This document shows positions 1 through 64,000 of a DNA stretch of 64,000 nucleotides, piece after piece. Origin of the DNA: Burkholderiales bacterium (lineage in GTDB: Bacteria; Pseudomonadota; Gammaproteobacteria; Burkholderiales; SG8-41); assembly GCA_036555615.1 (NCBI GenBank), contig DATBKZ010000048.1, positions 2,526-66,525 on the forward strand, in the 5' to 3' direction. The notes beneath the pieces were generated by a model, which saw nothing but the letters and a program-made list of their open reading frames with translations, ran no database searches and had not been told where the DNA came from. The position numbers and the translations under genes are program-made. The first letter of the stretch is position 1, and the number at the start of each line of letters is the position of its first letter.

Positions 1-56
1 AGGAGACCGAGGGCCTCGATACGGTGCTGCATAACGAGAAAGGCTACAACTTGTGA
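1..56 (+). CDS. 3' end of an unidentified CDS (5' part outside window)
   Basis: Frame 3 is open from the window edge (...ETEGLDTVLHNEKGYNL). It ends in tandem stops TGA-TAA at 54-59, and a terminator-like hairpin follows. Too short to name. Confidence 0.35.
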   Translation, partial: ETEGLDTVLHNEKGYNL

Positions 57-61
57 TAAAT

Positions 62-93
62 CCGGACGCTGCGTAAGGCAGCGCCGGTTTATC
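62..93 (+). terminator. Rho-independent terminator candidate
   Basis: CCGGACGCTGC (62-72) pairs with GCAGCGCCGG (78-87), with one bulged A and loop GTAAG. TTTATCT follows, directly after the truncated CDS. Confidence 0.55.
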
Positions 94-417
94 TCCGCGC
101 GATCAACATGGACGCCCCGCGCCAGTCATCGCGCGGATGCGGACGCGGCGCGCCCGATTTGCCTGCGCGCGATCGAACGGACGTCCAAGGTACGGGAGCC
201 CCATCGCCCGCGCCCCGGTCGCCGTTCATCGCGCGTGCCGCACAGCGCATCCCATCTTGCGGATAAGCGGCCAATACGGTCGCTGCAGGCCGTTCGCGAG
301 CCATTCCGACTTCTAAGCGGAATAAAGCGGGGCTACCCGCCGTTTGCGCCGGTCAGAAGGACAGAAGATCTCGCGAGGGGACGCGAAGCTCAGCCCGTCA
401 ATTCACTGGAGGAGCAC

Positions 418-1311
418 ATGTCACGCATATCCTGCCTGCTCGCAAGCGCAACGCTGACCGCCGCATTGCTGGGTGGCCCGGCTCTCGCGCAGGCCCCGGC
501 GAAGCGCCCGCTCTTCGCCACGACCAAGGTCGAGGGAATCGACCACGTCTACGTCTTCCGCTATGGCAACCACCAGGCGATGTTCGTGGTGACCGGCGAC
601 GGCGTCATCGCCACCGACCCGATCGGCTACGGGCGCCCGCAGGCCGTGCTCACCTATCTGGACGAGATCCGCAAGGTGACGAGCGAGCCGGTCAAGTACG
701 TCGTCTACAGCCATCACCACTTCGACCACATCGCGGGCGGCAAGCCGTTCAAGGACGCGGGCGCCAAGTTCGTCGCGCACCGGCGGGCGTGGGAGCGCCT
801 GACCGCGCTGCAGGACCCACACACCGTGATCCCGGACGAGCTCGTCACCGACCACGCCACGATCCGCCTCGGCAAGGTCGCTCTCGAGCTGAGCTATCAC
901 GGGCTCAATCACTCCGACAGCACGCTCGTCATGAGGCTGCCGCGCGAAAAGCTCATCTTTCTCGTGGACACCATCCCGGTCGGGTCGGTGCCGGGCCGGG
1001 GCATGATCGACTTCTATCCCCTGGAGAGCGAGGAATTCATCAAGAAGGTGCTGGAGATGGATTGGGAGCGCATGATTCCCGGTCATCCGGGGCCCGGCGG
1101 CCGCCTCGGCACCAAGGACGACGCACGCAGTCTGCTCACGTTCCTGCAGGACGCCTCCGAGGCGGTTAAGGTCGCGGCGCGGCAGGGCCAGTGCTGGGAC
1201 AAGGTGGAAAAGGAGATGAAGCTGCCCAAGTACGAGAAATGGCCCGGCTACGCGAACAACCTGCCGTTCGTCCTGCGGCGCTACTGCATGCTGTGGGGAC
1301 GAGGCACCTGA
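418..1311 (+). CDS. MBL-fold metallo-hydrolase, secreted
   Basis: ATG at 418 is preceded by GGAGGAG (408-414). Signal peptide MSRISCLLASATLTAALLGGPALAQA. Metallo-beta-lactamase motif YSHHHFDHIAGG. The ORF-track start at 235 is a likely over-extension. Confidence 0.85.
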   Translation: MSRISCLLASATLTAALLGGPALAQAPAKRPLFATTKVEGIDHVYVFRYGNHQAMFVVTGDGVIATDPIGYGRPQAVLTYLDEIRKVTSEPVKYVVYSHHHFDHIAGGKPFKDAGAKFVAHRRAWERLTALQDPHTVIPDELVTDHATIRLGKVALELSYHGLNHSDSTLVMRLPREKLIFLVDTIPVGSVPGRGMIDFYPLESEEFIKKVLEMDWERMIPGHPGPGGRLGTKDDARSLLTFLQDASEAVKVAARQGQCWDKVEKEMKLPKYEKWPGYANNLPFVLRRYCMLWGRGT

Positions 1312-1321
1312 GGCCGAAGGC

Positions 1322-1354
1322 AGAAGAACCCCGCCGCGGCGGGGTTTCTTGTTT
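1322..1354. terminator. Bidirectional intrinsic terminator between convergent genes
   Basis: CCCCGCCG/CGGCGGGG palindrome (1329-1344), flanked by AGAAGAA upstream and TTTCTTGTTT downstream. Lies between the MBL stop (1311) and the coxE-like stop (1354). Confidence 0.7.
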
Positions 1355-2535
1355 CAGTGCGCCTTGGAGAGCAGGCGCATGCCGCGGTCGAGACCGTCCA
1401 GCGTCAAGGGAAACATCCGGTCGCCCATCAACTGACGGGTGATGCGGATCGACTCGTGATAGTCCCACACCGATTCCGGCTGCGGGTTGAGCCAGATCGC
1501 GTTCGGATAGACAGTCAACAGGCGCTGCAGCCACACCGCGCCCGCTTCCTCATTGGTGTGCTCGACGCTGCCGCCGGGATAGACGATTTCATAGGGGCTC
1601 ATGGTGGCGTCTCCCACCAGCACCACCCGGTAGTCGTGCGGATAGGTATGCAGCACGTCCCAGGTCGGCATGCGCTCCGCCGAGCGCCGCCGGTTGTCGC
1701 GCCACACCCGCTCGTAGAGATAATTGTGGAAGTAGAAGTATTCGAGGTGCTTGAACTCGGCACGCGCCGCGGAAAAGAGCTGCTCGCAGACGCGGATGTG
1801 ATCGTCCATCGAGCCCCCGACATCGAGGAACAGCAGCACCTTCACCGCGTTGTGCCGCTCGGGCACCATCTTGAGATCGAGCCAGCCCGCGTTCTTTGCC
1901 GTTGACCGGATCGTATCGTCGAGATCGAGCTCCTCCGGGGCGCCGATCCGCGCGAAGCGCCGCAGCCGGCGCAGCGCCACCTTGATGTTGCGCGTGCCGA
2001 GCTCGACCGTATCGTCGAGATTGCGGTACTCGCGCTGGTCCCAGACCTTCACCGCCCGCCGGTGGCGCGACTCCGGCTGGCCGATGCGCACCCCCTCGGG
2101 GTTGTAGCCAAAGGCGCCATACGGGCTCGTGCCGGCAGTCCCGATCCACTTGGAGCCGCCCTGGTGCCGGCCCTTCTGCTCCTCGAGCCGCTTCCGGAGC
2201 GTCTCCATGAGCTTGTCCCACCCGCCGAGCGACTCGATCAGTTTCTTCTCCTCCTCGGTCAGGACCTTCTCCGCGAGCTTCTTCAGCCATTCCTCGGGGA
2301 TCAGGATGGCGAGCGCGTCCACCTCGACGATGCCCTTGAAGTAGGCGGCGAACACGCGGTCGTAGCGGTCGTAGTACTTCTCGTCCTTCACCAGGCAGGC
2401 GCGGGCAAGCCAGTAGAACTCCTCCATGCTGCCGAATGCGACGCGCTTTGCCAGGGCCTCGATGAGCGTCAGGAACTCCTTGACCGAGACCGGGACGCCG
2501 CCCGCTTTGAGCTTCAGGAAGAATTCGATCAGCAT
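1354..2535 (-). CDS. VWA domain protein, CoxE-like
   Basis: N-terminus MLIEFFLKLKAGGVPVSVKEFLTLIEAL is typical of the CoxE family. MIDAS-type LLFLDVGGSMD. Its ATG abuts the stop of the upstream MoxR ATPase (0-nt gap). Confidence 0.85.
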   Translation of the reverse strand: MLIEFFLKLKAGGVPVSVKEFLTLIEALAKRVAFGSMEEFYWLARACLVKDEKYYDRYDRVFAAYFKGIVEVDALAILIPEEWLKKLAEKVLTEEEKKLIESLGGWDKLMETLRKRLEEQKGRHQGGSKWIGTAGTSPYGAFGYNPEGVRIGQPESRHRRAVKVWDQREYRNLDDTVELGTRNIKVALRRLRRFARIGAPEELDLDDTIRSTAKNAGWLDLKMVPERHNAVKVLLFLDVGGSMDDHIRVCEQLFSAARAEFKHLEYFYFHNYLYERVWRDNRRRSAERMPTWDVLHTYPHDYRVVLVGDATMSPYEIVYPGGSVEHTNEEAGAVWLQRLLTVYPNAIWLNPQPESVWDYHESIRITRQLMGDRMFPLTLDGLDRGMRLLSKAH

Positions 2536-3384
2536 CTAGGTTGTCTTGCGCCGCGACATGAAGACCAGCCGCTCGAAGAGGTGCACGTCCTGCTCGTTCT
2601 TGAGCAGCGCCCCGTGCAGTGGCGGGATGATCTTGTGGGTGTCCTGGCTGTGCAGCGCCTCGGGCGGGATGTCCTCCGCCATGAGCAGCTTCAGCCAGTC
2701 GAGGAGCTCGGAGGTCGAGGGCTTCTTCTTCAGCCCCGGCACCTCGCGCATCTCGAAGAACGCACCGAGCGCCTCGCGCAGAAGCTGCTTCTTGATGTCC
2801 GGATGATGCACGCGGACGATGCGCTCCATCGTGTCGTGGTCGGGAAAGCGGATGTAGTGGAAGAAGCAGCGGCGCAGGAACGCGTCCGGCAGCTCCTTCT
2901 CGTTGTTGCTGGTAATTACCACCAGCGGCCGGTGCGTCGCCCTGACCAGCTCCTGCGTCTCGTAGACGTAGAACTCCATGCGGTCGAGCTCGCGCAGAAG
3001 ATCGTTCGGGAACTCGATGTCGGCCTTGTCCACCTCGTCGATCAGCAGCACCGCGGGCGCGTCGGAAACGAAGGCGCTCCACAGCATGCCGCGCACGATG
3101 TAATTGCGGATGTCGTGCACCCGCGCATCGCCCAGCTGCGAGTCGCGCAGCCGCGACACCGCGTCGTACTCGTAGAGACCGTGCTGGGCCTTGGTGGTGG
3201 ACTTGATGTGCCACTCGAAGAGCGGCCGCCCGATCGCCCGGGCGATCTCGATCGCCAGCATGGTCTTGCCGGTGCCGGGCTCGCCCTTCACCAGCAGCGG
3301 GCGCTCGAGCGTGAGGGCGGCGTTGACCGCCATCATCAGGTCATCGGTCGCGATATAGGTATCGGTGCCCTCGAATCGCTTCAT
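2536..3384 (-). CDS. MoxR-family AAA+ ATPase, CoxD-like
   Basis: Walker A GEPGTGKT, Walker B LLIDEVDK. Size of 282 aa and pairing with a CoxE-like VWA gene fit the family. Confidence 0.9.
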   Translation of the reverse strand: MKRFEGTDTYIATDDLMMAVNAALTLERPLLVKGEPGTGKTMLAIEIARAIGRPLFEWHIKSTTKAQHGLYEYDAVSRLRDSQLGDARVHDIRNYIVRGMLWSAFVSDAPAVLLIDEVDKADIEFPNDLLRELDRMEFYVYETQELVRATHRPLVVITSNNEKELPDAFLRRCFFHYIRFPDHDTMERIVRVHHPDIKKQLLREALGAFFEMREVPGLKKKPSTSELLDWLKLLMAEDIPPEALHSQDTHKIIPPLHGALLKNEQDVHLFERLVFMSRRKTT

Positions 3385-3411
3385 TTCATTTCACCGTTCA
3401 CGAGCCATATC

Positions 3412-3465
3412 TCCCTCATCCCTCATCCCTCATCCCTCATCCCTCATCCCTCATCCCTCATCCCT
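3412..3465. repeat. Perfect heptanucleotide tandem repeat (CCCTCAT)x7 plus a partial unit; (GGGATGA)n on the minus strand
   Basis: Units at 3413-3419, 3420-3426, 3427-3433, 3434-3440, 3441-3447, 3448-3454 and 3455-3461, then CCCT. Lies in the 117-nt spacer between the MFS stop (3502) and the coxD-like ATG (3384). Confidence 0.97.
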
Positions 3466-3501
3466 GCTTTCAGTCGAGTCTCGCACCCGCCCCCTCGACC
3501 G

Positions 3502-4683
3502 TCAAGAAACGCTCGGCCTTCGCCGCAGCAACAACAGGAGCAGGGCCAGAACGGAAAACACGGCGCCGGCGTAGAAGGTGACCGAGGCGCCGAGCTCGTC
3601 CCACAGCAGGCCGGCGAGAACGCTCGCGATCAGCATCGCAACGCCGCTCACCAGGTTGAAGAAGCCGAATGCTGTGCCCCGCAAATGCGCAGGTGCGGCG
3701 CCGGCGACCATGGCCGCGAGCAGGCCCTGCGTCATCCCCATGTGCAATCCCCACAGGGCCACGCCCGCCCCGACTGCAGCGAGCCCTCCTGCCATCGCGA
3801 GCACGATGTCGGCGAGAACCAGCAACGCAAGTCCAGCGGCGAGCAGCTTCTCGTGGCTGATGCGGTCGGCAAGGCGGCCCGCCGGATAGGCCGACGCCGC
3901 GTAGACGACGTTCATGATCACCAGCACGAGCGGCGCAAAGCTCGCGGCAAGCCCGAGCTGCTGCGCCCGCAGGATGAGGAAGGCTTCGCTGAAGCGGGCG
4001 AGTGTGAATATGCCGCCCGCGGCGACGATCCACCAATAGGCGCTGCTGAACTCGCTCAAGCTCCGCCAGTGCACCGGAGAGGTCGGGCGGACGCGCACTG
4101 TCTCGGAAGGTGGCTCCCGCACGCCGAACAGCAGGATAAGCACGGACAGCACTGCGGGTATGACGGCAAACCAGAACACCGCGCGAAAGTCCCCTGCCCA
4201 TAGCACCATGAGACCGATCGCGAGCAGCGGCCCGACGAACGCGCCGGCGGTATCGAGCGACTGGCGGAGTCCGTATGCCGCGCCCCGAATTTCCGGCGGC
4301 GTCAAGTCGGCGATCAGCGCGTCGCGCGGCGCCCCGCGTATGCCCTTGCCGATGCGGTCCATGAAGCGCGCAACGAACACCCAGTGCACGGCGAGCGCGA
4401 GCGCGAAGAGCGGCTTGGAAAGGGCGCCCAGGCCGTAGCCGAGAACCGTGAGGCCCTTGCGCCTGCCGAGCCAGTCGCTGATCGTCCCCGAGAACACGCG
4501 CACGATCAGGGCGGTCGCCTCTGCCACGCCTTCGACGACGCCGATCATCAGCGCGGTTGCGCCGAGACTCACGACCATGAATACCGGCAGCAGGCTGTGG
4601 ATCAGCTCGGAGGACACATCCATGAACAGGCTGACGAACCCCAGCATCCACACGCCGCGTGGAATTTCGGTGGAGGCGCGCAC
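3502..4683 (-). CDS. MFS transporter
   Basis: Multi-TM sequence. The conserved N-terminal stretch IPRGVWMLGFVSLFMDVSSELIHSLLPVF requires a start upstream of the ATG at 4647. GTG at 4683 is the only in-frame candidate after the upstream stop at 4692. Confidence 0.8.
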   Translation of the reverse strand: MRASTEIPRGVWMLGFVSLFMDVSSELIHSLLPVFMVVSLGATALMIGVVEGVAEATALIVRVFSGTISDWLGRRKGLTVLGYGLGALSKPLFALALAVHWVFVARFMDRIGKGIRGAPRDALIADLTPPEIRGAAYGLRQSLDTAGAFVGPLLAIGLMVLWAGDFRAVFWFAVIPAVLSVLILLFGVREPPSETVRVRPTSPVHWRSLSEFSSAYWWIVAAGGIFTLARFSEAFLILRAQQLGLAASFAPLVLVIMNVVYAASAYPAGRLADRISHEKLLAAGLALLVLADIVLAMAGGLAAVGAGVALWGLHMGMTQGLLAAMVAGAAPAHLRGTAFGFFNLVSGVAMLIASVLAGLLWDELGASVTFYAGAVFSVLALLLLLLRRRPSVS

Positions 4684-4691
4684 AGGTGGCT

Positions 4692-5273
4692 TCAACCTGC
4701 GAGATCGGTCTTGCGATCGATGTCGACGAGGATTCCCGGATCGTCGCACTCGACGAGCTGAACCGCGTCGCGGTGGCGCTCCAGCAGGGCGCGTGCGCCC
4801 TGGTCGCCGTCGAGCGCAAGCAACTCTTCGCGCAGCGGGGCGCCGAATCCGACGGGATGGCCGCGTTCTCCCTTGTAAGCCGGCGCGGCGATCAGTGCTC
4901 CCTGTTGCAGCGCTGAGATGACGGACTTGACGGTCGCGGGCTGGATCCGCGGCATGTCCGCGAGCGCAACTACCCAGCCGTCCGCCCCGCGCGCCTGGGC
5001 CACGCCGTGCGCAAGACTCGCCCCCATGCCCCGCTCCGCCCCCTGGAACATTGTGACCTGGCAACCCTCCTGCTCCAGCATGTCATAGAGCGGGAAATCG
5101 CCCCAGCGCACCACCGCTATCACGTCCGGGGTCGCCGCGAGGAGGTTGCGCGCGGCGTGCGCTGCGATCGCCACCCCGTCGTCCAAAGGGTGCAGGAGCT
5201 TCTCGCCGCCGAACCGCGTCCCAGCTCCGGCAGCCAGAAGGATCGCGGCAATGACTTTCTGCCCGGCCGCCAT
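4692..5273 (-). CDS. MobA/MocA-like nucleotidyltransferase (molybdenum cofactor cytidylyl/guanylyl-transferase family)
   Basis: N-terminal AAILLAAGAGTRFGGEKLL nucleotide-binding loop, ~190 aa. Divergent from the Moco enzyme genes. Confidence 0.8.
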   Translation of the reverse strand: MAAGQKVIAAILLAAGAGTRFGGEKLLHPLDDGVAIAAHAARNLLAATPDVIAVVRWGDFPLYDMLEQEGCQVTMFQGAERGMGASLAHGVAQARGADGWVVALADMPRIQPATVKSVISALQQGALIAAPAYKGERGHPVGFGAPLREELLALDGDQGARALLERHRDAVQLVECDDPGILVDIDRKTDLAG

Positions 5274-5319
5274 ATTGCCGCCGATTATAGCGGCACTGCC
5301 GCAGCCGGCCGTGACCCGA

Positions 5320-5349
5320 TTGACATGATCCGAGCCGCGGCGCTAGTGT
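5320..5349 (+). promoter_or_regulatory. Candidate sigma70-type promoter for the iorAB-like genes
   Basis: TTGACA (5320-5325), 18 nt, TAGTGT (5344-5349), in the divergent spacer. The -10 element is weak. By eye only. Confidence 0.25.
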
Positions 5350-5377
5350 TGACGGCGGAATATCCCTCACCCCTTCC

Positions 5378-5398
5378 CCCTCTCCCGAGCCGGGAGGG
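5378..5398. repeat. Short GC-rich hairpin (C/G-tract REP-like family)
   Basis: CCCTCTCCCG-AGC-CGGGAGGG, in the 5' leader of the iorA-like gene. Confidence 0.5.
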
Positions 5399-5460
5399 AC
5401 AATGGACGGCAGAAATGGAGTATCAACCATTTCCGAAGGATTCGATTGGAGGAGATCGCC

Positions 5461-5928
5461 ATGACACAAAAGTTCAGTCTTGTCGTCGACGGCAAGACGG
5501 CAACCGTTGATGCCGACCCCGCAATGCCCCTGCTCTACGCGCTCCATGCGGAGCTCGGCCTCAACAATCCCAAGTTCGGCTGCGGCAAGGCCCAGTGCGG
5601 TGCCTGCACCGTGCACCTCGATGGCGCCCCGGTGCGCTCGTGCGTCATGCCGGTGAGCGCCGCCGCAGGCAAGCGCATCACCACGCTTGCCGGGCTGGGG
5701 ACGCCTGATAGTCCACATCCGCTGCAGACAGCCTACATTGCCGAGCAGGTGCCGCAATGCGGCTACTGCCTGTCGGGCTGGATCATGACCGCGGCAGCGT
5801 TGCTCAAGAACCATCCGAAGCCGAGTGATGCCGAGATCCGGGAGGCCATGGCCGGCATCAAGTGCCGTTGCGGCACGCATATGGCGATCATGCGCGCGAT
5901 CAAGCGCGCGGCGCAGGCGATGGCGTAG
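5461..5928 (+). CDS. (2Fe-2S)-binding small subunit of IorAB/aldehyde-oxidase-type molybdo-hydroxylase
   Basis: ATG at 5461 follows GGAGGAG. Cluster motifs GCGKAQCGACTV and QCGYCLSGWIM. Confidence 0.9.
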   Translation: MTQKFSLVVDGKTATVDADPAMPLLYALHAELGLNNPKFGCGKAQCGACTVHLDGAPVRSCVMPVSAAAGKRITTLAGLGTPDSPHPLQTAYIAEQVPQCGYCLSGWIMTAAALLKNHPKPSDAEIREAMAGIKCRCGTHMAIMRAIKRAAQAMA

Positions 5929-5937
5929 GAGGCTACG

Positions 5938-8217
5938 ATGAATCCAGTGACCCGTCGCGATTTTCTCAAGGCCGCCGGCTCGCTCGTCGTGAGCATCACG
6001 ATTCCCGGCGCCGTATCCAGTGCACTCGGCCAGGGCATATCGTCTGTCGCCACGCTCGGCGGCAAGCCCCCGCTGGTGCCCGACCAGCTCGATTCGTGGA
6101 TCGCGATTCTGTCCGATGGCAGCGTCACCGCCTTCTTTGGCAAGATGGATATGGGCCAGGGCGTGGACGTCGCGATCGCGCAGATCGTGGCGGAGGAGCT
6201 CGACGTCGCCTTCGAAAAAGTGAACGTCGTCATGGGCGACACCGCCTTTACCTGCAACCAGGGCGGCGCCTCCGGCAGCACCGGCATCCAGAGAGGCGGC
6301 GTAACCCTGCGTAATGCCGCAGCGGAAGCCCGCCGCATCCTGCTCGAGCGCGCATCGAAAAGGCTCGAGGTCCCGGTCGATCAGCTCGTCGTGGAGGACG
6401 GCGTGGTCCGGGATCCCCGCTACGGATTGGCGAGCGTGAGCTACGGCGAGCTGGTCGGCGGCCAGCACCTCCACCACAAGCTCGAGTGGAACAAGCGTTA
6501 CGGCAACGCGCTTGCCCTCAAGGTGCGGGCGCAACCGAAGGACCCCTCGCAGCACAAGATCGTCGGTAGGTCGTTCCCGCAGAAGATCGTCGCCGAGAAG
6601 GTGTACGGGCGCGCTGAGTTCATCACCGACGTCAAGATCGAGGGGATGCTGCACGGGCGGATCGTCCGGCCGCCCAATGCAGGCTGCTCGCCGGTGTCCG
6701 TCGACGAGGGCTCGATCCGGAGTATTCCGGGCGCACGCGTTGTGCGCGAGAAGGACTTTCTCGCGGTGGTGGCCGAGCGCGAGTGGGATGCGGTACGCGC
6801 AGCCGAAACCCTCAAGGTCACCTGGACGCCGCAGTGCGCGCCCTACCCGCCCATGGAAAAGCTCCACCAGCACATCCGCGAAGCGAAACCCAACGGAAAG
6901 GGAATGCCGGTTAATCGGGGCGACGTGGAGGCGGCGCTGAAAGGCGCGAGCCGCATCGTGCAGGCGGAGTACGAGTGGCCGCTGCAGTCGCATGCGAGCA
7001 TGGGTCCCGCGTGCGCGATTGCCGACGTGAGGAAGGGCGAGGCGCGGCTGTGGACCGGCACGCAGAAACCCCACTTCGCGCGCGACGGGGTGGCAAGGAT
7101 CGCGGGGATTCCGGTCGACAAGGTGCGCGCGACGTGGGTCATGGGTCCGGGATCCTACGGCCGCAATGACGCTGGTGATGCGGCACATGACGCCGCGCTG
7201 CTGTCGAAGCTGACCGGCCGGCCGGTGCGCGTCCAGTACATGCGGCACGAAGGCACGGGCTGGGATCCCAAGGGTCCCGCCGCCGTATTCCGCGGCAAGG
7301 CCGGCCTCGATGCGGCGGGCAACGTCGTGGCCTACGAGTTCTACGGAAAAGGATTCACGCGCCAGGAAGTGGCGACCAACGAGTCCAACCCCAAGGACAC
7401 GCTCGCCGGGCAGCTGACCGGCTGGAAGCCCAAAGCCAACATCATCTTCCAGCACCCGGCGGAAGTGTACGGATTCGAGAACAAGCGCTGCTGGTGGGAG
7501 ACGATTCCGACGCTGCTCGAGCGCGGGTCGCCGCTGCGCGTGAGCCACCTGCGCGACCCCCTCGGACCGGAGCTTCATTTCGCCAGCGAGTCATTCATCG
7601 ATGAAGTCGCGCTGGCGGCAGGTGCCGACCCGGTCGCGTTCCGGCTGCGCCATCTCGCGCACGATGCGCGTCATTCGGCGGTCGTGAAGGCGGCCGCGGA
7701 GAAGGCGCGATGGAAGGCCCGACCCAATCCCAACCGCGGCCGGGGCGACGTCATGACCGGACGCGGCATCTCCTACACGGAGCGGAACGGCACCATCGTC
7801 GCCATGATTGCTGAGGTCGAAGTGGACCGCCGCAGCGGACGCGTGTGGGCGAAGAAATTCACTGTCGCGCACGATTGCGGGCAGATCATCAATCCGGAGG
7901 GGCTCAAGCTCACCATCGAGGGCAATATCGTGATGGCACTCTCGCGCACGCTCTTCGAGGAAGTGCTCTTCACGCAAAACAACGTCGCGAGCGTAGACTG
8001 GGCGACCTACCCGATCCTGGAGATGGCCGACGCTCCGGAAGCGATCGACATCGCGCTCATCAACCGGCCCGAGATGGCGCCGCAGGGCGCCGGCGAGCCG
8101 TCGACGCGCACGGTGCCGGCGGCGGTAGCGAACGCGATCTTCGACGCAACCGGCGTGCGCGTGCGCAAGGTGCCGATCACGCCGGAGCGCATGAAGGCCG
8201 CTCTCGCCCGCGCCTAG
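5938..8217 (+). CDS. Molybdopterin-binding large subunit, xanthine dehydrogenase/IorB family, Tat-exported
   Basis: Twin-arginine signal MNPVTRRDFLKAAGSLVV. 759 aa. Follows the 2Fe-2S subunit by 9 nt, with a TAGGAGG RBS. Confidence 0.9.
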   Translation: MNPVTRRDFLKAAGSLVVSITIPGAVSSALGQGISSVATLGGKPPLVPDQLDSWIAILSDGSVTAFFGKMDMGQGVDVAIAQIVAEELDVAFEKVNVVMGDTAFTCNQGGASGSTGIQRGGVTLRNAAAEARRILLERASKRLEVPVDQLVVEDGVVRDPRYGLASVSYGELVGGQHLHHKLEWNKRYGNALALKVRAQPKDPSQHKIVGRSFPQKIVAEKVYGRAEFITDVKIEGMLHGRIVRPPNAGCSPVSVDEGSIRSIPGARVVREKDFLAVVAEREWDAVRAAETLKVTWTPQCAPYPPMEKLHQHIREAKPNGKGMPVNRGDVEAALKGASRIVQAEYEWPLQSHASMGPACAIADVRKGEARLWTGTQKPHFARDGVARIAGIPVDKVRATWVMGPGSYGRNDAGDAAHDAALLSKLTGRPVRVQYMRHEGTGWDPKGPAAVFRGKAGLDAAGNVVAYEFYGKGFTRQEVATNESNPKDTLAGQLTGWKPKANIIFQHPAEVYGFENKRCWWETIPTLLERGSPLRVSHLRDPLGPELHFASESFIDEVALAAGADPVAFRLRHLAHDARHSAVVKAAAEKARWKARPNPNRGRGDVMTGRGISYTERNGTIVAMIAEVEVDRRSGRVWAKKFTVAHDCGQIINPEGLKLTIEGNIVMALSRTLFEEVLFTQNNVASVDWATYPILEMADAPEAIDIALINRPEMAPQGAGEPSTRTVPAAVANAIFDATGVRVRKVPITPERMKAALARA

Positions 8218-8242
8218 GCGAACGATCGGCCACGGCCCTCTC

Positions 8243-8268
8243 GTCATTCCCGCGGAGGCGGGAATCCA
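8243..8268. repeat. REP-type palindromic element (GTCATTCCCGCG-N-AGGCGGGAATC family), copy 1
   Basis: ATTCCCGC (8246-8253) pairs with GCGGGAAT (8258-8265), loop GGAG. Related copies at 23115-23142 and 31609-31634. Confidence 0.8.
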
Positions 8269-8278
8269 GGTAATTGCC

Positions 8279-9061
8279 ATGCCCCGCTTCTGCGCCAACC
8301 TGACGATGCTCTGGAACGAGCTCGACTTCATGGACCGCTTTGGCGCCGCGGCGAAGGCGGGATTCCGGGGGGTCGAATACCTCTTTCCCTATGAGCATGA
8401 CAAGGCACGCATCGCCGCCGAATTGAAGAAGCACGGGCTCGTCCAGGTCCTGCACAACCTGCCTGCGGGCAACTGGGCGAAGGGCGAGCGCGGCATCGGC
8501 TGCCACCCCGACCGCATGAAGGAATTCCAGGCCGGCGTCGCGACGGCGATCGAGTACGCGACGGCGCTCGGATGCGGGCAGTTGAACTGCCTTGCCGGGA
8601 TCCGCCCGCGCAACACCGACCCGAACGACGCGCGCGAGACGTTCATCAAGAACCTCCAGTATGCCGCGCCCCGCTTGAAGGACGCCGGGATCAGGCTCCT
8701 GATCGAGCCGATCAACACTCGCGACATCCCCGGCTTCTTCCTGTGCTACTCGAAGCAGGCGCTCGACATCATCACGGCGGTCGGCTCGGACAACCTGTTC
8801 CTGCAATTCGATCTCTATCACGCGCAGGTCATGGAAGGCGACCTGGCGCGCACGATCGAGACCAACCAGGATCGGATCCCGCACGTGCAAATCGCCGACA
8901 ACCCCGGGCGCAATGAACCCGGCACCGGCGAGATCAATTACCCCTTCCTGTTCGGTCAAATGGATCGTCTCGGCTACTCCGGCTGGGTTGGCTGCGAATA
9001 CAAGCCGAAGACGACGACCGAAGCGGGGCTCGGGTGGATCAAGCCCTACCTCAAGCACTGA
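8279..9061 (+). CDS. hyi: Hydroxypyruvate isomerase
   Basis: Near-colinear with my remembered E. coli Hyi sequence: NLPAGNWAKGERGIGC, LLIEPINTRDIPGFF, HVQIADNPGRNEPGTGEINY, GWVGCEYKPKTTTEAGLGW. Confidence 0.9.
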   Translation: MPRFCANLTMLWNELDFMDRFGAAAKAGFRGVEYLFPYEHDKARIAAELKKHGLVQVLHNLPAGNWAKGERGIGCHPDRMKEFQAGVATAIEYATALGCGQLNCLAGIRPRNTDPNDARETFIKNLQYAAPRLKDAGIRLLIEPINTRDIPGFFLCYSKQALDIITAVGSDNLFLQFDLYHAQVMEGDLARTIETNQDRIPHVQIADNPGRNEPGTGEINYPFLFGQMDRLGYSGWVGCEYKPKTTTEAGLGWIKPYLKH

Positions 9062-9155
9062 GCCACGGGCGTGCTTGACGAGGGGGGACCCCGGCGACAC
9101 AATCCGCGACACCGCCGCATTCCGTCACGCAACCCCATCGAGCACAGGAGGAGTC

Positions 9156-10088
9156 ATGAAACGCACATTTCTCGCCGCTCTTTCCGCCGCGCTGCTGGCG
9201 TCGCCCGCCTTCGCGCAGCAACTGAGGATGATGACCGGTCCACAGGGTGGCTCGTGGTATCCACTGGGGGGCGCGATCCAGGGGATCCTCGAGAAGAACA
9301 TACCGGGCGTGACGATGTCCGTTGCTCCCGGCGCGGGCATCTCGAACGTGCTGGGCGTGCAGACCGGCAAGGCCGACCTGGGCTTCGGCAACGCCAGCTC
9401 GACCTACGACGGGGTGCTCGGCCGCGATCCCTTCAAGCAGAAGACCGCCAACGTCTGCCATGTCGCGACGCTCTACTTCCAGTACTTTCATGCGGTCGCG
9501 CTGGCTGATGCGGGCGTGAAGAACCTCGGTGAAGCCAAAGGCAAGGCACTCACCACCCAGCAGAAGGGGAACACCGGCGAGCAGATGACGCGTGATGCGC
9601 TGAAGGTGTATGGCCTCGACTACGGCAAGATGTCGAAGGTGAACTTCGGTTCCTACACCGACTCGGTGTCCCAGCTGAAGGACGGGCACGCCCAGATCTT
9701 CACCCTCATCACGACCGTCCCGGCTTCCGCGATCATGGATCTCGCCTCCGCGCGCGACGTCCGCGTGCTCGAGATCCCCGACGACAAGTTCAGGGCCGCG
9801 CAGGCGCTCAACCGCGGCTACGACCGGCGCATCATCAAGGCGGGCAGCTATCCGAAGCAGGACCGGGACGTGCAGACCATCGGCACCTGGACCCACCTCA
9901 TCGCAAGCTGCAAGCTGCCGGAAGCCCTCGTCTACAACATCACCAAGGCGCTCGCGAGCAACGTCGAGACCCTCGGCAACGTCGTGGCGGCGGTGAAAGG
10001 CCTGTCCGTCAAGGACATGGCGACCGACGTGGGCGTACCGTTGCACCCCGGGGCCAGGAAGTTCTACCAGGAGGCAAAGGCGCTCTAG
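9156..10088 (+). CDS. TAXI-family TRAP transporter solute receptor
   Basis: ATG at 9156 follows AGGAGGAG. Signal peptide MKRTFLAALSAALLASPAFAQQ. GGSWYPLGGAI motif. The track ORF start at 8913 overlaps hyi and is an over-extension. Confidence 0.85.
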   Translation: MKRTFLAALSAALLASPAFAQQLRMMTGPQGGSWYPLGGAIQGILEKNIPGVTMSVAPGAGISNVLGVQTGKADLGFGNASSTYDGVLGRDPFKQKTANVCHVATLYFQYFHAVALADAGVKNLGEAKGKALTTQQKGNTGEQMTRDALKVYGLDYGKMSKVNFGSYTDSVSQLKDGHAQIFTLITTVPASAIMDLASARDVRVLEIPDDKFRAAQALNRGYDRRIIKAGSYPKQDRDVQTIGTWTHLIASCKLPEALVYNITKALASNVETLGNVVAAVKGLSVKDMATDVGVPLHPGARKFYQEAKAL

Positions 10089-10103
10089 CGCCTGGCGAAA
10101 TGA

Positions 10104-10136
10104 CAGCGGCGCGAGCCCTCGCGCCGCTGTTTTTTT
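10104..10136 (+). terminator. Strong intrinsic terminator/attenuator after the TRAP receptor gene
   Basis: 11-bp perfect stem: CAGCGGCGCGA (10104-10114) with TCGCGCCGCTG (10119-10129), loop GCCC, then T7 (10130-10136). Confidence 0.85.
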
Positions 10137-10158
10137 GTCCGACTGCGGAAAGTAGCGG

Positions 10159-12075
10159 ATGAGCGCTGAACGCGTCATCAAGATCAGCATCGCGCTGATT
10201 GCGGTCGGCATGTCGGTCTACCACCTGACGGTCGCCTTCATCGGCGCACCTCAGCAGCTCTTCTTCCGCAGCACCCATCTGCTATTCGCCATGGCGCTCG
10301 TGTTCCTGATCTATCCCAGCTTCCGGGGGCAGGCAAAGGCAGAAGGAGCCGTGCGCGACGACGCCGGCGGCACGCTCGGCGCGACGCCTTCGGCACGGGC
10401 CTCGTGGCTTGACCTCGCACTCATCGCGGCGACCGCCGTGACCATCGTCTATGTCTGGTGGAACCACGAGCACCTTATCACTCGCTTTGTGTTCGTCGAG
10501 GACCCCGCCGATATCGAGCTGATCCTCGGATTCGTCTTCACGGCGCTGGTACTGGAGGCGACACGCCGCGTGATCGGCTGGGCGTTGCCGGCGACAGCAT
10601 TGCTTTTCCTCGCCTACGCGCTTTTCTACGCCAATACCCGCCCGCAGCAGCTGATCGAGATCATGTACCTCACCACCGAAGGCATCTTCGGCCCGACGCT
10701 CGGAGTGTCCGCGGCGTACGTGATCCTGTTCGTGCTGTTTGGCGCCTTCATGGAGCGCACGGGGGTCGGCAGGCTGTTCATGGATTTTGCCCTGTCGCTA
10801 ACCGGCCACACGGCAGGCGGCCCCGGCAAGGTGGCAGTGGTGAGTTCCAGCCTGTTTGGTACCGTCTCGGGCAGCGCGGTCGCCAACGTGCTGGTAGACG
10901 GCCCGATCACCATTCCGCTCATGAAGCGCAGCGGCTTCCGGCCGGCGTTCGCCGCTGCGGTCGAGTCGGTCGCGTCCACGGGCGGGCAGATCATGCCCCC
11001 GATCATGGGCGCGGCGGCCTTCGTGATGGCCGAATTCCTCGCGGTGAGCTATCTGCAGGTGACGCTGTGGGCCCTGATCCCCGCCGTTCTTTACTACGTC
11101 GCCGTGTTCTTCGCCGTGCACTTCGAGTCGAAGCGCGTCGGACTGCTCGGGCTGCCGCGCGCGGAATGCCCCCAACTCGGCGTGGTCCTGCGCGAGCGTG
11201 GCCATTTGTTCATTCCGATCCTGGTGATCCTGATCGGGCTCTTCGCCGGCTACAGTGCCCCGCTTTGCGCGCTGGCCGGAACGCTTTCCTGCGTCCCGGT
11301 CGCGCTGCTGCGCAAGGGCACCCGCCAGGGCATCACGTGGCGCACGGTGTGGGGCGCGCTCGAGGATGGCGCGAAGAACTCGATCGCCGTGGCGCTCGCC
11401 TGCGCCTGCGCGGGAATCATTATCGGAGTCATCACGCAGACCGGCGCGGCCATCAATTTCACGAGCCTGGTGGTGGGGCTCGCGCGAGACCTGCTGCCGC
11501 TCGCGCTCGTGCTCACGATGCTCGCCGGCATCGTGCTCGGCATGGGCATGCCGACGACGCCCGCCTACATCGTCATGGTGTCGCTCCTGGTACCGGCATT
11601 GATCAAGCTTGGCGCGATTCCTCCCGCGGCGCACATGTTCGCGTTTTACTTCGCGATCCTCTCCGCGATCACGCCCCCGGTCGCGCTCGCCGTCTACGCG
11701 GCCGCCGGTCTCGCGAAGGCCAACCTGTGGCAGGCGGGCTGGACCGCCGTGCGGGTAGGCGCCGCTGGATTCATCGTGCCGTTCATGTTCGTATTCGAGC
11801 CCTCGCTCCTCATGATCGGCGGGTGGCAGGTGATCCTGCACTCGTTCGTCTCAGCCACCATCGGCACGATCTGTCTGGCGGCGGGACTCTTTGGATACCT
11901 GTTTCGCGAAGCGCGCCTCTGGGAGCGCGTCTCCCTGGTGGCTGCCGCGGTGCTGCTAATCAAGCCGGGACTGATCACGGACGCAATCGGGATCGGACTC
12001 ATCGTGGTCGTCGTGACGAGCCAGCTCGCCTTCCGCGGCGCAAAGCCGATTGCCGGCGACCGCGCCGTGGAATAG
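10159..12075 (+). CDS. TRAP transporter fused permease (4TM/12TM, TAXI-type)
   Basis: 638-aa polytopic membrane protein directly downstream of the TAXI receptor. Confidence 0.85.
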   Translation: MSAERVIKISIALIAVGMSVYHLTVAFIGAPQQLFFRSTHLLFAMALVFLIYPSFRGQAKAEGAVRDDAGGTLGATPSARASWLDLALIAATAVTIVYVWWNHEHLITRFVFVEDPADIELILGFVFTALVLEATRRVIGWALPATALLFLAYALFYANTRPQQLIEIMYLTTEGIFGPTLGVSAAYVILFVLFGAFMERTGVGRLFMDFALSLTGHTAGGPGKVAVVSSSLFGTVSGSAVANVLVDGPITIPLMKRSGFRPAFAAAVESVASTGGQIMPPIMGAAAFVMAEFLAVSYLQVTLWALIPAVLYYVAVFFAVHFESKRVGLLGLPRAECPQLGVVLRERGHLFIPILVILIGLFAGYSAPLCALAGTLSCVPVALLRKGTRQGITWRTVWGALEDGAKNSIAVALACACAGIIIGVITQTGAAINFTSLVVGLARDLLPLALVLTMLAGIVLGMGMPTTPAYIVMVSLLVPALIKLGAIPPAAHMFAFYFAILSAITPPVALAVYAAAGLAKANLWQAGWTAVRVGAAGFIVPFMFVFEPSLLMIGGWQVILHSFVSATIGTICLAAGLFGYLFREARLWERVSLVAAAVLLIKPGLITDAIGIGLIVVVVTSQLAFRGAKPIAGDRAVE

Positions 12076-12087
12076 AGGAGGACAACT

Positions 12088-12975
12088 ATGAGCAACATCG
12101 GATTCATCGGACTCGGCATCATGGGCAAGCCCATGGCCGGCAATCTCATCAAGGGCGGGCACACGCTCTTTCTTCATTCGCGCAGCGGCGTGCCGCAGGA
12201 GCTGACGGCGGCTGGCGGCAAGGCCTGCGCCAGCGCAAAGGAGGTGGCGCAGAAGGCCGACATCGTTATCACCATGGTGCCGGACACGCCCGATGTCGAG
12301 AAGGCGCTCTTCGGGCCGAACGGCGTCGCCGAGGGTCTATCCCGGGGCAAGACCGTCGTGGACATGAGCTCGATCTCGCCGATCGAAACCAAGAATTTCG
12401 CCAAGCGCATCAACGAGCTCGGCTGCGAATACCTCGACGCCCCGGTGTCCGGCGGTGAAGTCGGCGCGAAGAACGCCGCGCTCACCATCATGGTGGGCGG
12501 CAGCCAGGCGACCTTCGACAAGGTGAAGCCGCTGTTCGATCTGATGGGCAAGAACATCACTCTGGTGGGTGGCAACGGCGACGGCCAGACCTGCAAGGTG
12601 TGCAATCAGATCATCGTCGCCCTCAACATCGAGGCGGTGAGCGAGGCGCTGGTGTTCGCGTCGAAAGCCGGCGCCGATCCAGCACGGGTGCGCCAGGCTC
12701 TGATGGGCGGCTTCGCAGCATCGCGTATTCTTGAAGTGCACGGCGAGCGCATGATCAAGCGCACCTTCGATCCCGGATTCCGGATCGAGCTGCACCAGAA
12801 GGATCTGGGCCTTGCGCTTTCCGGCGCCCGGGCCATGGGCGTCAGCCTGCCGAACACCTCCACCGCGCAGCAGCTCTTCAACGCCTGCGTGGCGGCTGGC
12901 GGCGCGAAATGGGATCACTCCGCGATGGTGCGCGCGCTCGAGAAGATGGCCAATCACGACGTTGCGAAGCTGTGA
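12088..12975 (+). CDS. glxR: 2-hydroxy-3-oxopropionate (tartronate semialdehyde) reductase
   Basis: IGFIGLGIMGKPMAGNL Rossmann motif, DAPVSGGEVGA, and GFRIELHQKDL matching remembered GarR/GlxR. Same neighbourhood as hyi. Confidence 0.85.
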   Translation: MSNIGFIGLGIMGKPMAGNLIKGGHTLFLHSRSGVPQELTAAGGKACASAKEVAQKADIVITMVPDTPDVEKALFGPNGVAEGLSRGKTVVDMSSISPIETKNFAKRINELGCEYLDAPVSGGEVGAKNAALTIMVGGSQATFDKVKPLFDLMGKNITLVGGNGDGQTCKVCNQIIVALNIEAVSEALVFASKAGADPARVRQALMGGFAASRILEVHGERMIKRTFDPGFRIELHQKDLGLALSGARAMGVSLPNTSTAQQLFNACVAAGGAKWDHSAMVRALEKMANHDVAKL

Positions 12976-13016
12976 TTGACGCCAGCACCGGCCCCGCCTG
13001 GCACTAAATTCCCGCC

Positions 13017-13358
13017 GTGCTGCCCGAGTTTGAGCGGCGCCTCGTCGAGCGGCTGCTCGACCGCTTCTACGACCGGCGGCTCCTCGCCCACGTCGAGCAT
13101 CAGAGCCGGCTCGGCCACGCCATCCGCGGAAACTCCATCACGCTGTTCGAGCTGCGGCCGGACTTCGACGATCCGGCGACCTGGGCAAGATCGCCGATTG
13201 CGCAATTCCGGTTCAGTCCCGCCAAGAGCTTATGGTCGCTTTACTGGCACGATCGGAACCAGCGCTGGAGGCTGTACGGCGACATGGCGGCCACCCGGAA
13301 CTTCGAATCACTGCTCTCCGAGGTCGACCGCGATCCCACATCCATTTTTTGGGGGTGA
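13017..13358 (+). CDS. DUF3024-like small protein
   Basis: 113 aa, GTG start. The WSLYWHDRNQRWRLY pattern recalls DUF3024. Family call is from memory. Confidence 0.55.
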   Translation: MLPEFERRLVERLLDRFYDRRLLAHVEHQSRLGHAIRGNSITLFELRPDFDDPATWARSPIAQFRFSPAKSLWSLYWHDRNQRWRLYGDMAATRNFESLLSEVDRDPTSIFWG

Positions 13359-13423
13359 GAGCCCGCATGAAGCGCGTGCGCCGCTCGCAACGCGCCATTG
13401 CCCGCGCGCAGCCGGAATCGCTG

Positions 13424-13690
13424 TCACCGCCGGCTGGATTTCCGCACCGCCGGGTTGAGCTTGTCGATATCCGCCTTGACCTGCTCGCGGCCCCGCTCGT
13501 AGACGATCTCCCGCCCCATCACCGATCCGGCGTAAGCGAGGCCATTCCGAGTCGGCGTCAGCGTGCATTTGACATTATGGATGCCTTCCCCGATCACGAC
13601 TTCGATGTGCTCGGGCCGCTTGTTCAGCACCACGACGTCGATGGTCTGCCCGGTTTCGGTTATCCGTACCTTGATCTTCTCGATGCTCAT
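13424..13690 (-). CDS. Hypothetical small protein (88 aa)
   Basis: ATG at 13690 (MSIEKIKVRITETGQTIDVVVL...). The upstream 101 codons of the track ORF overlap glcD antisense and look spurious. No recognised domain. Confidence 0.45.
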   Translation of the reverse strand: MSIEKIKVRITETGQTIDVVVLNKRPEHIEVVIGEGIHNVKCTLTPTRNGLAYAGSVMGREIVYERGREQVKADIDKLNPAVRKSSRR

Positions 13691-13699
13691 AAGAAACAG

Positions 13700-13770
13700 G
13701 AGGTCGGGACCCGCATTGACATATGATAATCTAAGAACTAACCCCTTCGTGACCCCGTTCGTTAGAATCC
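13700..13770. promoter_or_regulatory. AT-rich divergent promoter region (small ORF / glcD)
   Basis: TTGACA at 13716-13721 lies within the imperfect palindrome TTGACATATGATAA. TAGAAT at 13763-13768 is 7 nt before the glcD ATG. Local GC is clearly below the surroundings. Confidence 0.3.
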
Positions 13771-13774
13771 GCGC

Positions 13775-15265
13775 ATGACCGCGGTCGCCAATCGAGTCAC
13801 CGTTGACCTCACCCGCCAGCGCGAGGTGGTCGCCGCGTTGGGAGCCGTTCTGCCGCAATCCTCCATCCTGTTCGATCATGAGGACGTCAAGCCCTACGAG
13901 TGCGACGGGCTGACCGCCTATCGCCAGGTGCCGATGGTGGTGGCGCTGCCCGAAACCGAGGAGCAGGTTTGTCGCATTCTCAAGACCTGCCACGCCCTCA
14001 AGGTGCCGGTGGTCGCGCGCGGTGCGGGTACAGGGCTCTCGGGTGGGGCGCTCCCTCTTGGAAACGGGGTGTTGCTTTCACTCGCGAAATTCGCGCGCAT
14101 CGTCGACGTTGACGAGCGGGCGCGCACCGCACGCGTGCAACCCGGCGTGCGCAACCTTGCGATCTCGGACGCGGTCGCGCCGCTGGGTCTTTACTACGCG
14201 CCGGACCCCTCGAGCCAGCTCGCATGCAGCATCGGCGGCAACGTCGCGGAGAATTCCGGCGGCGTCCACTGTCTCAAGTACGGGCTCACCGGGCACAACA
14301 TATTGAAGCTCCGTGTCGCCACCATCGAGGGCGACGTCGTCGAGATCGGGAGCGAGGCGCTCGATGCCGCAGGCTTCGATCTTCTGGCGCTGCTGACCGG
14401 CTCCGAGGGCCTGCTCGCGGTGGTCCTGGAGGTGACGGTCCGGCTGCTGGCGAAGCCGGAATACGCACAGGTCGTGATGGCGGCATTCGACGACGTCGAG
14501 AAGGCCGGCCAGGCGGTGGCGAAGGTCATTGCCGCCGGCATCATCCCCGCGGGTTTCGAGATGATGGACCAGGCTGCCACCCGCGCGGTGGAGGGCTTCG
14601 CGCGCGCCGGCTACCGCACGGACGTCGCCGCTGTGCTGCTGTGCGAGACCGACGGCACGCGCGAGGAGGTGGACGACGAGATCCGGCGCGTCCGGGATCT
14701 GATGGAAGCGAGCGGCGCGGTGCAAACGGAAGCCTCGCGCGACGAGGCGCAGCGCCTGCGGTTCTGGGCCGGGCGCAAGGCGGCGTTTCCCGCGGCCGGG
14801 GCCATCTCGCCGGATTATTACTGCATGGACGGAACCATCCCCCGCCGGCGCCTGGGCGAGGTGCTGCGCAAGATCACGCAGCTCGAATCCAAGTACGGGC
14901 TGCGCTGCGCCAACGTGTTCCACGCCGGCGACGGGAACCTGCACCCCCTCATCCTCTACGACGCGAACCAGCCGGGCGAGCTCGAGCGCACGGAAGCTTT
15001 CGGCGCGGAAATTCTCGAGCTGTGCCTCGAAGTGGGCGGCACGATTACCGGGGAGCACGGCGTGGGCGTGGAAAAGATCAACTCGATGTGCGTGCAGTTC
15101 AAGCCCGCCGAGCTCGAGACCTTCCACCGCATCAAGCACGCCTTCGACCCGGACGGCCTCCTCAATCCGGGCAAGGCCGTGCCCACGCTGCACCGCTGTG
15201 CCGAGTACGGCCGGATGCACGTGCATCGGGGGCGGGAGAAGTTCCCCGACTTGCCGCGCTTCTGA
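13775..15265 (+). CDS. glcD: Glycolate oxidase subunit GlcD (FAD-linked oxidase)
   Basis: FAD-binding PCMH-type N-terminal half (VVARGAGTGLSGGALP). 496 aa. Followed by glcE and glcF. Confidence 0.9.
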   Translation: MTAVANRVTVDLTRQREVVAALGAVLPQSSILFDHEDVKPYECDGLTAYRQVPMVVALPETEEQVCRILKTCHALKVPVVARGAGTGLSGGALPLGNGVLLSLAKFARIVDVDERARTARVQPGVRNLAISDAVAPLGLYYAPDPSSQLACSIGGNVAENSGGVHCLKYGLTGHNILKLRVATIEGDVVEIGSEALDAAGFDLLALLTGSEGLLAVVLEVTVRLLAKPEYAQVVMAAFDDVEKAGQAVAKVIAAGIIPAGFEMMDQAATRAVEGFARAGYRTDVAAVLLCETDGTREEVDDEIRRVRDLMEASGAVQTEASRDEAQRLRFWAGRKAAFPAAGAISPDYYCMDGTIPRRRLGEVLRKITQLESKYGLRCANVFHAGDGNLHPLILYDANQPGELERTEAFGAEILELCLEVGGTITGEHGVGVEKINSMCVQFKPAELETFHRIKHAFDPDGLLNPGKAVPTLHRCAEYGRMHVHRGREKFPDLPRF

Positions 15266-15269
15266 ACCC

Positions 15270-16334
15270 GTGCAGGAAATCGCAGAAAACCTGTCGCGGC
15301 TGATTCGCGAAGCGGCGAAGCAGACGCGTCCGTTGTGCATACGAGGCGGGGGCACGAAAGACTTCTACGGCGGCTCAATCCACGGCTACAAGCTCAACAT
15401 TGGGGACTATCGCGGGATCGTCGCCTACGAGCCGACCGAGCTGGTGATCAGCGCGCGCGCCGGCACTCCCCTCTCCGAAGTCGAAGGCGCGCTGCGGCAA
15501 AAGAATCAGATGCTCGCGTTTGAGCCGCCGCACTTTGGCGAGGGTTCAACGCTGGGCGGCTGTGTCGCGGCGGGTCTCTCCGGCCCGCGCCGCCCCTACG
15601 CCGGGGCGGTGCGCGATTTCGTGCTGGGTGTGCGCATCCTGGACGGCAAGGGCGATGACCTCACGTTCGGCGGCCAGGTCATGAAGAACGTCGCCGGCTA
15701 CGACGTTTCGCGTCTCATGGCGGGCTCTCTCGGCACGCTCGGCGTGCTGCTCGAGGTATCGCTCAAGGTCCTGCCCCTTCCGGCATATGAGGCCACGTTG
15801 CTTCTCAAACGCCGGGAGGCGGAAGCCCTATCGCTCATGAACGAATGGGCGGCCCGTCCCTTGCCGGTCACGGCGACCGGGTATCGCGACGGCGATCTCC
15901 GCGTACGGCTGTCCGGCGCGCAAGTTGCGGTGGAGGCTGCAATGAAGAAAATCGGGGGCCAAGCAGCGCCCCCCTCGGTAGCGGAGCGCTACTGGGCAGG
16001 CATCCGCGAGCAGACGGATCCCTTTTTTGCGGGCGAGGAGCCGCTGTGGCGCCTGTCGGTCAAGTCGACGACGCCACCGCTCGATCTTCCCGGCGCGCAG
16101 TTAATCGAGTGGGGCGGCGCGTTGCGCTGGTTGCGATCGCGCGCCGGGACGGCAACGATACGCGACGCTGCGGCGCGTGCCGGCGGGCACGCCACCCTGT
16201 TCCGGGGCGGCGACAGATCGCAGGGCGTGTTCCATCCGCTTCCGCCGGTCCTGATGAAGCTGCATCACAACCTGAAGCAGGCCTTCGATCCAGCCGGTGT
16301 CCTGAATCCCGGACGGCTGTATCCCGATCTTTGA
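15270..16334 (+). CDS. glcE: Glycolate oxidase FAD-binding subunit GlcE
   Basis: GTG at 15270, 4 nt after the glcD stop. RGGGTKDFYGG motif. The track start at 15198 overlaps glcD. Confidence 0.85.
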   Translation: MQEIAENLSRLIREAAKQTRPLCIRGGGTKDFYGGSIHGYKLNIGDYRGIVAYEPTELVISARAGTPLSEVEGALRQKNQMLAFEPPHFGEGSTLGGCVAAGLSGPRRPYAGAVRDFVLGVRILDGKGDDLTFGGQVMKNVAGYDVSRLMAGSLGTLGVLLEVSLKVLPLPAYEATLLLKRREAEALSLMNEWAARPLPVTATGYRDGDLRVRLSGAQVAVEAAMKKIGGQAAPPSVAERYWAGIREQTDPFFAGEEPLWRLSVKSTTPPLDLPGAQLIEWGGALRWLRSRAGTATIRDAAARAGGHATLFRGGDRSQGVFHPLPPVLMKLHHNLKQAFDPAGVLNPGRLYPDL

Positions 16335-16346
16335 CCAGCGCTAACC

Positions 16347-17609
16347 GTGCAGACGAGCCTCGCACCATTCATCAGGGACACGCCGGAAGGACGGGAGGCC
16401 GACTCGATCCTGCGCAAGTGCACGCATTGCGGAATGTGCACGGCCACCTGCCCGACCTATCAGCTCCTCAACGACGAGCTCGACAGCCCGCGCGGGCGCA
16501 TCTACCTTATCAAGCAGGTGCTCGAGGGCGCAACGCCTACGGCAAGGACGCAATTGCACCTCGACCGCTGTCTCACCTGCCGCGCGTGCGAGACCACCTG
16601 CCCGACCGGCGTGCGCTACGGGCGGCTCGTGGACATCGGCCGGCACCTCGTAGAGGAGCGCGTCGCGCGCGGTCCGCTCGCATCCGCATGGCGTGGCGCG
16701 CTCGATACCGTGATCTCCAGCGCGTCCCTGTTCGGGCCGATGCTCAAGATCGGGCAGCTGGCGCGCCCGCTCTTGCCTTCCGCGCTTAAGCGCAAAGTGC
16801 CGCCAGCGGCCGCGCCGGCCGGCGCGTGGCCCGCGACGGTGCACGCGCGCAGGATGCTCGTGCTCGAGGGTTGCGTGCAGCCGAGCCTCTCGCCCGCGAC
16901 CAACGCCGCGGCGGCACGTGTGCTCGACCGGCTCGGCATATCGCTCGTGCGCGCCGCCGGCGCCGGATGTTGCGGCGGCGTGTCATTTCACCTCAACAAG
17001 CAGGAAAAAGCGCTCGACGTCATGCGCCGAACGATCGACGCGTGGTGGCCGAATATCGAGCAGGGCGTGGAGGCGATCGTGATTGCCGCCAGCGGCTGCG
17101 GCGTGACGGTGAAGGAATACGGGCACTACCTGGCGCAGGACCCCGCCTACGCTGCCAAGGCCAAGCGCGTCTCCGAGCTCGCGAGAGACATCAGCGAGGT
17201 AATCATCGCCGGGAAGGACAAGCTGCGCTCCCTCATCCCCCAGCCCTCATCCCTCAGCCCTCGTCAGCGAATAGCCTTCCACAGTCCTTGCACCCTGCAG
17301 CACGGCATGAAATTGCGGGGCAACGTGGAGAACCTGTTGCGCGACTTGGGCTATTCGCTGACGGATGTGCCGGACGCCCACCTGTGCTGCGGCTCAGCCG
17401 GCACCTATTCGATCCTCCAGCCGGAGCTGTCGCAACGCCTGCTCGCAAACAAAATTGCGTCCCTGGAAAGCGGCGCGCCTGTGGCCATCCTCACCGCCAA
17501 CATCGGCTGCCAAGTGCATCTCCAAGCGGCGACCGCGCTGCCGGTCAGGCACTGGATCGAGGCGTTGGAGCACACCCTGGACCGGGCCAGTTCTGGTACT
17601 TTACGCTAA
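16347..17609 (+). CDS. glcF: Glycolate oxidase iron-sulfur subunit GlcF
   Basis: Two ferredoxin-type motifs (CTHCGMCTATCP, CLTCRACETTCP) and two CCG cysteine-rich motifs (GCCGG, HLCCGSAG). Confidence 0.9.
   Translation: MQTSLAPFIRDTPEGREADSILRKCTHCGMCTATCPTYQLLNDELDSPRGRIYLIKQVLEGATPTARTQLHLDRCLTCRACETTCPTGVRYGRLVDIGRHLVEERVARGPLASAWRGALDTVISSASLFGPMLKIGQLARPLLPSALKRKVPPAAAPAGAWPATVHARRMLVLEGCVQPSLSPATNAAAARVLDRLGISLVRAAGAGCCGGVSFHLNKQEKALDVMRRTIDAWWPNIEQGVEAIVIAASGCGVTVKEYGHYLAQDPAYAAKAKRVSELARDISEVIIAGKDKLRSLIPQPSSLSPRQRIAFHSPCTLQHGMKLRGNVENLLRDLGYSLTDVPDAHLCCGSAGTYSILQPELSQRLLANKIASLESGAPVAILTANIGCQVHLQAATALPVRHWIEALEHTLDRASSGTLR
17230..17264. repeat. Degenerate heptamer array (CCCTCAT CCCCCAG CCCTCAT CCCTCAG CCCTCGT) inside the glcF coding sequence
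   Basis: Five 7-nt units related to the perfect array at 3413-3461. Translated in frame as SLIPQPSSLSPR, between the two CCG motifs of GlcF. Confidence 0.8.
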
Positions 17610-17685
17610 GTACCTGATTTAAGTACTTGTACTAAATACGTAAAGAGAGTACGATTCCTGCCGGGAAACCACCGGAGGAGTCGTA
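17596..17685 (+). promoter_or_regulatory. AT-rich, GTAC-dense leader upstream of the methyltransferase gene
   Basis: Five GTAC tetramers at 17596, 17610, 17623, 17629 and 17649. Imperfect inverted repeat TTTAAGTAC-TT-GTACTAAAT. GGAGGAG RBS at 17674-17680. Confidence 0.35.
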
Positions 17686-18918
17686 ATGCTCGCTCTCAAC
17701 CCGCGCGTCGCCTCGCGCACGCTGGAGATTTCGGCTCCCGTCGCACGCGATGACGCCCGTCCTGCCGGGACCACAACCCTTCCGCCGATACCCGTCTTCG
17801 AGCAGGCGTTCTGGACTCACCGCCAACGGCAAGCAAGCTCGATACACGAAATCTCCTACCGCGCCTGCTTCAAGCCGCAGCTGCCTGCCTACTTCATCGA
17901 GCGCCTCACGCGTGAGGGCGACGTCGTCTACGATCCCTTCAGCGGGCGCGGCACGACGGCGGTCGAGGCCGCGCTGCATGGGCGCGCAGTCGTCGCCAAC
18001 GACGTCAGCCCGCTCTCCCAGATCCTGACGCGCCCGCGGCTGGAGCTCCCGTCGATCGCGGACATCGACGCGCGCCTGCGGTCGCTGCGCTTCACTGCCC
18101 GGCCGCGCACGAGCCTCGACTTGTCGATGTTCTTCCATCCTGACACCGAGCACGCGATCCTCGCCTTGCGCGAATACCTCCAGCGGCGCCGCAATGCCGG
18201 AGCCGAGGACGCCGTCGACCGCTGGATCCGCATGGTGGCGACCAACCGGCTCACCGGGCATTCGGCGGGCTTCTTTTCGGTATACACGCTCCCGCCCAAC
18301 CAGGCCGTCTCCACAGAGGATCAGATCCGCATCAACGCGCGCCTGAAGCAGGAGCCGGAGTTCCGCGACGTGCGCGCGCTGATCATGAAGAAGTCCCTGC
18401 AGCTCCAGGGCCGGCTTTCCGCGTCCGACCGGTGGCGGCTGCGCTCGGCGGCGGCGGGCGCGGGCCTGCTCGAGGAGGACGCATCCACGACGCCCGCGAT
18501 CCTCACCGCAAGCGTCCAGCTCACGGTCACCTCGCCTCCGTTCCTGGATGTCGTGCAGTACGCCCGCGACAACTGGCTGCGCTGCTGGTTCAACGGGCTC
18601 GACGCGGAGGCAATCGGCGCCCGCATCACCATGAGCCGGACGGTGGAGCAATGGGCGCAGGCGATGCGCCCGGTGCTGCGTGAGCTCTACCGCGTGACGC
18701 GGCCGGGAGGGTGGGTCGCTTTCGAGGTCGGCGAGGTCCGGCGCGGCGAGGTGAAGCTCGAGGAAACCGTGGCGCCGCTCGGGGTCGACGCCGGTTTCGA
18801 TTGCGCCGCGATCCTGATCAACGCGCAGAGCTTCACCAAGACCGCCAACATCTGGGGTGTCGCGAACAACCGGCTCGGGACCAACTCCAACCGGATCGTG
18901 CTTTTCCGCAAGGCGTAA
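17686..18918 (+). CDS. DNA (amino) methyltransferase, N6-adenine/N4-cytosine type, solitary
   Basis: AdoMet motif I VVYDPFSGRGTTAVEA near residue 85. Catalytic motif IV VTSPPFLDVV near residue 290, followed by LYRVTRPGGWVAFEV. No endonuclease gene on either side. Confidence 0.75.
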   Translation: MLALNPRVASRTLEISAPVARDDARPAGTTTLPPIPVFEQAFWTHRQRQASSIHEISYRACFKPQLPAYFIERLTREGDVVYDPFSGRGTTAVEAALHGRAVVANDVSPLSQILTRPRLELPSIADIDARLRSLRFTARPRTSLDLSMFFHPDTEHAILALREYLQRRRNAGAEDAVDRWIRMVATNRLTGHSAGFFSVYTLPPNQAVSTEDQIRINARLKQEPEFRDVRALIMKKSLQLQGRLSASDRWRLRSAAAGAGLLEEDASTTPAILTASVQLTVTSPPFLDVVQYARDNWLRCWFNGLDAEAIGARITMSRTVEQWAQAMRPVLRELYRVTRPGGWVAFEVGEVRRGEVKLEETVAPLGVDAGFDCAAILINAQSFTKTANIWGVANNRLGTNSNRIVLFRKA

Positions 18919-18943
18919 CCGCCGCCACCCCTCATCCCAACCG

Positions 18944-18958
18944 TCCCCCAAGCGGGGA
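18944..18958. repeat. Short GC-rich hairpin (C/G-tract family)
   Basis: TCCCC-CAAGC-GGGGA, between the convergent MTase stop (18918) and TPP-enzyme stop (18971). Preceded by CCCCTCATCCC. Confidence 0.5.
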
Positions 18959-18970
18959 AGGAGATTGGCG

Positions 18971-20653
18971 CTACTTTGGTAGCCAGGCGGTCGGGGCGAG
19001 CGCCTGCTCGTCGCTCAGGCAGTCGAGGACGACCGGCTTGCCCATGGCGAGCGCCTGCGGCAGCAACCTTCTCAGCTCGCCCGGCGTCTCGACCCGGAAT
19101 GCGGCACAGCCCAATGCCTCCGCAACTTTCGCCAGATTGGCCTCTTTCTGGAACCGCCACAACTCGCCTGAGCGGTCGTCGCGTTTCTCCTGGTACGCGG
19201 CCTTCACCAGCGGGATTTCCTGATTCAGGGACCCGTTGTCGTTGATCACCACGACGAGATTGATACCGTGGCGCGCGGCGGTTTCTAACTCCGGAAGGTG
19301 ATAGTAAAGCCCGCCGTCTCCGGTGAAGCAGATCACGGGCCGATCGGGCAGCGCACACTTCACGCCCATCGCGCCGGGCAATCCCCATCCGAGCGAGCCC
19401 TCGCAACGAATGTAGCGCTGGCCGGGCTGCGTGATGTCGATCATCTGGCCGCTCCACATGCCGGCGTGGCCCGTATCCGAAACCAGGACGCCGTTCGCAG
19501 GCAGCGCTTGCGCGATCTCGCGGCAAATGCGCTCGGGGCGCAGCGGCACTGCGTCAGATGTTAGTTTCGGCTCTGCCGCCCTGCGCCATTCGGCGATGAG
19601 CTCGCGCACGCGCCCGGTCCAACCTCTCGCGCTCTCCGGCGCCCTGCGCGCCGCGGCGTCGCACATCTGCTTGAGCGTCACCTTGGCATCGCCCAGCAGC
19701 GGCACCATGTTCGGGTAATTGCGGCCGAGCTGCTCGGGATCGATGTCGAGCTGGATCACTTGAGTGCCAACAGCGGGAATGCGCCAGTTGGCCGTTACCT
19801 GCCCGCCTGCGTGGCTCCCGACGAAGAACACAAGGTCGGCCTCCGCCACCACCCGGTTCGCGCACGCGCGCGAGTAGATGCCGGCGACACCCACCGAAAG
19901 GGGATGCGTGTCCAGAATCGCGCCCTTGGCAGTCAGGGACGTCGCGACCGGGATCTGAAGCTTTTCGGCCAACTCGACCAGCTCGGCCTGCGCCTCGGAG
20001 ACAACGACACCGCCGCCGGCGACGATGACCGGCTTCTGCGCGCTGGAAAGCAGCCCTACGGCGTCGCGCACGCGCTGCGGTTCAGGTCCGGGCCGGAACG
20101 CCGGCACGCGCGAGAACTGCGGCTCGACTAGGAATTCGAGATCGGCTTCGCGCTCCACTGCCTGGCCGTGCGAACCGCCTAACCGCAGGTGCACCGGGCC
20201 CGGTGCTCCCGAAGTCGCCGTCCGGAAAAGATGCCGCACGAGATCGGGAAGGCGCGCCAGGTCGTCGAGCTGCAGGTTGAGCTTCGTCACCGCGTCGAAC
20301 TGGGTGAGGTCCTCCACCTCCTGGTAAGCGTGCCGGTAGCGCCCGGCCACGGCGGATCCGCCGGTGATGGCGATCATCGGCGAGCCGGCCATGTAGCCAT
20401 CGCGCAATCCGGCGGCGAGGTTCGATGCGCCGATCTGCTGGGCAAGGCAGATACCCGGCCGGCCACTTGCGCGCGCGTAGCCGTCCGCCATGTACGCCGC
20501 CGCCTTCTCGCCGTGCGTGAGGATCTTGCGGATGCCGAGGTCATCCATCTCCGCGAGCGACTCCATCAGAATCGTGGGCACGAAGAAGACATGCGTGGTC
20601 CCGTAGCCCTTCAGCATTTCCGCGAAACACCGCGATCCGGTCATCCTGGGCAT
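18971..20653 (-). CDS. Thiamine pyrophosphate-dependent enzyme (acetolactate synthase/sulfoacetaldehyde acetyltransferase-like)
   Basis: ATG at 20653 (MPRMTGSRCFAEMLKGYGTTHVFFVP). TPP-binding motif GDGGLYYHLPELETAARHGINLVVVINDNG. The 49 upstream codons in the track cross the AT-rich repeat and are unlikely to be coding. Confidence 0.85.
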   Translation of the reverse strand: MPRMTGSRCFAEMLKGYGTTHVFFVPTILMESLAEMDDLGIRKILTHGEKAAAYMADGYARASGRPGICLAQQIGASNLAAGLRDGYMAGSPMIAITGGSAVAGRYRHAYQEVEDLTQFDAVTKLNLQLDDLARLPDLVRHLFRTATSGAPGPVHLRLGGSHGQAVEREADLEFLVEPQFSRVPAFRPGPEPQRVRDAVGLLSSAQKPVIVAGGGVVVSEAQAELVELAEKLQIPVATSLTAKGAILDTHPLSVGVAGIYSRACANRVVAEADLVFFVGSHAGGQVTANWRIPAVGTQVIQLDIDPEQLGRNYPNMVPLLGDAKVTLKQMCDAAARRAPESARGWTGRVRELIAEWRRAAEPKLTSDAVPLRPERICREIAQALPANGVLVSDTGHAGMWSGQMIDITQPGQRYIRCEGSLGWGLPGAMGVKCALPDRPVICFTGDGGLYYHLPELETAARHGINLVVVINDNGSLNQEIPLVKAAYQEKRDDRSGELWRFQKEANLAKVAEALGCAAFRVETPGELRRLLPQALAMGKPVVLDCLSDEQALAPTAWLPK

Positions 20654-20671
20654 CGTTCCGTTCCTCAGCGC

Positions 20672-20745
20672 AAAAAAAGGTGTCAGGAACCTTTTTTTCT
20701 GGTGGGAAATGGCACGCAAACAAAAAAGGTTCCTGACACCTTTTT
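20672..20745. repeat. AT-rich inverted-repeat element (two 24-27 nt arms, 23-nt spacer)
   Basis: Arm A AAAAAAAGGTGTCAGGAACCTTTTTTT (20672-20698). Arm B AAAAAAGGTTCCTGACACCTTTTT (20722-20745) is the reverse complement of arm A. Each arm is itself an A-tract/T-tract hairpin. Confidence 0.9.
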
Positions 20746-20750
20746 CGCCA

Positions 20751-21638
20751 TCACCGCTGCAGGCCGCGGCGGCCGGTATTCGTCGCGCGGTAGAGACCAC
20801 CGTCGCCGGCCGTGAGATAGAGGCTCCCGAGGCTCGCGTCGCCGAACGCGCAACGCATCGGCAGGTCCGCGGGTGCCGGATGCGACTCCAGCACGGTACC
20901 GGAAGCCGAGATCACGTAAAGCATCGGCCCAAGGCCACCCTTCCTCCACCCGGCGCACGCCACGATATTGCCCTCGGCTTCGAGGCACATGCCCTCGATG
21001 CCGCGTTCGGCGGGCGCGAATTCGAGCATCACTGTGCAGGGACCGAGGCTGCCGTCCCGTTTCGCGGGATAGGCGAGCAACCGGCACGGGTCGCCGCGCT
21101 CAGCGTCCCCATCCGCCACGTATAGCGTCTTCTCATCCGCCGACAACAGGAGCGACCGCGGCCCTCTCGTGTCCCGCGTGACCCGCTTGAGCTTCCAGCC
21201 GCGGCGCCGCTCGCGCTCGAGGCGCAGCACCGAAGCATGATCGAGGAACGGATAGACCGGCGGGCCATAAGGCGGAGTGCTGTTCCAGGCATCGGCGATC
21301 CACACTTGCCCCCGGCGGTCCACGATGACGTCCGTCGGCTGGTTGTGGTGCTTGCCTCCGAGCTGATCGCAGGTGGGAGCCGTCGAGCCGTCTTTCAGAA
21401 ACTGGACGACGCGCCTGCCGCCCTCCTGGGCGCCGAATACGCTGCCGTCCGCGGCGATGGCGATGCCATGGGTGCGCCCGGTGACCTTGCGGAAGACCTC
21501 CGCCATGCCGGTCCCCGGATCGAAGCGCAGGATGCGCTCCTCCTGCACGGCGCTGAAAAGCATGGCGGCACCGTCCCACGCCAGACCACCCGTCCTCCCC
21601 TTGTATGGACCCGCAACCAGATGGAATTTCCAGTCCAT
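20751..21638 (-). CDS. SMP-30/gluconolactonase/LRE-family protein
   Basis: 295 aa, beta-propeller-type repeats (GIAIAADGSVF, VWIADAWN, LYVADGD). Confidence 0.8.
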   Translation of the reverse strand: MDWKFHLVAGPYKGRTGGLAWDGAAMLFSAVQEERILRFDPGTGMAEVFRKVTGRTHGIAIAADGSVFGAQEGGRRVVQFLKDGSTAPTCDQLGGKHHNQPTDVIVDRRGQVWIADAWNSTPPYGPPVYPFLDHASVLRLERERRRGWKLKRVTRDTRGPRSLLLSADEKTLYVADGDAERGDPCRLLAYPAKRDGSLGPCTVMLEFAPAERGIEGMCLEAEGNIVACAGWRKGGLGPMLYVISASGTVLESHPAPADLPMRCAFGDASLGSLYLTAGDGGLYRATNTGRRGLQR

Positions 21639-21648
21639 TGCGAATCCT

Positions 21649-22583
<935 letters not shown>

Positions 22584-22584
<1 letters not shown>

Positions 22585-22606
22585 CCTCCTCCATCAAGGG
22601 GGAGGG
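22584..22606. repeat. Short GC-rich hairpin (C/G-tract family)
   Basis: CCCTCCTCC (22584-22592), loop ATCAA, GGGGGAGGG (22598-22606). 9-bp stem with one G-T pair. Confidence 0.6.
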
Positions 22607-22630
22607 AATCATTATTGGCGACTGGCGATG

Positions 22631-23104
22631 CTAGGATTTCTGGTAGGTGCCGATCAGCTCGGCTTTCTCGAGCACGTGCCCCTTCATCGCCTGCTCGAGG
22701 TCAGCCTTGGTGGGATTCTCCATCGCGGGCAGCGCGGTGGAAAGCGCGTAGAGCTTGTGGAAGTAGCGGTGCCGCCCGATCGGCGGGCACGGCCCGCCGT
22801 AGCCGGTGCGCTTCCAGTCGTTGTACCCCTCCAATGTGCCTTTCGGAAGCTCCGCAGTGCGGATCGACTCTTTCAGCGCGCTCGCGATCGACGGAATGTT
22901 GTAAAGGACCCAATGCACCCACGTCATGCGTGGCGCCTTGGGGTCCGGCGCGTCGGGATCGTCCACGATCAATACGAAGCTCTTCGTCGCCGCGGGTGCC
23001 CCGCTCCAGGCGAGCGGCACGGAAACATCCTCGCCCTGGCAGGTGTAGCGCCTGGGAATCGCGCCGTTGTGGGCAAATGCGTCGGACGTAAGCTTGAGCG
23101 CCAT
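22631..23104 (-). CDS. YbhB/YbcL-family PEBP (Raf kinase inhibitor-like) protein
   Basis: 157 aa. FVLIVDDPDAPDP and GYGGPCPPIGRHRYFHKLYAL signature. Confidence 0.85.
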   Translation of the reverse strand: MALKLTSDAFAHNGAIPRRYTCQGEDVSVPLAWSGAPAATKSFVLIVDDPDAPDPKAPRMTWVHWVLYNIPSIASALKESIRTAELPKGTLEGYNDWKRTGYGGPCPPIGRHRYFHKLYALSTALPAMENPTKADLEQAMKGHVLEKAELIGTYQKS

Positions 23105-23114
23105 ATGTCTGACC

Positions 23115-23142
23115 CGTCATGCCCGCATTCGCGGGAACGACG
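23115..23142. repeat. REP-type palindromic element, copy 2 (opposite orientation, diverged)
   Basis: CGTCATGCCCGCATTCGCGGGAACGACG. CCCGC/GCGGG core with flanking CGTC/GACG. Sits between the Prx stop (23143) and the PEBP start (23104). Confidence 0.65.
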
Positions 23143-23643
23143 CTAAAGCTGCTCGAGCATCTTCTCGGCCGAGCTGACTTCGAATTGCCCGGGTTTCTCG
23201 AGGTTCACGCGCTTCACGACCCCGTTCTCCACCAGCATCGAGTAGCGCTGGGAGCGCACGCCGAAGCCGCGTTCGGTCAGATCCTGGTCGAGGCCCATGG
23301 CCCGGGTGAAGGTCGCGCTGCCGTCGCCCAGCATGCGCACTTTTGCGCCGACCTTCTGATCTTTTCCCCAGGCTGCCATCACCATGGCGTCGTTCACCGA
23401 CAGGCACCAGATCTCGTCTACCTTTTTCGCCTTGAGCTTGTCTGCAAGATCCACGTATCCGGGGAGGTGCTTGCCGGAACAGGTGCGCGTGAACGCGCCC
23501 GGCAGTCCGAAGATCACGATGCGCTTGCCGCGCGTCAGGTCCGAGACCTTGTACGATTCGGGACCCGTGGGACAGCCCTGGGTATATTCGACTGTCAGTT
23601 CATTCAGCGTGGCTTCCGGCAGTCGGTCTCCCACCTTGATCAT
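23143..23643 (-). CDS. Peroxiredoxin, Prx5-type
   Basis: FGLPGAFTRTCS peroxidatic-Cys motif, 166 aa. Confidence 0.85.
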   Translation of the reverse strand: MIKVGDRLPEATLNELTVEYTQGCPTGPESYKVSDLTRGKRIVIFGLPGAFTRTCSGKHLPGYVDLADKLKAKKVDEIWCLSVNDAMVMAAWGKDQKVGAKVRMLGDGSATFTRAMGLDQDLTERGFGVRSQRYSMLVENGVVKRVNLEKPGQFEVSSAEKMLEQL

Positions 23644-23794
23644 GGCGCTCTCCTTACGGATTGTTCGGTCCGGCGAGGAAGCTCATAGTATATCCCCGCG
23701 CGCCGGCCCCCATGACACGATGCGGAATCGCGCCAACCGTCCGCCGGCGGACCGGTAGAATCGAATCTCGCCACCAGCCAGGAGTCAAGCCACG

Positions 23795-24241
23795 ATGCCA
23801 GACCTCATGAAGCAATCGCCCTACGGAGTCTTTCTCGAGCACTGCAAGAAGGGCGAGCTGGCCTACCAGATCTCGACTGACGACGGCAAGGCCGTCTTCT
23901 ATCCGCGGGTGGCGGCGCCGGGGAGCGGCAGCACCAGGCTCGAGTGGCGAGTATCGAAGGGGCTCGGCACGGTCTACTCCACGACCGTTGTCTATTACAA
24001 GGACGAGAAGCCGCTCAACGTCGCGCTGATCGACCTCGACGAGGGGTTCCGAATGATGAGCCGGGTGGAGGACATCGATGCCCTCGATGTAAAGATCGGA
24101 ATGCGCGTGAAGGTGAGAATCCATCCGGGCGACGAGAAGCAGCCGCCCTACCCCGTTTTCGCTCCCCTCCGGCCTGGGGAGGAAGTTCCACACCACCCCG
24201 GCTCTTCGAGCCACCCCTCCTCAATAAGGAGGGGAACATGA
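23795..24241 (+). CDS. DUF35 OB-fold/Zn-ribbon protein (thiolase partner)
   Basis: 148 aa. The pattern ...LEWRVSKGLGTVYSTTVVYY...VALIDLDEGFRMMSRV... is typical of DUF35. Overlaps the downstream thiolase-like gene by 4 nt. Confidence 0.75.
   Translation: MPDLMKQSPYGVFLEHCKKGELAYQISTDDGKAVFYPRVAAPGSGSTRLEWRVSKGLGTVYSTTVVYYKDEKPLNVALIDLDEGFRMMSRVEDIDALDVKIGMRVKVRIHPGDEKQPPYPVFAPLRPGEEVPHHPGSSSHPSSIRRGT
24214..24234. repeat. Short GC-rich hairpin (C/G-tract family) overlapping a coding 3' end and the next gene's RBS
   Basis: Perfect 8-bp stem: CCCCTCCT (24214-24221), loop CAATA, AGGAGGGG (24227-24234). The 3' arm is the SD for the ATG at 24238. Confidence 0.7.
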
Positions 24242-25389
24242 GCCTTGAACGAGCCAGCGTCGCCGTCGTTGGCGCCGCGGAATCCGATCTCGGGCAGGTC
24301 GCGCCCCACACCAGCCCGGTCGATCTCATGGCCCAGGCGACTTTGCGCGCGCTGGACGACTGCGGGCTGAAGCTCTCGGACATCGACGGCGTGTTCTCGG
24401 CCGCAACCCAGGTGCGCACCGCGCCGATGACGCTCGCGGAGTACCTGCGCATCAAGCCCGGCTATTTCGACGGGACGGCCATCGGCGGCTCCTCCTTCAT
24501 GTCGCATGTCGCGCACGCGCAGGCTGCGATCGAGCACGGGTTGTGCAACGTGGCCCTGATCGCATACGGCAGCACGCAGCGCTCGGTCTCGCGCGCCGCC
24601 GCGTCGCCCCGCGAATTCAACCCCTACGAGACGCCGTACCGGCCGTTCATGCCGTCATCGGCTTACGCCATGGCAGCCGCGCGCCACATGCACCAATTCG
24701 GCACCACGCGCGAGCAGCTCGCGGAAGTCGCGGTGGCCGCACGCAAATGGGCGCTCCTCAATCCAAAGGCCTGGGAAAAGGAGCCGCTCACGGTCGAGCA
24801 GGTATTGAAATCGCGCATGGTGAGCTATCCCTTTACGGTGCGCGACTGCTGCCTGGTCGTCGACGGCGGCGGCGCGATCATCCTCACTTCCGCGGCGCGC
24901 GCGAACGCGCTCAAGAAGAAGCCGGCCTATGTGCTGGGCGTCGGCGAGGCGCTCTCGCACGCCAACATTTCCAGCATGCCGGACCTGACAGTAACCGCCG
25001 CGAGCGTATCCGGACCGAAGGCCTTCGGCATGGCAAAGCTGAAGCCCGCCGACGTGGACATGCTCTCGCTCTACGACGCGTTCACCATCACGCCGATCCT
25101 GTTTCTCGAGGACCTGGGTTACTGCCCCAAGGGCGAGGGCGGGCGTTTCGTTTCGAGCGGCGCGATCGCCCCGGGCGGCAAGCTCCCGGTCAACACGAGC
25201 GGCGGCGGTCTCTCCTACTGCCATCCCGGCATGTATGGCCTGCTGGTGATGATCGAGGCGATACGCCAGGTGCGCGGCGAATGCGACAAAAGGCAGGTCA
25301 AGGACTGCGAGGTCGCCCTCGCGCACGGCAATGGCGGCGTCCTGTCCAGCCAGTGCACCGTGATCTTCGGCGGGCCGTCAACGGTCTGA
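24238..25389 (+). CDS. SCP-x/lipid-transfer-type thiolase-like protein
   Basis: ATG at 24238 (MSLERASVAVVGAAESDLG). Thiolase-fold C-terminus NTSGGGLSYCHPGMYGL. Paired with DUF35. Confidence 0.85.
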   Translation: MSLERASVAVVGAAESDLGQVAPHTSPVDLMAQATLRALDDCGLKLSDIDGVFSAATQVRTAPMTLAEYLRIKPGYFDGTAIGGSSFMSHVAHAQAAIEHGLCNVALIAYGSTQRSVSRAAASPREFNPYETPYRPFMPSSAYAMAAARHMHQFGTTREQLAEVAVAARKWALLNPKAWEKEPLTVEQVLKSRMVSYPFTVRDCCLVVDGGGAIILTSAARANALKKKPAYVLGVGEALSHANISSMPDLTVTAASVSGPKAFGMAKLKPADVDMLSLYDAFTITPILFLEDLGYCPKGEGGRFVSSGAIAPGGKLPVNTSGGGLSYCHPGMYGLLVMIEAIRQVRGECDKRQVKDCEVALAHGNGGVLSSQCTVIFGGPSTV

Positions 25390-26246
25390 TGGCGATCAAT
25401 TACGACAAGCTGGTCAACTGGAGCATCCCCGAGGTCGAGCAGCGCCTGACAAAGCGCGACACCATGCTCTATGCGCTGGGCGTGGGTCTCGGCACCGACC
25501 CCTGCGATGCGGGCCAGCTGAAATTCGTCTACGAGCAAGGATTGCAGGCGCTGCCGACGATGGCCATCATCCTCGGCTATCCCGGCCCCTGGCACGCGCA
25601 TCCCGATACCGGCATCACCCGCAGCCACGTGGTGCATGGCGAGCAGGGGTTCCGCATCCTCAAGGCGCTGCCGGTGGAAGGCGACGTCGTCGGCAAGACG
25701 CGCGTGACCGGTGTCGTGGACAAGGGCAAGGACCGGGGCGCGCTGCTCTTGACCGAGTGCACGGTGCGGGAAAAGGCAAGCGGGAGCATCCTCTGCGCGC
25801 TCGAATCCACCACATTCTGCCGCGCCGACGGCGGCTTCGGCGGACCCGATGGCCCGGTGAAGTCGCCGCACCCCCTGCCTGAAACGCCGCCGCAACACGT
25901 GTGTGACCTGCCGACCCTGCCGCAGGCGGCGCTCATCTACCGGCTCTCCGGCGACTACAATCCGCTGCATGCCGACCCCGCGTACGCGATCAAGGCAGGC
26001 TTCAGGATGCCGATCCTGCACGGGCGTTGCACCTTCAGCATCGCCGGGCATGCGATCCTGAAGACGCTCTGCGGTTACGATGCATCGCGCTTCGTCGCGA
26101 TGGAGGGGCGCTTCTCCTCCCCGGTCTATCCCGGCGAGACGATACGCACCGAGATGTGGCGGGACGGGAACATCATTTCGTTCCGCTCCAGCGTCCCCGC
26201 GCGCGGAGTCACGGTACTGAACAACGGCCGGGCCGAAATACGGTGA
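25389..26246 (+). CDS. MaoC-like double hot-dog (R)-specific enoyl-CoA hydratase
   Basis: ATG overlaps the upstream TGA (TGATG at 25387-25391). YRLSGDYNPLHADP hydratase-2 motif. Confidence 0.8.
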   Translation: MAINYDKLVNWSIPEVEQRLTKRDTMLYALGVGLGTDPCDAGQLKFVYEQGLQALPTMAIILGYPGPWHAHPDTGITRSHVVHGEQGFRILKALPVEGDVVGKTRVTGVVDKGKDRGALLLTECTVREKASGSILCALESTTFCRADGGFGGPDGPVKSPHPLPETPPQHVCDLPTLPQAALIYRLSGDYNPLHADPAYAIKAGFRMPILHGRCTFSIAGHAILKTLCGYDASRFVAMEGRFSSPVYPGETIRTEMWRDGNIISFRSSVPARGVTVLNNGRAEIR

Positions 26247-26278
26247 CGAGTCACGAGAAACGAGAAACGGAATCCGAC

Positions 26279-27196
26279 ATGGCGAACAGAATGGTGGAAG
26301 GGAAAGTGGTGGTGGTAACCGGCGCGGGCCGCGGCATTGGCGCTGCCATCGCACAGCTGATGGCAGCTCACGGGGCCAAGGTCGTCGTCAACGACATCGG
26401 CGCCTCGCTCGCGGGGGAAGGCGGTGACCGCTCGCCCGCGGTGGAAGTCGTCGCCGAGATCAAGAAGGCCGGCGGCGAGGCGGTTCCCAGCTTCGACAGT
26501 GTCGCGGAATTCGCCTCCGCCGCGAAGATCATCCAGTGCGCGGTGGACACCTTCGGGCGCATCGACTGCGTAGTCAACAACGCGGGCATCCTGCGCGACG
26601 TCATCTTCCACAAGATGACAGAGGACGACTGGGACTCGGTGGTCAAGGTGATGCTGAAGGGGGCGTTCAACACGTCCCGCCACGCCGCCGATCACTTCCG
26701 CCGGCAGGAAAGCGGCTGTCTCGTGCACATGACCTCGACCTCGGGGCTGGTCGGCGCGATGGGGCAGGTGAACTACGGCGCGGCGAAGCTCGGCATGGTG
26801 GGGCTCTCGAAGAACATCGCGATCGACATGGCGCGCTTCAACGTGCGCTCCAACTGCATCGCCCCCGTTGCCTGGACCCGCATGACGGCTTCGATCCCGG
26901 CAAAGGATCCCGCCTCCACCAAGCGCGTCGAGCAACGCAAGCAGGTCACCGCGGAACACAACGCGCCGCTCGCCGTGTTTCTCGCGAGCGATGCGGCAAA
27001 GGACGTCACCGGACAGGTGTTCTCGGTGCGCAAGAACGAGATCTTCCTGATGAGCCAGTCGCGGCCGCTGCGCGGCGTCCACCGCTCCGAGGGGTGGACG
27101 CCGGAGACCTGCGCCGAGCACATGCTGCCCGCGCTGAGGAGCTGGTTCTTCCCGCTCGACCGCACGGCAGATGTCTTTTCGTGGGACTCTATCTGA
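26279..27196 (+). CDS. SDR-family oxidoreductase (3-hydroxyacyl-CoA dehydrogenase-like, MFE-2 N-domain type)
   Basis: VVVVTGAGRGIGAA cofactor motif and YGAAK catalytic motif. ATG at 26279. Confidence 0.85.
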   Translation: MANRMVEGKVVVVTGAGRGIGAAIAQLMAAHGAKVVVNDIGASLAGEGGDRSPAVEVVAEIKKAGGEAVPSFDSVAEFASAAKIIQCAVDTFGRIDCVVNNAGILRDVIFHKMTEDDWDSVVKVMLKGAFNTSRHAADHFRRQESGCLVHMTSTSGLVGAMGQVNYGAAKLGMVGLSKNIAIDMARFNVRSNCIAPVAWTRMTASIPAKDPASTKRVEQRKQVTAEHNAPLAVFLASDAAKDVTGQVFSVRKNEIFLMSQSRPLRGVHRSEGWTPETCAEHMLPALRSWFFPLDRTADVFSWDSI

Positions 27197-27201
27197 CGAG
27201 G

Positions 27202-27223
27202 TTCCTCCCCCTCGGGGGGAAGG
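27202..27223. repeat. Short GC-rich hairpin (C/G-tract family), imperfect
   Basis: TTCCTCCCCC-TC-GGGGGGAAGG, in the 58-nt spacer between the SDR and crotonase genes. Confidence 0.45.
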
Positions 27224-27254
27224 CCAGAATGGGAGTGGTTCGAGGAACAATTCG

Positions 27255-28025
27255 ATGAACGTTCGATTGGACAAAGATGGGGCGGTCGCGACGCTGACGC
27301 TGGACCGGCCGGAGCGGTTGAACGCGATGGCGGATCCCATGTGGGATGCGTTGCACGCGCACCTGGGCACGATCGCCGCCGACGAGGCCATTCGCGCCGT
27401 GATCCTGACCGGCGCCGGCCGCGCGTTCTGCTCGGGGGGTGACGTTACCGGCATGGCCAAGTCCGACATCGTGTCGGGGCGCGCGCGCTCCCAGCGGCGC
27501 CACCGCGCCGTGCTCGCGCTCTACAACCTGGAGAAGCCGGTCATCGCCGCCGTCCGGGGTGCCGTATACGGCATCGGCAATGCCCTCGCCCTCGCCTGCG
27601 ATCTCGTCATCGCATCGGACACCGCGAAGTTCTCGATGGCGTTCAAACGGGTGGGCATCGTGCCCGACGGCGGCGCGATCTTCTTCCTGACGCAGAACCT
27701 CGGCATCGCTCGCGCAAAAGACCTCGTCTACACGGCCCGCGTCGTCCCTGCCGCCGAGGCGCTCGAGCTCGGGCTCGTGGCCCGCGTCGTGCCCGACGCG
27801 AAGCTCGAAGCGGAGGCGCGCGCGCTGGCGGTCGAGATGGCGGAATCCGCAACCTATGCGCTTGCGCTCGCCAAGAAGATGTTCCATTCGATGTACGTGC
27901 CGACCCTCGAGCAGCTCCTGGAGCTGGAGACGCTCGCCTCGGGCGCCGCGCGGCTCACGCACGATCACCAGGAGGGGGTCGCCGCCTTCAAGGAGAAGCG
28001 CCCGCCCCGATTCCAGGGGAGGTGA
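27255..28025 (+). CDS. Enoyl-CoA hydratase/isomerase (crotonase) family protein
   Basis: ATG at 27255 (MNVRLDKDGAVATLTLDRPERLNAM). Oxyanion-hole segments FCSGGDV and AAVRGAVYGIG. Confidence 0.85.
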   Translation: MNVRLDKDGAVATLTLDRPERLNAMADPMWDALHAHLGTIAADEAIRAVILTGAGRAFCSGGDVTGMAKSDIVSGRARSQRRHRAVLALYNLEKPVIAAVRGAVYGIGNALALACDLVIASDTAKFSMAFKRVGIVPDGGAIFFLTQNLGIARAKDLVYTARVVPAAEALELGLVARVVPDAKLEAEARALAVEMAESATYALALAKKMFHSMYVPTLEQLLELETLASGAARLTHDHQEGVAAFKEKRPPRFQGR

Positions 28026-28029
28026 CGAC

Positions 28030-28644
28030 ATGAAGCTGCACTGGTCGCCGCGTTCGCCATTCGTGCGCAAGGTGATGGTTTTCGCGCACGAAGCCGGGCT
28101 CGCCGCCCGCATTGAAACCGTGCCCACGACGGTCGCCATGACGCAGGCCAACCCGGACCTGTTGCGCGTCAATCCGATCGGCAAGATACCGGCCCTGGTT
28201 ACGGACGACGGCATGGTGCTCTACGACTCCACCGTCATCTGCGAGTACCTCGACAGCCGGCATGCCGGCGCCAAGCTCTTCCCGCAGCAGCCCGAGCGGC
28301 GCTGGCAGGCCCTGCGCTGGCACGCGCTCGCCGACAACATGCTGGACAACCTGATCCTGTGGCGCAACGAGACGCTGCGCCCCAAGGCCCAGCAGTCGCC
28401 CGAGACGATTGCAGCCTGGGAACGCAAGATCCGCTCGGCGCTCTCCGCCCTGGACAAGGACGCGGAGGCGCTCGGCAAGGCCCCCGTCAGCATCGGCCAC
28501 GTCGCCATCGGCGTGGCCTTGGGCTACATCGACTTCCGCTTCCCCGGGTTTGGCTGGCGCGAAGCCAACAAGAAAATTGCGGCGTGGTACGAGACGTTCT
28601 CCCAGCGCCCGTCCATGCGGAATACCCTGCCAGTCGACGCATGA
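28030..28644 (+). CDS. Glutathione S-transferase family protein
   Basis: ATG at 28030. N-terminal thioredoxin-like fold with SPFVRKV and KIPALV...LYDSTVICEYL. Confidence 0.8.
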   Translation: MKLHWSPRSPFVRKVMVFAHEAGLAARIETVPTTVAMTQANPDLLRVNPIGKIPALVTDDGMVLYDSTVICEYLDSRHAGAKLFPQQPERRWQALRWHALADNMLDNLILWRNETLRPKAQQSPETIAAWERKIRSALSALDKDAEALGKAPVSIGHVAIGVALGYIDFRFPGFGWREANKKIAAWYETFSQRPSMRNTLPVDA

Positions 28645-29441
28645 CGGCGGCACCGCCCGTACGTCGCAGCACCATCGACCGGGGAGACGCCCGGATCGAG
28701 GTTCTGGCGCAGGGATCCGGTCCCCCGGTCGTGATGATTCCTTCCCTCGGCCGCCCGGCGGAGGACTTCGACGATCTGTCGCGGCGACTCGCGGAGGCCG
28801 GCTACCGGGCGCTGCGACCCCAGCCTCGCGGCATCGGCGGCAGCACGGGGCCGATGCAGGGGATCACGCTGCACGACTTCGCGCGCGACGTGGCGGCCGT
28901 GATCGAGCACAATGGCGGCGAGCCCGCCGTCGTCGCCGGCCATGCATTCGGCAACTTCGTCGCGCGCACGACGGCGGCAGATTTCCCCGACCTGACAAGA
29001 GCTGTGATCCTGCTCGGCGCGACCCATGTCTGGCCGGTGCCGCCGGAGGTGCGCGCCTCCATCAACAAGACGCACGACATGCGGCTGCCCCAAGAAGAGC
29101 GCATTCGGTGCATGCAGCATGCGTTCTTCGCTCCGGGAAACGACCCGCGCGTCTGGCTCGATGGCTGGCATGAGGAGGTCATGCTCGCGGAGCGTTCGGC
29201 CACCGAAGCGACACCGAAGAACGAATGGTGGCACGCCGGCACCGCGCCCATACTGGACGTGCAGCCGGCGCATGACGTGATGACGCCCCCCGAGAGCCGC
29301 AACCGCTACCGCGACGAGTTCGGCGCCCAGCGCGTGACGACGACCCTGATTCCGCGCGCCGGCCACGCGCTTCTGCCCGAGCAGCCGGAGGCGGTGGCGA
29401 AGGCCGTGCTTGAATACCTCAAGCAACTTCGCCACCGGTAA
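28641..29441 (+). CDS. Alpha/beta-hydrolase-fold protein with Ala at the nucleophile position
   Basis: ATGA overlap with the GST stop. PVVMIPSLG oxyanion region. The nucleophile elbow reads GHAFG (28938-28952) instead of GHSxG. Confidence 0.75.
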   Translation: MTAAPPVRRSTIDRGDARIEVLAQGSGPPVVMIPSLGRPAEDFDDLSRRLAEAGYRALRPQPRGIGGSTGPMQGITLHDFARDVAAVIEHNGGEPAVVAGHAFGNFVARTTAADFPDLTRAVILLGATHVWPVPPEVRASINKTHDMRLPQEERIRCMQHAFFAPGNDPRVWLDGWHEEVMLAERSATEATPKNEWWHAGTAPILDVQPAHDVMTPPESRNRYRDEFGAQRVTTTLIPRAGHALLPEQPEAVAKAVLEYLKQLRHR

Positions 29442-29456
29442 CGAGACGGGAATCTG

Positions 29457-31589
29457 ATGCCTGATCAGGCGACAGCAAGGCCACGGATCGATCTTTCGCG
29501 GTTCCTCAACCCGCGCGGCATCGCCGTCGTCGGTGTCTCCAAGGATCCCGGCCGCATCGGCGGGCAGGCGCTGAGACTGCTCACCGACTTCGGCTACCCG
29601 GGAAGGATCTATCCCGTCAATCCGAAGTACGGCGATATCAAGGGGCTTGCCTGCTATCCCGACCTCTCCGCCGTGCCGCAGCCGTGCGACGTCGCCCTGA
29701 TCGCGCTGTCCGCGCCGAACGTGGCGGGCGCGATCGAGCAATGCGGCCGCGCGGGCATCCCGTTCGCGCTGGTGCTCTCCAGCGGCTTTGCCGAAGTGGG
29801 CGAGGCGGGAAGAGCCCTCCAGGAGAAGCTGGTCGCGGCGGCGCGCGCGGCTGGCGTGCGCATGGTCGGCCCGAACTGCCTCGGCCTCCTCAACCTGCGT
29901 GACAACGCCCGCATCGGCTTCGGCGGCACGGCACAATTGAAGACGCTGAGGCCCGGCCCGATGGCGATGGTCACGCAGAGCGGCGGGTTCGGCTTCGGGG
30001 TGATGGCGGCGGCCGCGCATTACGGCATCGGCTGCAGCTACGCCATCTCCTCCGGCAACGAGGCCGACCTCACGCTGCTTGACTGGGTCGCCGATCTCAT
30101 TGAGCGGCCCGAAGTGGAGATCGTCGTCGCGTTCATGGAAGGCGTGGACGACGGCCGCCGGCTGATCGAAATCGGCGGCCGCGCGCTGGAGCTCGGCAAG
30201 CCGATCCTGGCGTGGAAAGTCGGCAACACCGAAATCGGTGCCCGGGCCGCGACCTCGCACTCCGCGCGCATGACCGCCGGCTACGCGCTCTACCGCGCAG
30301 CGTTCCGACGCGGCGGCCTGGTCGAGATCCGCGACGTGGACGATCTCATCGATATCGCAAAGGCGTTCGCGATTCGCAAGCTCCCCCGCGGCAATCGCGT
30401 CGGCGTGCTGACGCTCTCCGGCGGCGCCGGCGTGCTGCTCGCCGACCGCTGCGTGGAGGAAGGGCTGCAGCTCCCGGCGCTCGCAGAGGCCACAACTCGG
30501 AAGCTGCGGGAGACGCTGGCGGATTTCGCCTCGGTTGGCAATCCGGTGGACGCGACGGCGCACGGCTACAACGACAACTTCGCAGGCTACCGGGCGGCGA
30601 TCGAGCTGGTGCTCGCCGACCCCAATATCGACCAGGTCGTCGCGCGCGTGCCGCGCGGCCGCGCCGCCGGGCCGTGGTCGAAAGCTCTGGTCGACATGCT
30701 GCGCGGCACGGACAAGCCGGTGATCCTCAATTGGCCGACCTCGCCCGACGACAACGGCGAAGTGCTGGCATGGCTGGAGCAGAACAATGTCCCCTGCATC
30801 CTCGGCGCGGGCCGGGCCGTGCATGCGCTCGCCGCCTTGACCGACTTCGCACGGAAGCGCGAGGAGCAGCGCAAGCAAGGCACGCGGCCGTTTGCGCGTG
30901 TGTGCGCCCGGCAGGCGCTCGATCTGCCGGGCGGCGCCGGCACGCTGGGCGAGCGCCGCTCCAAGCAGCTGCTTGCCCGCTACGGCATCCCGGTGGTGAA
31001 CGAGGTGCTGCTTGCGCCGGCGGAAATCGAGGCGCTGACGTCGCCTCCCCTTCCCTTCCCGGTCGCGGTCAAGATCGAGGCGCCCGACCTTCCGCACAAG
31101 ACCGAGGCCGGCGCGGTCCGGCTTGACGTGAAGGATCTATCAGGCCTGAAACAGGCGGCGCGTGAGGTAGTGGCCGCGGCCATGAAGCACGCGCTGGGCG
31201 CGCGCATCGAGGGCGTGCTGGTCCAGGAGATGGCGGCCGGGCTCGAAACCATCGTCGGCGCGGTGAATGACGCGACGTTCGGCCCGACCGTGGCGTTCGG
31301 GTTGGGCGGAATTTTCACGGAGCTGCTCCACGATGTAACCCATGCTTTTGCGCCGTTCGACGCCGAGACCGCGCGCGGAATAGTCGGCGAAATCAGGGGT
31401 GCAGCGCTGCTCAATGGCTACCGCGGCGGCCCCGCGCTCGACGTCGCTGCGCTGGCCGATGTGCTGGCCCGCGTATCGCAGCTCATCGCGGATCATTCCG
31501 ACCGCATCGCAGAAATCGACATCAACCCCCTCTTCGTGCGCGAGACGGGCGTGGTCGCAGCCGATGCGCTGATCGTCCTGAAGGAGTAG
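29457..31589 (+). CDS. ADP-forming acyl-CoA synthetase (acetate--CoA ligase family; CoA-binding + ATP-grasp)
   Basis: 710 aa. N-terminal CoA-binding PRGIAVVGVS and VYPVNP. C-terminal ATP-grasp half. Confidence 0.85.
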   Translation: MPDQATARPRIDLSRFLNPRGIAVVGVSKDPGRIGGQALRLLTDFGYPGRIYPVNPKYGDIKGLACYPDLSAVPQPCDVALIALSAPNVAGAIEQCGRAGIPFALVLSSGFAEVGEAGRALQEKLVAAARAAGVRMVGPNCLGLLNLRDNARIGFGGTAQLKTLRPGPMAMVTQSGGFGFGVMAAAAHYGIGCSYAISSGNEADLTLLDWVADLIERPEVEIVVAFMEGVDDGRRLIEIGGRALELGKPILAWKVGNTEIGARAATSHSARMTAGYALYRAAFRRGGLVEIRDVDDLIDIAKAFAIRKLPRGNRVGVLTLSGGAGVLLADRCVEEGLQLPALAEATTRKLRETLADFASVGNPVDATAHGYNDNFAGYRAAIELVLADPNIDQVVARVPRGRAAGPWSKALVDMLRGTDKPVILNWPTSPDDNGEVLAWLEQNNVPCILGAGRAVHALAALTDFARKREEQRKQGTRPFARVCARQALDLPGGAGTLGERRSKQLLARYGIPVVNEVLLAPAEIEALTSPPLPFPVAVKIEAPDLPHKTEAGAVRLDVKDLSGLKQAAREVVAAAMKHALGARIEGVLVQEMAAGLETIVGAVNDATFGPTVAFGLGGIFTELLHDVTHAFAPFDAETARGIVGEIRGAALLNGYRGGPALDVAALADVLARVSQLIADHSDRIAEIDINPLFVRETGVVAADALIVLKE

Positions 31590-31591
31590 AT

Positions 31592-32650
31592 ATGCCCGCA
31601 TGCACTTCGTCATTCCCGCGAAGGCGGGAATCTGGAGCATTCGCGACAAGCCTGCATCCCCGCCTCCGCGAGGATGACCTGAAGCGCAGCCTGCGCGCGG
31701 CAGTGGTGGGCCTGATGTTGCTGCTACCGGCGGCGGGCTCCCTGTGCGCTCAACCCTATGCTTCGAAGCCGGTGCGGATCATCGTTCCATTTCCGGCCGG
31801 CGGGCCGACCGACATCGTCACGCGCGCCATGGCCCAGAAGATGACCGGATTCCTGGGACAGGCCGTGGTGGTCGAGAACCGCGCCGGCGCGGGCGGCGTG
31901 CTCGGCACCGAGTTCGTCGCCAAAGCCCCCGCTGACGGCCACACCGTTCTGATGGGGACGATCGGCGGCCTCGCGGTGTCGATGAGCCTGCTGCCAACCC
32001 GAGGCTTCGACACGCTGCGCGACTTCGCGCCAATCACCCAGGCCGTGAACGTCACCAACATCCTCGTGATTCATCCCTCCGTGCCCGCCAGGTCCGTCAA
32101 GGAACTGCTCGCCCTGGCGCGGGTGCAGCCGGGGAAGCTCAATTACGCCTCCTCCGGCAACGGCACCGTGACGCACCTGGCCGGTGAGCTGTTGAAGCAC
32201 ATGGGCCGCATCGATATCGTGCACGTGCCGTACAAGGGCGGGGCGCCGGCGCTGACGGCACTGGTGAGCGGCGAGACCGACATGAGCTTCGAGAACGCCC
32301 TGATCATCGTGCCGCAGATCAAAGCGGGCAAGGTCAGGGCCCTCGCGGTCACCGGCGCCAAGCGCTCGCCGTTGCTGCCGGAGCTTCCGACGATCGGCGA
32401 AACGCTGCCCGGCTATGGCGCGAGCGGGTGGTACGGGCTGGTCGCGCCGGTGGCGACGCCGAAGGAAGCGCTGGCGAAGCTCAATGCCGCGGCAGTTCAG
32501 GCGCTGCGCGCGCCCGACGTCGCGGCGCGCCTGTCTGCCCAGGGCGCCGAGCCGGTCGGCAACGCGCCCGCAGAATTCGCCGCATTTATCCGCTCGGAGA
32601 TCGACAAATGGGCGAACCTGGTCAAGGTCGCCAGGATGAAGCCTGAGTGA
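31592..32650 (+). CDS. Bug-family tripartite tricarboxylate transporter substrate-binding protein
   Basis: PVRIIVPFPAGGPTDIVTR signature. Signal-like LMLLLPAAGSLCAQP. The start is uncertain because a REP element (31609-31634) sits just after the ATG at 31592. Confidence 0.8.
   Translation: MPACTSSFPRRRESGAFATSLHPRLREDDLKRSLRAAVVGLMLLLPAAGSLCAQPYASKPVRIIVPFPAGGPTDIVTRAMAQKMTGFLGQAVVVENRAGAGGVLGTEFVAKAPADGHTVLMGTIGGLAVSMSLLPTRGFDTLRDFAPITQAVNVTNILVIHPSVPARSVKELLALARVQPGKLNYASSGNGTVTHLAGELLKHMGRIDIVHVPYKGGAPALTALVSGETDMSFENALIIVPQIKAGKVRALAVTGAKRSPLLPELPTIGETLPGYGASGWYGLVAPVATPKEALAKLNAAAVQALRAPDVAARLSAQGAEPVGNAPAEFAAFIRSEIDKWANLVKVARMKPE
31609..31634. repeat. REP-type palindromic element, copy 3
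   Basis: GTCATTCCCGCGAAGGCGGGAATCTG. Same core as 8243-8268. Confidence 0.8.
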
Positions 32651-33325
32651 TCAGGCGAAAGCCCATGGGTGCAGCGCGTAGATGCCGACGGCCGCCGCCG
32701 CGCCAATGGCAAGGGCGATCCAGGGCAGCTCGCGCCAGATGAGGCGATTGCGGCCGGCGACGATCGCGCCGAATGGCCAGAACGAGGTCTCGGCGAAAAA
32801 CTGCCCGAGCCGCGCCTCCTCGGTCGCGTGCTTGCGCGCATCCTGGTGAGCGGCACCGGCCAGGCTGAACGCCAGCAAGCCGCCGAAGAATACGACGTCG
32901 GTCACGAAGCCGTTGAGCAGCAGGTGGGAGAACGCCCACAGCGCGATTCCCATGAACAACGGGTGACGCGTGATGCGCGTAAGCCCGCGTGCGCCCCACG
33001 CCTGCTTGATGCCTATTAGCGCCGGGCTCGGCTGGAGCACTCCCCCGGCGATCACGGCAATCCCGAGCACCGCAAGCAGCATCGAGAGCGGCCGCACGCC
33101 CGGTGCGGCGGCGAGATTCCAGACCAGGCCGCCGGCATGCCGATTGCCGAGATAGATCCAAACCAATGGAACGAACGTCGCGAAGGCGACGAGTGAATAC
33201 AGTCCGACGAAGGCCTTCTCACCCAGCCGCTCGATCAGCCTGGCGCGTACCGGAACGGATGACAGCACCATGTGGGTGCCGGCGAACATTCCCCACCAGA
33301 ACGCGATCCAGGCAGCAGCGCCCAT
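32651..33325 (-). CDS. NnrU-family membrane protein
   Basis: ATG at 33325 (MGAAAWIAFWWGMF...). RHPLFMGIALWAFSHLLLNG motif. Its stop codon abuts the Bug gene stop (32650/32651). Confidence 0.75.
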   Translation of the reverse strand: MGAAAWIAFWWGMFAGTHMVLSSVPVRARLIERLGEKAFVGLYSLVAFATFVPLVWIYLGNRHAGGLVWNLAAAPGVRPLSMLLAVLGIAVIAGGVLQPSPALIGIKQAWGARGLTRITRHPLFMGIALWAFSHLLLNGFVTDVVFFGGLLAFSLAGAAHQDARKHATEEARLGQFFAETSFWPFGAIVAGRNRLIWRELPWIALAIGAAAAVGIYALHPWAFA

Positions 33326-33343
33326 CCTGCAAGGAGGAAGGAT

Positions 33344-33404
33344 GAAGTCAGAAGGATGGCCCGCGCTTCGCCAGGTCTGCCTTCTGACTTCCGCCTTCTG
33401 ACTT
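33344..33404. repeat. Inverted plus direct 11-12 nt repeat (GAAGTCAGAAGG / CCTTCTGACTTC / CCTTCTGACTT)
   Basis: 33344-33355 is the reverse complement of 33380-33391 (12-bp stem, 24-nt loop). A third, direct copy at 33394-33404 overlaps the GNAT stop codon. Confidence 0.85.
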
Positions 33405-33945
33405 AGGACCTTCCCTCGTCCTTCATCCTCGAGCCGGTATCGCCGCTGGTCACGCTCCGTGGCGGGACCCGCCGGATGTCGCGCGCCATCTTCACCGCCG
33501 TCTCGACGCCGCGGTAGTAGCCCGGAATATAGGAGGTCTCCTTGTAGCCCCGCATGCGATAGAAGGTGCGCGCGGCGAAATTGTTGGAGCGCAGCTCGAG
33601 GTTTATCGTGGCGATGCCGGCCGTGAGCGCCGCCTCCTCCAGCCACGCCATCATCTGCGTGCCGATCCCGCAGCGCTGGTGCGAGGGCTTTACCGCGAGC
33701 AGCGACAGATGCGCGGTGGTGTCGTCGAAATCCATGATCGCGAACCCGACGAGGTGCTGACTGACGTCCGCCGCCAGCACGTTCGTGTCGCGCGCGCGGA
33801 TCGCCTTCGCCACCCGCTCCGGCGGCCAGGTCCAGCCGCGCAGCCCGACCTCGATCAGGTAGCGCGACATCACTGCGATTTCGTAAGCATCTGCGGGGGC
33901 GGCCAATCTGATCTTCGGGGTGGGCATAGGCACAACTATACCCAA
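33403..33945 (-). CDS. GNAT-family N-acetyltransferase
   Basis: Acetyl-CoA motif HQRCGIGTQMMAWLEEAA; NNFAARTFYRMRGY. Start at M1 or M7. Confidence 0.8.
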   Translation of the reverse strand: MGIVVPMPTPKIRLAAPADAYEIAVMSRYLIEVGLRGWTWPPERVAKAIRARDTNVLAADVSQHLVGFAIMDFDDTTAHLSLLAVKPSHQRCGIGTQMMAWLEEAALTAGIATINLELRSNNFAARTFYRMRGYKETSYIPGYYRGVETAVKMARDIRRVPPRSVTSGDTGSRMKDEGRS

Positions 33946-33982
33946 ACACCGAATCAGTGATAAGTGATTACGGGCGATTCCT

Positions 33983-33998
33983 TCCCCCTTGCGGGGGA
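33983..33998. repeat. Short GC-rich hairpin (C/G-tract family)
   Basis: TCCCCC-TTGC-GGGGGA, downstream of msrB. Confidence 0.55.
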
Positions 33999-34030
33999 CA
34001 CACGCGCAACGCTTCCGACCCCCACCTCAA

Positions 34031-34053
34031 TCCTCCCCCTCAAGGGGGGAGGA
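34031..34053. repeat. Short GC-rich hairpin (C/G-tract family)
   Basis: TCCTCCCCC (34031-34039), loop TCAAG, GGGGGAGGA (34045-34053). Perfect 9-bp stem, 18 nt after the msrB stop. Confidence 0.65.
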
Positions 34054-34070
34054 TGTTCACTGTCGCTGCT

Positions 34071-34640
34071 TCATGCCTTTCCGGTTTTCGGGATGAACTT
34101 CAGCGCAACGCCGTTGTTGCACCACCGCTGGCCGGTCGGCTGCGGGCCGTCGTCGAAGACGTGGCCGTGGTGGCCGCCGCAGCGCATGCAGTGATACTCG
34201 GTGCGGGGCAGGAACAGCAGGTAGTCGGTCTTGGTCCCGAACACGCCCGGTATCGTCGTGAAGAAGCTTGGCCAGCCCGTGCCGCTCTCGTACTTCATTG
34301 CCGATGTGAAGAGCGGGAGATCGCACCCGGCGCATGCGAACACGCCTTCGCGCTTCTCCTGGTTGAGCGGGCTGGTGCCCGCGCGTTCCGTTGCTTCCTC
34401 ACGCAACACGGCGTACGCCTCGCGCGGCAGCCGCTTGCGCCACTCGTCCTTGGAGAGCTTCAGCGGCTCGGTCGGGAGCGGCGCCTTGTAGCCCGCGGCC
34501 AGGTACATCTTCCAGTTGTTCTGCAGCTCGCTCACGCCTTTCATGTCCTTGACCCGCGGCTGGGCTGCGTTCCCGCGCCCGACCAGCGTGTTCCACAGTC
34601 CCGCCACCAGGATGCCCTGCAAAAGACCCCTGCGCGTCAT
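34071..34640 (-). CDS. msrB: Peptide-methionine (R)-S-oxide reductase MsrB with twin-arginine signal and N-terminal extension
   Basis: ATG at 34640 gives MTRRGLLQGILVAGL...AAQP. Zn ligands CAGC and CMRCGG. Catalytic RWCNNG. Confidence 0.85.
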   Translation of the reverse strand: MTRRGLLQGILVAGLWNTLVGRGNAAQPRVKDMKGVSELQNNWKMYLAAGYKAPLPTEPLKLSKDEWRKRLPREAYAVLREEATERAGTSPLNQEKREGVFACAGCDLPLFTSAMKYESGTGWPSFFTTIPGVFGTKTDYLLFLPRTEYHCMRCGGHHGHVFDDGPQPTGQRWCNNGVALKFIPKTGKA

Positions 34641-34769
34641 GATATCTCCTTCGCTTGCGCCTGTGACACCGGGAACCTGCATCGATTCCCGAACGCCATC
34701 ATATACGCGGAATCGGCATCCGTGGATGCGGTCGCTTGAGACGGAAACCAGCCTGCCGGAGCGCGGGCA

Positions 34770-35144
34770 TCACCGCGCCGGGCTGCGCCTCGACAGGACA
34801 TCCGCCAGTTGCCGGCACTTTTGCGCCAGCACGGGCAACAGCACAAACCACTGCAGGTAGCCCAGCGCCGTCAGCACCGTCCAGAGATAGAGCCCCTCCG
34901 AGAGGATGCTGGGCACGAAATTGAGCTCGAGATAGAGCTCCAGCCGGACCCGGATGCCCGCGAGCACGCCGGCGTGCCCGAGCGGGAAGGAGAGCCAGTA
35001 GAGCGGCGTGAGGTAAACCAGCGCGGCGCGGTCATTTCCGGTGATATCGGGCCGCAGCAGGGTAACCGTGAGCAGGACGACGGACGCGAGCAGCCAGGCA
35101 GTCGCGACCAGGCGGATGACGGGGTGCTGCGGGAGGAGCCTCAC
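34770..35144 (-). CDS. Hypothetical membrane protein (about 4 TM)
   Basis: Hydrophobic 124-aa ORF. Its ATG overlaps the stop of the MetE-like gene (ATGA). No recognised domain. Confidence 0.55.
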   Translation of the reverse strand: MRLLPQHPVIRLVATAWLLASVVLLTVTLLRPDITGNDRAALVYLTPLYWLSFPLGHAGVLAGIRVRLELYLELNFVPSILSEGLYLWTVLTALGYLQWFVLLPVLAQKCRQLADVLSRRSPAR

Positions 35145-36166
35145 GCGCCAAACTCCTTGCGCAGGATCGTCGCTGCGTCGACCATCGCGCGCATCTTGCC
35201 GAAGGCGACGTCCCGCGGGAGGTATTTCATTCCGCAGTCGGGCGCGATGATCACGTCCTCGGGCCGGACAAAAGAAAGCGCGCGCTTGATTCGCGCCACG
35301 ACCTCCGCCGGTGTCTCGACGCGCAGGTCATTCAGATTGATCGCGCCGACCATGATCTGCTTGCCGGCGAGCTTCGCGAGCACCGAGCAATCGAGCCCGG
35401 ACTGCGCAGTCTCGACCGAGACCTGCCTGCAACCGCAGCCGGCCAGCTCCGGCAGGAACGAGTAGCCCGATGGCCGCTGGTGGATGATCGCCGCGTATCC
35501 GAAGCAGATGTGCACGGCGGTCGTTCCCCGGATGCCGTCGAGCGCGCGATTGAGCGCCTGCAGGCCGTACTCCCGCGCCTGCTCCGGCCGCGCCTGCATG
35601 TAGGGCTCGTCGATCTGCACGATGTCGGCGCCGGCCGCGAAGAGATCGCGGATTTCCTCGTTCACGGCGGCCGCGTAGTCCATGGCCGCCGCCGCCTCCG
35701 TCTTGTAGAAATCATTCTGCGCCTGCCGCGACATGGTGAAGGGACCGGGCACGGTCATCTTCACCATCCTGTCCGTGTGGCGCTTGAGGAATTTCAGGTC
35801 CGCGACCTCGACCGGGTGCTTCCTGCGGATTTTTCCGACGATGCGCGGCACCGGGTTAGGATGTCCCGAGCGGTCGAGCGCGGAGCCCGGGTTGTCGATG
35901 TCCACCCCTTCGAGCGCGGTGGCGAAACGGTTCGAGTAGCTCTCACGCCGGATCTCGCCATCCGTAATGATGTCGAGGCCGGCCTCTTCCTGTGCCCGGA
36001 TCGCAAGGATCGTGGCATCGTCCTGCGCAGCGGCGAGGTACGGCTCCGGAATCCGCCACAGCTCCCGCGCGCGCACGCGCGGCGGAAAGCGCGCGGCAAG
36101 CTTCTCGCGGTCGATCAGCCATTCGGGCTGGGGGTAGCTGCCAACCAGAGTCGTTGGGAACAGCAT
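35141..36166 (-). CDS. Cobalamin-independent methionine synthase (MetE C-terminal domain) family protein
   Basis: 341 aa. Zn-ligand contexts VHICFGY and APDCGMKYLP. Confidence 0.8.
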   Translation of the reverse strand: MLFPTTLVGSYPQPEWLIDREKLAARFPPRVRARELWRIPEPYLAAAQDDATILAIRAQEEAGLDIITDGEIRRESYSNRFATALEGVDIDNPGSALDRSGHPNPVPRIVGKIRRKHPVEVADLKFLKRHTDRMVKMTVPGPFTMSRQAQNDFYKTEAAAAMDYAAAVNEEIRDLFAAGADIVQIDEPYMQARPEQAREYGLQALNRALDGIRGTTAVHICFGYAAIIHQRPSGYSFLPELAGCGCRQVSVETAQSGLDCSVLAKLAGKQIMVGAINLNDLRVETPAEVVARIKRALSFVRPEDVIIAPDCGMKYLPRDVAFGKMRAMVDAATILRKEFGA

Positions 36167-36201
36167 CTTGACTGCCGCGACTCGCGGCTGGTGACTCGGG
36201 A

Positions 36202-36711
36202 CTAGAATTCGAGGCTGTCGCGGATCGCGTCAATGCCCGCCTTGGCGCAGACGTCGTCGCTGTCCCCGCGCGGGGCGCCGGAAACGCCAATGCCGCCCAC
36301 GAGCGCCCCGGCGCTCTCGATCGTCAATCCGCCCGCCACTGCCGCAACGCGCGGGCGACTGCGGATGCCGCTCTGTGGGCTGCCTGGCTGCGTCGCGTTC
36401 GCCACGTCGGCGGTGGACGTCCGAAAGGTGACCGCTGTCCATGCCTTGTCCACCGCCATGGGCACGGTGTGCGGCCCGGCGAGACGGTCGCGCAGCACGA
36501 TCTGCGTCACGCCGCTGCGGTCTACCACTGCGACGGTCACCTGGAAGCCGCCGTCGCGGCATTTCTTGAGCGCGGCCTGCGCGGCCTTCAACGCGGTCTC
36601 CGGTGTCATCTGCTTCACCGAGTACGTCGCATCCTGGCCCCGCGCGGCCCCCGCCGCCAGCGCCGCGACGATGCACACGAGTTGCAGGCACTTGTTCACG
36701 ATCCCCTCCAT
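36202..36711 (-). CDS. GlcG/HbpS-like (DUF336) haem-binding-family protein, secreted
   Basis: Signal-like N-terminus. C-terminal GALVGGIGVSGAPRGDSDDVCAKAG signature. Confidence 0.75.
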   Translation of the reverse strand: MEGIVNKCLQLVCIVAALAAGAARGQDATYSVKQMTPETALKAAQAALKKCRDGGFQVTVAVVDRSGVTQIVLRDRLAGPHTVPMAVDKAWTAVTFRTSTADVANATQPGSPQSGIRSRPRVAAVAGGLTIESAGALVGGIGVSGAPRGDSDDVCAKAGIDAIRDSLEF

Positions 36712-36721
36712 ACAGGGCAGA

Positions 36722-37516
36722 TTATCGCGCAGGAAAATGCCGGTCTAGGAATGCGAAGAAGGCGCCGTTGAACTCGGCGGGGTTCTCTGCCCACGGGTAA
36801 TGGCCGGAACCGGACACGACCGCGAACTGGCAGTTCGCGATCATGTCCGCCACGCGCTTCATCCCCGCGGGGTGCCCGACCTGGTCCACCTCGCCCGCCA
36901 CCAACAGCGTGGGCACCGAGATCGCGCCGAAGCCGGACACAGCGTCCGCTTCCGGATAGCTTTGCACGGCCTTCACGGCTGCCTTAACCGTCCCAGGCGG
37001 AGTATGCGATGCCCAATGGCGCACGAGGTCGATTTCGGGGCCGCGCGAGGCCGGCCCGAGCATGGAGTTCACTACCATCATGTTGGCCGCCACCGGCTCG
37101 GTGCCGGGGGGCGGCGGCGCCGTGCGCTTGCGGACGAACTCCTCCTGTTCTTCCTTGGTGCGGTTCGCGAAATAGCCGATCGTCGAGGAGATGACGATGC
37201 CGTGCACGCGATCCGGCACCTTCAGCCGGATGCGCGGCGTGATCTGCCCGCCCATGCTGTGGCCGTGAACGACGTTGCGCTCGCTGCCGAGCGCCCGGAT
37301 CAGCGCCGCTCCGGCCTCGGCCACGACGTCGAAAGAGAACGGGTCCGGCAGGGGCGAGAGTCCGTAACCCGGCGCGTCCCACGCCACGATGCGGTAGCCC
37401 CGCTTCACCAGCCGCTCGGTTTGGTAGCGCCAGTACTCCTTTGAGCCGTAGATCCCGTGCAGCAGGAAGACGGTCACCTTCCCCTCGCCGGTGACCGTGT
37501 AATCCGGCAATCTCAT
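36722..37516 (-). CDS. Alpha/beta hydrolase
   Basis: HGIYGS oxyanion region, canonical nucleophile elbow HGHSMGG, C-terminal SGHYPW. Confidence 0.8.
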   Translation of the reverse strand: MRLPDYTVTGEGKVTVFLLHGIYGSKEYWRYQTERLVKRGYRIVAWDAPGYGLSPLPDPFSFDVVAEAGAALIRALGSERNVVHGHSMGGQITPRIRLKVPDRVHGIVISSTIGYFANRTKEEQEEFVRKRTAPPPPGTEPVAANMMVVNSMLGPASRGPEIDLVRHWASHTPPGTVKAAVKAVQSYPEADAVSGFGAISVPTLLVAGEVDQVGHPAGMKRVADMIANCQFAVVSGSGHYPWAENPAEFNGAFFAFLDRHFPAR

Positions 37517-37951
37517 CTAGGCGAGCACGTCCGTCGTCTGTTCCTGGCGCAGCATCTCGTAGACGAATTCCTTCAGCTCGGGTCCCAGCGCGTCGCGCGC
37601 GGAAACCAGGCCGACCGGCCGGCCGTTCTCGACCACCGGCACGTTGCGGAAGCCGCCCTCGTACATCATCTGCAGCGCCAGCGAAAAGGGGCTGTCCGCC
37701 TGGACCGTCCTCGGGTTCAGCGTCATGACCGTCCCGAGCTCGGTCGTGCCCGCCTCGCGTCCCTCCGCCACCACGCGGAACAAGGCATCGCGCTCCGTGA
37801 ACATGCCGACCAGCTTCTCGCCGTCCACGACCATGATCGCCCCGACATTGTGCTGTCGCATCAGCCGCGCTGCTTCCATGACGGACACGTTCTTCTGCGC
37901 CGTGACGAGATCCTGTCCCTCGATGATGGATCTGATGGTTCGTGCCGACAT
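37517..37951 (-). CDS. CBS-domain pair protein
   Basis: 144 aa with two CBS repeats (HNVGAIMVVDGEKLVGMFTERD, FRNVPVVENGRPVGLVSARD). Its stop abuts the next start. Confidence 0.8.
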   Translation of the reverse strand: MSARTIRSIIEGQDLVTAQKNVSVMEAARLMRQHNVGAIMVVDGEKLVGMFTERDALFRVVAEGREAGTTELGTVMTLNPRTVQADSPFSLALQMMYEGGFRNVPVVENGRPVGLVSARDALGPELKEFVYEMLRQEQTTDVLA

Positions 37952-38067
37952 AGCGAACCTCCATGACCGGTTGGGTTGCGAGCCGATGCTACGCCCGGCG
38001 GGTAAGGTGGGTCAATCGCCCGTGAGCCCGAGGAGTATTCTTACGCGGTGCAAGGTGCATCGGCGCA

Positions 38068-39186
38068 ATGAACATGAGCGTCGCCATCAAGCCGGCGGCG
38101 GGGTCGAGCGCGCTGCTGTTGGGGATGACGGGACTGATACTCCTTGGTGCCCCGCTCGCCGGGGTCTGGCTCGCCGGCCAGCCGCTTGCCGGCTACCTCG
38201 AGCTGCCGCCACGCCCTCCCGCGCGGCCAGCATCCGGTTTCTCTTGGACCGCCTTCATCCTGCTCGTCTTGTTCACCGTGGCAGCGGTGTCGCCGCTCAT
38301 CTGGCGGTTCCTGAGCACCCCCGCCCCCGGTTCGGCTCAAGCACGGCCCGGGGGCGCCTTCCCAGTCTGGGGCGGGGCGGCGCTCGCCTGGCTCGCCGCG
38401 AGCTGGGTGCTCGCCTGGACGCGCCTTCCCTGGTTTGAGGTCTTTCAGCTGCATACCTTCACGCCGCTCTGGCTGGGCTATATCGGCGTCGTGAATGCGC
38501 TTACGACGCAGCGCGTGGGTAGCTGCCTGATGATCCGCCAACCCTCGCGCTTTGCTGCGCTCTTTCCGTTGAGCGCGCTCTTCTGGTGGTTTTTCGAGTA
38601 CTTGAACCGCTTCGTCGCCAACTGGCGTTACACCGGCATCTCGGATTTCGACGCCATGGAGTACACCTTCTTCGCGACGCTCGCCTTCTCCACCGTGCTG
38701 CCGGCGGTGACAAGCACGGCGGAATGGCTCGGCACCTTCCCGCGGATGGATGCCGCATTCAGGCAGTGGCATCCGGTGCTCATTTCGCGCCCGAGGCCTG
38801 TTGCAGCCGGCGTGCTCGTCGTCACGACCGTGTCGCTGTGCGCGCTGGGGCTCTTCAGCGAATACGTCTTTCCGCTTGTGTGGATCTCTCCCGTGCTCGT
38901 CATCGTCTGCCTGCTAGCGCTCAGCGGCCGACCGACCGTGCTCGCTCCACTCGCGCGCGGTGACTGGCGAGGCATCGCAAGTTTCTCGGCAGCCGCGCTC
39001 GTGTGCGGCTTCTTCTGGGAGATGTGGAACTTCGGCAGCCTCGCCCGCTGGGAGTACAGCATTCCGCACGTCGACCGCTTCCGCATCTTCGAGATGCCGC
39101 TGCTCGGATACGCGGGCTATCTGCCCTTCGGTATCGAGTGCGCGGCGATTGCCGCCCTGGTGCTCAAGCGGAACGCCTCGCCATGA
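38068..39186 (+). CDS. Hypothetical polytopic membrane protein
   Basis: 372 aa, many hydrophobic segments, Trp-rich (FWWFFEYLNRF, FFWEMWNFGSLARWEY). No family recognised. Confidence 0.6.
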   Translation: MNMSVAIKPAAGSSALLLGMTGLILLGAPLAGVWLAGQPLAGYLELPPRPPARPASGFSWTAFILLVLFTVAAVSPLIWRFLSTPAPGSAQARPGGAFPVWGGAALAWLAASWVLAWTRLPWFEVFQLHTFTPLWLGYIGVVNALTTQRVGSCLMIRQPSRFAALFPLSALFWWFFEYLNRFVANWRYTGISDFDAMEYTFFATLAFSTVLPAVTSTAEWLGTFPRMDAAFRQWHPVLISRPRPVAAGVLVVTTVSLCALGLFSEYVFPLVWISPVLVIVCLLALSGRPTVLAPLARGDWRGIASFSAAALVCGFFWEMWNFGSLARWEYSIPHVDRFRIFEMPLLGYAGYLPFGIECAAIAALVLKRNASP

Positions 39187-39271
39187 AAGCCGTGCAATAC
39201 CGCGGCTATGGCGGCTCGCGGACGGACGTCCGGCAAGATCCCGGTTGTGGTGCGCTAGGTTCTCCCGCCGC

Positions 39272-40885
39272 CTACGCCGCCGCGCGCAAGCTCAGGCCGC
39301 CGGCCACTTCCCCGTGTCTCTTGTCCAGACGCAGGTGGCGCTCCGTGAGATAGCGTCTCACGTTCTCCGCATCGATCCGGGGTCCGGCGAGCCCGACGTG
39401 CCCATCCGGTCGCAGCAGGTAGAAAGCCGGCCCGGAAATCGCCACGCGCGCGAGCTCGCTCCGGTTGGCGGGGACGTCGGGTATCGCGTGAATGCGCAGC
39501 AGCTCGCCGAGCCCGATCGCATCCGCAGATGGCGCGGGCTGGCCGATTACCAGCAGGTTGAAGCGCGTGTCGTCCAGCTTCTGGAACAGGTCCTCGGCCG
39601 GGCCATTCGCGCTGAACATGAGGCTGAGCCATGGGAAACGGTCGCCCGCCACCGGCGCCCCGTCCGGCAGGCCGGCAAGCGTCCGCGACAGCGGGCTCCT
39701 GCGATAACGGATGCCGATCTGCGAGATGGTGCGGAAGGCAAGCTTGCGCACGCGTTCGATCGTCATGGCGCGGGACAAGACCCGCGCCATGACCTGCGTG
39801 CGGAATAGGCCCGCAATCCAGCTGTCGGAAACCAGCAGCGTGAATATCCGGTCGGTGGTGCGCAGCAGGCGCTGGGCAACGGGAACGCGCTCGTTCTCAT
39901 ACGTCCCCAGCAGCGCGGGGCGCGCACGGCCCCTCACCACCAGCGCGAGCTTCCACGCCAGGTTATGGGCATCCTGCAGGCCGGTGTTCATGCCCTGCCC
40001 GCCTGCGGGGCTGTGCACATGGGCCGCGTCGCCGAGCAGAAAGCAGCGGCCGTTGCCGAAGCGTTCCGCGCAGCGGTGATGGATCCGGTATGTCGAGAAC
40101 CAGTCGCACGCCTTGAACGTCAGGTCCGCGCCCGCCTCCCGGCGCACTGCGGGTATCACCTCCTCCCAGGTGAGATCGCTTCGCCCCCTCAAGCGTTTCG
40201 GCAAGATACCGATGACGCGCCAGCGGTCGGCGCCTCGCATCGGGAAGAACAGGTGAAACCCGTCCTGCCACATATAGACATTCAATTCGTGCGGCACCAT
40301 CGACCCGGTCGCCTCGGTATCGGCGACGAAGAACACGTGCTCGTACGGCGCGCCGGGAAAGGTAATGCCCGAGAGCTCGCGCACCGAACTGTGTCCGCCG
40401 TCGCAGCCGGCGAGGTACGCTGCCGTGATCTCGCGCGTGGCGCCGCCGGGCTGCTTGAGCGTGGCTGCGACGTGATCGGGACGCTGCTCGAGGGCAATGA
40501 GCTCGGTATTCCACTGCACCTCGATCCCGAGCTCGCGCAGCTTCGCGCCCATGATCCGCTCGTTGTCGTCCTGCCCCAGCGCCAGCACGAAAGGAAACGG
40601 GCTGAGGCCTCTTCCGATGTCGCCGAGCGGGATGCGGGCTCGCCATATTCCGTTCGCCCACATGTTGGCGCCGCTGCCGCGGGCGCCCAGCTCGAGCGCC
40701 TGGTCCGCTATCCCCATTCGCGAATAGATCTCGAGCGTGCGCGCCTGCACGGCCATCGCGCGCGACTGCTGCGCGGGTCCGGAGTGGCGGTCAACGATCA
40801 TGGCGCGCACGCCGCGCCGGGCGAGCTGGATGGCGAGCATCAGCCCGGTCGGGCCGGCCCCTACGATCAGAACATCCGCATCCAT
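39272..40885 (-). CDS. FAD-dependent aromatic-ring monooxygenase (PheA/TfdB family)
   Basis: DVLIVGAGPTGL dinucleotide motif, GDAAHVHSPAGGQGMNTGLQDA motif. 537 aa with a C-terminal extension. Confidence 0.85.
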   Translation of the reverse strand: MDADVLIVGAGPTGLMLAIQLARRGVRAMIVDRHSGPAQQSRAMAVQARTLEIYSRMGIADQALELGARGSGANMWANGIWRARIPLGDIGRGLSPFPFVLALGQDDNERIMGAKLRELGIEVQWNTELIALEQRPDHVAATLKQPGGATREITAAYLAGCDGGHSSVRELSGITFPGAPYEHVFFVADTEATGSMVPHELNVYMWQDGFHLFFPMRGADRWRVIGILPKRLRGRSDLTWEEVIPAVRREAGADLTFKACDWFSTYRIHHRCAERFGNGRCFLLGDAAHVHSPAGGQGMNTGLQDAHNLAWKLALVVRGRARPALLGTYENERVPVAQRLLRTTDRIFTLLVSDSWIAGLFRTQVMARVLSRAMTIERVRKLAFRTISQIGIRYRRSPLSRTLAGLPDGAPVAGDRFPWLSLMFSANGPAEDLFQKLDDTRFNLLVIGQPAPSADAIGLGELLRIHAIPDVPANRSELARVAISGPAFYLLRPDGHVGLAGPRIDAENVRRYLTERHLRLDKRHGEVAGGLSLRAAA

Positions 40886-41027
40886 CTAGAGGCTCCTTGC
40901 GAAACTCCGCCGCCATCGCGAAGATCCTGCGCGCTTCTTCACGCGCGTCCTCGTTGACTGTCAGGATTACCAGTGCTCTCTTGACTATTCTCTTGGCTGC
41001 TTGGGTGCCGATCCTGCCTCGGTGGTC

Positions 41028-41363
41028 TCAAACGAGCGGAACGAAGTCGTATTCGCCCAGGCCCTGCAGCACGAGGAAGGTCGCGGACGTGTGCCCGCCG
41101 TTCGTGACCAGGTGCGGGCGGCGGGGCTTGACCGAGTACGTGTCGCCGGGGCCGAGCCGCACCTCCTCCTTTGGCTCCCGCAGAAACAGCCGGATGGTGC
41201 CGCTCAGCACGTAGAAGGTGTCCTGCACGTTGTTGTGATAATGCCACGGCACCTTCTGGGTCGTCGAAATCTGGATTTCCTGGATGCGGAAACCCCGCCG
41301 CGCCGCGTGCTGCGCCCGCCGCTCGACCTCGTAGAGATGCGTGCCGTCCCTCATCGCTTTCAT
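41028..41363 (-). CDS. Cupin-domain protein
   Basis: 111 aa. WHYHNNVQDTFYVLSGT and GDTYSVKPRRPH cupin motifs. Confidence 0.7.
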   Translation of the reverse strand: MKAMRDGTHLYEVERRAQHAARRGFRIQEIQISTTQKVPWHYHNNVQDTFYVLSGTIRLFLREPKEEVRLGPGDTYSVKPRRPHLVTNGGHTSATFLVLQGLGEYDFVPLV

Positions 41364-41397
41364 GGGATTCCTCCGTTCTCCGTTCGCTCGCGTTCAC

Positions 41398-41790
41398 TCA
41401 ATGCATTCGCAGCTGTGAAAGCAGATACAGGTCCACCCCAAGCGCCTCGAGAAAAAGCAGGATGGCGACAGCGGCCATCGAGAAGGAGCGCACGGCGTCC
41501 TTCCGCTTCGCGAGGAGAAGATAGCGGACGGTCTCCGCCACCAGCAGCGCGAGGGTGGCGACGGGCGCCACCAGGAACAGCGCGATCAACGTGCTGAACC
41601 CCGCGTCCGTGCGATTGAATCCTCCGAGCAGGTCGAAGCTGCCACCGACGAGCAGCAGGATGAGCACCTGAGGCAACAATGCGACGACGATTCGAAAGCC
41701 AGCCACCGCGCGATTCCAGATTTGCCGCCGAGCAGTCTGGCAACCGATGAGCGGCGACCCATCGACCGCCCGCGCTCCCCCGTTTGTCAC
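41398..41790 (-). CDS. Hypothetical membrane protein (about 3 TM)
   Basis: GTG-start ORF with hydrophobic helices. Same strand and tight spacing with the lipase-like gene. Start is uncertain. Confidence 0.45.
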   Translation of the reverse strand: MTNGGARAVDGSPLIGCQTARRQIWNRAVAGFRIVVALLPQVLILLLVGGSFDLLGGFNRTDAGFSTLIALFLVAPVATLALLVAETVRYLLLAKRKDAVRSFSMAAVAILLFLEALGVDLYLLSQLRMH

Positions 41791-41824
41791 TTGCGCCTGA
41801 GGGGCAACGGCGGCTGCCAGCTCC

Positions 41825-43081
41825 TCACGCCCGGCACCGGGCGCCCCACGTATTGCCGCGGCTGTCGGCCCGGCCGGTAAAGTGCCGCACGATCAGGCGA
41901 TGCAGCATGTCCATGTTCGGCAGGATGCCGTGGAATCCTGCCACGCCGGACACCACCCGGTCCTGGATTTCCCAGTACTTGTAGTCGTCCGGCGTGACGC
42001 AAACGATCTTCTCCTCGGGCAGGAACGCCGGCAGCGCGCCCTCGAACGGAACGGTGCCGTCGCCGGTCTGTCGGCGCTCTCCTGGCGTCTTACCGCTTTG
42101 CCAGCGGTTTTCCCGGTCTTCGGAGCGAAAATCGAATTCGGGCCCGGCAGCGGTTGCCCTTGCCTTCAGACGCACGCGGGTAACCGAGTCAACGCCCGCC
42201 ACGCACAGCCAGTCGTCGGGGCCAAAGCCAGCCGTTGAAAGCTTGAAGCCGTCGATGCGCCGGCGGTGCGCCTTCGCCGTGTCCAGCATTGCCCGGAACA
42301 ATGTGATCGCCTGCTGCGCGCCGTCCTGCGGGGTGCGCCCGTAGAGCCGCACGTATTCCTCCAGCGTCTTCAGGATGCTGGGTTGCCACGGCCGCGGATC
42401 GAACAAGTCGGCCTTGGGAAGCTTGGGATCGATCTCGAGCCCGGGACACGACGGCAGCAGGTGATAGAGGGCGGGAGTCACCCGCGCCGCCTCCCGCTCC
42501 CGTGAACTGGGGACATCGGATCCCAGGTTTGCGGTGCCGGTCGCGATCTTGATCACGGCCTCGAACGACCCTTTGTACGGCGTTGCGAGCGTCGCCACCT
42601 TCTCCACCCTCGACTTCTTCCCGCTGCGCGCGAGATATCCCGTGATGACGAGCCCGCCCATCGAATGACCGACGAGATTCACCCGCGGGCGCTTCGAGTA
42701 GCCCGCCGCGTGGTAGTGGCGCATCAGCTTCGTGCGCTCGATGACCTCGCCGATGAACTCCGCCAGCTGCTGCTCGATCGCGTCGAGCGGCTGCCGCCAG
42801 TCATAGGCAAACGGATAGACCGGCACCGGCTCGTCCTCGCGCGTGCCCAGGTTGTACCGCAGCTCCTCGATCAATTCGCGATAGGCGATCTCGAGCAACT
42901 GGTCGGGCCGCAGGCGCGCCGGCTCCATGACCTCGAAGCGCGTGTTGTCGGGGTGGAGCGAGATCCGGGTGTAGTCCTTGGTGAGCACCGACCACACGGT
43001 TTCCGGTGGCAGCGGATACTCGTCGCGCAAGGAGGACGCGGTTATGCCGGGAACAACGATGACGGGGTGAGCAAGCGCCAT
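41825..43081 (-). CDS. LCAT/PGAP1-like alpha/beta-hydrolase (lipase/acyltransferase-like)
   Basis: ATG at 43081 (MALAHPVIVVPGITASSL). YDWRQP and nucleophile elbow LVGHSMGG. No signal peptide. The 938-aa track ORF is an over-extension across the DUF2339 gene. Confidence 0.8.
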   Translation of the reverse strand: MALAHPVIVVPGITASSLRDEYPLPPETVWSVLTKDYTRISLHPDNTRFEVMEPARLRPDQLLEIAYRELIEELRYNLGTREDEPVPVYPFAYDWRQPLDAIEQQLAEFIGEVIERTKLMRHYHAAGYSKRPRVNLVGHSMGGLVITGYLARSGKKSRVEKVATLATPYKGSFEAVIKIATGTANLGSDVPSSREREAARVTPALYHLLPSCPGLEIDPKLPKADLFDPRPWQPSILKTLEEYVRLYGRTPQDGAQQAITLFRAMLDTAKAHRRRIDGFKLSTAGFGPDDWLCVAGVDSVTRVRLKARATAAGPEFDFRSEDRENRWQSGKTPGERRQTGDGTVPFEGALPAFLPEEKIVCVTPDDYKYWEIQDRVVSGVAGFHGILPNMDMLHRLIVRHFTGRADSRGNTWGARCRA

Positions 43082-43086
43082 GCGAC

Positions 43087-44709
43087 TTATTTGCTCCCGG
43101 CGGCGGGCAAGCGCTGGTAAAGCAACCCCCCGAGGTAGAACGTGACGCCCAGCACGACGAGGCTGATGATCCGCGTCAGTGGAGATGCCCCGCCGAGGTC
43201 GTAGAGCAGGACCTTTGCGGCCGCGGCGCCGAACACGAGCAGCGAAGACTGCGCGAGCACACGGTCGCGCTGCCAGAGCGACAGGCCGAGGCAGGCAAGC
43301 GCAATCACGCCCCACGCCGTGGATTCCACGATCCCTTCCTTGAGCAGGTGCAGCGCCGCCGCCATCGCGCAGAGATGCCCGGCATAGAGCACGAGCGTGG
43401 CGATGCCCTTGGCTGGTTCGCGATTCCGCAGGAAGTAATAGCCGACGTAGAGCTGCAGGGCGTATGCAACGGCCAGCCACGAGCGCGCCGGCACCGCCCG
43501 GACATCGGCATCGAATATGACCCGCAGGTAGTTGATCGCGAAGATCACGCTCACCGCGACCCAGACCGGCCAGCTCGCCCGGATGCCGCTGCCGTGCCGC
43601 ATGGCAACGATGGCGGTGACGGGCATGATCACGAATGCCACCCACGGCGCCCACTTGTCGGGAACCGATTCGAGGTAGCCGGCGTGGAACAGCACCAGCG
43701 CGACGTAGGCCCAGAGCAGGAATTCGCCGCCCGGCAGCGGGCGCTGCATTACCGCGCGGGCGCTGCCGTAAAGAGCCGCGATCATGACGCCGCTGCCGAC
43801 CGCGATCCAGGGCGCGATCTCCGGCAGATGCCGCTTGAGCAGCGCGTACTGCAGGAAATAGAAGATGAGGAGCGGCGGCAGGTGCCCCCAGGCCGACACG
43901 TCGTCGAGAGGCGACTTGTTGCGAATCGTGAACAGCGCGGTGGCGGTGCCGAATATCGCGAACTGCACCGTCTGGAACGTGAGCGCGGCCGTCCACGCAT
44001 CCGGCGCCTTGTTGCGGAACATGAAGTCGAAAATGATCAACGCGAGATAGAGCGCCAGGAGGTAGATCAATCGCCGCCCGTGCCAGATCGAGAACACGCA
44101 GAACACCACGCCCCACGCCGTGAAATAGATCACCAGGTCGGTGATCGTCGGCACGCCCGAGATCAGCAGCGGCGCGGAATACGAGCCGGCCACCGCGAAC
44201 AGCGCGTAGAGGTCGCTCGCGAAGATCCGGCACAGCGCCAGCGACAGCAGGCACACAACGACCACGGCCACCGTGGCCGGCGCCGCGTCGATGAATCCGT
44301 AGAAAAGATGCGCGCCGTAGATGGAGAGAAAGAGGATCGCCACCCCGCCTGCCGGGAGCAGGCCCGCGTACTGGCGGTTGACGCTCCGGAGCACGAATCC
44401 CGCAGCGATCATCGCCAGTCCCGAAATGGCGGCGAGCGCGACCTGCCGCACCGGCGTGAGCCAGCCGCTCTCGACCGCCAGGCGAATGAGATACGCGGCC
44501 GCGAGCACCAGCGCGATCGCGCCACCCCAGCCCAGGATGCTGGTCACCAGCGATGGACGATCGCCGGCCTCGGGCTTCGGCGGAGGGGCTTTCGGCGCAG
44601 CCGGCCGCGCACCCGGCACCGGCGCGCCCGGCTTGGCCCATTGCGCCTCGATGCGGGCAAGGCGCGCTTCGACATTGTCCAGCCGTTTTTCAATTTCTAC
44701 GGGATCCAT
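43087..44709 (-). CDS. DUF2339-like polytopic membrane protein
   Basis: ATG at 44709. N-terminal coiled segment MDPVEIEKRLDNVEARLARIEAQ, a Pro/Ala-rich linker, then about 14 or more hydrophobic helices. Stop lies 5 nt before the lipase-like ATG. Confidence 0.7.
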   Translation of the reverse strand: MDPVEIEKRLDNVEARLARIEAQWAKPGAPVPGARPAAPKAPPPKPEAGDRPSLVTSILGWGGAIALVLAAAYLIRLAVESGWLTPVRQVALAAISGLAMIAAGFVLRSVNRQYAGLLPAGGVAILFLSIYGAHLFYGFIDAAPATVAVVVVCLLSLALCRIFASDLYALFAVAGSYSAPLLISGVPTITDLVIYFTAWGVVFCVFSIWHGRRLIYLLALYLALIIFDFMFRNKAPDAWTAALTFQTVQFAIFGTATALFTIRNKSPLDDVSAWGHLPPLLIFYFLQYALLKRHLPEIAPWIAVGSGVMIAALYGSARAVMQRPLPGGEFLLWAYVALVLFHAGYLESVPDKWAPWVAFVIMPVTAIVAMRHGSGIRASWPVWVAVSVIFAINYLRVIFDADVRAVPARSWLAVAYALQLYVGYYFLRNREPAKGIATLVLYAGHLCAMAAALHLLKEGIVESTAWGVIALACLGLSLWQRDRVLAQSSLLVFGAAAAKVLLYDLGGASPLTRIISLVVLGVTFYLGGLLYQRLPAAGSK

Positions 44710-44792
44710 GCCTCCCCCATCGACCGCCGGGATCCATTGCCAGCCGCGCGTCACCTGCTCCCGGGCGCGTTGCGCAACGCTTCGCGGCCTTG

Positions 44793-46226
44793 CTACAAGC
44801 CTGCCTGCGAGACGAACTTGGGATTGAGATAGGCCTCGATCGCCTCGCTGCCACCCTCCGAGCCGTAGCCCGAATCCTTTACCCCGCCGAACGGCACTTC
44901 GGGCAGCGCAAGTCCCAGGTGATTGATGGTCATCATGCCGGTCTCGACCGACGCCGCGACGGCATTGGCGGTTTTGGCGGAGCGCGTCCACGCGTACGCA
45001 GCGAGCCCGTACGGCAGGCGATTCGCTTCCGTCACGGCGTCCTCGAGGCTACGGAAGGGATTGATGATGGCGAGCGGCCCGAACGGCTCCTGGTTCATCG
45101 CCAGCGCTTCCCTCGGCAGCTCCGTGATAACCGTGGGCTCGAAGAAGTTTCCCTTCTCGCCGATCGGGTAGCCGCCGGTGAGCACCTTGCCGCCGTGCTT
45201 TCTTGCATCGTCCACATGGGCTTCCATCGCGCGGGTGCGGCGCGGATTCGCGAGCGGGCCCATCTTCGTATCCTTGTCCATCCCGTCGCCGACCTTGATC
45301 GCCTTGGCGCCCGCGACGAACTTGTCGACGAAGCTCGCGTATACCCCCTCCTGCACCAGGAAGCGTGTCGGCGAGATGCATACCTGCCCGGCGTTGCGGT
45401 ATTTCATGAACGTCATCGTCTTGGCCGCGGCGTCGACGTCGCTGTCGTCGAAGACGATCACCGGCGCGTGTCCGCCGAGCTCCATGGTCGTGCGCTTCAT
45501 GTAAGTCCCGGCCAGAGCGGCGAGCTGCTTGCCGACCGCAACGGAGCCGGTGAACGACATCTTGCGGATGACCGGATGCGGAACGAGGTAGCTCGAGATG
45601 TCCGCGGGATTGCCGTAGACGAGGCCGATCACTCCCGAGGGAACGCCGGCGTCGGCAAAAGCGCGGATCAGCTCGGCGGGTGACGCGGGCGTCTCTTCCG
45701 GCGCCTTGACGATGATCGAGCAGCCGGCGGCGAGCGCGGCCGAGAGCTTGCGCACCACCTGGTTGATCGGGAAATTCCACGGCGTGAACGCGGCGACCGG
45801 CCCCACCGGCTCCTTGATGACGAGCTGATAGACACCCTCCGCGCGCGCCGGGATCACGCGCCCGTAGGCACGGCGCGCCTCTTCGGCGAACCAGTCGATG
45901 ACGTCCGCGCCGGCAAGCGCTTCCCCCTTGGCTTCTGCGAGCGGCTTGCCCTGCTCCATGGTGAGAGTCGGCGCAATGGCGTCGGCGCGCTCCCGAAAAA
46001 GGTGCGCGGCCTTGCGCATGATTTTCGATCGGTCGAACGCCGAAACCTTGCGCCAGGTCCGGAAGCCCTGCTCCGCAGCTTCCAGCGCGCGATCAAGGTC
46101 GGCGCGCTCCGCATAGGCGACGGTCCCGATCTGGCTGCCCGTGGCCGGATTGAGGACCGGCAGCGTGCGGCCAGAGGCGCCCGGACCCCAGACACCGTTA
46201 ATGTAGAGCAGCGTGTTCGGATACAT
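44793..46226 (-). CDS. NAD(P)-dependent aldehyde dehydrogenase (succinate-semialdehyde dehydrogenase-like)
   Basis: [16 protein letters not shown] and catalytic-Cys context [11 protein letters not shown]. Confidence 0.85.
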
Positions 46227-46262
46227 GCTCAGTTTCCCTCGTGGCGCGTGGCATGTGAGTCG

Positions 46263-47150
46263 CTAGAACGGCACGGAGCCGTTCACGGTCACGCGGTGCA
46301 TCAGGCGGCGCTGGTTCTCGCCGTAATCGCGCACCGCCAGGTGCTGGCAGGTGCAGTTGTCCCACATCAGCACGTCGCCGGCCTGCCAGCGGTGGCGGTA
46401 CTGGAACTTCGGGTCGATCAGGTGGCGGTGCAAAGCCGCGATGAGAGGCAAAGCTTCGGCTTCCCCCATGCCTTCGATGCCGGTGCATTCGCCCTCCGTG
46501 ACGTAAATGCACTTGCGGCCGGTAACCGGATGAGTGCGGAAGATTGGATGCGCGACGGGCGGCGTCTTGTCCAGGTGCTCGCGCGTGACTTCGCGCGTCA
46601 GGCCCACCGCCGCCTTGCGCGCCTGCATCTTGGCGAGGTAGCTGTGCGTCGAGCGCTTGCCCGCGAGCCGGGCCTTGAGCTCCGGTGCGAGCGCGTCGTA
46701 GGCAGCGGCCGCACTGGCGAATATCGTGTCGCCGAGCACAGTTCCGTCCGGGGCGTGCGGAACCTCGATCGCGTGGAGCATCGAGCAGCGCGGCGGGCAG
46801 GCGTATGCCGACATATCCGTGTGCCAGGTGGTGCCGGCATCGGCGAGCCCGATGTAGCGGCCGTTCTCCTTGATGTTCGAGACCAGAAGAACTTCGGGAC
46901 GCTTCGCCAGACAGGCCTGAGTGTTGACGTTGATCTCGACCTCGCCGAAGCGCCGCGCAAAGGCGATCTGCTGCCCTACCGTGATGTTCTGGTGCCGAAA
47001 GAAGATCACGCCGTGCTGATTAAACGCGTCCTCGATGCGCCCGAAGGTCGCCGCGTCGAGTTCCAGCGCGAGGTCAACGCCGCGGATCTCGGCGCCGAGC
47101 GCCGCGCCGGTCGGCACGATGCTCACGCCGGCGACTGCCAGATGAATCAC
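46263..47150 (-). CDS. TauD/TfdA-family Fe(II)/2-oxoglutarate dioxygenase
   Basis: GAEIRGVDL N-terminal motif and WHTDMS iron-ligand motif. Start taken as GTG 47150, 9 nt after AGGGGA. GTG 47183 is the alternative. Confidence 0.8.
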   Translation of the reverse strand: MIHLAVAGVSIVPTGAALGAEIRGVDLALELDAATFGRIEDAFNQHGVIFFRHQNITVGQQIAFARRFGEVEINVNTQACLAKRPEVLLVSNIKENGRYIGLADAGTTWHTDMSAYACPPRCSMLHAIEVPHAPDGTVLGDTIFASAAAAYDALAPELKARLAGKRSTHSYLAKMQARKAAVGLTREVTREHLDKTPPVAHPIFRTHPVTGRKCIYVTEGECTGIEGMGEAEALPLIAALHRHLIDPKFQYRHRWQAGDVLMWDNCTCQHLAVRDYGENQRRLMHRVTVNGSVPF

Positions 47151-47169
47151 GGCTTGATATCCCCTGCGG

Positions 47170-48156
47170 CTAGCTGCCGGCACGGATGTTGGCGATCCGG
47201 GCGACTTCCTTCCATTTGGCCATCTCGACGGGAATCAGCTTCTGGACCTCGGCGGGCGTGCGGTAATCGGCCTCGACGCCCTCTGCTGCGAAGCGCTTGA
47301 GGGTCGCCGGCTGCTCGAGATACCGCTTCATCTCGCCGCTGAGCTTGTTGACCACACCCCGCGGCGTGCCGGCGGGCGCTGCGATCGCCCACCAGTTGTT
47401 CGCCTCGTAGCCGGATACGCCGGCTTCGGCGATGGTCGGCAGATCCGGCGCGGCAGTGGCGCGCTTCGTGCCGGTCGTCGCGAGCGCCTTGATCCGCCCT
47501 GATTTCATGTGCGGCAGCGTTTGAATCAGCGAGCCCAAGTTCACGTGCGCCTGCCCGCCCATGACATCCATCAGCGCGGGGAAGCCACCCTTGTAGATCA
47601 CGACCAGCATCTTCATGCCCGAGAGGTGATTGAACAACTCGCTCGCAAATTGGGCAAAGCCGCCCGAGGTGGCGAGCGTAAGCTTGCCGGGGTTGGCCTT
47701 GCCGTGCGCGATGAGTTCCTGCGCCGAGTTCACCTTGAGCGCCGGTCCTACCGAGAGCACGCTCGGGCCGTATCCCAGCCTCCCCACCCAGGAGAAGGAC
47801 TTGTGCGGATCGTAGGGCACCTTGCGCGTCGCCCCGTTCACGGCGAACGCTGCCGAAGCGATCAGCAGCGTGTGGCCGTCGGGTTGCGCGCGCGCCACGA
47901 TATCGGTGCCGATGATGGCATCCGCCCCCGGGCGGTTATCCACGACCACCTGCTTGCCCAGGCGCTCGGTGAGATAGAGCGCGAAATAGCGGCCCATGAT
48001 GTCGTTGCTGCCGCCGGGCGGGAACGGAATGATGAGCCGGATCGGCCGCGCGGGATATCCGGCGGCAGACTCCTCCTTCGAACCCTGCTGCGCCGCCTGC
48101 GCGCCGCCCGCGGCGGCGAGCAACACGGCAAAGCACACTGCGAGAATTGTCCTCAT
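47170..48156 (-). CDS. Bug-family tripartite tricarboxylate transporter substrate-binding protein
   Basis: ATG at 48156. Signal peptide MRTILAVCFAVLLAAAGGAQA. PIRLIIPFPPGGSNDIMGR signature. Confidence 0.85.
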   Translation of the reverse strand: MRTILAVCFAVLLAAAGGAQAAQQGSKEESAAGYPARPIRLIIPFPPGGSNDIMGRYFALYLTERLGKQVVVDNRPGADAIIGTDIVARAQPDGHTLLIASAAFAVNGATRKVPYDPHKSFSWVGRLGYGPSVLSVGPALKVNSAQELIAHGKANPGKLTLATSGGFAQFASELFNHLSGMKMLVVIYKGGFPALMDVMGGQAHVNLGSLIQTLPHMKSGRIKALATTGTKRATAAPDLPTIAEAGVSGYEANNWWAIAAPAGTPRGVVNKLSGEMKRYLEQPATLKRFAAEGVEADYRTPAEVQKLIPVEMAKWKEVARIANIRAGS

Positions 48157-48250
48157 GGCGCTCCCCTCTCTTGCGTTAAGCGCACGATACACCAGTCCGG
48201 GCCGGAAGAAGCTACACTCCCTCAGTTCGTTCATCAAACTGGAGCAATTC

Positions 48251-49231
48251 ATGGCAGACGCCAAGGTCGTCTTCCTTCACGGGCTGCACCAGCGGATCGT
48301 GGAGGCTATCGTCTCGTTCAATCCCGCCGGCTTCAGCACCACCGTGGTGGCCGGCAAGTCCCCGGAAGACCAGCAGGTTGAGGCGGTAAGAGACGCCGAT
48401 TTCATCATGGCGTTCCGCGCGAAGCTCACCGAGCGGATACTGCGCTCCGCGAACAAGGCCCGGATGGTGCAGATACTGTCCGCGGGCTACGACAGCATCA
48501 ATCTCAAGCTCCTGCGCGAGCTGAAGATTCCCTGCGCGAACAACGGAGGAGCGAACTCCTGGGCGGTCGCCGACTACGCCGTGCTGGCGATGCTGTCCCT
48601 CTACCGGCGCCTGGCGGCGGCCGACCGGGCGGTGCGGGAGGGCCGGTGGAGCGCCGCAATCGACGGCATGAACACCTTCGAAATGGCGGGGAAGGTGGTG
48701 GGCGTGCTCGGATTCGGCAACATCGGCCAGAAAGTCGCCCGCCGGGTCCAGGCGTTCGATGCGACCGTCCAGTACTACGACAAGTTTCCGCTTTCGCCCG
48801 AGCGCGAGCGCGAGCTGAAGGCGAAGCGGGTGTCGCTGGAGGAGCTCTTCCGCACCTCGGACATCGTCTCCTGCCACGCGCCGCTCACGAACGAAACGCG
48901 CCACGTCGTCAACCGCGAGCGTCTTGCCATGATGAAGCCGACGGCGGTCATCATCAACACGAGCCGCGGGCCGGTGATCGACGAGTCGGCGCTGTTCGAG
49001 GCGCTCCAGCAGAAGCGCATCGCGGGCGCCGGCCTCGACGTCTTCGAGAAGGAGCCGGTCGATCCCGCCAATCCCCTCCTCAAGCTGGAGAGCGTGGTGG
49101 TGTCGCCCCACAGCGCGGGCACGACCTGGGACACCTGGTTCAGGCGCGCCGATTTCGCCTACAAGAACATGAAGCGCGTGTGGGACGGGCAGCCGCCGCA
49201 GGCCGTCGCCACCGATTACGACGCGGAATGA
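48251..49231 (+). CDS. D-isomer-specific 2-hydroxyacid dehydrogenase family protein
   Basis: ATG at 48251. NAD motif GVLGFGNIGQKVARR. Catalytic-region NTSRGPVIDE and SPHSAG. Confidence 0.85.
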   Translation: MADAKVVFLHGLHQRIVEAIVSFNPAGFSTTVVAGKSPEDQQVEAVRDADFIMAFRAKLTERILRSANKARMVQILSAGYDSINLKLLRELKIPCANNGGANSWAVADYAVLAMLSLYRRLAAADRAVREGRWSAAIDGMNTFEMAGKVVGVLGFGNIGQKVARRVQAFDATVQYYDKFPLSPERERELKAKRVSLEELFRTSDIVSCHAPLTNETRHVVNRERLAMMKPTAVIINTSRGPVIDESALFEALQQKRIAGAGLDVFEKEPVDPANPLLKLESVVVSPHSAGTTWDTWFRRADFAYKNMKRVWDGQPPQAVATDYDAE

Positions 49232-51186
49232 AACTGAGGGGCCGGTCCCTCCTCACGCTCCTCGCGCTGCTCTGTGCGGCGTCGGCGACGGCCGCCGGCA
49301 CCGTGGAGATCGCCGCGGCGGTGGGGTTTACCGATACCTACCAGCCCGGCCGCTGGACGCCTCTGAGCGTCACCGTGACCAATCACGGAGACGACCTGCG
49401 CGGCGAGCTCGAGGTGCAGGTAGCCGGCGGTGACGAGCTGCGCAACCGGCTGTTCGAAACCGTTCACCGGCGCCAGCTCGAGCTCCACCGCAATTCACGC
49501 AAGACCCTGCAGTTCACGGTGTTCCTGCAGGGGCCGTCGCATCCGCTGCTGATCCGTGTGCGCTCGGGCGAGAGGGAGCTGGCTCGAGCGGAGATTGATC
49601 TGCGCACACGCTTCGCCGCCGAGCGCCTGCTGCTGGTGCTCAGCCGGGATGCCGATCTCGATTACCTGAACGACAGCGCAGCCAGGGGCCTGCGGGTGCT
49701 CTATCCGCATCCCGAGCTCCTGCCCGTGCACTGGCGGGGATACGACGCCGTAGCCGCAATGGTGGTGCATGGGGTATCCCTGGAGCGGCTGAGCGATACT
49801 CAGTACGACGCCCTGCACAAGTGGATTGCCCAGGGCGGGATCCTTGCCGTGTCCGGCGGACCCGATTACGCCCTGCTTCGAAGCCCGCGGCTTTCCGCCT
49901 TTCTGCCCGGCGCGCCCCTGGGGATGACGCGCATCGACGGCAGCGTCCTCCAGCGCGCCTTTTCCGCTTCCCTCGACGTCTCGCGCCCCGTTTACGTTAA
50001 CCGGCTCGGTCCCTTCCGCGGGCGCGCAAGTCTGAGCGCGGGGACCGTGCCGCTCATCGTGGAACACGCGCTTGGACTCGGTCGGGTGCTCTACCTGACA
50101 TTCGACGTGGCAGGCCCTCCCTTCGATCGCTGGGACGGCATGCGCGAGCTGTGGCGGGAAAGCCTGCGCTTGCCGCCAGCGGCAGATTTATCCCTTAGCG
50201 CGCCGGAACCGGTGCTCGGAAACCCGCTGATGTCCCTTATTCGTGCCGGGTCCACGAATTTCCCTTCGCCTGCCACGGTGTTCTACTTTCTGGCACTCTA
50301 TCTGGGCCTGCTGCTGGCAGGGTACTGGTTTTCCGTGCGCGAGACGCAGCGCCGCTGGCTGGCTCCGCTCTGGAGCTGGGCCGCGCCGGTGCTGTTCGCT
50401 GCTGCGGCGTGGTTGCTGTTCGGCCCGACCATGTTTCCGCGCGGCGCCACCGCGGTGGCGGCGGCGCTGATCGAGCCATTCCCGGGCAGCATCTACGCGC
50501 GGCTTGCGCTGGACGTGGGCGTGTACTCGAATCGAAGCGGCGCGCTGCACCTGGAGTACCGCGGTGCCGAGCCGGTGCTCTACCCGACCCGCCAGGCACA
50601 GCGGGACGGCATCGTGGATAACTGGGTGTTTGGCGAGGGACCACAGCGCTTTCTCGAGCCGCTGGACCGGCGACGCTACGTGCTGCACGCGCTCGAGGGG
50701 GAAGACGTGATCACGTTCAATCTTGACGCCTCGGTGCACGACGAGGCGACGGCGCTCCGGCTCGTTCTGGACAACGCCAGCGGACGGGCCCTGAAGGGCC
50801 TTTGGCTGGTGTTCGATGGCTACGCCTACGAGCTCGGTTCCATCGAGGCCGGTGCGCGGGTTGAGCGCGAGCTCGTCCGTCGTACGGACGGCCTTGAGGT
50901 CGGGGATGCGCCCTGGAAATCCGCGCTCAAGCCACCCCCCGGGGTTCCGGTGCAAACGATGGAGCCGGCCAGGATTCTGCTCGAGCGCAAGGCGCGGGAA
51001 ATGCGCGAAAGCGGCTATCCCGGCCGGGGTCACGCGCTGCTGATCGGCTACACGGAGAACCCGTTTCGGCCGGCGGGCGTGAGCGCCGGCTGGCCACGCC
51101 GGGAACAGGCGCTGATCGCGGTCCGGGTTGCGACGTTGCCTGGCTTTGCGGCGGCAGGCGCCGGCAGCAGGCATCAGGACAGATGA
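49228..51186 (+). CDS. Uncharacterised exported/membrane protein (gene A of the Bat-like operon)
   Basis: ATG overlaps the upstream stop (ATGA). Signal peptide MKLRGRSLLTLLALLCAASATAAG. Segment LLLVLS...AAMVVHGVSLERLSDTQYDALHKWIAQGGILAVSGG. Two central TM helices (FYFLALYLGLLLAGYWF, WAAPVLFAAAAWLLFG), then a C-terminal domain of about 250 aa. Confidence 0.7.
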   Translation: MKLRGRSLLTLLALLCAASATAAGTVEIAAAVGFTDTYQPGRWTPLSVTVTNHGDDLRGELEVQVAGGDELRNRLFETVHRRQLELHRNSRKTLQFTVFLQGPSHPLLIRVRSGERELARAEIDLRTRFAAERLLLVLSRDADLDYLNDSAARGLRVLYPHPELLPVHWRGYDAVAAMVVHGVSLERLSDTQYDALHKWIAQGGILAVSGGPDYALLRSPRLSAFLPGAPLGMTRIDGSVLQRAFSASLDVSRPVYVNRLGPFRGRASLSAGTVPLIVEHALGLGRVLYLTFDVAGPPFDRWDGMRELWRESLRLPPAADLSLSAPEPVLGNPLMSLIRAGSTNFPSPATVFYFLALYLGLLLAGYWFSVRETQRRWLAPLWSWAAPVLFAAAAWLLFGPTMFPRGATAVAAALIEPFPGSIYARLALDVGVYSNRSGALHLEYRGAEPVLYPTRQAQRDGIVDNWVFGEGPQRFLEPLDRRRYVLHALEGEDVITFNLDASVHDEATALRLVLDNASGRALKGLWLVFDGYAYELGSIEAGARVERELVRRTDGLEVGDAPWKSALKPPPGVPVQTMEPARILLERKAREMRESGYPGRGHALLIGYTENPFRPAGVSAGWPRREQALIAVRVATLPGFAAAGAGSRHQDR

Positions 51187-51977
51187 TGCGAAGCAATCCG
51201 CTGGTCACCGAGGTTCTGGTCGGAACCACCCGGGCTGGCAAGGCTCAGCTCGACTATATTGGCCTGCTGGTGCTGCAGGCGGTGGTGCTGTTGCTTTGGT
51301 GGCCGAAAGTCGGAGTGGCGCAGATGCTGGATAGCCAGCACGGTCCGCACGCTCTGGCGGCGGTGGTCATGGCCGTGGGCGTCACCCTGGCGTACTTCGC
51401 GCTGCGTGCGGGCGCGGAGGAAGTCATGCTGCCGGGCCAGCACGGACTGCGGGACTGGGCGCTGGCGACCCCCCTCGGTCTGGGTCGGGTACTCGGCGGC
51501 TACCTGCTGGGTCAGGTCGTTCACAGCCTGTATCTGCTGGCGCTTTCCGCGCCCTTGCTGTTGACGGCCTTCACCGTTTCCGGGGGGGAATGGGCTGCGC
51601 TCGGGTGGTGCCTGGCGGCGGCGCTCCTCCAGGCCCTGTTCTACCGGTTGTCTGGCGCGATGACACACCTTGCAATCGGGCAGCATCGCGGCGAGACTTA
51701 CTTCACCGTGCGCGCGATCTTGCTGCTGATGTACGTCCCGGTCGGCTGGCTCGTGCCCCTCACCAGCCATATTGCGTTCACATCCCGCGCGCTCGGTGAG
51801 AGCACAGCCACCCGACCGGAATCCGGGTCGGTGCCCGACGAGTGGGTGTTCCTGGCGCTCTACGCGGGCTTGAGCGTGCTCGCGACGATCGTGCTGCATC
51901 GCTTGCTCGCGCGCGCGCGACGCGGCATGGCGGGTTCCCAGGCCGGCGCCAGGGTCGGCGAGGCAGTCACGTCATGA
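51183..51977 (+). CDS. Uncharacterised 6-TM membrane protein (gene B)
   Basis: ATGA overlap at both ends. Six hydrophobic helices. Faint resemblance to ABC-2-type permeases. Confidence 0.65.
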   Translation: MMRSNPLVTEVLVGTTRAGKAQLDYIGLLVLQAVVLLLWWPKVGVAQMLDSQHGPHALAAVVMAVGVTLAYFALRAGAEEVMLPGQHGLRDWALATPLGLGRVLGGYLLGQVVHSLYLLALSAPLLLTAFTVSGGEWAALGWCLAAALLQALFYRLSGAMTHLAIGQHRGETYFTVRAILLLMYVPVGWLVPLTSHIAFTSRALGESTATRPESGSVPDEWVFLALYAGLSVLATIVLHRLLARARRGMAGSQAGARVGEAVTS

Positions 51978-53557
51978 GCGAGGCCGCTGGCGCACGCAGC
52001 CTGTGGCTCGGCAGCCTGCGTCCGGCCCGGGAACGACTCAGTACGGCAATGGCCGCCCTCATCCGCGCACGGCGCCTGCAGGTGCTCGTGGACAATGGTT
52101 TCGGCGGCCTGCTGGTGGGACTCGGCCTGGCCACGTTCGCGGTGCTGGTGGCCCGGCTGGTGCCCCTGCCCTATTCGCCGTGGCAGCTCGGGGCTGCGTT
52201 GGTGATCACCGCTGTGGCGCTTGCGCTGCTCGTGGGCTGGCGGCGGCGCCCCGATTCCCTCGAGGTTGCCATCCGTGCGGACCTGGCGCTCAAGCTCAAG
52301 CAGCGTCTGAGCACGGCGTGGGAAATCATGACCGTTCGCGGCGATTCCGAGCTGGCCGAGCGGCTTTCCGTGCAGGCGGTCAAGGCGGGGCTGCCGACCC
52401 ACCCCGGGCGGCTGTTTCCGTTGCGGGTGAACCGCTGGGGGCGTCTGGCGCCGCTGGCGGCGATAGCGCTGCTCCTCGCGAGCGCGGTCGATCTCGGCTG
52501 GATGCAAGCGCCGGCGCCGCGCGAAGTCGATGAGCAAGTGGTGAGAGAGGGCCAGCGCCTCGGCGCGTTCGGACGCGCGATGCAGGAACGAGCGCGGCGC
52601 GACCGGCTGCCACGCAGCGCCAGGCAGGCCCAACAGCTCGAGCGCCTGGGAGCGCATATGGAGAGCGGCGCGCTCGCCCGGGGCGAGGCCCTCGGGCAAC
52701 TGCGCGGGATGAGGGATGCGCTTGACGAGGAACGGATGCAGGCGCTGGCTGAGGCAAACCAGACCGATATTGGCCCGTTGCGCGGGGAGGGCTCGCCGCT
52801 CGCCTCGGATCCGGACACGCGGGCAGCGCTCGAGTCCATCCAGCGCTGGACCCCGGATAGCGCCGACACCCGCGCCCTGGCGAAGCAGCTTGCTGATCTC
52901 GAGCGCTCGGGTGTCCCGCAGCGCGACCTGGAGGACGCACTGAGGCGCCAACTGCCGGAAGACAATGAGGGACTGAGGGAGATGCTCGAAAAACTGGCGC
53001 AAGTCGACCGCGCGCGCAGGGAGGACAGAGAATTGCAGAGCGCGCGCGAGCAGGTGCGTCTGGCGCTGGAGAATCTGGGCGAGCCCGGTTCCGGGACGGA
53101 CGGCGGACGCAGCCCGGGAGTCGACCTCGACTTTGATGAGGAGGACGATCGCGGCGGCAAGAGCGCCGCGGACGCGGCGGCCGACGGACGCCGGCGCACC
53201 GAGATGGCTCGTGGCGCCACGGGAGCCGATTCGCCGGGCGATTCCAGCGGCGCCCCGAAACGGCAGCACGCGCCGGCTGGCCCGGATTCGAGGGACACGG
53301 GGCCGGTCCTGAAGCCGGAGGGCCAGGCGCGCGAGGGCGAGGTGTTCGTGACCGAGGCACGCATCCATCCGAGGACGGCTCGACCGAGTGTGGAGAACGT
53401 AGCGATGAGCAGCGAGTATGCGTCACAGGTGGAGGATGTGCTCTCCAGGGAAGAGTACCCGGCCCATTACAAGGAGTTCGTCCGCAGGTATTTCCTGACA
53501 CTCAGCCGGGGCCGCGTCCCGCAACAGCAGCCAACTGACACACGAGGAGCAAAGTGA
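51974..53557 (+). CDS. Uncharacterised membrane-anchored low-complexity/coiled-coil protein (gene C, DUF4175-like)
   Basis: ATG at 51974. Three N-terminal TM helices, then about 350 aa rich in R/E/D/A/Q/L. C-terminal EEYPAHYKEFVRRYFLTL. Confidence 0.65.
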   Translation: MSEAAGARSLWLGSLRPARERLSTAMAALIRARRLQVLVDNGFGGLLVGLGLATFAVLVARLVPLPYSPWQLGAALVITAVALALLVGWRRRPDSLEVAIRADLALKLKQRLSTAWEIMTVRGDSELAERLSVQAVKAGLPTHPGRLFPLRVNRWGRLAPLAAIALLLASAVDLGWMQAPAPREVDEQVVREGQRLGAFGRAMQERARRDRLPRSARQAQQLERLGAHMESGALARGEALGQLRGMRDALDEERMQALAEANQTDIGPLRGEGSPLASDPDTRAALESIQRWTPDSADTRALAKQLADLERSGVPQRDLEDALRRQLPEDNEGLREMLEKLAQVDRARREDRELQSAREQVRLALENLGEPGSGTDGGRSPGVDLDFDEEDDRGGKSAADAAADGRRRTEMARGATGADSPGDSSGAPKRQHAPAGPDSRDTGPVLKPEGQAREGEVFVTEARIHPRTARPSVENVAMSSEYASQVEDVLSREEYPAHYKEFVRRYFLTLSRGRVPQQQPTDTRGAK

Positions 53558-54555
53558 GTGACGAAGCACGTCTCGCGCTCGCGCACGAGCGGCTGGACGC
53601 GCTGAGGCGCCAGATCGAGCGGCGAATCGTCGGACATCAAGAGCTGATCAACGGCATACTCGCCTGCCTGCTCTCGTCCGGCCACGCTCTGCTGGAAGGC
53701 GTGCCGGGTCTGGGCAAGACGCTGCTGGTCAAGACCCTGAGCGATGCGCTGCACCTGGAATTTTCCCGCATCCAGTTCACCCCGGACCTGATGCCCGCAG
53801 ACATCATCGGCACCCAGGTGGTGCTGCAGGATGACGAGGGCCGCCGGCACTTCCAGTTCCAGCCGGGCCCCGTGTTCACACAGCTCCTGCTCGCCGACGA
53901 GATCAACCGCGCGACGCCGAAGACCCAGTCCGCGCTGCTGGAAGCGATGGAGGAGAAGCGCGTCACCGTCGGGCGCACCGGGCATGCGCTGCAGGAGCCA
54001 TTCATGGTGCTCGCGACGCAGAACCCCATCGAGATGGAAGGCACCTATCCCCTGCCCGAGGCCCAGCTCGATCGCTTCCTGCTGAAGCTCAAAGCCACCT
54101 TTCCCGACGCCGGTGAGCTCTCCGCGATCGTCGATCGCACGACGGGCGCGCCCATGCCGGCGGTCGACCCGGTGCTGGACGCCGGGGAACTCCTGGATTT
54201 GAGGGAGCTCACGCGCTCTGTGGTAATCGCCAATCACGTGAAGGACTACGCGATCCGCATGGTGCTCGCCACCCACGCCGCGAACGGGCGCGCGACGCCA
54301 ATGGTTCGCCGTTACGTGCGCCACGGCGCCAGCCCGCGCGGGCTGCTCGCCGTGGTCCTCACTGCCAAGGCCCTGGCGCTTTTCGCCGGACGCATCAACG
54401 TGAGCTTCGATGACCTCGCAGCCGCCGCGCCGCCGGCGTTGCGGCACCGCATCCTGCTCAACTTCGAGGGCGAGGCGGAAGGGATCGACGTGGAAGACCT
54501 GATCGCGGAAGTCGTCCGCGAAACGCCGACTGTGCCCGGGGAGGCGCGCGCCTGA
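53554..54555 (+). CDS. MoxR-family AAA+ ATPase
   Basis: GTG start overlapping the upstream TGA, RBS GAGGAG. Walker A GVPGLGKT, Walker B LLADEINR; ATQNPIEMEGTYPLPEAQLDRF. Confidence 0.92.
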   Translation: MSDEARLALAHERLDALRRQIERRIVGHQELINGILACLLSSGHALLEGVPGLGKTLLVKTLSDALHLEFSRIQFTPDLMPADIIGTQVVLQDDEGRRHFQFQPGPVFTQLLLADEINRATPKTQSALLEAMEEKRVTVGRTGHALQEPFMVLATQNPIEMEGTYPLPEAQLDRFLLKLKATFPDAGELSAIVDRTTGAPMPAVDPVLDAGELLDLRELTRSVVIANHVKDYAIRMVLATHAANGRATPMVRRYVRHGASPRGLLAVVLTAKALALFAGRINVSFDDLAAAAPPALRHRILLNFEGEAEGIDVEDLIAEVVRETPTVPGEARA

Positions 54556-54571
54556 GCCGGAGCCGGTAGCC

Positions 54572-55486
54572 ATGGCGATGAATCCGCTCGAGGCATCCGT
54601 CGCCGGCGGCGATCTCGTCTTCGACGACGAGTTCCTGCGCAAGCTGGAGCAGCTCGAGCTGCTCGCGCGCAAGATCTTCCGGGGCCTGCTGCGCGGGGAG
54701 CACACGACGTCGCGCCGTGGGCGAGGGCTCGAATTCTCCGACTTCCGGCACTACCGGCCTGGCGACGACTTCCGGCACATCGACTGGAACATCTACTCTC
54801 GGCTGGATCAGCTCTTCCTCAAGCTGCACGCCTCAGAGGACGATGTGACGCTGCATCTCATCCTGGACGCGAGCGCGAGCATGGGCTGCGGCGAACCGTC
54901 GAAATTCGATCACGCGCGGCGACTGGCCGCGGCGCTGGCCTACATCGCGCTGCACCATCTCGATCGCGTCGGCGTGAGCGCCTTCTCAGAGGGGCTGGGA
55001 GCGGCCCTGCCCCCCATCAAGACGCGGCACCACATGGCCCGCCTGCTCGCCTTCCTCGGCGAGCTGTCCTGCGCCGGGATGACCCGTTTCGACTCGGCCC
55101 TGCGTGCCTTCGCAATGCGTACGCGAAACCCGGGATTGGTGATCCTGATCTCCGACCTGCTCGGCGCCGGGAACATCCAGGATGGCATAGAGGCTCTGCG
55201 TCACGGCGGACACGACGTGGTAGTGATCCAGCTGCTCGCGGAGTCGGAGATCGACCCGCCGCTCGAGGGCGCCTTGCGCATGGTCGACGTGGAGACTGGG
55301 GACGAGCTGGAAGCGACCGTCGACGATGATCTGCGCAGGCTCTACCAGAATCGGCTCGAGCGCTACTTGCAGGACGTGGAGCGCTTCTGCCGACAGCTTA
55401 GCGTGGAATACCTGCGTGCCAGCACGGCCATCCCGTTCGAGGACGTCGTCCTCAAGTACCTGCGCCAGGGGGTGCACCTGCGGTGA
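54572..55486 (+). CDS. DUF58 domain protein
   Basis: RGLEFSDFRHYRPGDDFRHIDWNIYSR signature, followed by a degenerate VWA-like LILDASASMG. Confidence 0.88.
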   Translation: MAMNPLEASVAGGDLVFDDEFLRKLEQLELLARKIFRGLLRGEHTTSRRGRGLEFSDFRHYRPGDDFRHIDWNIYSRLDQLFLKLHASEDDVTLHLILDASASMGCGEPSKFDHARRLAAALAYIALHHLDRVGVSAFSEGLGAALPPIKTRHHMARLLAFLGELSCAGMTRFDSALRAFAMRTRNPGLVILISDLLGAGNIQDGIEALRHGGHDVVVIQLLAESEIDPPLEGALRMVDVETGDELEATVDDDLRRLYQNRLERYLQDVERFCRQLSVEYLRASTAIPFEDVVLKYLRQGVHLR

Positions 55487-57342
55487 TCGAGCTTGCCTAC
55501 CCCCTGGCCCTGCTGTCGCTCTTGGCCATTCCGCTTCTAATCGCGCTTCACCTGCTGCGGCCAAGGCGCCGCCGGATAGTGCTGTCCACGACCACACTGT
55601 GGCAGGCAGCGCTGAGGGAGCGCGAGCCGCGCGTCGGGCTTCGCACGCTGCTCAGGAACCTGAGCCTCTTGCTGCTGCTGGCGAGCGCGCTGGCGCTCGG
55701 GCTCGCGCTCGCCGGACCGCAGTGGCTGATCCGCGCGAGCGAGGGTGCCGATTCCGTGCTCGTGCTCGACGTGAGCGCGAGCATGAAGTCGCGATCCGGC
55801 ATCGGGAAGACGCGCTTTGACCTGGCCCTTGCGGAGGCGGCCAAGATCGTCGACGGCCTGCCCCGGCAGGGGCGCATGCTGGTGATGACCAGCGGGCGCA
55901 AGGCTCTGCTGCGCACGGGCTTCGAGGCCGACCGCGAGCTGCTCCGCCGGGCGCTGGCGCAAATTCGGCCCGGCGACGAGGCGGGGCGGCCGCGCGAAGC
56001 ATTGGCGTTGGCGCAGTCGCTGCTTCGAGGCCGTGACCAGGGCCGCATCTACTTCCTGACCGATGGCGCCCTCGATCGCGAGGTCGATCCCGGCTCGCCG
56101 CAGGTGGTGTTCCGCGTCGTGGGCGGGCCCGCGCGAAACGTCGCCATCACCCGCTTCGATTTCCGCCAGGAGTTCGCAGCCGAGGATCGTTTTCAGGTGC
56201 TGATGACCGTGCGCAACTACACCGACGCGCCTGTGGTTGTGCCTGCTTCGGCAAGCCTCGATGACCATGTGCTCTTCAGGCGGTCTCTCGCGCTCGCAGC
56301 GCGCGCGGAAGAGACCCTGGTTCTTCCGTTCACCGGCCGAGCCCGTGGGCAGGCGACAGGTCGCATCGAAGTGGAAGACGATCTCGCGGCCGATAACCAG
56401 GCCTTTGCGGCGGTTGATGCGAACGATCCGCTGCGTGTGCTGCTCTTCTCCCGGGGCAACTTCTATCTGGAGAGCGTGCTTCGGGCCATGCCCAACCTGG
56501 ACCTCGTCAAGGGCAATTCGCCGCCCGCCGAGGATATCGCGCGGATCGCCCGGAGCTACGACGTGGTGGTGATCGATAGCATCGCGGCGCCGCAGCTGCC
56601 GAGCGGGAATTTCCTGCTCGTGAATACCGTGGCGCCGGGCCTGCCGTTCTCCGACTCGGGGCGGCTCGTTCAGCCGGGCCCGCTCGTCCGCGGACCGAGC
56701 GCGCTGATGGGTGACGCGGACCTCACCGCGGTGCGGATCGAACAAGCCCGGCGGGTCATCATCGACAGAGCGGTTCCCGGGCTGCAGCGCCTGTTCTGGT
56801 CGAAGGAAACGGACCTGGCGCTCGCGCTGCTCGATGACGGCCGGAAACTGGTTTATCTAGGCTTCGATCTCGACCGGTCCAACTTCCCGCTGCAGGCGGC
56901 ATTCCCGCTGTTCGTCAGCCGCAGCCTGGAGTGGCTCCGTCCGCGAGGTGACGGCTTCGTGCCCACCCATGTAGAGGCCGGTTCAACCGGGACGATCGCG
57001 CTCCCCGCGGGCGAGACGCGGGTGACCGTGCGCATGCCGTCCGGCAAATCCGAGACGCTGGCGTCGGAGGGCGGCTCGGCTCTGTTCGACGCCACCACCG
57101 ATGCCGGCATCTATCAATACACCGTTGGCGACGTAACGCGATACTTCGCGGTAAGCCTTGCCGACGCGCGGGAATCCGACGTCAACAACCGCTGGGCGCC
57201 TGCCGGGCGCCGCGAGGACATTCGACCGGCGCGCACCTCCGCGCAGGCGCTCGCTCCGCTCTGGCCTCAGCTGCTGGCGCTGGCGCTCCTCCTGCTGGTG
57301 CTGGAGTGGTTCGTGTGGACCGGGAGCCGGGGGAATGCCTGA
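55483..57342 (+). CDS. BatA-N-terminal-domain + VWA protein
   Basis: GTG overlapping the upstream stop. N-terminal double-TM LALLSLLAIPLLIALHLLRPRRRRIVLSTTTLW. MIDAS VLVLDVSASM. C-terminal TM helix. Confidence 0.85.
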   Translation: MIELAYPLALLSLLAIPLLIALHLLRPRRRRIVLSTTTLWQAALREREPRVGLRTLLRNLSLLLLLASALALGLALAGPQWLIRASEGADSVLVLDVSASMKSRSGIGKTRFDLALAEAAKIVDGLPRQGRMLVMTSGRKALLRTGFEADRELLRRALAQIRPGDEAGRPREALALAQSLLRGRDQGRIYFLTDGALDREVDPGSPQVVFRVVGGPARNVAITRFDFRQEFAAEDRFQVLMTVRNYTDAPVVVPASASLDDHVLFRRSLALAARAEETLVLPFTGRARGQATGRIEVEDDLAADNQAFAAVDANDPLRVLLFSRGNFYLESVLRAMPNLDLVKGNSPPAEDIARIARSYDVVVIDSIAAPQLPSGNFLLVNTVAPGLPFSDSGRLVQPGPLVRGPSALMGDADLTAVRIEQARRVIIDRAVPGLQRLFWSKETDLALALLDDGRKLVYLGFDLDRSNFPLQAAFPLFVSRSLEWLRPRGDGFVPTHVEAGSTGTIALPAGETRVTVRMPSGKSETLASEGGSALFDATTDAGIYQYTVGDVTRYFAVSLADARESDVNNRWAPAGRREDIRPARTSAQALAPLWPQLLALALLLLVLEWFVWTGSRGNA

Positions 57343-60100
57343 GTTCGCGCAACCGGCATGGCTTGCGCTCATCGCGGTGGCGGTGCTGCTCGTCGCCCTC
57401 ACGGTCCGGCGCGCGGGGCGCACGCGCTTCAGACCGGTTTTCGCCGGCGCGCTGCGGATCCTGGCCCTCGCTGCGCTGGTGGTCGCGCTCGCGGGGCCGC
57501 TCGCCGGCTCCGGATCGCGTCATGCCGACGTGGTTTTCGCGCTCGACGTTTCCAGCAGCATCCCGCGGGAGTCCATAGCCGAGGCGCTGGATCTCCTCAA
57601 TCGCGCCAGGGAATCCCCGGCGCGGATCGGGCTGGTCGTGTTCGGCGCCGACGCCGCCGTGGAATCGCTCGTGCGCAGCGGCGGCGAGCCGTTACGCGAG
57701 ATCACGGCCCATGTGGAGCGCGCAGGCACTGATATCGGGCGCGCCATCCAGGTGGCTATTGGTGCGTTTCCGGCGGCGGTGCAGCGGCGCATCGTGCTGC
57801 TCAGCGACGGCCGCGAGAACCTGGGCGATGCGCGCTCGGCAGCCGCGGTAGCGCGATCCCTAGGGGTCGAGATCGACGCCGTGGCGCTCGAGAGGTCCTC
57901 GGCTCAGAAGGAGATCTACGTTCAGGGCGTGACGGTTCCGCCCCGGGTGCGCCTGCGCGAGCCCTTCAACGTGCAGGCGGTGGTGCACAGCAGCGAATCC
58001 ACCCGCGCCCAGCTGGCGTTCATGCGCAACGGCGTGCTGCTGCGCGAATTCACGATCGAGCTCGAGCCGGGCCTGAACGCCTTCTCCCTGGTGGAGCAGG
58101 CAGACGCGCCGGGGCTGCAGTTGTACGAGGCCATCGTCAACAGCGACGCCGACAGCGAGCCGGCGAATAACCGCTACCAGACTTTCGTGCAGGTCGCGGG
58201 CGCGTCGAGGGTGCTGCACGTGGTGGACGACCCTCACGCCGGTCGATACGTGAGCGCGGCATTGAGGGCCCAGGGCCTGGGGGTGGACGAGGTGTCCGCC
58301 GGCGCGCTGCCCGCGAACCTGCACGAGCTGGTCGACTACGACCTGGTGATCCTCAACAACGTCTCCGGTCTCGACCTGTCCCTCGCCAAGATGGCGCTGC
58401 TCGAGTACTACGTGCGCGACGCGGGAGGCGGCGTGGTGATGATCGGCGGCGACCGGAGCTACGGCGCCGGCGGCTACCACGGCACCCCGGTGGAGCAGCT
58501 CCTGCCGGTCACCATGGACGTCAAGACCGAGATCAGGATCCCGAGCCTGTCGGTCGTCTTCGTGCTGGACCGCTCCGGCAGCATGGGCACCAAGGCCCGG
58601 GACGAGGAGAAGCTCACGATCGCCAAGCGCGCCGCCCTGTCATCCATCGAGCTGCTGAAGCCGCTCGACCGGGTGGGTGTCCTGGCCTTCGACAGCGGCC
58701 GTGACTGGGTGGTGCCCATGACCGAGGCGGGCGTGCGCCGGCCGATCGCGGAGAGGCTCCGCGATCTGAAGGTGGGCGGCGGCACCGACCTCTATCCCGC
58801 CCTCGAGGAGGCGCACCGCGTCATGCGCAGGGAGCAGGCAAAGGTGAAGCACCTGATCGTGCTCTCCGACGGCCTCACCGAGGGCGGGAAGAACTTCGAT
58901 CGCCTCGCCGCGCGCATCGCTGCCGACGGCATCACCCTGTCCACCGTGGCGATGGGCGCCGACGCGGACCGCGCGTTGATGGCAAGACTTGCCGCGCTCG
59001 GCAAGGGGCGCTACTACCACGCCGACGACCCCCGCAATGTGCCGCGCATCTTTACGAGCGAGACCATGACGATCATGCGGGACCTGGTCGTGGAGGGGGA
59101 CATCCGGCCGCGACGGGGCCATGTGGGTGAGCCGATCGCGGGCTTCGGTGCGGAAGCGTTTCCGGCCCTCGGAGGCTACCTGCGCACTTATCCCAAGCCC
59201 GCCGCCCAGGTCCTGCTCGCCGGCCGCGGCGAGGATCCCCTGCTGGTGTCGTGGCGCTACGGCCTGGGCAAGGCGGTAGCGTTCACCTCGGACCTCTCGG
59301 GGCGCTGGGGCAGGAGGTGGGTTGAGTGGCCGGCCTTCGGGCGCTTCGTCTCCCAGACGGCCCGCTGGACCATGCGTCGCAGCGGCGTCGGATCGTTCGT
59401 GCCGCAATTCCGGTGGCGGGGTCAGCATGGCGAGATGAGCGTGGACGTGCTGGACCGGGACGATCGCTTCGTCAACGGTCTCAAGCTGGAAGCCACGCTC
59501 GTGGATCCGTCCCGGCTCTCCCGGCGCGTCGAGCTCGAGCAGATCGCTCCGGGCCGCTACCACGGTGAATTTCCGGTGCCCCGTGCCGGGCGCTATGCCA
59601 TCACCCTCACCGGGCGTGACGGGGAAATTCAGGTCGGCCCCACGACGTTCGGACTGGCCGTTCCGTACTCCTCGGAGTATCTGGACCTGGGCGTCGATCA
59701 ACGGCTGTTGCGCGATATCGCCGGCATCACGGGCGGACGCCTGCTTCCGCTTTCCAGCGCCGGCCTGAGCGCCGTCACAGCGCCCTCGCCGCAAGCGTCC
59801 GGCCCGCTCTCGCGGGTCTGGTGGCCGTTCCTCCTGGCGGCCCTGTTACTGGTGGTGGCCGAGGTGGCGGTGCGCTGGGTGACGTTGCCCGAAGCCTGGC
59901 GCGCGCGCTGGGCGAGGTGGCGCGGCGCGCGCGGGGAGACCGGGGCGCCGGAACGCGAGTACAGCTCGCTCAGCGCCGCCATTGCCCGGGAACGAGCAAG
60001 GCACCTGGCAGCCATGCGCGATGGGATTTACCTCAATGCCGACGATCCCGCCGCGCGTGCGCGACTCTATCTGGCGGCCGGCCGCAGCCGCGCTCGTTGA
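57335..60100 (+). CDS. Double-VWA membrane protein with GATase1-like insert
   Basis: ATG at 57335 (8-nt overlap). Two N-terminal TM helices. VWA1 VVFALDVSSSI. Middle segment VLHVVDD...YDLVILNNVSG...GGGVVMIGG. VWA2 VVFVLDRSGSMG. C-terminal TM helix. Confidence 0.85.
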   Translation: MPEFAQPAWLALIAVAVLLVALTVRRAGRTRFRPVFAGALRILALAALVVALAGPLAGSGSRHADVVFALDVSSSIPRESIAEALDLLNRARESPARIGLVVFGADAAVESLVRSGGEPLREITAHVERAGTDIGRAIQVAIGAFPAAVQRRIVLLSDGRENLGDARSAAAVARSLGVEIDAVALERSSAQKEIYVQGVTVPPRVRLREPFNVQAVVHSSESTRAQLAFMRNGVLLREFTIELEPGLNAFSLVEQADAPGLQLYEAIVNSDADSEPANNRYQTFVQVAGASRVLHVVDDPHAGRYVSAALRAQGLGVDEVSAGALPANLHELVDYDLVILNNVSGLDLSLAKMALLEYYVRDAGGGVVMIGGDRSYGAGGYHGTPVEQLLPVTMDVKTEIRIPSLSVVFVLDRSGSMGTKARDEEKLTIAKRAALSSIELLKPLDRVGVLAFDSGRDWVVPMTEAGVRRPIAERLRDLKVGGGTDLYPALEEAHRVMRREQAKVKHLIVLSDGLTEGGKNFDRLAARIAADGITLSTVAMGADADRALMARLAALGKGRYYHADDPRNVPRIFTSETMTIMRDLVVEGDIRPRRGHVGEPIAGFGAEAFPALGGYLRTYPKPAAQVLLAGRGEDPLLVSWRYGLGKAVAFTSDLSGRWGRRWVEWPAFGRFVSQTARWTMRRSGVGSFVPQFRWRGQHGEMSVDVLDRDDRFVNGLKLEATLVDPSRLSRRVELEQIAPGRYHGEFPVPRAGRYAITLTGRDGEIQVGPTTFGLAVPYSSEYLDLGVDQRLLRDIAGITGGRLLPLSSAGLSAVTAPSPQASGPLSRVWWPFLLAALLLVVAEVAVRWVTLPEAWRARWARWRGARGETGAPEREYSSLSAAIARERARHLAAMRDGIYLNADDPAARARLYLAAGRSRAR

Positions 60101-60218
60101 GCGCGGCGCAGCGCGGGTCCTACCCGCGCAACTCACCACACCCGCGGGCCGGGTGGCAGGGCGGTTGGGATCTGGTTCCAGATTTCCGGTACTGGTACTG
60201 GCTGTCCAAGGGAGTTGT

Positions 60219-60236
60219 CCTGATCAATTGACCAGG
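60219..60236. promoter_or_regulatory. Near-perfect 18-bp palindrome in a 257-nt convergent spacer
   Basis: CCTGATCAATTGACCAGG: 16 of 18 positions are self-complementary, core TCAATTGA. Nearby are ATCTGGTTCCAGAT (60170-60183) and tandem GGTACT GGTACT (60188-60199). Confidence 0.3.
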
Positions 60237-60357
60237 TGGGCGGGGAAATCCGGAGAAGATCACGACCGCTCTGACAGGACCCGGCCCGCGGAATATGCAA
60301 CCCTCACGATGAACGGTCGGAGGCGAAGGGCGAACGACCGGGTTCTTGAGGCAGGTT

Positions 60358-61329
60358 CTAGTAGAGGTGGCACGCCACCATGTGGCCGCGCGAGATCTCC
60401 TTTTCCACCGGCACGACCCTGGAGCACTCGGGCCTGACGAACGGGCAGCGCGGGTGGAAGCGGCATCCACTGGGCGGATTGATGGGCGACGGGACCTCTC
60501 CGGTCAGGATGATCTCCTCGCGCGTCTCGTCCGGGTGATCCGGCAGAGCTGCTGAAAACAGCGCCTTCGTATAGGGATGCGCCGGATTGCTGAAGAGGTC
60601 CTTCGTCCTCGCCTTCTCGACGATTTTGCCGAGGTACATGACCGCGACCTCGCCCGCCATGTAGCGGGTCGTCGCCAGGTGATGGGCGATGAGGAGATAG
60701 CTCACGTTGTACTGGCTCTGGAGATCCACCAGCAGGTTCATGATCTGCGCCCGGATCGAAACGTCGAGGGCCGAGACCGGCTCGTCCAGGATGATGACCT
60801 TGGGCTTCGACACGAGCGCGCTTGCCACGGCGATGCGCTGGCGCTGCCCGCCGCTGAACTCGTGGGGGTAGAGGTTGGCCTGCTGCGGGCGCAGGCCCAC
60901 CGACGCCAGCACCTCCTGGACGCGATCCTTCACCTCCTGATCGGAAACCGTCTGATTGACGACGAGCGGCTCGGCCACGATGTCCCGCACGCGCATGCGG
61001 GGGCTGAGAGAGGACCAGGGGTCCTGGAACACCGCCTGCACCATCGTGCGGTAATGCCTCAGGTCATCGCCGCTCAACGCATGCACATTCTTGCCCTCGG
61101 CAAGAACTTCCCCGGACGTCGGCTCTTCCAGGCGCAGCACGAGCTTTGCGGTCGTCGTCTTGCCGCAGCCGGACTCGCCGACGAGCGCCAGCGTCTCGCC
61201 CTGGGGGATCGAGAAGCTGATGCCGTCCACGGCCTGCACCCAGCCGATGACTTTCGTCCACAGGACACCCTTGGTGACGGGAAAGTGCTTCTTCAGCGCC
61301 CTCGCCTCGAGGACCGGCGCAGCCGTCAT
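60358..61329 (-). CDS. Peptide/nickel-type ABC transporter ATP-binding protein (OppF/DppF-like)
   Basis: ATG at 61329 overlapping the upstream stop. Walker A GESGCGKTT, signature FSGGQRQR, Walker B IILDEP. C-terminal oligopeptide domain PSGCRFHPRC. Confidence 0.9.
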   Translation of the reverse strand: MTAAPVLEARALKKHFPVTKGVLWTKVIGWVQAVDGISFSIPQGETLALVGESGCGKTTTAKLVLRLEEPTSGEVLAEGKNVHALSGDDLRHYRTMVQAVFQDPWSSLSPRMRVRDIVAEPLVVNQTVSDQEVKDRVQEVLASVGLRPQQANLYPHEFSGGQRQRIAVASALVSKPKVIILDEPVSALDVSIRAQIMNLLVDLQSQYNVSYLLIAHHLATTRYMAGEVAVMYLGKIVEKARTKDLFSNPAHPYTKALFSAALPDHPDETREEIILTGEVPSPINPPSGCRFHPRCPFVRPECSRVVPVEKEISRGHMVACHLY

Positions 61330-62315
61330 ACGCGACCCGCTTTCCAGCAGCTTGCGACGTGATCCTTGCCGACGGTGGCCTGGCGGGGATACTCGCGCTG
61401 GCAACGGTCATCGGCGTGGGGACACCGGGGAGCAAACCGGCATCCCTCGGGCAGGTCCCACAGCGCGGGAGGCTGGCCCTCGATCGAGTAGAGCCGCTCC
61501 ACATCCTCGTCCATGCTGGGCACCGAGTGCAGCAGCGCCTGGGTGTAGGGATGCGACGGATGATTGAAGATGTCCCGCACCGATCCGCTCTCCACGATGC
61601 GGCCGGCATACATCACCAGCACGCGATCGCACATCTTCGCGACGATGCCGAAGTCGTGGGTGATGAAGATGAGCGCGAGGTTCGTCGCTTCCTGGATTTC
61701 GCGCAGCAGGCGCAGGTATTGCGCCTGGATCGTGACATCGAGCGAGGTGGTCGGCTCATCGGCGATGATGATCTTCGGCTCGCAGGAGATGGCGATGGCG
61801 CCGACCACCCGCTGCTTCATGCCGCCGCTGATCTGGTGGGGGTAGTCCGTGACCCGCCGCTCGGGGGCCGCCACCTTGACCTGCTTCAGGCCCTCGACCG
61901 CCCGCCGCACCAGCGATGGCTTGCGTTCGTCGGCGTGCTGAATCTCGATCGCCTCGATCAGCTGGTTGCCGACCGTGAACACCGGGTTGAGCGAGGTCTG
62001 CGGATCCTGCAGGATCATGGAAATGCGGCGGCCGCGGATCTGCCGCATCTCCTGCTCGGACTTCGGGACGAGGTCCTCGCCTTCGAGCCGGATCGCACCC
62101 TTGACGATGCGGGCCGCCGGCCGCGGGGTGAGTTTCAGCAGCGACAGCGCTGTCATGGTTTTCCCGCTGCCCGACTCGCCCACGATGCCCAGCACCTCGC
62201 CCTGGCGCAGCGAGAAGCTCACCCCATCCACCGCTTTTACGGTGCCGAAACGGGTGAAGCAATAGGTGTGAAGATCCTCCACCTCCAGAATGACGTCGCC
62301 GAGCCGACGCGCCAT
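61326..62315 (-). CDS. Peptide/nickel-type ABC transporter ATP-binding protein (OppD/DppD-like)
   Basis: Walker A GESGSGKT, signature ISGGMKQR, Walker B IIADEPTT, C-terminal PEGCRFAPRC. Confidence 0.9.
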   Translation of the reverse strand: MARRLGDVILEVEDLHTYCFTRFGTVKAVDGVSFSLRQGEVLGIVGESGSGKTMTALSLLKLTPRPAARIVKGAIRLEGEDLVPKSEQEMRQIRGRRISMILQDPQTSLNPVFTVGNQLIEAIEIQHADERKPSLVRRAVEGLKQVKVAAPERRVTDYPHQISGGMKQRVVGAIAISCEPKIIIADEPTTSLDVTIQAQYLRLLREIQEATNLALIFITHDFGIVAKMCDRVLVMYAGRIVESGSVRDIFNHPSHPYTQALLHSVPSMDEDVERLYSIEGQPPALWDLPEGCRFAPRCPHADDRCQREYPRQATVGKDHVASCWKAGRV

Positions 62316-62403
62316 GCGCCTATCCTGTCCTCATCCCGCCGAAATCCACGCGCATGGCGCCCCCCTGCTTCAAGTCCTGCGATTCAATGCGTATTAGAAC
62401 AGA

Positions 62404-62435
62404 AGCGAGGGGAAGAGTTGCTTCTTCCCCTCGCT
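62404..62435 (-). terminator. Intrinsic terminator/attenuator after the ABC substrate-binding gene
   Basis: Perfect 13-bp stem: AGCGAGGGGAAGA (62404-62416) with TCTTCCCCTCGCT (62423-62435), loop GTTGCT. On the transcribed (minus) strand it is followed by TTCTGTTCTAAT. Confidence 0.75.
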
Positions 62436-62446
62436 GTGACGCGCGC

Positions 62447-64000
62447 TTACTTGACGAGCTTTATGAGCTCGAAATGCGACGTGCGACCGGCCGCCGGACC
62501 CGGGTAAACCATTTCAGCGACGACCTTGGGGTTGGCGAAGACCTCGTTCCTGAACCAGAAGAGCGGGATGTCGGCGTACTCCGCCTGGATGTGGTCGCCG
62601 ATTGCCCGCATTAGCGTGTCACGCTCCTTGGCGTCATTCGACTTCAGCACCTTGCCGTAAGTCTGCTCGATGAAGTCGTCCTCGTAGTGGTGATTGTTGC
62701 CCTTGCTGAAGTAGAAGTTGCGAACGCCGTTGTCGGCAGGCCGCCAGCCGATGATGTTGGGCCACATGATGTTCTTGCTCTGGTACTTGCGATACGCGTT
62801 GCGGATCTTGGCCCAGTCGTGCGTCTGGACCTCGGCCTGGACCCCGACCCGCTTGAAGTAGATGGCGATCGCGTCGCCGATCGCCGGGCCTTCCGATTCG
62901 CCCGGTTCGGTGAACACCCAGATCTGGAACTTGAGGGGGTTTCCGGGACCGTAACCCGCCTCCTTCAGCAGCTGCTTCGCCTTCTCGGGGTTGTAGGCGT
63001 AGAGCTCCTTGAATTTGCTTTCCCACTTGGGATTCCAGCCCTCGGAAGTGGGTATCCACAGCGAAAGATACGCGAGCTCCGCCCGGCCGGCGAACACCGT
63101 TCTCAACGTCTCCTCGCGGTCGATCGCGATGTTGAGGGCCTGGCGCACCTTCTTGTTGACCAATGGGGCCTTCGGATCGAAATGCTTGTGGCCCTTGATG
63201 TGCCAATTGCCGCCGAGGTACACCGAAACCCAGTCCACCGCCAGCGAGGACGAGAAACGCTTCAGACCCTTGGCGAGCGCGTCCTTGTGCAGATCGCGCG
63301 GCAGGTCGCCGATGTGGACATCGCCCGAGAGCAGCAGGGCGAGACGCGTGGCTTCCTCGCGGGCGATACGGAACTCCAGCTCCTCGAACTCAACCTTCCT
63401 TCCGGACCAGTGTTTGTCGTTCCGCTTGAACAAGATATTGAGCCCCGTTTGCCGCCCACCGTACATGAAGGGGCCGGTTCCGGCGGGGCGCTTATCGAGG
63501 CCTCCGATGCCCTCCTTGTCCCACTGTGCCTTGCTCGTGATGCGCAGGTCGCCGGAACGCTGGACGCCGAACATCATCACCGGGGGCATGATCGGATTCT
63601 TGAAGCGAAACACCACCGTGTACTTGTCAGGAGTCTCCATTTTGTCGACCGTGACCCAGACCGGTCGGAGCGTCGCCGTCGAATCCTTGCGGATCAGCAG
63701 CGAGTGGGAATGCACGACGTCGGCCGAGGTCATCTCCCCGTAGCCGTAGTGAAACTGGACGCCCTTGCGCAGATGGAACGTCCAGTCCTTGAAGTCGGTG
63801 CTGTGCTCCCACTTCGTCGCCAGCTGCGGGATGGGTTCTCCCGTCTTCGGGTCCATTCCGACCAGCGTCTCCCAGAACGGCTCGAACTGCAGATGGTCGG
63901 GACGGGCGATGGTCCAGAATCGGTTGCTCTCGTGGAACCCGGCAGATGCAAAAATTAGGCGCTTGACTTGCGCGGCATCGACCGACCCGGGGGCCACGGC
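62447..64000 (-). CDS. ABC transporter substrate-binding protein, family 5 (peptide/nickel), 5'-truncated by window edge
   Basis: 516 codons are open to the window end with no signal peptide, so the true start is beyond 64000. Typical family-5 length and Trp/Lys-rich pattern. Confidence 0.85.
   Translation of the reverse strand, partial: AVAPGSVDAAQVKRLIFASAGFHESNRFWTIARPDHLQFEPFWETLVGMDPKTGEPIPQLATKWEHSTDFKDWTFHLRKGVQFHYGYGEMTSADVVHSHSLLIRKDSTATLRPVWVTVDKMETPDKYTVVFRFKNPIMPPVMMFGVQRSGDLRITSKAQWDKEGIGGLDKRPAGTGPFMYGGRQTGLNILFKRNDKHWSGRKVEFEELEFRIAREEATRLALLLSGDVHIGDLPRDLHKDALAKGLKRFSSSLAVDWVSVYLGGNWHIKGHKHFDPKAPLVNKKVRQALNIAIDREETLRTVFAGRAELAYLSLWIPTSEGWNPKWESKFKELYAYNPEKAKQLLKEAGYGPGNPLKFQIWVFTEPGESEGPAIGDAIAIYFKRVGVQAEVQTHDWAKIRNAYRKYQSKNIMWPNIIGWRPADNGVRNFYFSKGNNHHYEDDFIEQTYGKVLKSNDAKERDTLMRAIGDHIQAEYADIPLFWFRNEVFANPKVVAEMVYPGPAAGRTSHFELIKLVK

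Follow-up and report, generated by a model that had tools for sequence, protein, structure and literature searches.

Gene neighborhood of the coxD-like locus

The window, that is the whole 64-kb stretch of DNA that was analyzed, comes from an uncultured soil/water Burkholderiales bacterium. On its minus strand lies a gene for a CoxD-like MoxR-family AAA+ ATPase of 282 amino acids (2536..3384; Pfam AAA_5/AAA), whose product is identical to HEY7656596.1. Its stop codon abuts the start of a gene for a CoxE-like VWA protein of 393 amino acids (VWA_CoxE; 1354..2535, minus strand). Upstream of coxD, and on the same strand, is a gene for an MFS transporter of 393 amino acids (3502..4683; stop codon TGA at 3504-3502), and a MobA/MocA-like NTP transferase gene (4692..5273, minus strand) is the first gene of this same-strand accessory cluster. 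Divergent from the cluster, the plus strand at 5446..8217 carries the genes for the [2Fe-2S] small and the Mo-binding large subunit of a xanthine-dehydrogenase-family molybdenum hydroxylase, the presumed client of CoxD and CoxE. Both the CoxD-like protein and the GlcF of the window (identical to HEY7656609.1) are recorded under 'MAG TPA: Burkholderiales bacterium', and CoxD homologs at 92-96% identity are plentiful in Burkholderiales MAGs and metagenomes.

Far from this cluster, a change in the sign of the GC skew at ~50-52 kb was considered as a replication origin and dropped; the change coincides with a switch in gene strand, and no origin-related features were identified around 50-52 kb, where several ORFs have no Pfam match. 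Just past the skew change, at ~53.5-60 kb, lies a MoxR/BatA/VWA cluster.

A perfect heptanucleotide array precedes coxD

Between the MFS gene and coxD, TRF reports a perfect period-7 tandem repeat at 3412..3465 (7.7 copies, 100% matches, score 108), in agreement with our direct reading of the sequence. On the plus strand, seven exact CCCTCAT units at 3413-3461 are followed by CCCT. On the minus strand, which is the sense strand of coxD, the array reads (GGGATGA)7GGG, with eight GGG tracts and ATGA between them, and 28 nt separate its last G (3413) from the coxD-like ATG (3384). An earlier, sequence-only reading of this DNA had described the same seven units plus a partial one, placed between the MFS stop codon and the coxD-like ATG at 3384 with a gap of 28 nt; array and gene context alike are as it described them.

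Chance does not account for the array: a search for 14-mers with up to two mismatches returned 12 matches compared to 0.52 +/- 0.64 in 100 dinucleotide-preserving shuffles, none of which (0/100) reached 12. Because TGA occurs in all three sense frames, the array cannot be coding, and it lies outside any sense-strand ORF, 3' of a putative -10 element and not in the -35/-10 spacer. An antisense ORF that crosses the array (3365-3574, plus strand) was rejected as a gene, as its frame and length differ between alleles. The 352-amino-acid 'extended CoxD' P0001 is internally duplicated or chimeric, and its extra length is not a longer N-terminus that runs through the repeat.

Within the 64-kb window, the CCCTCAT unit forms one other tract, a degenerate and coding one in glcF. 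Arrays of (CCCTCAT)4 or longer are found in at least 120 stretches in reference genomes of many phyla, their hosts including Planctomycetota, Acidobacteriota, Bacteroidota and Betaproteobacteria, with dozens in two Coleofasciculaceae cyanobacterial MAGs; the source genome of the window is not among them. Some of these arrays lie beside ORF starts, in either orientation, and others within ORFs, where the C-rich orientation is the one seen; a crude analysis of their ORF context, which covered this one heptamer, gave no usable directional signal. A search of the literature for a named repeat of the CCCTCAT unit found nothing relevant.

Unit number varies on a clonal background

An exact look-up showed that the identical CoxD protein is encoded on eight JGI metagenome contigs. 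In 8/8 of them the flanks of the array are identical to those of the window (45 nt before and 50 nt after), and the arrays contain 7, 5, 4, 9, 6, 4, 6 and 4 units; the window has 7. A ninth record, which holds no DNA, gives a spacer of 96 nt between the MFS gene and coxD, implying 4 units. Together with the window, the ten contigs or gene tables of this population have 4, 4, 4, 4, 5, 6, 6, 7, 7 and 9 units, as counted in metagenome consensus assemblies and not in single-molecule reads. The repeat-number heterogeneity that the sequence-only reading had proposed looking for is therefore present, with 4, 5, 6, 7 or 9 units among contigs that share the same CoxD and the same flanks.

Four of these contigs (L003, L004, L007 and L008) show 0 SNPs compared to the window over 5.7, 6.1, 4.0 and 3.5 kb, respectively, yet they contain 4, 9, 6 and 4 units, so that gain and loss of whole units far outpaces point mutation. 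Sample series Ga03760xx includes alleles of 4, 7 and 9 units, and series Ga05010xx alleles of 4, 4, 5, 6 and 6. A further contig, the k-mer-based Logan contig L169, is broken inside the array. As an internal control we used the degenerate CCCTCAT-type tract in glcF (17229-17262), which is invariant: GlcF is identical on the 21 same-population contigs that we found through a homology search and a cluster listing. The array is a genuine hypermutable SSR, a slippage hotspot of a known type.

A promoter-like block lies upstream of the array

An alignment of six lineages upstream of coxD contains a conserved block with the consensus TTTCTTGACG-T..GG.G..G.TG.GAGACTCG, around which the sequence has diverged. 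In the window, its invariant columns, TTTCTTGACG-N-TGnGAGACTCG, fall at 3475..3509 on the minus strand. The block can be parsed into a putative -35 element TTGACG (3505..3500), a 17-nt spacer, an extended -10 TG (3485..3484) and a putative -10 element GAGACT (3482..3477), in which the critical A2 and T6 are retained; the stop codon of the MFS gene (3504..3502) falls within the putative -35. The block occurs once in the 64-kb window, and a metagenome scan for it returned 4 loci, among them the relatives L142 and L144. It is also kept in L161-L164, where the upstream neighbor is on the opposite strand, so that coxD there must have its own promoter. A consensus scanner applied to 3200-3700 called no promoter, and it called no terminator between the MFS gene and coxD; it is thus conservation that argues for promoter function, from which we infer that the block acts as a promoter.

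Since the block is upstream of the array, the array most likely belongs to the 5' leader of the coxD-like mRNA. If transcription starts at ~3470, a guess made from the position of the block, this leader would span 3385..3470 (minus strand), and the SSR would fill most of it. If the block is indeed the promoter, the array would form the extreme 5' end of a leader of ~86 nt. Any transcripts reading through from the MFS gene, from which no called terminator separates coxD, would carry the array as an intercistronic spacer. In front of the coxD ATG, at a distance of 6 nt, a weak Shine-Dalgarno-like GGTGA (3391..3395, minus strand) can be read. Watson-Crick folding of the leader does not exceed what chance would give (z = +0.83). 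A search against Rfam 15 returned nothing at the gathering threshold in the whole window and chance-level matches at E <= 10 in 3300-3650; a riboswitch in the leader, for example one for Moco, was rejected, as the Rfam scans gave no real match.

This position constrains what a change in unit number could do. Phase variation by SSRs places the repeat inside an ORF or between the -35 and -10 elements; the array is in neither place, which rules out an on/off frameshift or a promoter-spacing switch. Graded tuning by the leader is thereby the only effect of unit changes that is possible. The sequence-only reading had classed the array as a slipped-strand contingency repeat. That idea holds with respect to the variability of unit number on a clonal background and fails with respect to the position that on/off phase variation would need.

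Heptad arrays recur in orthologous leaders

We compared the window with relatives by scanning ten orthologous coxD leaders with TRF. Period-7 arrays are present in 6/10, all six among the eight leaders with a real spacer, and in these relatives the array ends 2-18 nt from the start codon. In the leader of L170 (CoxD 96% identical), GTGATGA GTGACGA follows right after the same GAAGCA; this two-unit proto-array, one base from GGGATGA and at the same site, argues that the array of the window arose in place by slippage and not by insertion. In L142 and L144, (ACGACTG)5 is accompanied by one degenerate unit, and L141 and L129 carry two to three degenerate ACGACTG-type units. L130, L143 and L155-L160 contain (GACGAAC)2.3 (the ACGAACG register) with no variation in 8 contigs. 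In L171, (CTGACGG CTGACAA)2.3 abuts the ATG behind a different TTGACA. The array is absent from L161-L164. L131-type and L135-type leaders (L145-L154 included) lack a spacer altogether: coxD is either overlapped by the MFS gene or abutted by just an MFS 3' remnant.

When placed in register, the heptad units share the pattern GA-Y-GA-N-N (GAUGAGG, GACGACU, GACGAAC and GAUGAGU), and no fewer than six lineages have period-7 arrays with this GAYGA core at an equivalent place in the leader. From the leaders compared, we conclude that heptad arrays have been present at this site throughout the divergence of the lineages, with different units homogenized in each. G-tracts and AUGs are missing from the arrays of close relatives (CoxD 94-96% identical); among these leaders, only those of the window's own lineage have G-tracts, AUGs and the SD-like GAGG. 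The leaders also differ in their ribosome-binding sites. The spacer-less leaders L131 and L135 have a strong Shine-Dalgarno sequence, GGAGGA or GAGGAG, whereas array-bearing relatives have no canonical one, which leads us to hypothesize that the heptads may take part in ribosome recruitment.

Each unit adds a G-tract and a mini-cistron

Every unit of the array contributes one G-tract, one SD-like GAGG, one AUG and one UGA. The G-tracts form a canonical G-quadruplex (G4) pattern, with eight G3 tracts and 4-nt ATGA loops, and G4Hunter scores average 1.52 over the array with a maximum of 1.56 in a 25-nt window. In structures predicted with ViennaRNA including G4 energies, a G4 enters the minimum free energy (MFE) structure at n >= 4 units, with one for n = 4-7 and two for n >= 8; this onset coincides with the smallest allele seen. 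The predicted energy gain is about -1 to -7 kcal/mol for n = 4-7. The canonical MFE is constant at -27.3 kcal/mol for n >= 4, suggesting that added units stay single-stranded.

A regulatory G4 would be expected to show conserved G-tracts in orthologous leaders, and those leaders do not conserve them. Because the arrays of relatives lack G-tracts, what is common to the site is the heptad array and not a quadruplex, and the G4 potential is probably a lineage-specific side effect of the unit. Thus, the G3+N1-7 motif on which the sequence-only reading had placed its emphasis is formally present, and the G4Hunter score agrees with it, but the emphasis was probably misplaced, given that close relatives have period-7 arrays without G-tracts.

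The same reading had also described the units as decoys made up of a Shine-Dalgarno-like element, a start and a stop, and these are real: the ATG of every inner unit opens a frame that reads MRDEG and then stops. The frames differ at the 3' end of the array. From the AUG of the penultimate unit, a uORF encoding MRDEGDMARER (3391..3426, minus strand) shares the reading frame of coxD and ends 6 nt short of its ATG. From the AUG of the last unit, a uORF encoding MREIWLVNGEMK (3381..3419, minus strand) ends in a stop codon that overlaps the coxD start as ATGA. As the 3' edge of the array is fixed, these terminal uORFs are the same in every allele, and copy number alters only the count of mini-cistrons and G-tracts ahead of them.

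Proposed graded tuning and its alternatives

We lean, with limited confidence, toward the view that a slipped-strand SSR, born in place in the coxD-coxE leader, tunes CoxD/CoxE output in a graded way. On this account, transcription would start ~5 nt before the array, and copy number would set the length and content of the 5' end of the mRNA. Tuning could then proceed by several routes: the mini-cistrons might load or sequester ribosomes, which would terminate and reinitiate where AUGA overlaps the coxD start; an RNA G4 at four or more units, or bound ribosomes, might act as a bulky 5' obstacle that biases initiation or slows 5'-end-dependent decay; or a G4 or R-loop might form on the non-template strand just past the start site. 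The outcome would be heritable, reversible and graded differences in CoxD/CoxE between cells, as with a rheostat rather than an on/off switch. An effect of the array on coxD/coxE expression is plausible, and the allelic variation may be either selected or merely tolerated. Several observations count against tuning. The allele range of 4-9 is broad and has no evident preferred length, as would be expected of a microsatellite under neutrality; the arrays of related lineages lack the features through which tuning is proposed to work (G-tracts, AUGs and SD-like GAGG); and the downstream genes encode metabolic maturation factors and not the surface or restriction functions usual for contingency loci.

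The alternative that we take most seriously, and to which we give an appreciable though minority chance, is that the array is a neutral by-product, a mutation-driven microsatellite at one of the rare sites that tolerate a non-triplet repeat, with no adaptive role and a negligible effect on expression. Heptanucleotides are given as the commonest class of long SSRs, and Burkholderia as among the richest genomes (Mrazek 2007, as cited in PMC4679880), and intergenic SSRs with 7-14-nt units alter on passage in B. mallei (PMC1574311). The wide allele spectrum (4-9), the lineage-to-lineage change of unit sequence, the lineages that have no array and the occurrence of CCCTCAT arrays in many phyla all fit with such neutrality. 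It accounts less readily for the persistence of GAYGA-core heptad arrays at one leader position across six or more lineages, or for the absence of a canonical Shine-Dalgarno sequence from relatives' array leaders when array-less ones have a strong one; moreover, an extra 35 nt of SD-like, AUG-containing, G-rich RNA before the ribosome-binding site would be unlikely to be silent. Neutral or not, the length variation itself could be questioned, in that short-read metagenome assembly might miscount a tandem repeat: every allele derives from assemblies, and the Logan contig L169 breaks within the array. We hold such an artefact to be highly improbable. The arrays measure 31-66 nt, a length that typical reads, and the largest k-mers used by the assemblers, should exceed; the alleles all differ by exact multiples of 7 with perfect flanks; and the five lengths recur in two independent sample series.

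The two remaining alternatives assign the array a more specific function. In one, the heptads (core GAYGA, here AGGGAUG) bind a putative RNA-binding factor or the 30S subunit and so replace or supplement the Shine-Dalgarno sequence. This agrees with the unstructured leader (z = +0.83) and with relatives whose arrays end 2-18 nt from the start codon in leaders that have no Shine-Dalgarno sequence. Further, AGGGAUG matches ARGGAUG, the core of the CsrA SELEX consensus, but GGA motifs are absent from the units of relatives. Such a role has been proposed for the TAACTGA heptamers upstream of start codons (MacGregor 2015, PMC4679880). In the window, however, 28 nt lie between the array and the ATG, and the usual Shine-Dalgarno distance is occupied by a separate GGTGA; we consider such binding unlikely, its probability overlapping with that of graded tuning. 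The other alternative, which was the main idea of the sequence-only reading, is a G4 switch, in which copy number would set the number of DNA or RNA G4s and thereby control transcription or translation of coxD/coxE. The eight G3 tracts with 4-nt loops, the G4Hunter score of 1.52, the predicted MFE G4 from n = 4 (the smallest allele) and the second one at n >= 8 speak for it, as does the location of the G-rich strand, which is both the non-template and the mRNA strand; translation in E. coli is enhanced by 5'UTR RNA G4s (PMC11087576). Against it, the orthologous arrays (ACGACTG, ACGAACG, CTGACGG/CTGACAA and GTGATGA) have no G-tracts, so that a G4 would be recent at most, and the energy gain, about -1 to -7 kcal/mol for n = 4-7, is modest. 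Taken together, a G4 switch seems very unlikely to us.

Beyond graded tuning at this one locus lies a broader and more speculative proposal, which we regard as rather doubtful: a heptad leader element (core GAYGANN) might be kept by selection before coxD-like MoxR ATPase genes in several Burkholderiales lineages as a tunable translation-initiation region, of which the hypermutable, G4-capable array of the window would be a form that provides bet-hedging, through differences between cells in their capacity for molybdenum hydroxylase maturation. If true, this would be a contingency locus for metabolism, and not for surface antigens, in a free-living environmental bacterium.

Work on host-adapted pathogens has covered hypermutable repeats well, and there they switch surface and restriction genes. 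To our knowledge, few cases are on record from natural populations of environmental bacteria or from sites before metabolic accessory genes. The locus offers a clean natural case of length polymorphism in 7-nt steps on a clonal background, visible in public metagenomes, and the comparative series of orthologous leaders (a two-unit proto-array, other units and no array), which share the promoter-like block, shows the birth and turnover of an array. The natural allelic series of 5 to 10 G-tracts would make the disputed relevance of RNA and DNA G4s in bacteria approachable. Should the array prove silent, it would still make a suitable VNTR marker with which to track strains of this lineage.

Comparison with known repeat systems

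The array is a member of the heptanucleotide long SSRs of Burkholderiales and, among the systems that we compared, is most like the leader repeats of Haemophilus influenzae hmw; in the way it would work it also resembles the AGAT leader repeats of Moraxella catarrhalis uspA2. Parallels exist for individual features. In E. coli, 5'UTR RNA G4s raise translation in a size-dependent manner, and G4s on the non-template strand raise transcription (Lee et al. 2024, PMC11087576). As in those constructs, the G3 tracts of the array precede the ribosome-binding site on the mRNA strand, and a size-dependent effect is conceivable; the E. coli G4s were engineered, whereas the G4 here is predicted and its G-tracts are not conserved.

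The TAACTGA repeats of Beggiatoaceae, Cyanobacteria and Bacteroidetes (MacGregor 2015, PMC4679880), which occur in 2-6 copies and at about 169 loci in one genome, are likewise forward direct repeats of a heptamer in 5' leaders. Every frame through them is interrupted by a stop codon, and their unit, too, is found in several phyla. The canonical Shine-Dalgarno sequence is often missing next to them, as it is in array-bearing relatives of the window, and the relative L171 even has CAACTGA-type units abutting the ATG. They differ from the array in their unit and in their many loci, compared to one known leader locus in the 64 kb analyzed here, and the array of the window stands 28 nt from the ATG and is accompanied by a separate GGTGA. 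Copy-number polymorphism, which is central here, was not the focus of that study (PMC4679880). It is a feature of the AGAT repeats in the 5' UTR of Moraxella catarrhalis uspA2, which lie between promoter and start codon, vary in copy number with the strain and, as reported in PMC4679880 from Attia and Hansen 2006, make uspA2 expression depend on the number of AGAT units. That system differs from ours in that the unit is a tetranucleotide, the product a surface protein and the host a pathogen.

The long SSRs of Burkholderia belong to the same order as the array. According to the accounts in PMC4679880 (citing Mrazek et al. 2007) and PMC1574311, units of at least 7 nt predominate among them, intergenic arrays near promoters are common, and whole-unit indels are rapid. 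That work consists of genome-wide surveys of cultured pathogens, whereas here one locus is followed across natural metagenome populations, with a position that is defined relative to the conserved promoter-like block.

The closest likeness is with H. influenzae, in which heptanucleotide SSRs, (TGAAAGA/ATCTTTC)n, upstream of hmw1A and hmw2A modulate expression (Dawid et al. 1999, as described in Power et al. 2009, PMC2651432). The hmw repeats reside in a host-adapted pathogen before an adhesin gene and are AT-rich with 13-38 copies; here, a G-rich array of 4-9 copies precedes metabolic accessory genes in an environmental MAG. The hmw effect is a graded modulation and not a frameshift on/off switch, shown there by experiment, whereas the graded effect of the coxD array is a proposed one. 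In both systems, a 7-nt unit precedes the start codon in the promoter or leader region, and its copy number is polymorphic between strains. Strains moreover differ in the unit itself at one locus (7, 8 or 9 nt in hmw), just as coxD leaders do.

A CCCTCAT-type tract within the GlcF linker

A second, degenerate CCCTCAT-type tract (17229-17262, + strand) lies inside glcF (16347-17609), where its units read CCCTCAT CCCCCAG CCCTCAT CCCTCAG CCCTCGT. The tract is in frame and falls within a linker of GlcF, which it encodes as SLIPQPSSLSP. Among homologues, GlcF proteins of 406 aa read KSL-IPRQR at this point, and those of 413-420 aa read LIPHPSSLIPRQR, the exact translation of (CCCTCAT)n. The longer linker is an in-frame expansion of 7 aa (21 nt, three units) that is common to many Burkholderiales. 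Some homologues (452-457 aa) carry an extra insert of ~39 aa at the same linker point. Within the window's own population, 21 contigs encode an identical GlcF.

Heptamer arrays and gene order around coxD in relatives

Two more heptamer arrays occur in the relative L171, both within the 150 nt upstream of coxD (L171:1051-1200). One, (CAGCCGC)x4.4, sits at the 3' end of an NTP-transferase gene, and the other, (CTGACGG CTGACAA)x2.3, abuts the coxD ATG. The relatives L131-L140 have lost the MFS gene except for a 3' remnant of ~144 nt directly upstream of coxD, and an inserted UDG-like gene separates coxD from coxE. L135 and L145 lack a leader altogether, and their MFS and coxD genes share an ATGA overlap. 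In one CoxD homologue (P0001, 352 aa), ~70 residues of the AAA+ domain are duplicated internally; either the contig is chimeric or the tandem duplication is real.

Other features of the window

At 33333-33430, an imperfect inverted repeat with arms GGATGAAGTCAGAAGG and CCTTCTGACTTC adjoins a period-7 tract (TCTGACT, 4.1 copies, 77%) as well as a CCCTCGTCCTTCAT stretch, and is a possible terminator or REP-like element. The sign of the GC skew flips at ~50-52 kb, where the gene strand also changes, and no origin-related features were identified around this point. A second MoxR (AAA_3) cluster with BatA/VWA-type proteins (53554-60100, + strand) is unrelated to the coxD cluster.

Comparison with known systems

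A CoxMSL-type enzyme would be expected to include an FAD-binding medium subunit. Instead, the gene that follows the Mo-hydroxylase large subunit encodes a xylose-isomerase-like TIM-barrel protein (AP_endonuc_2; 8279-9061, + strand). The coxD-adjacent array of L171 contains CAACTGA, which differs by one base from the TAACTGA repeats of Beggiatoaceae. The CCCTCAT unit itself recurs in the Coleofasciculaceae MAGs DALYJE01 and DALYIW01 (stretches L012, L018, L020, L023-L028 and others), which carry dozens of (CCCTCAT)n arrays per genome, many of them located at the ends of contigs. The unit acts in these cyanobacteria like a high-copy, STRR-like heptamer family.
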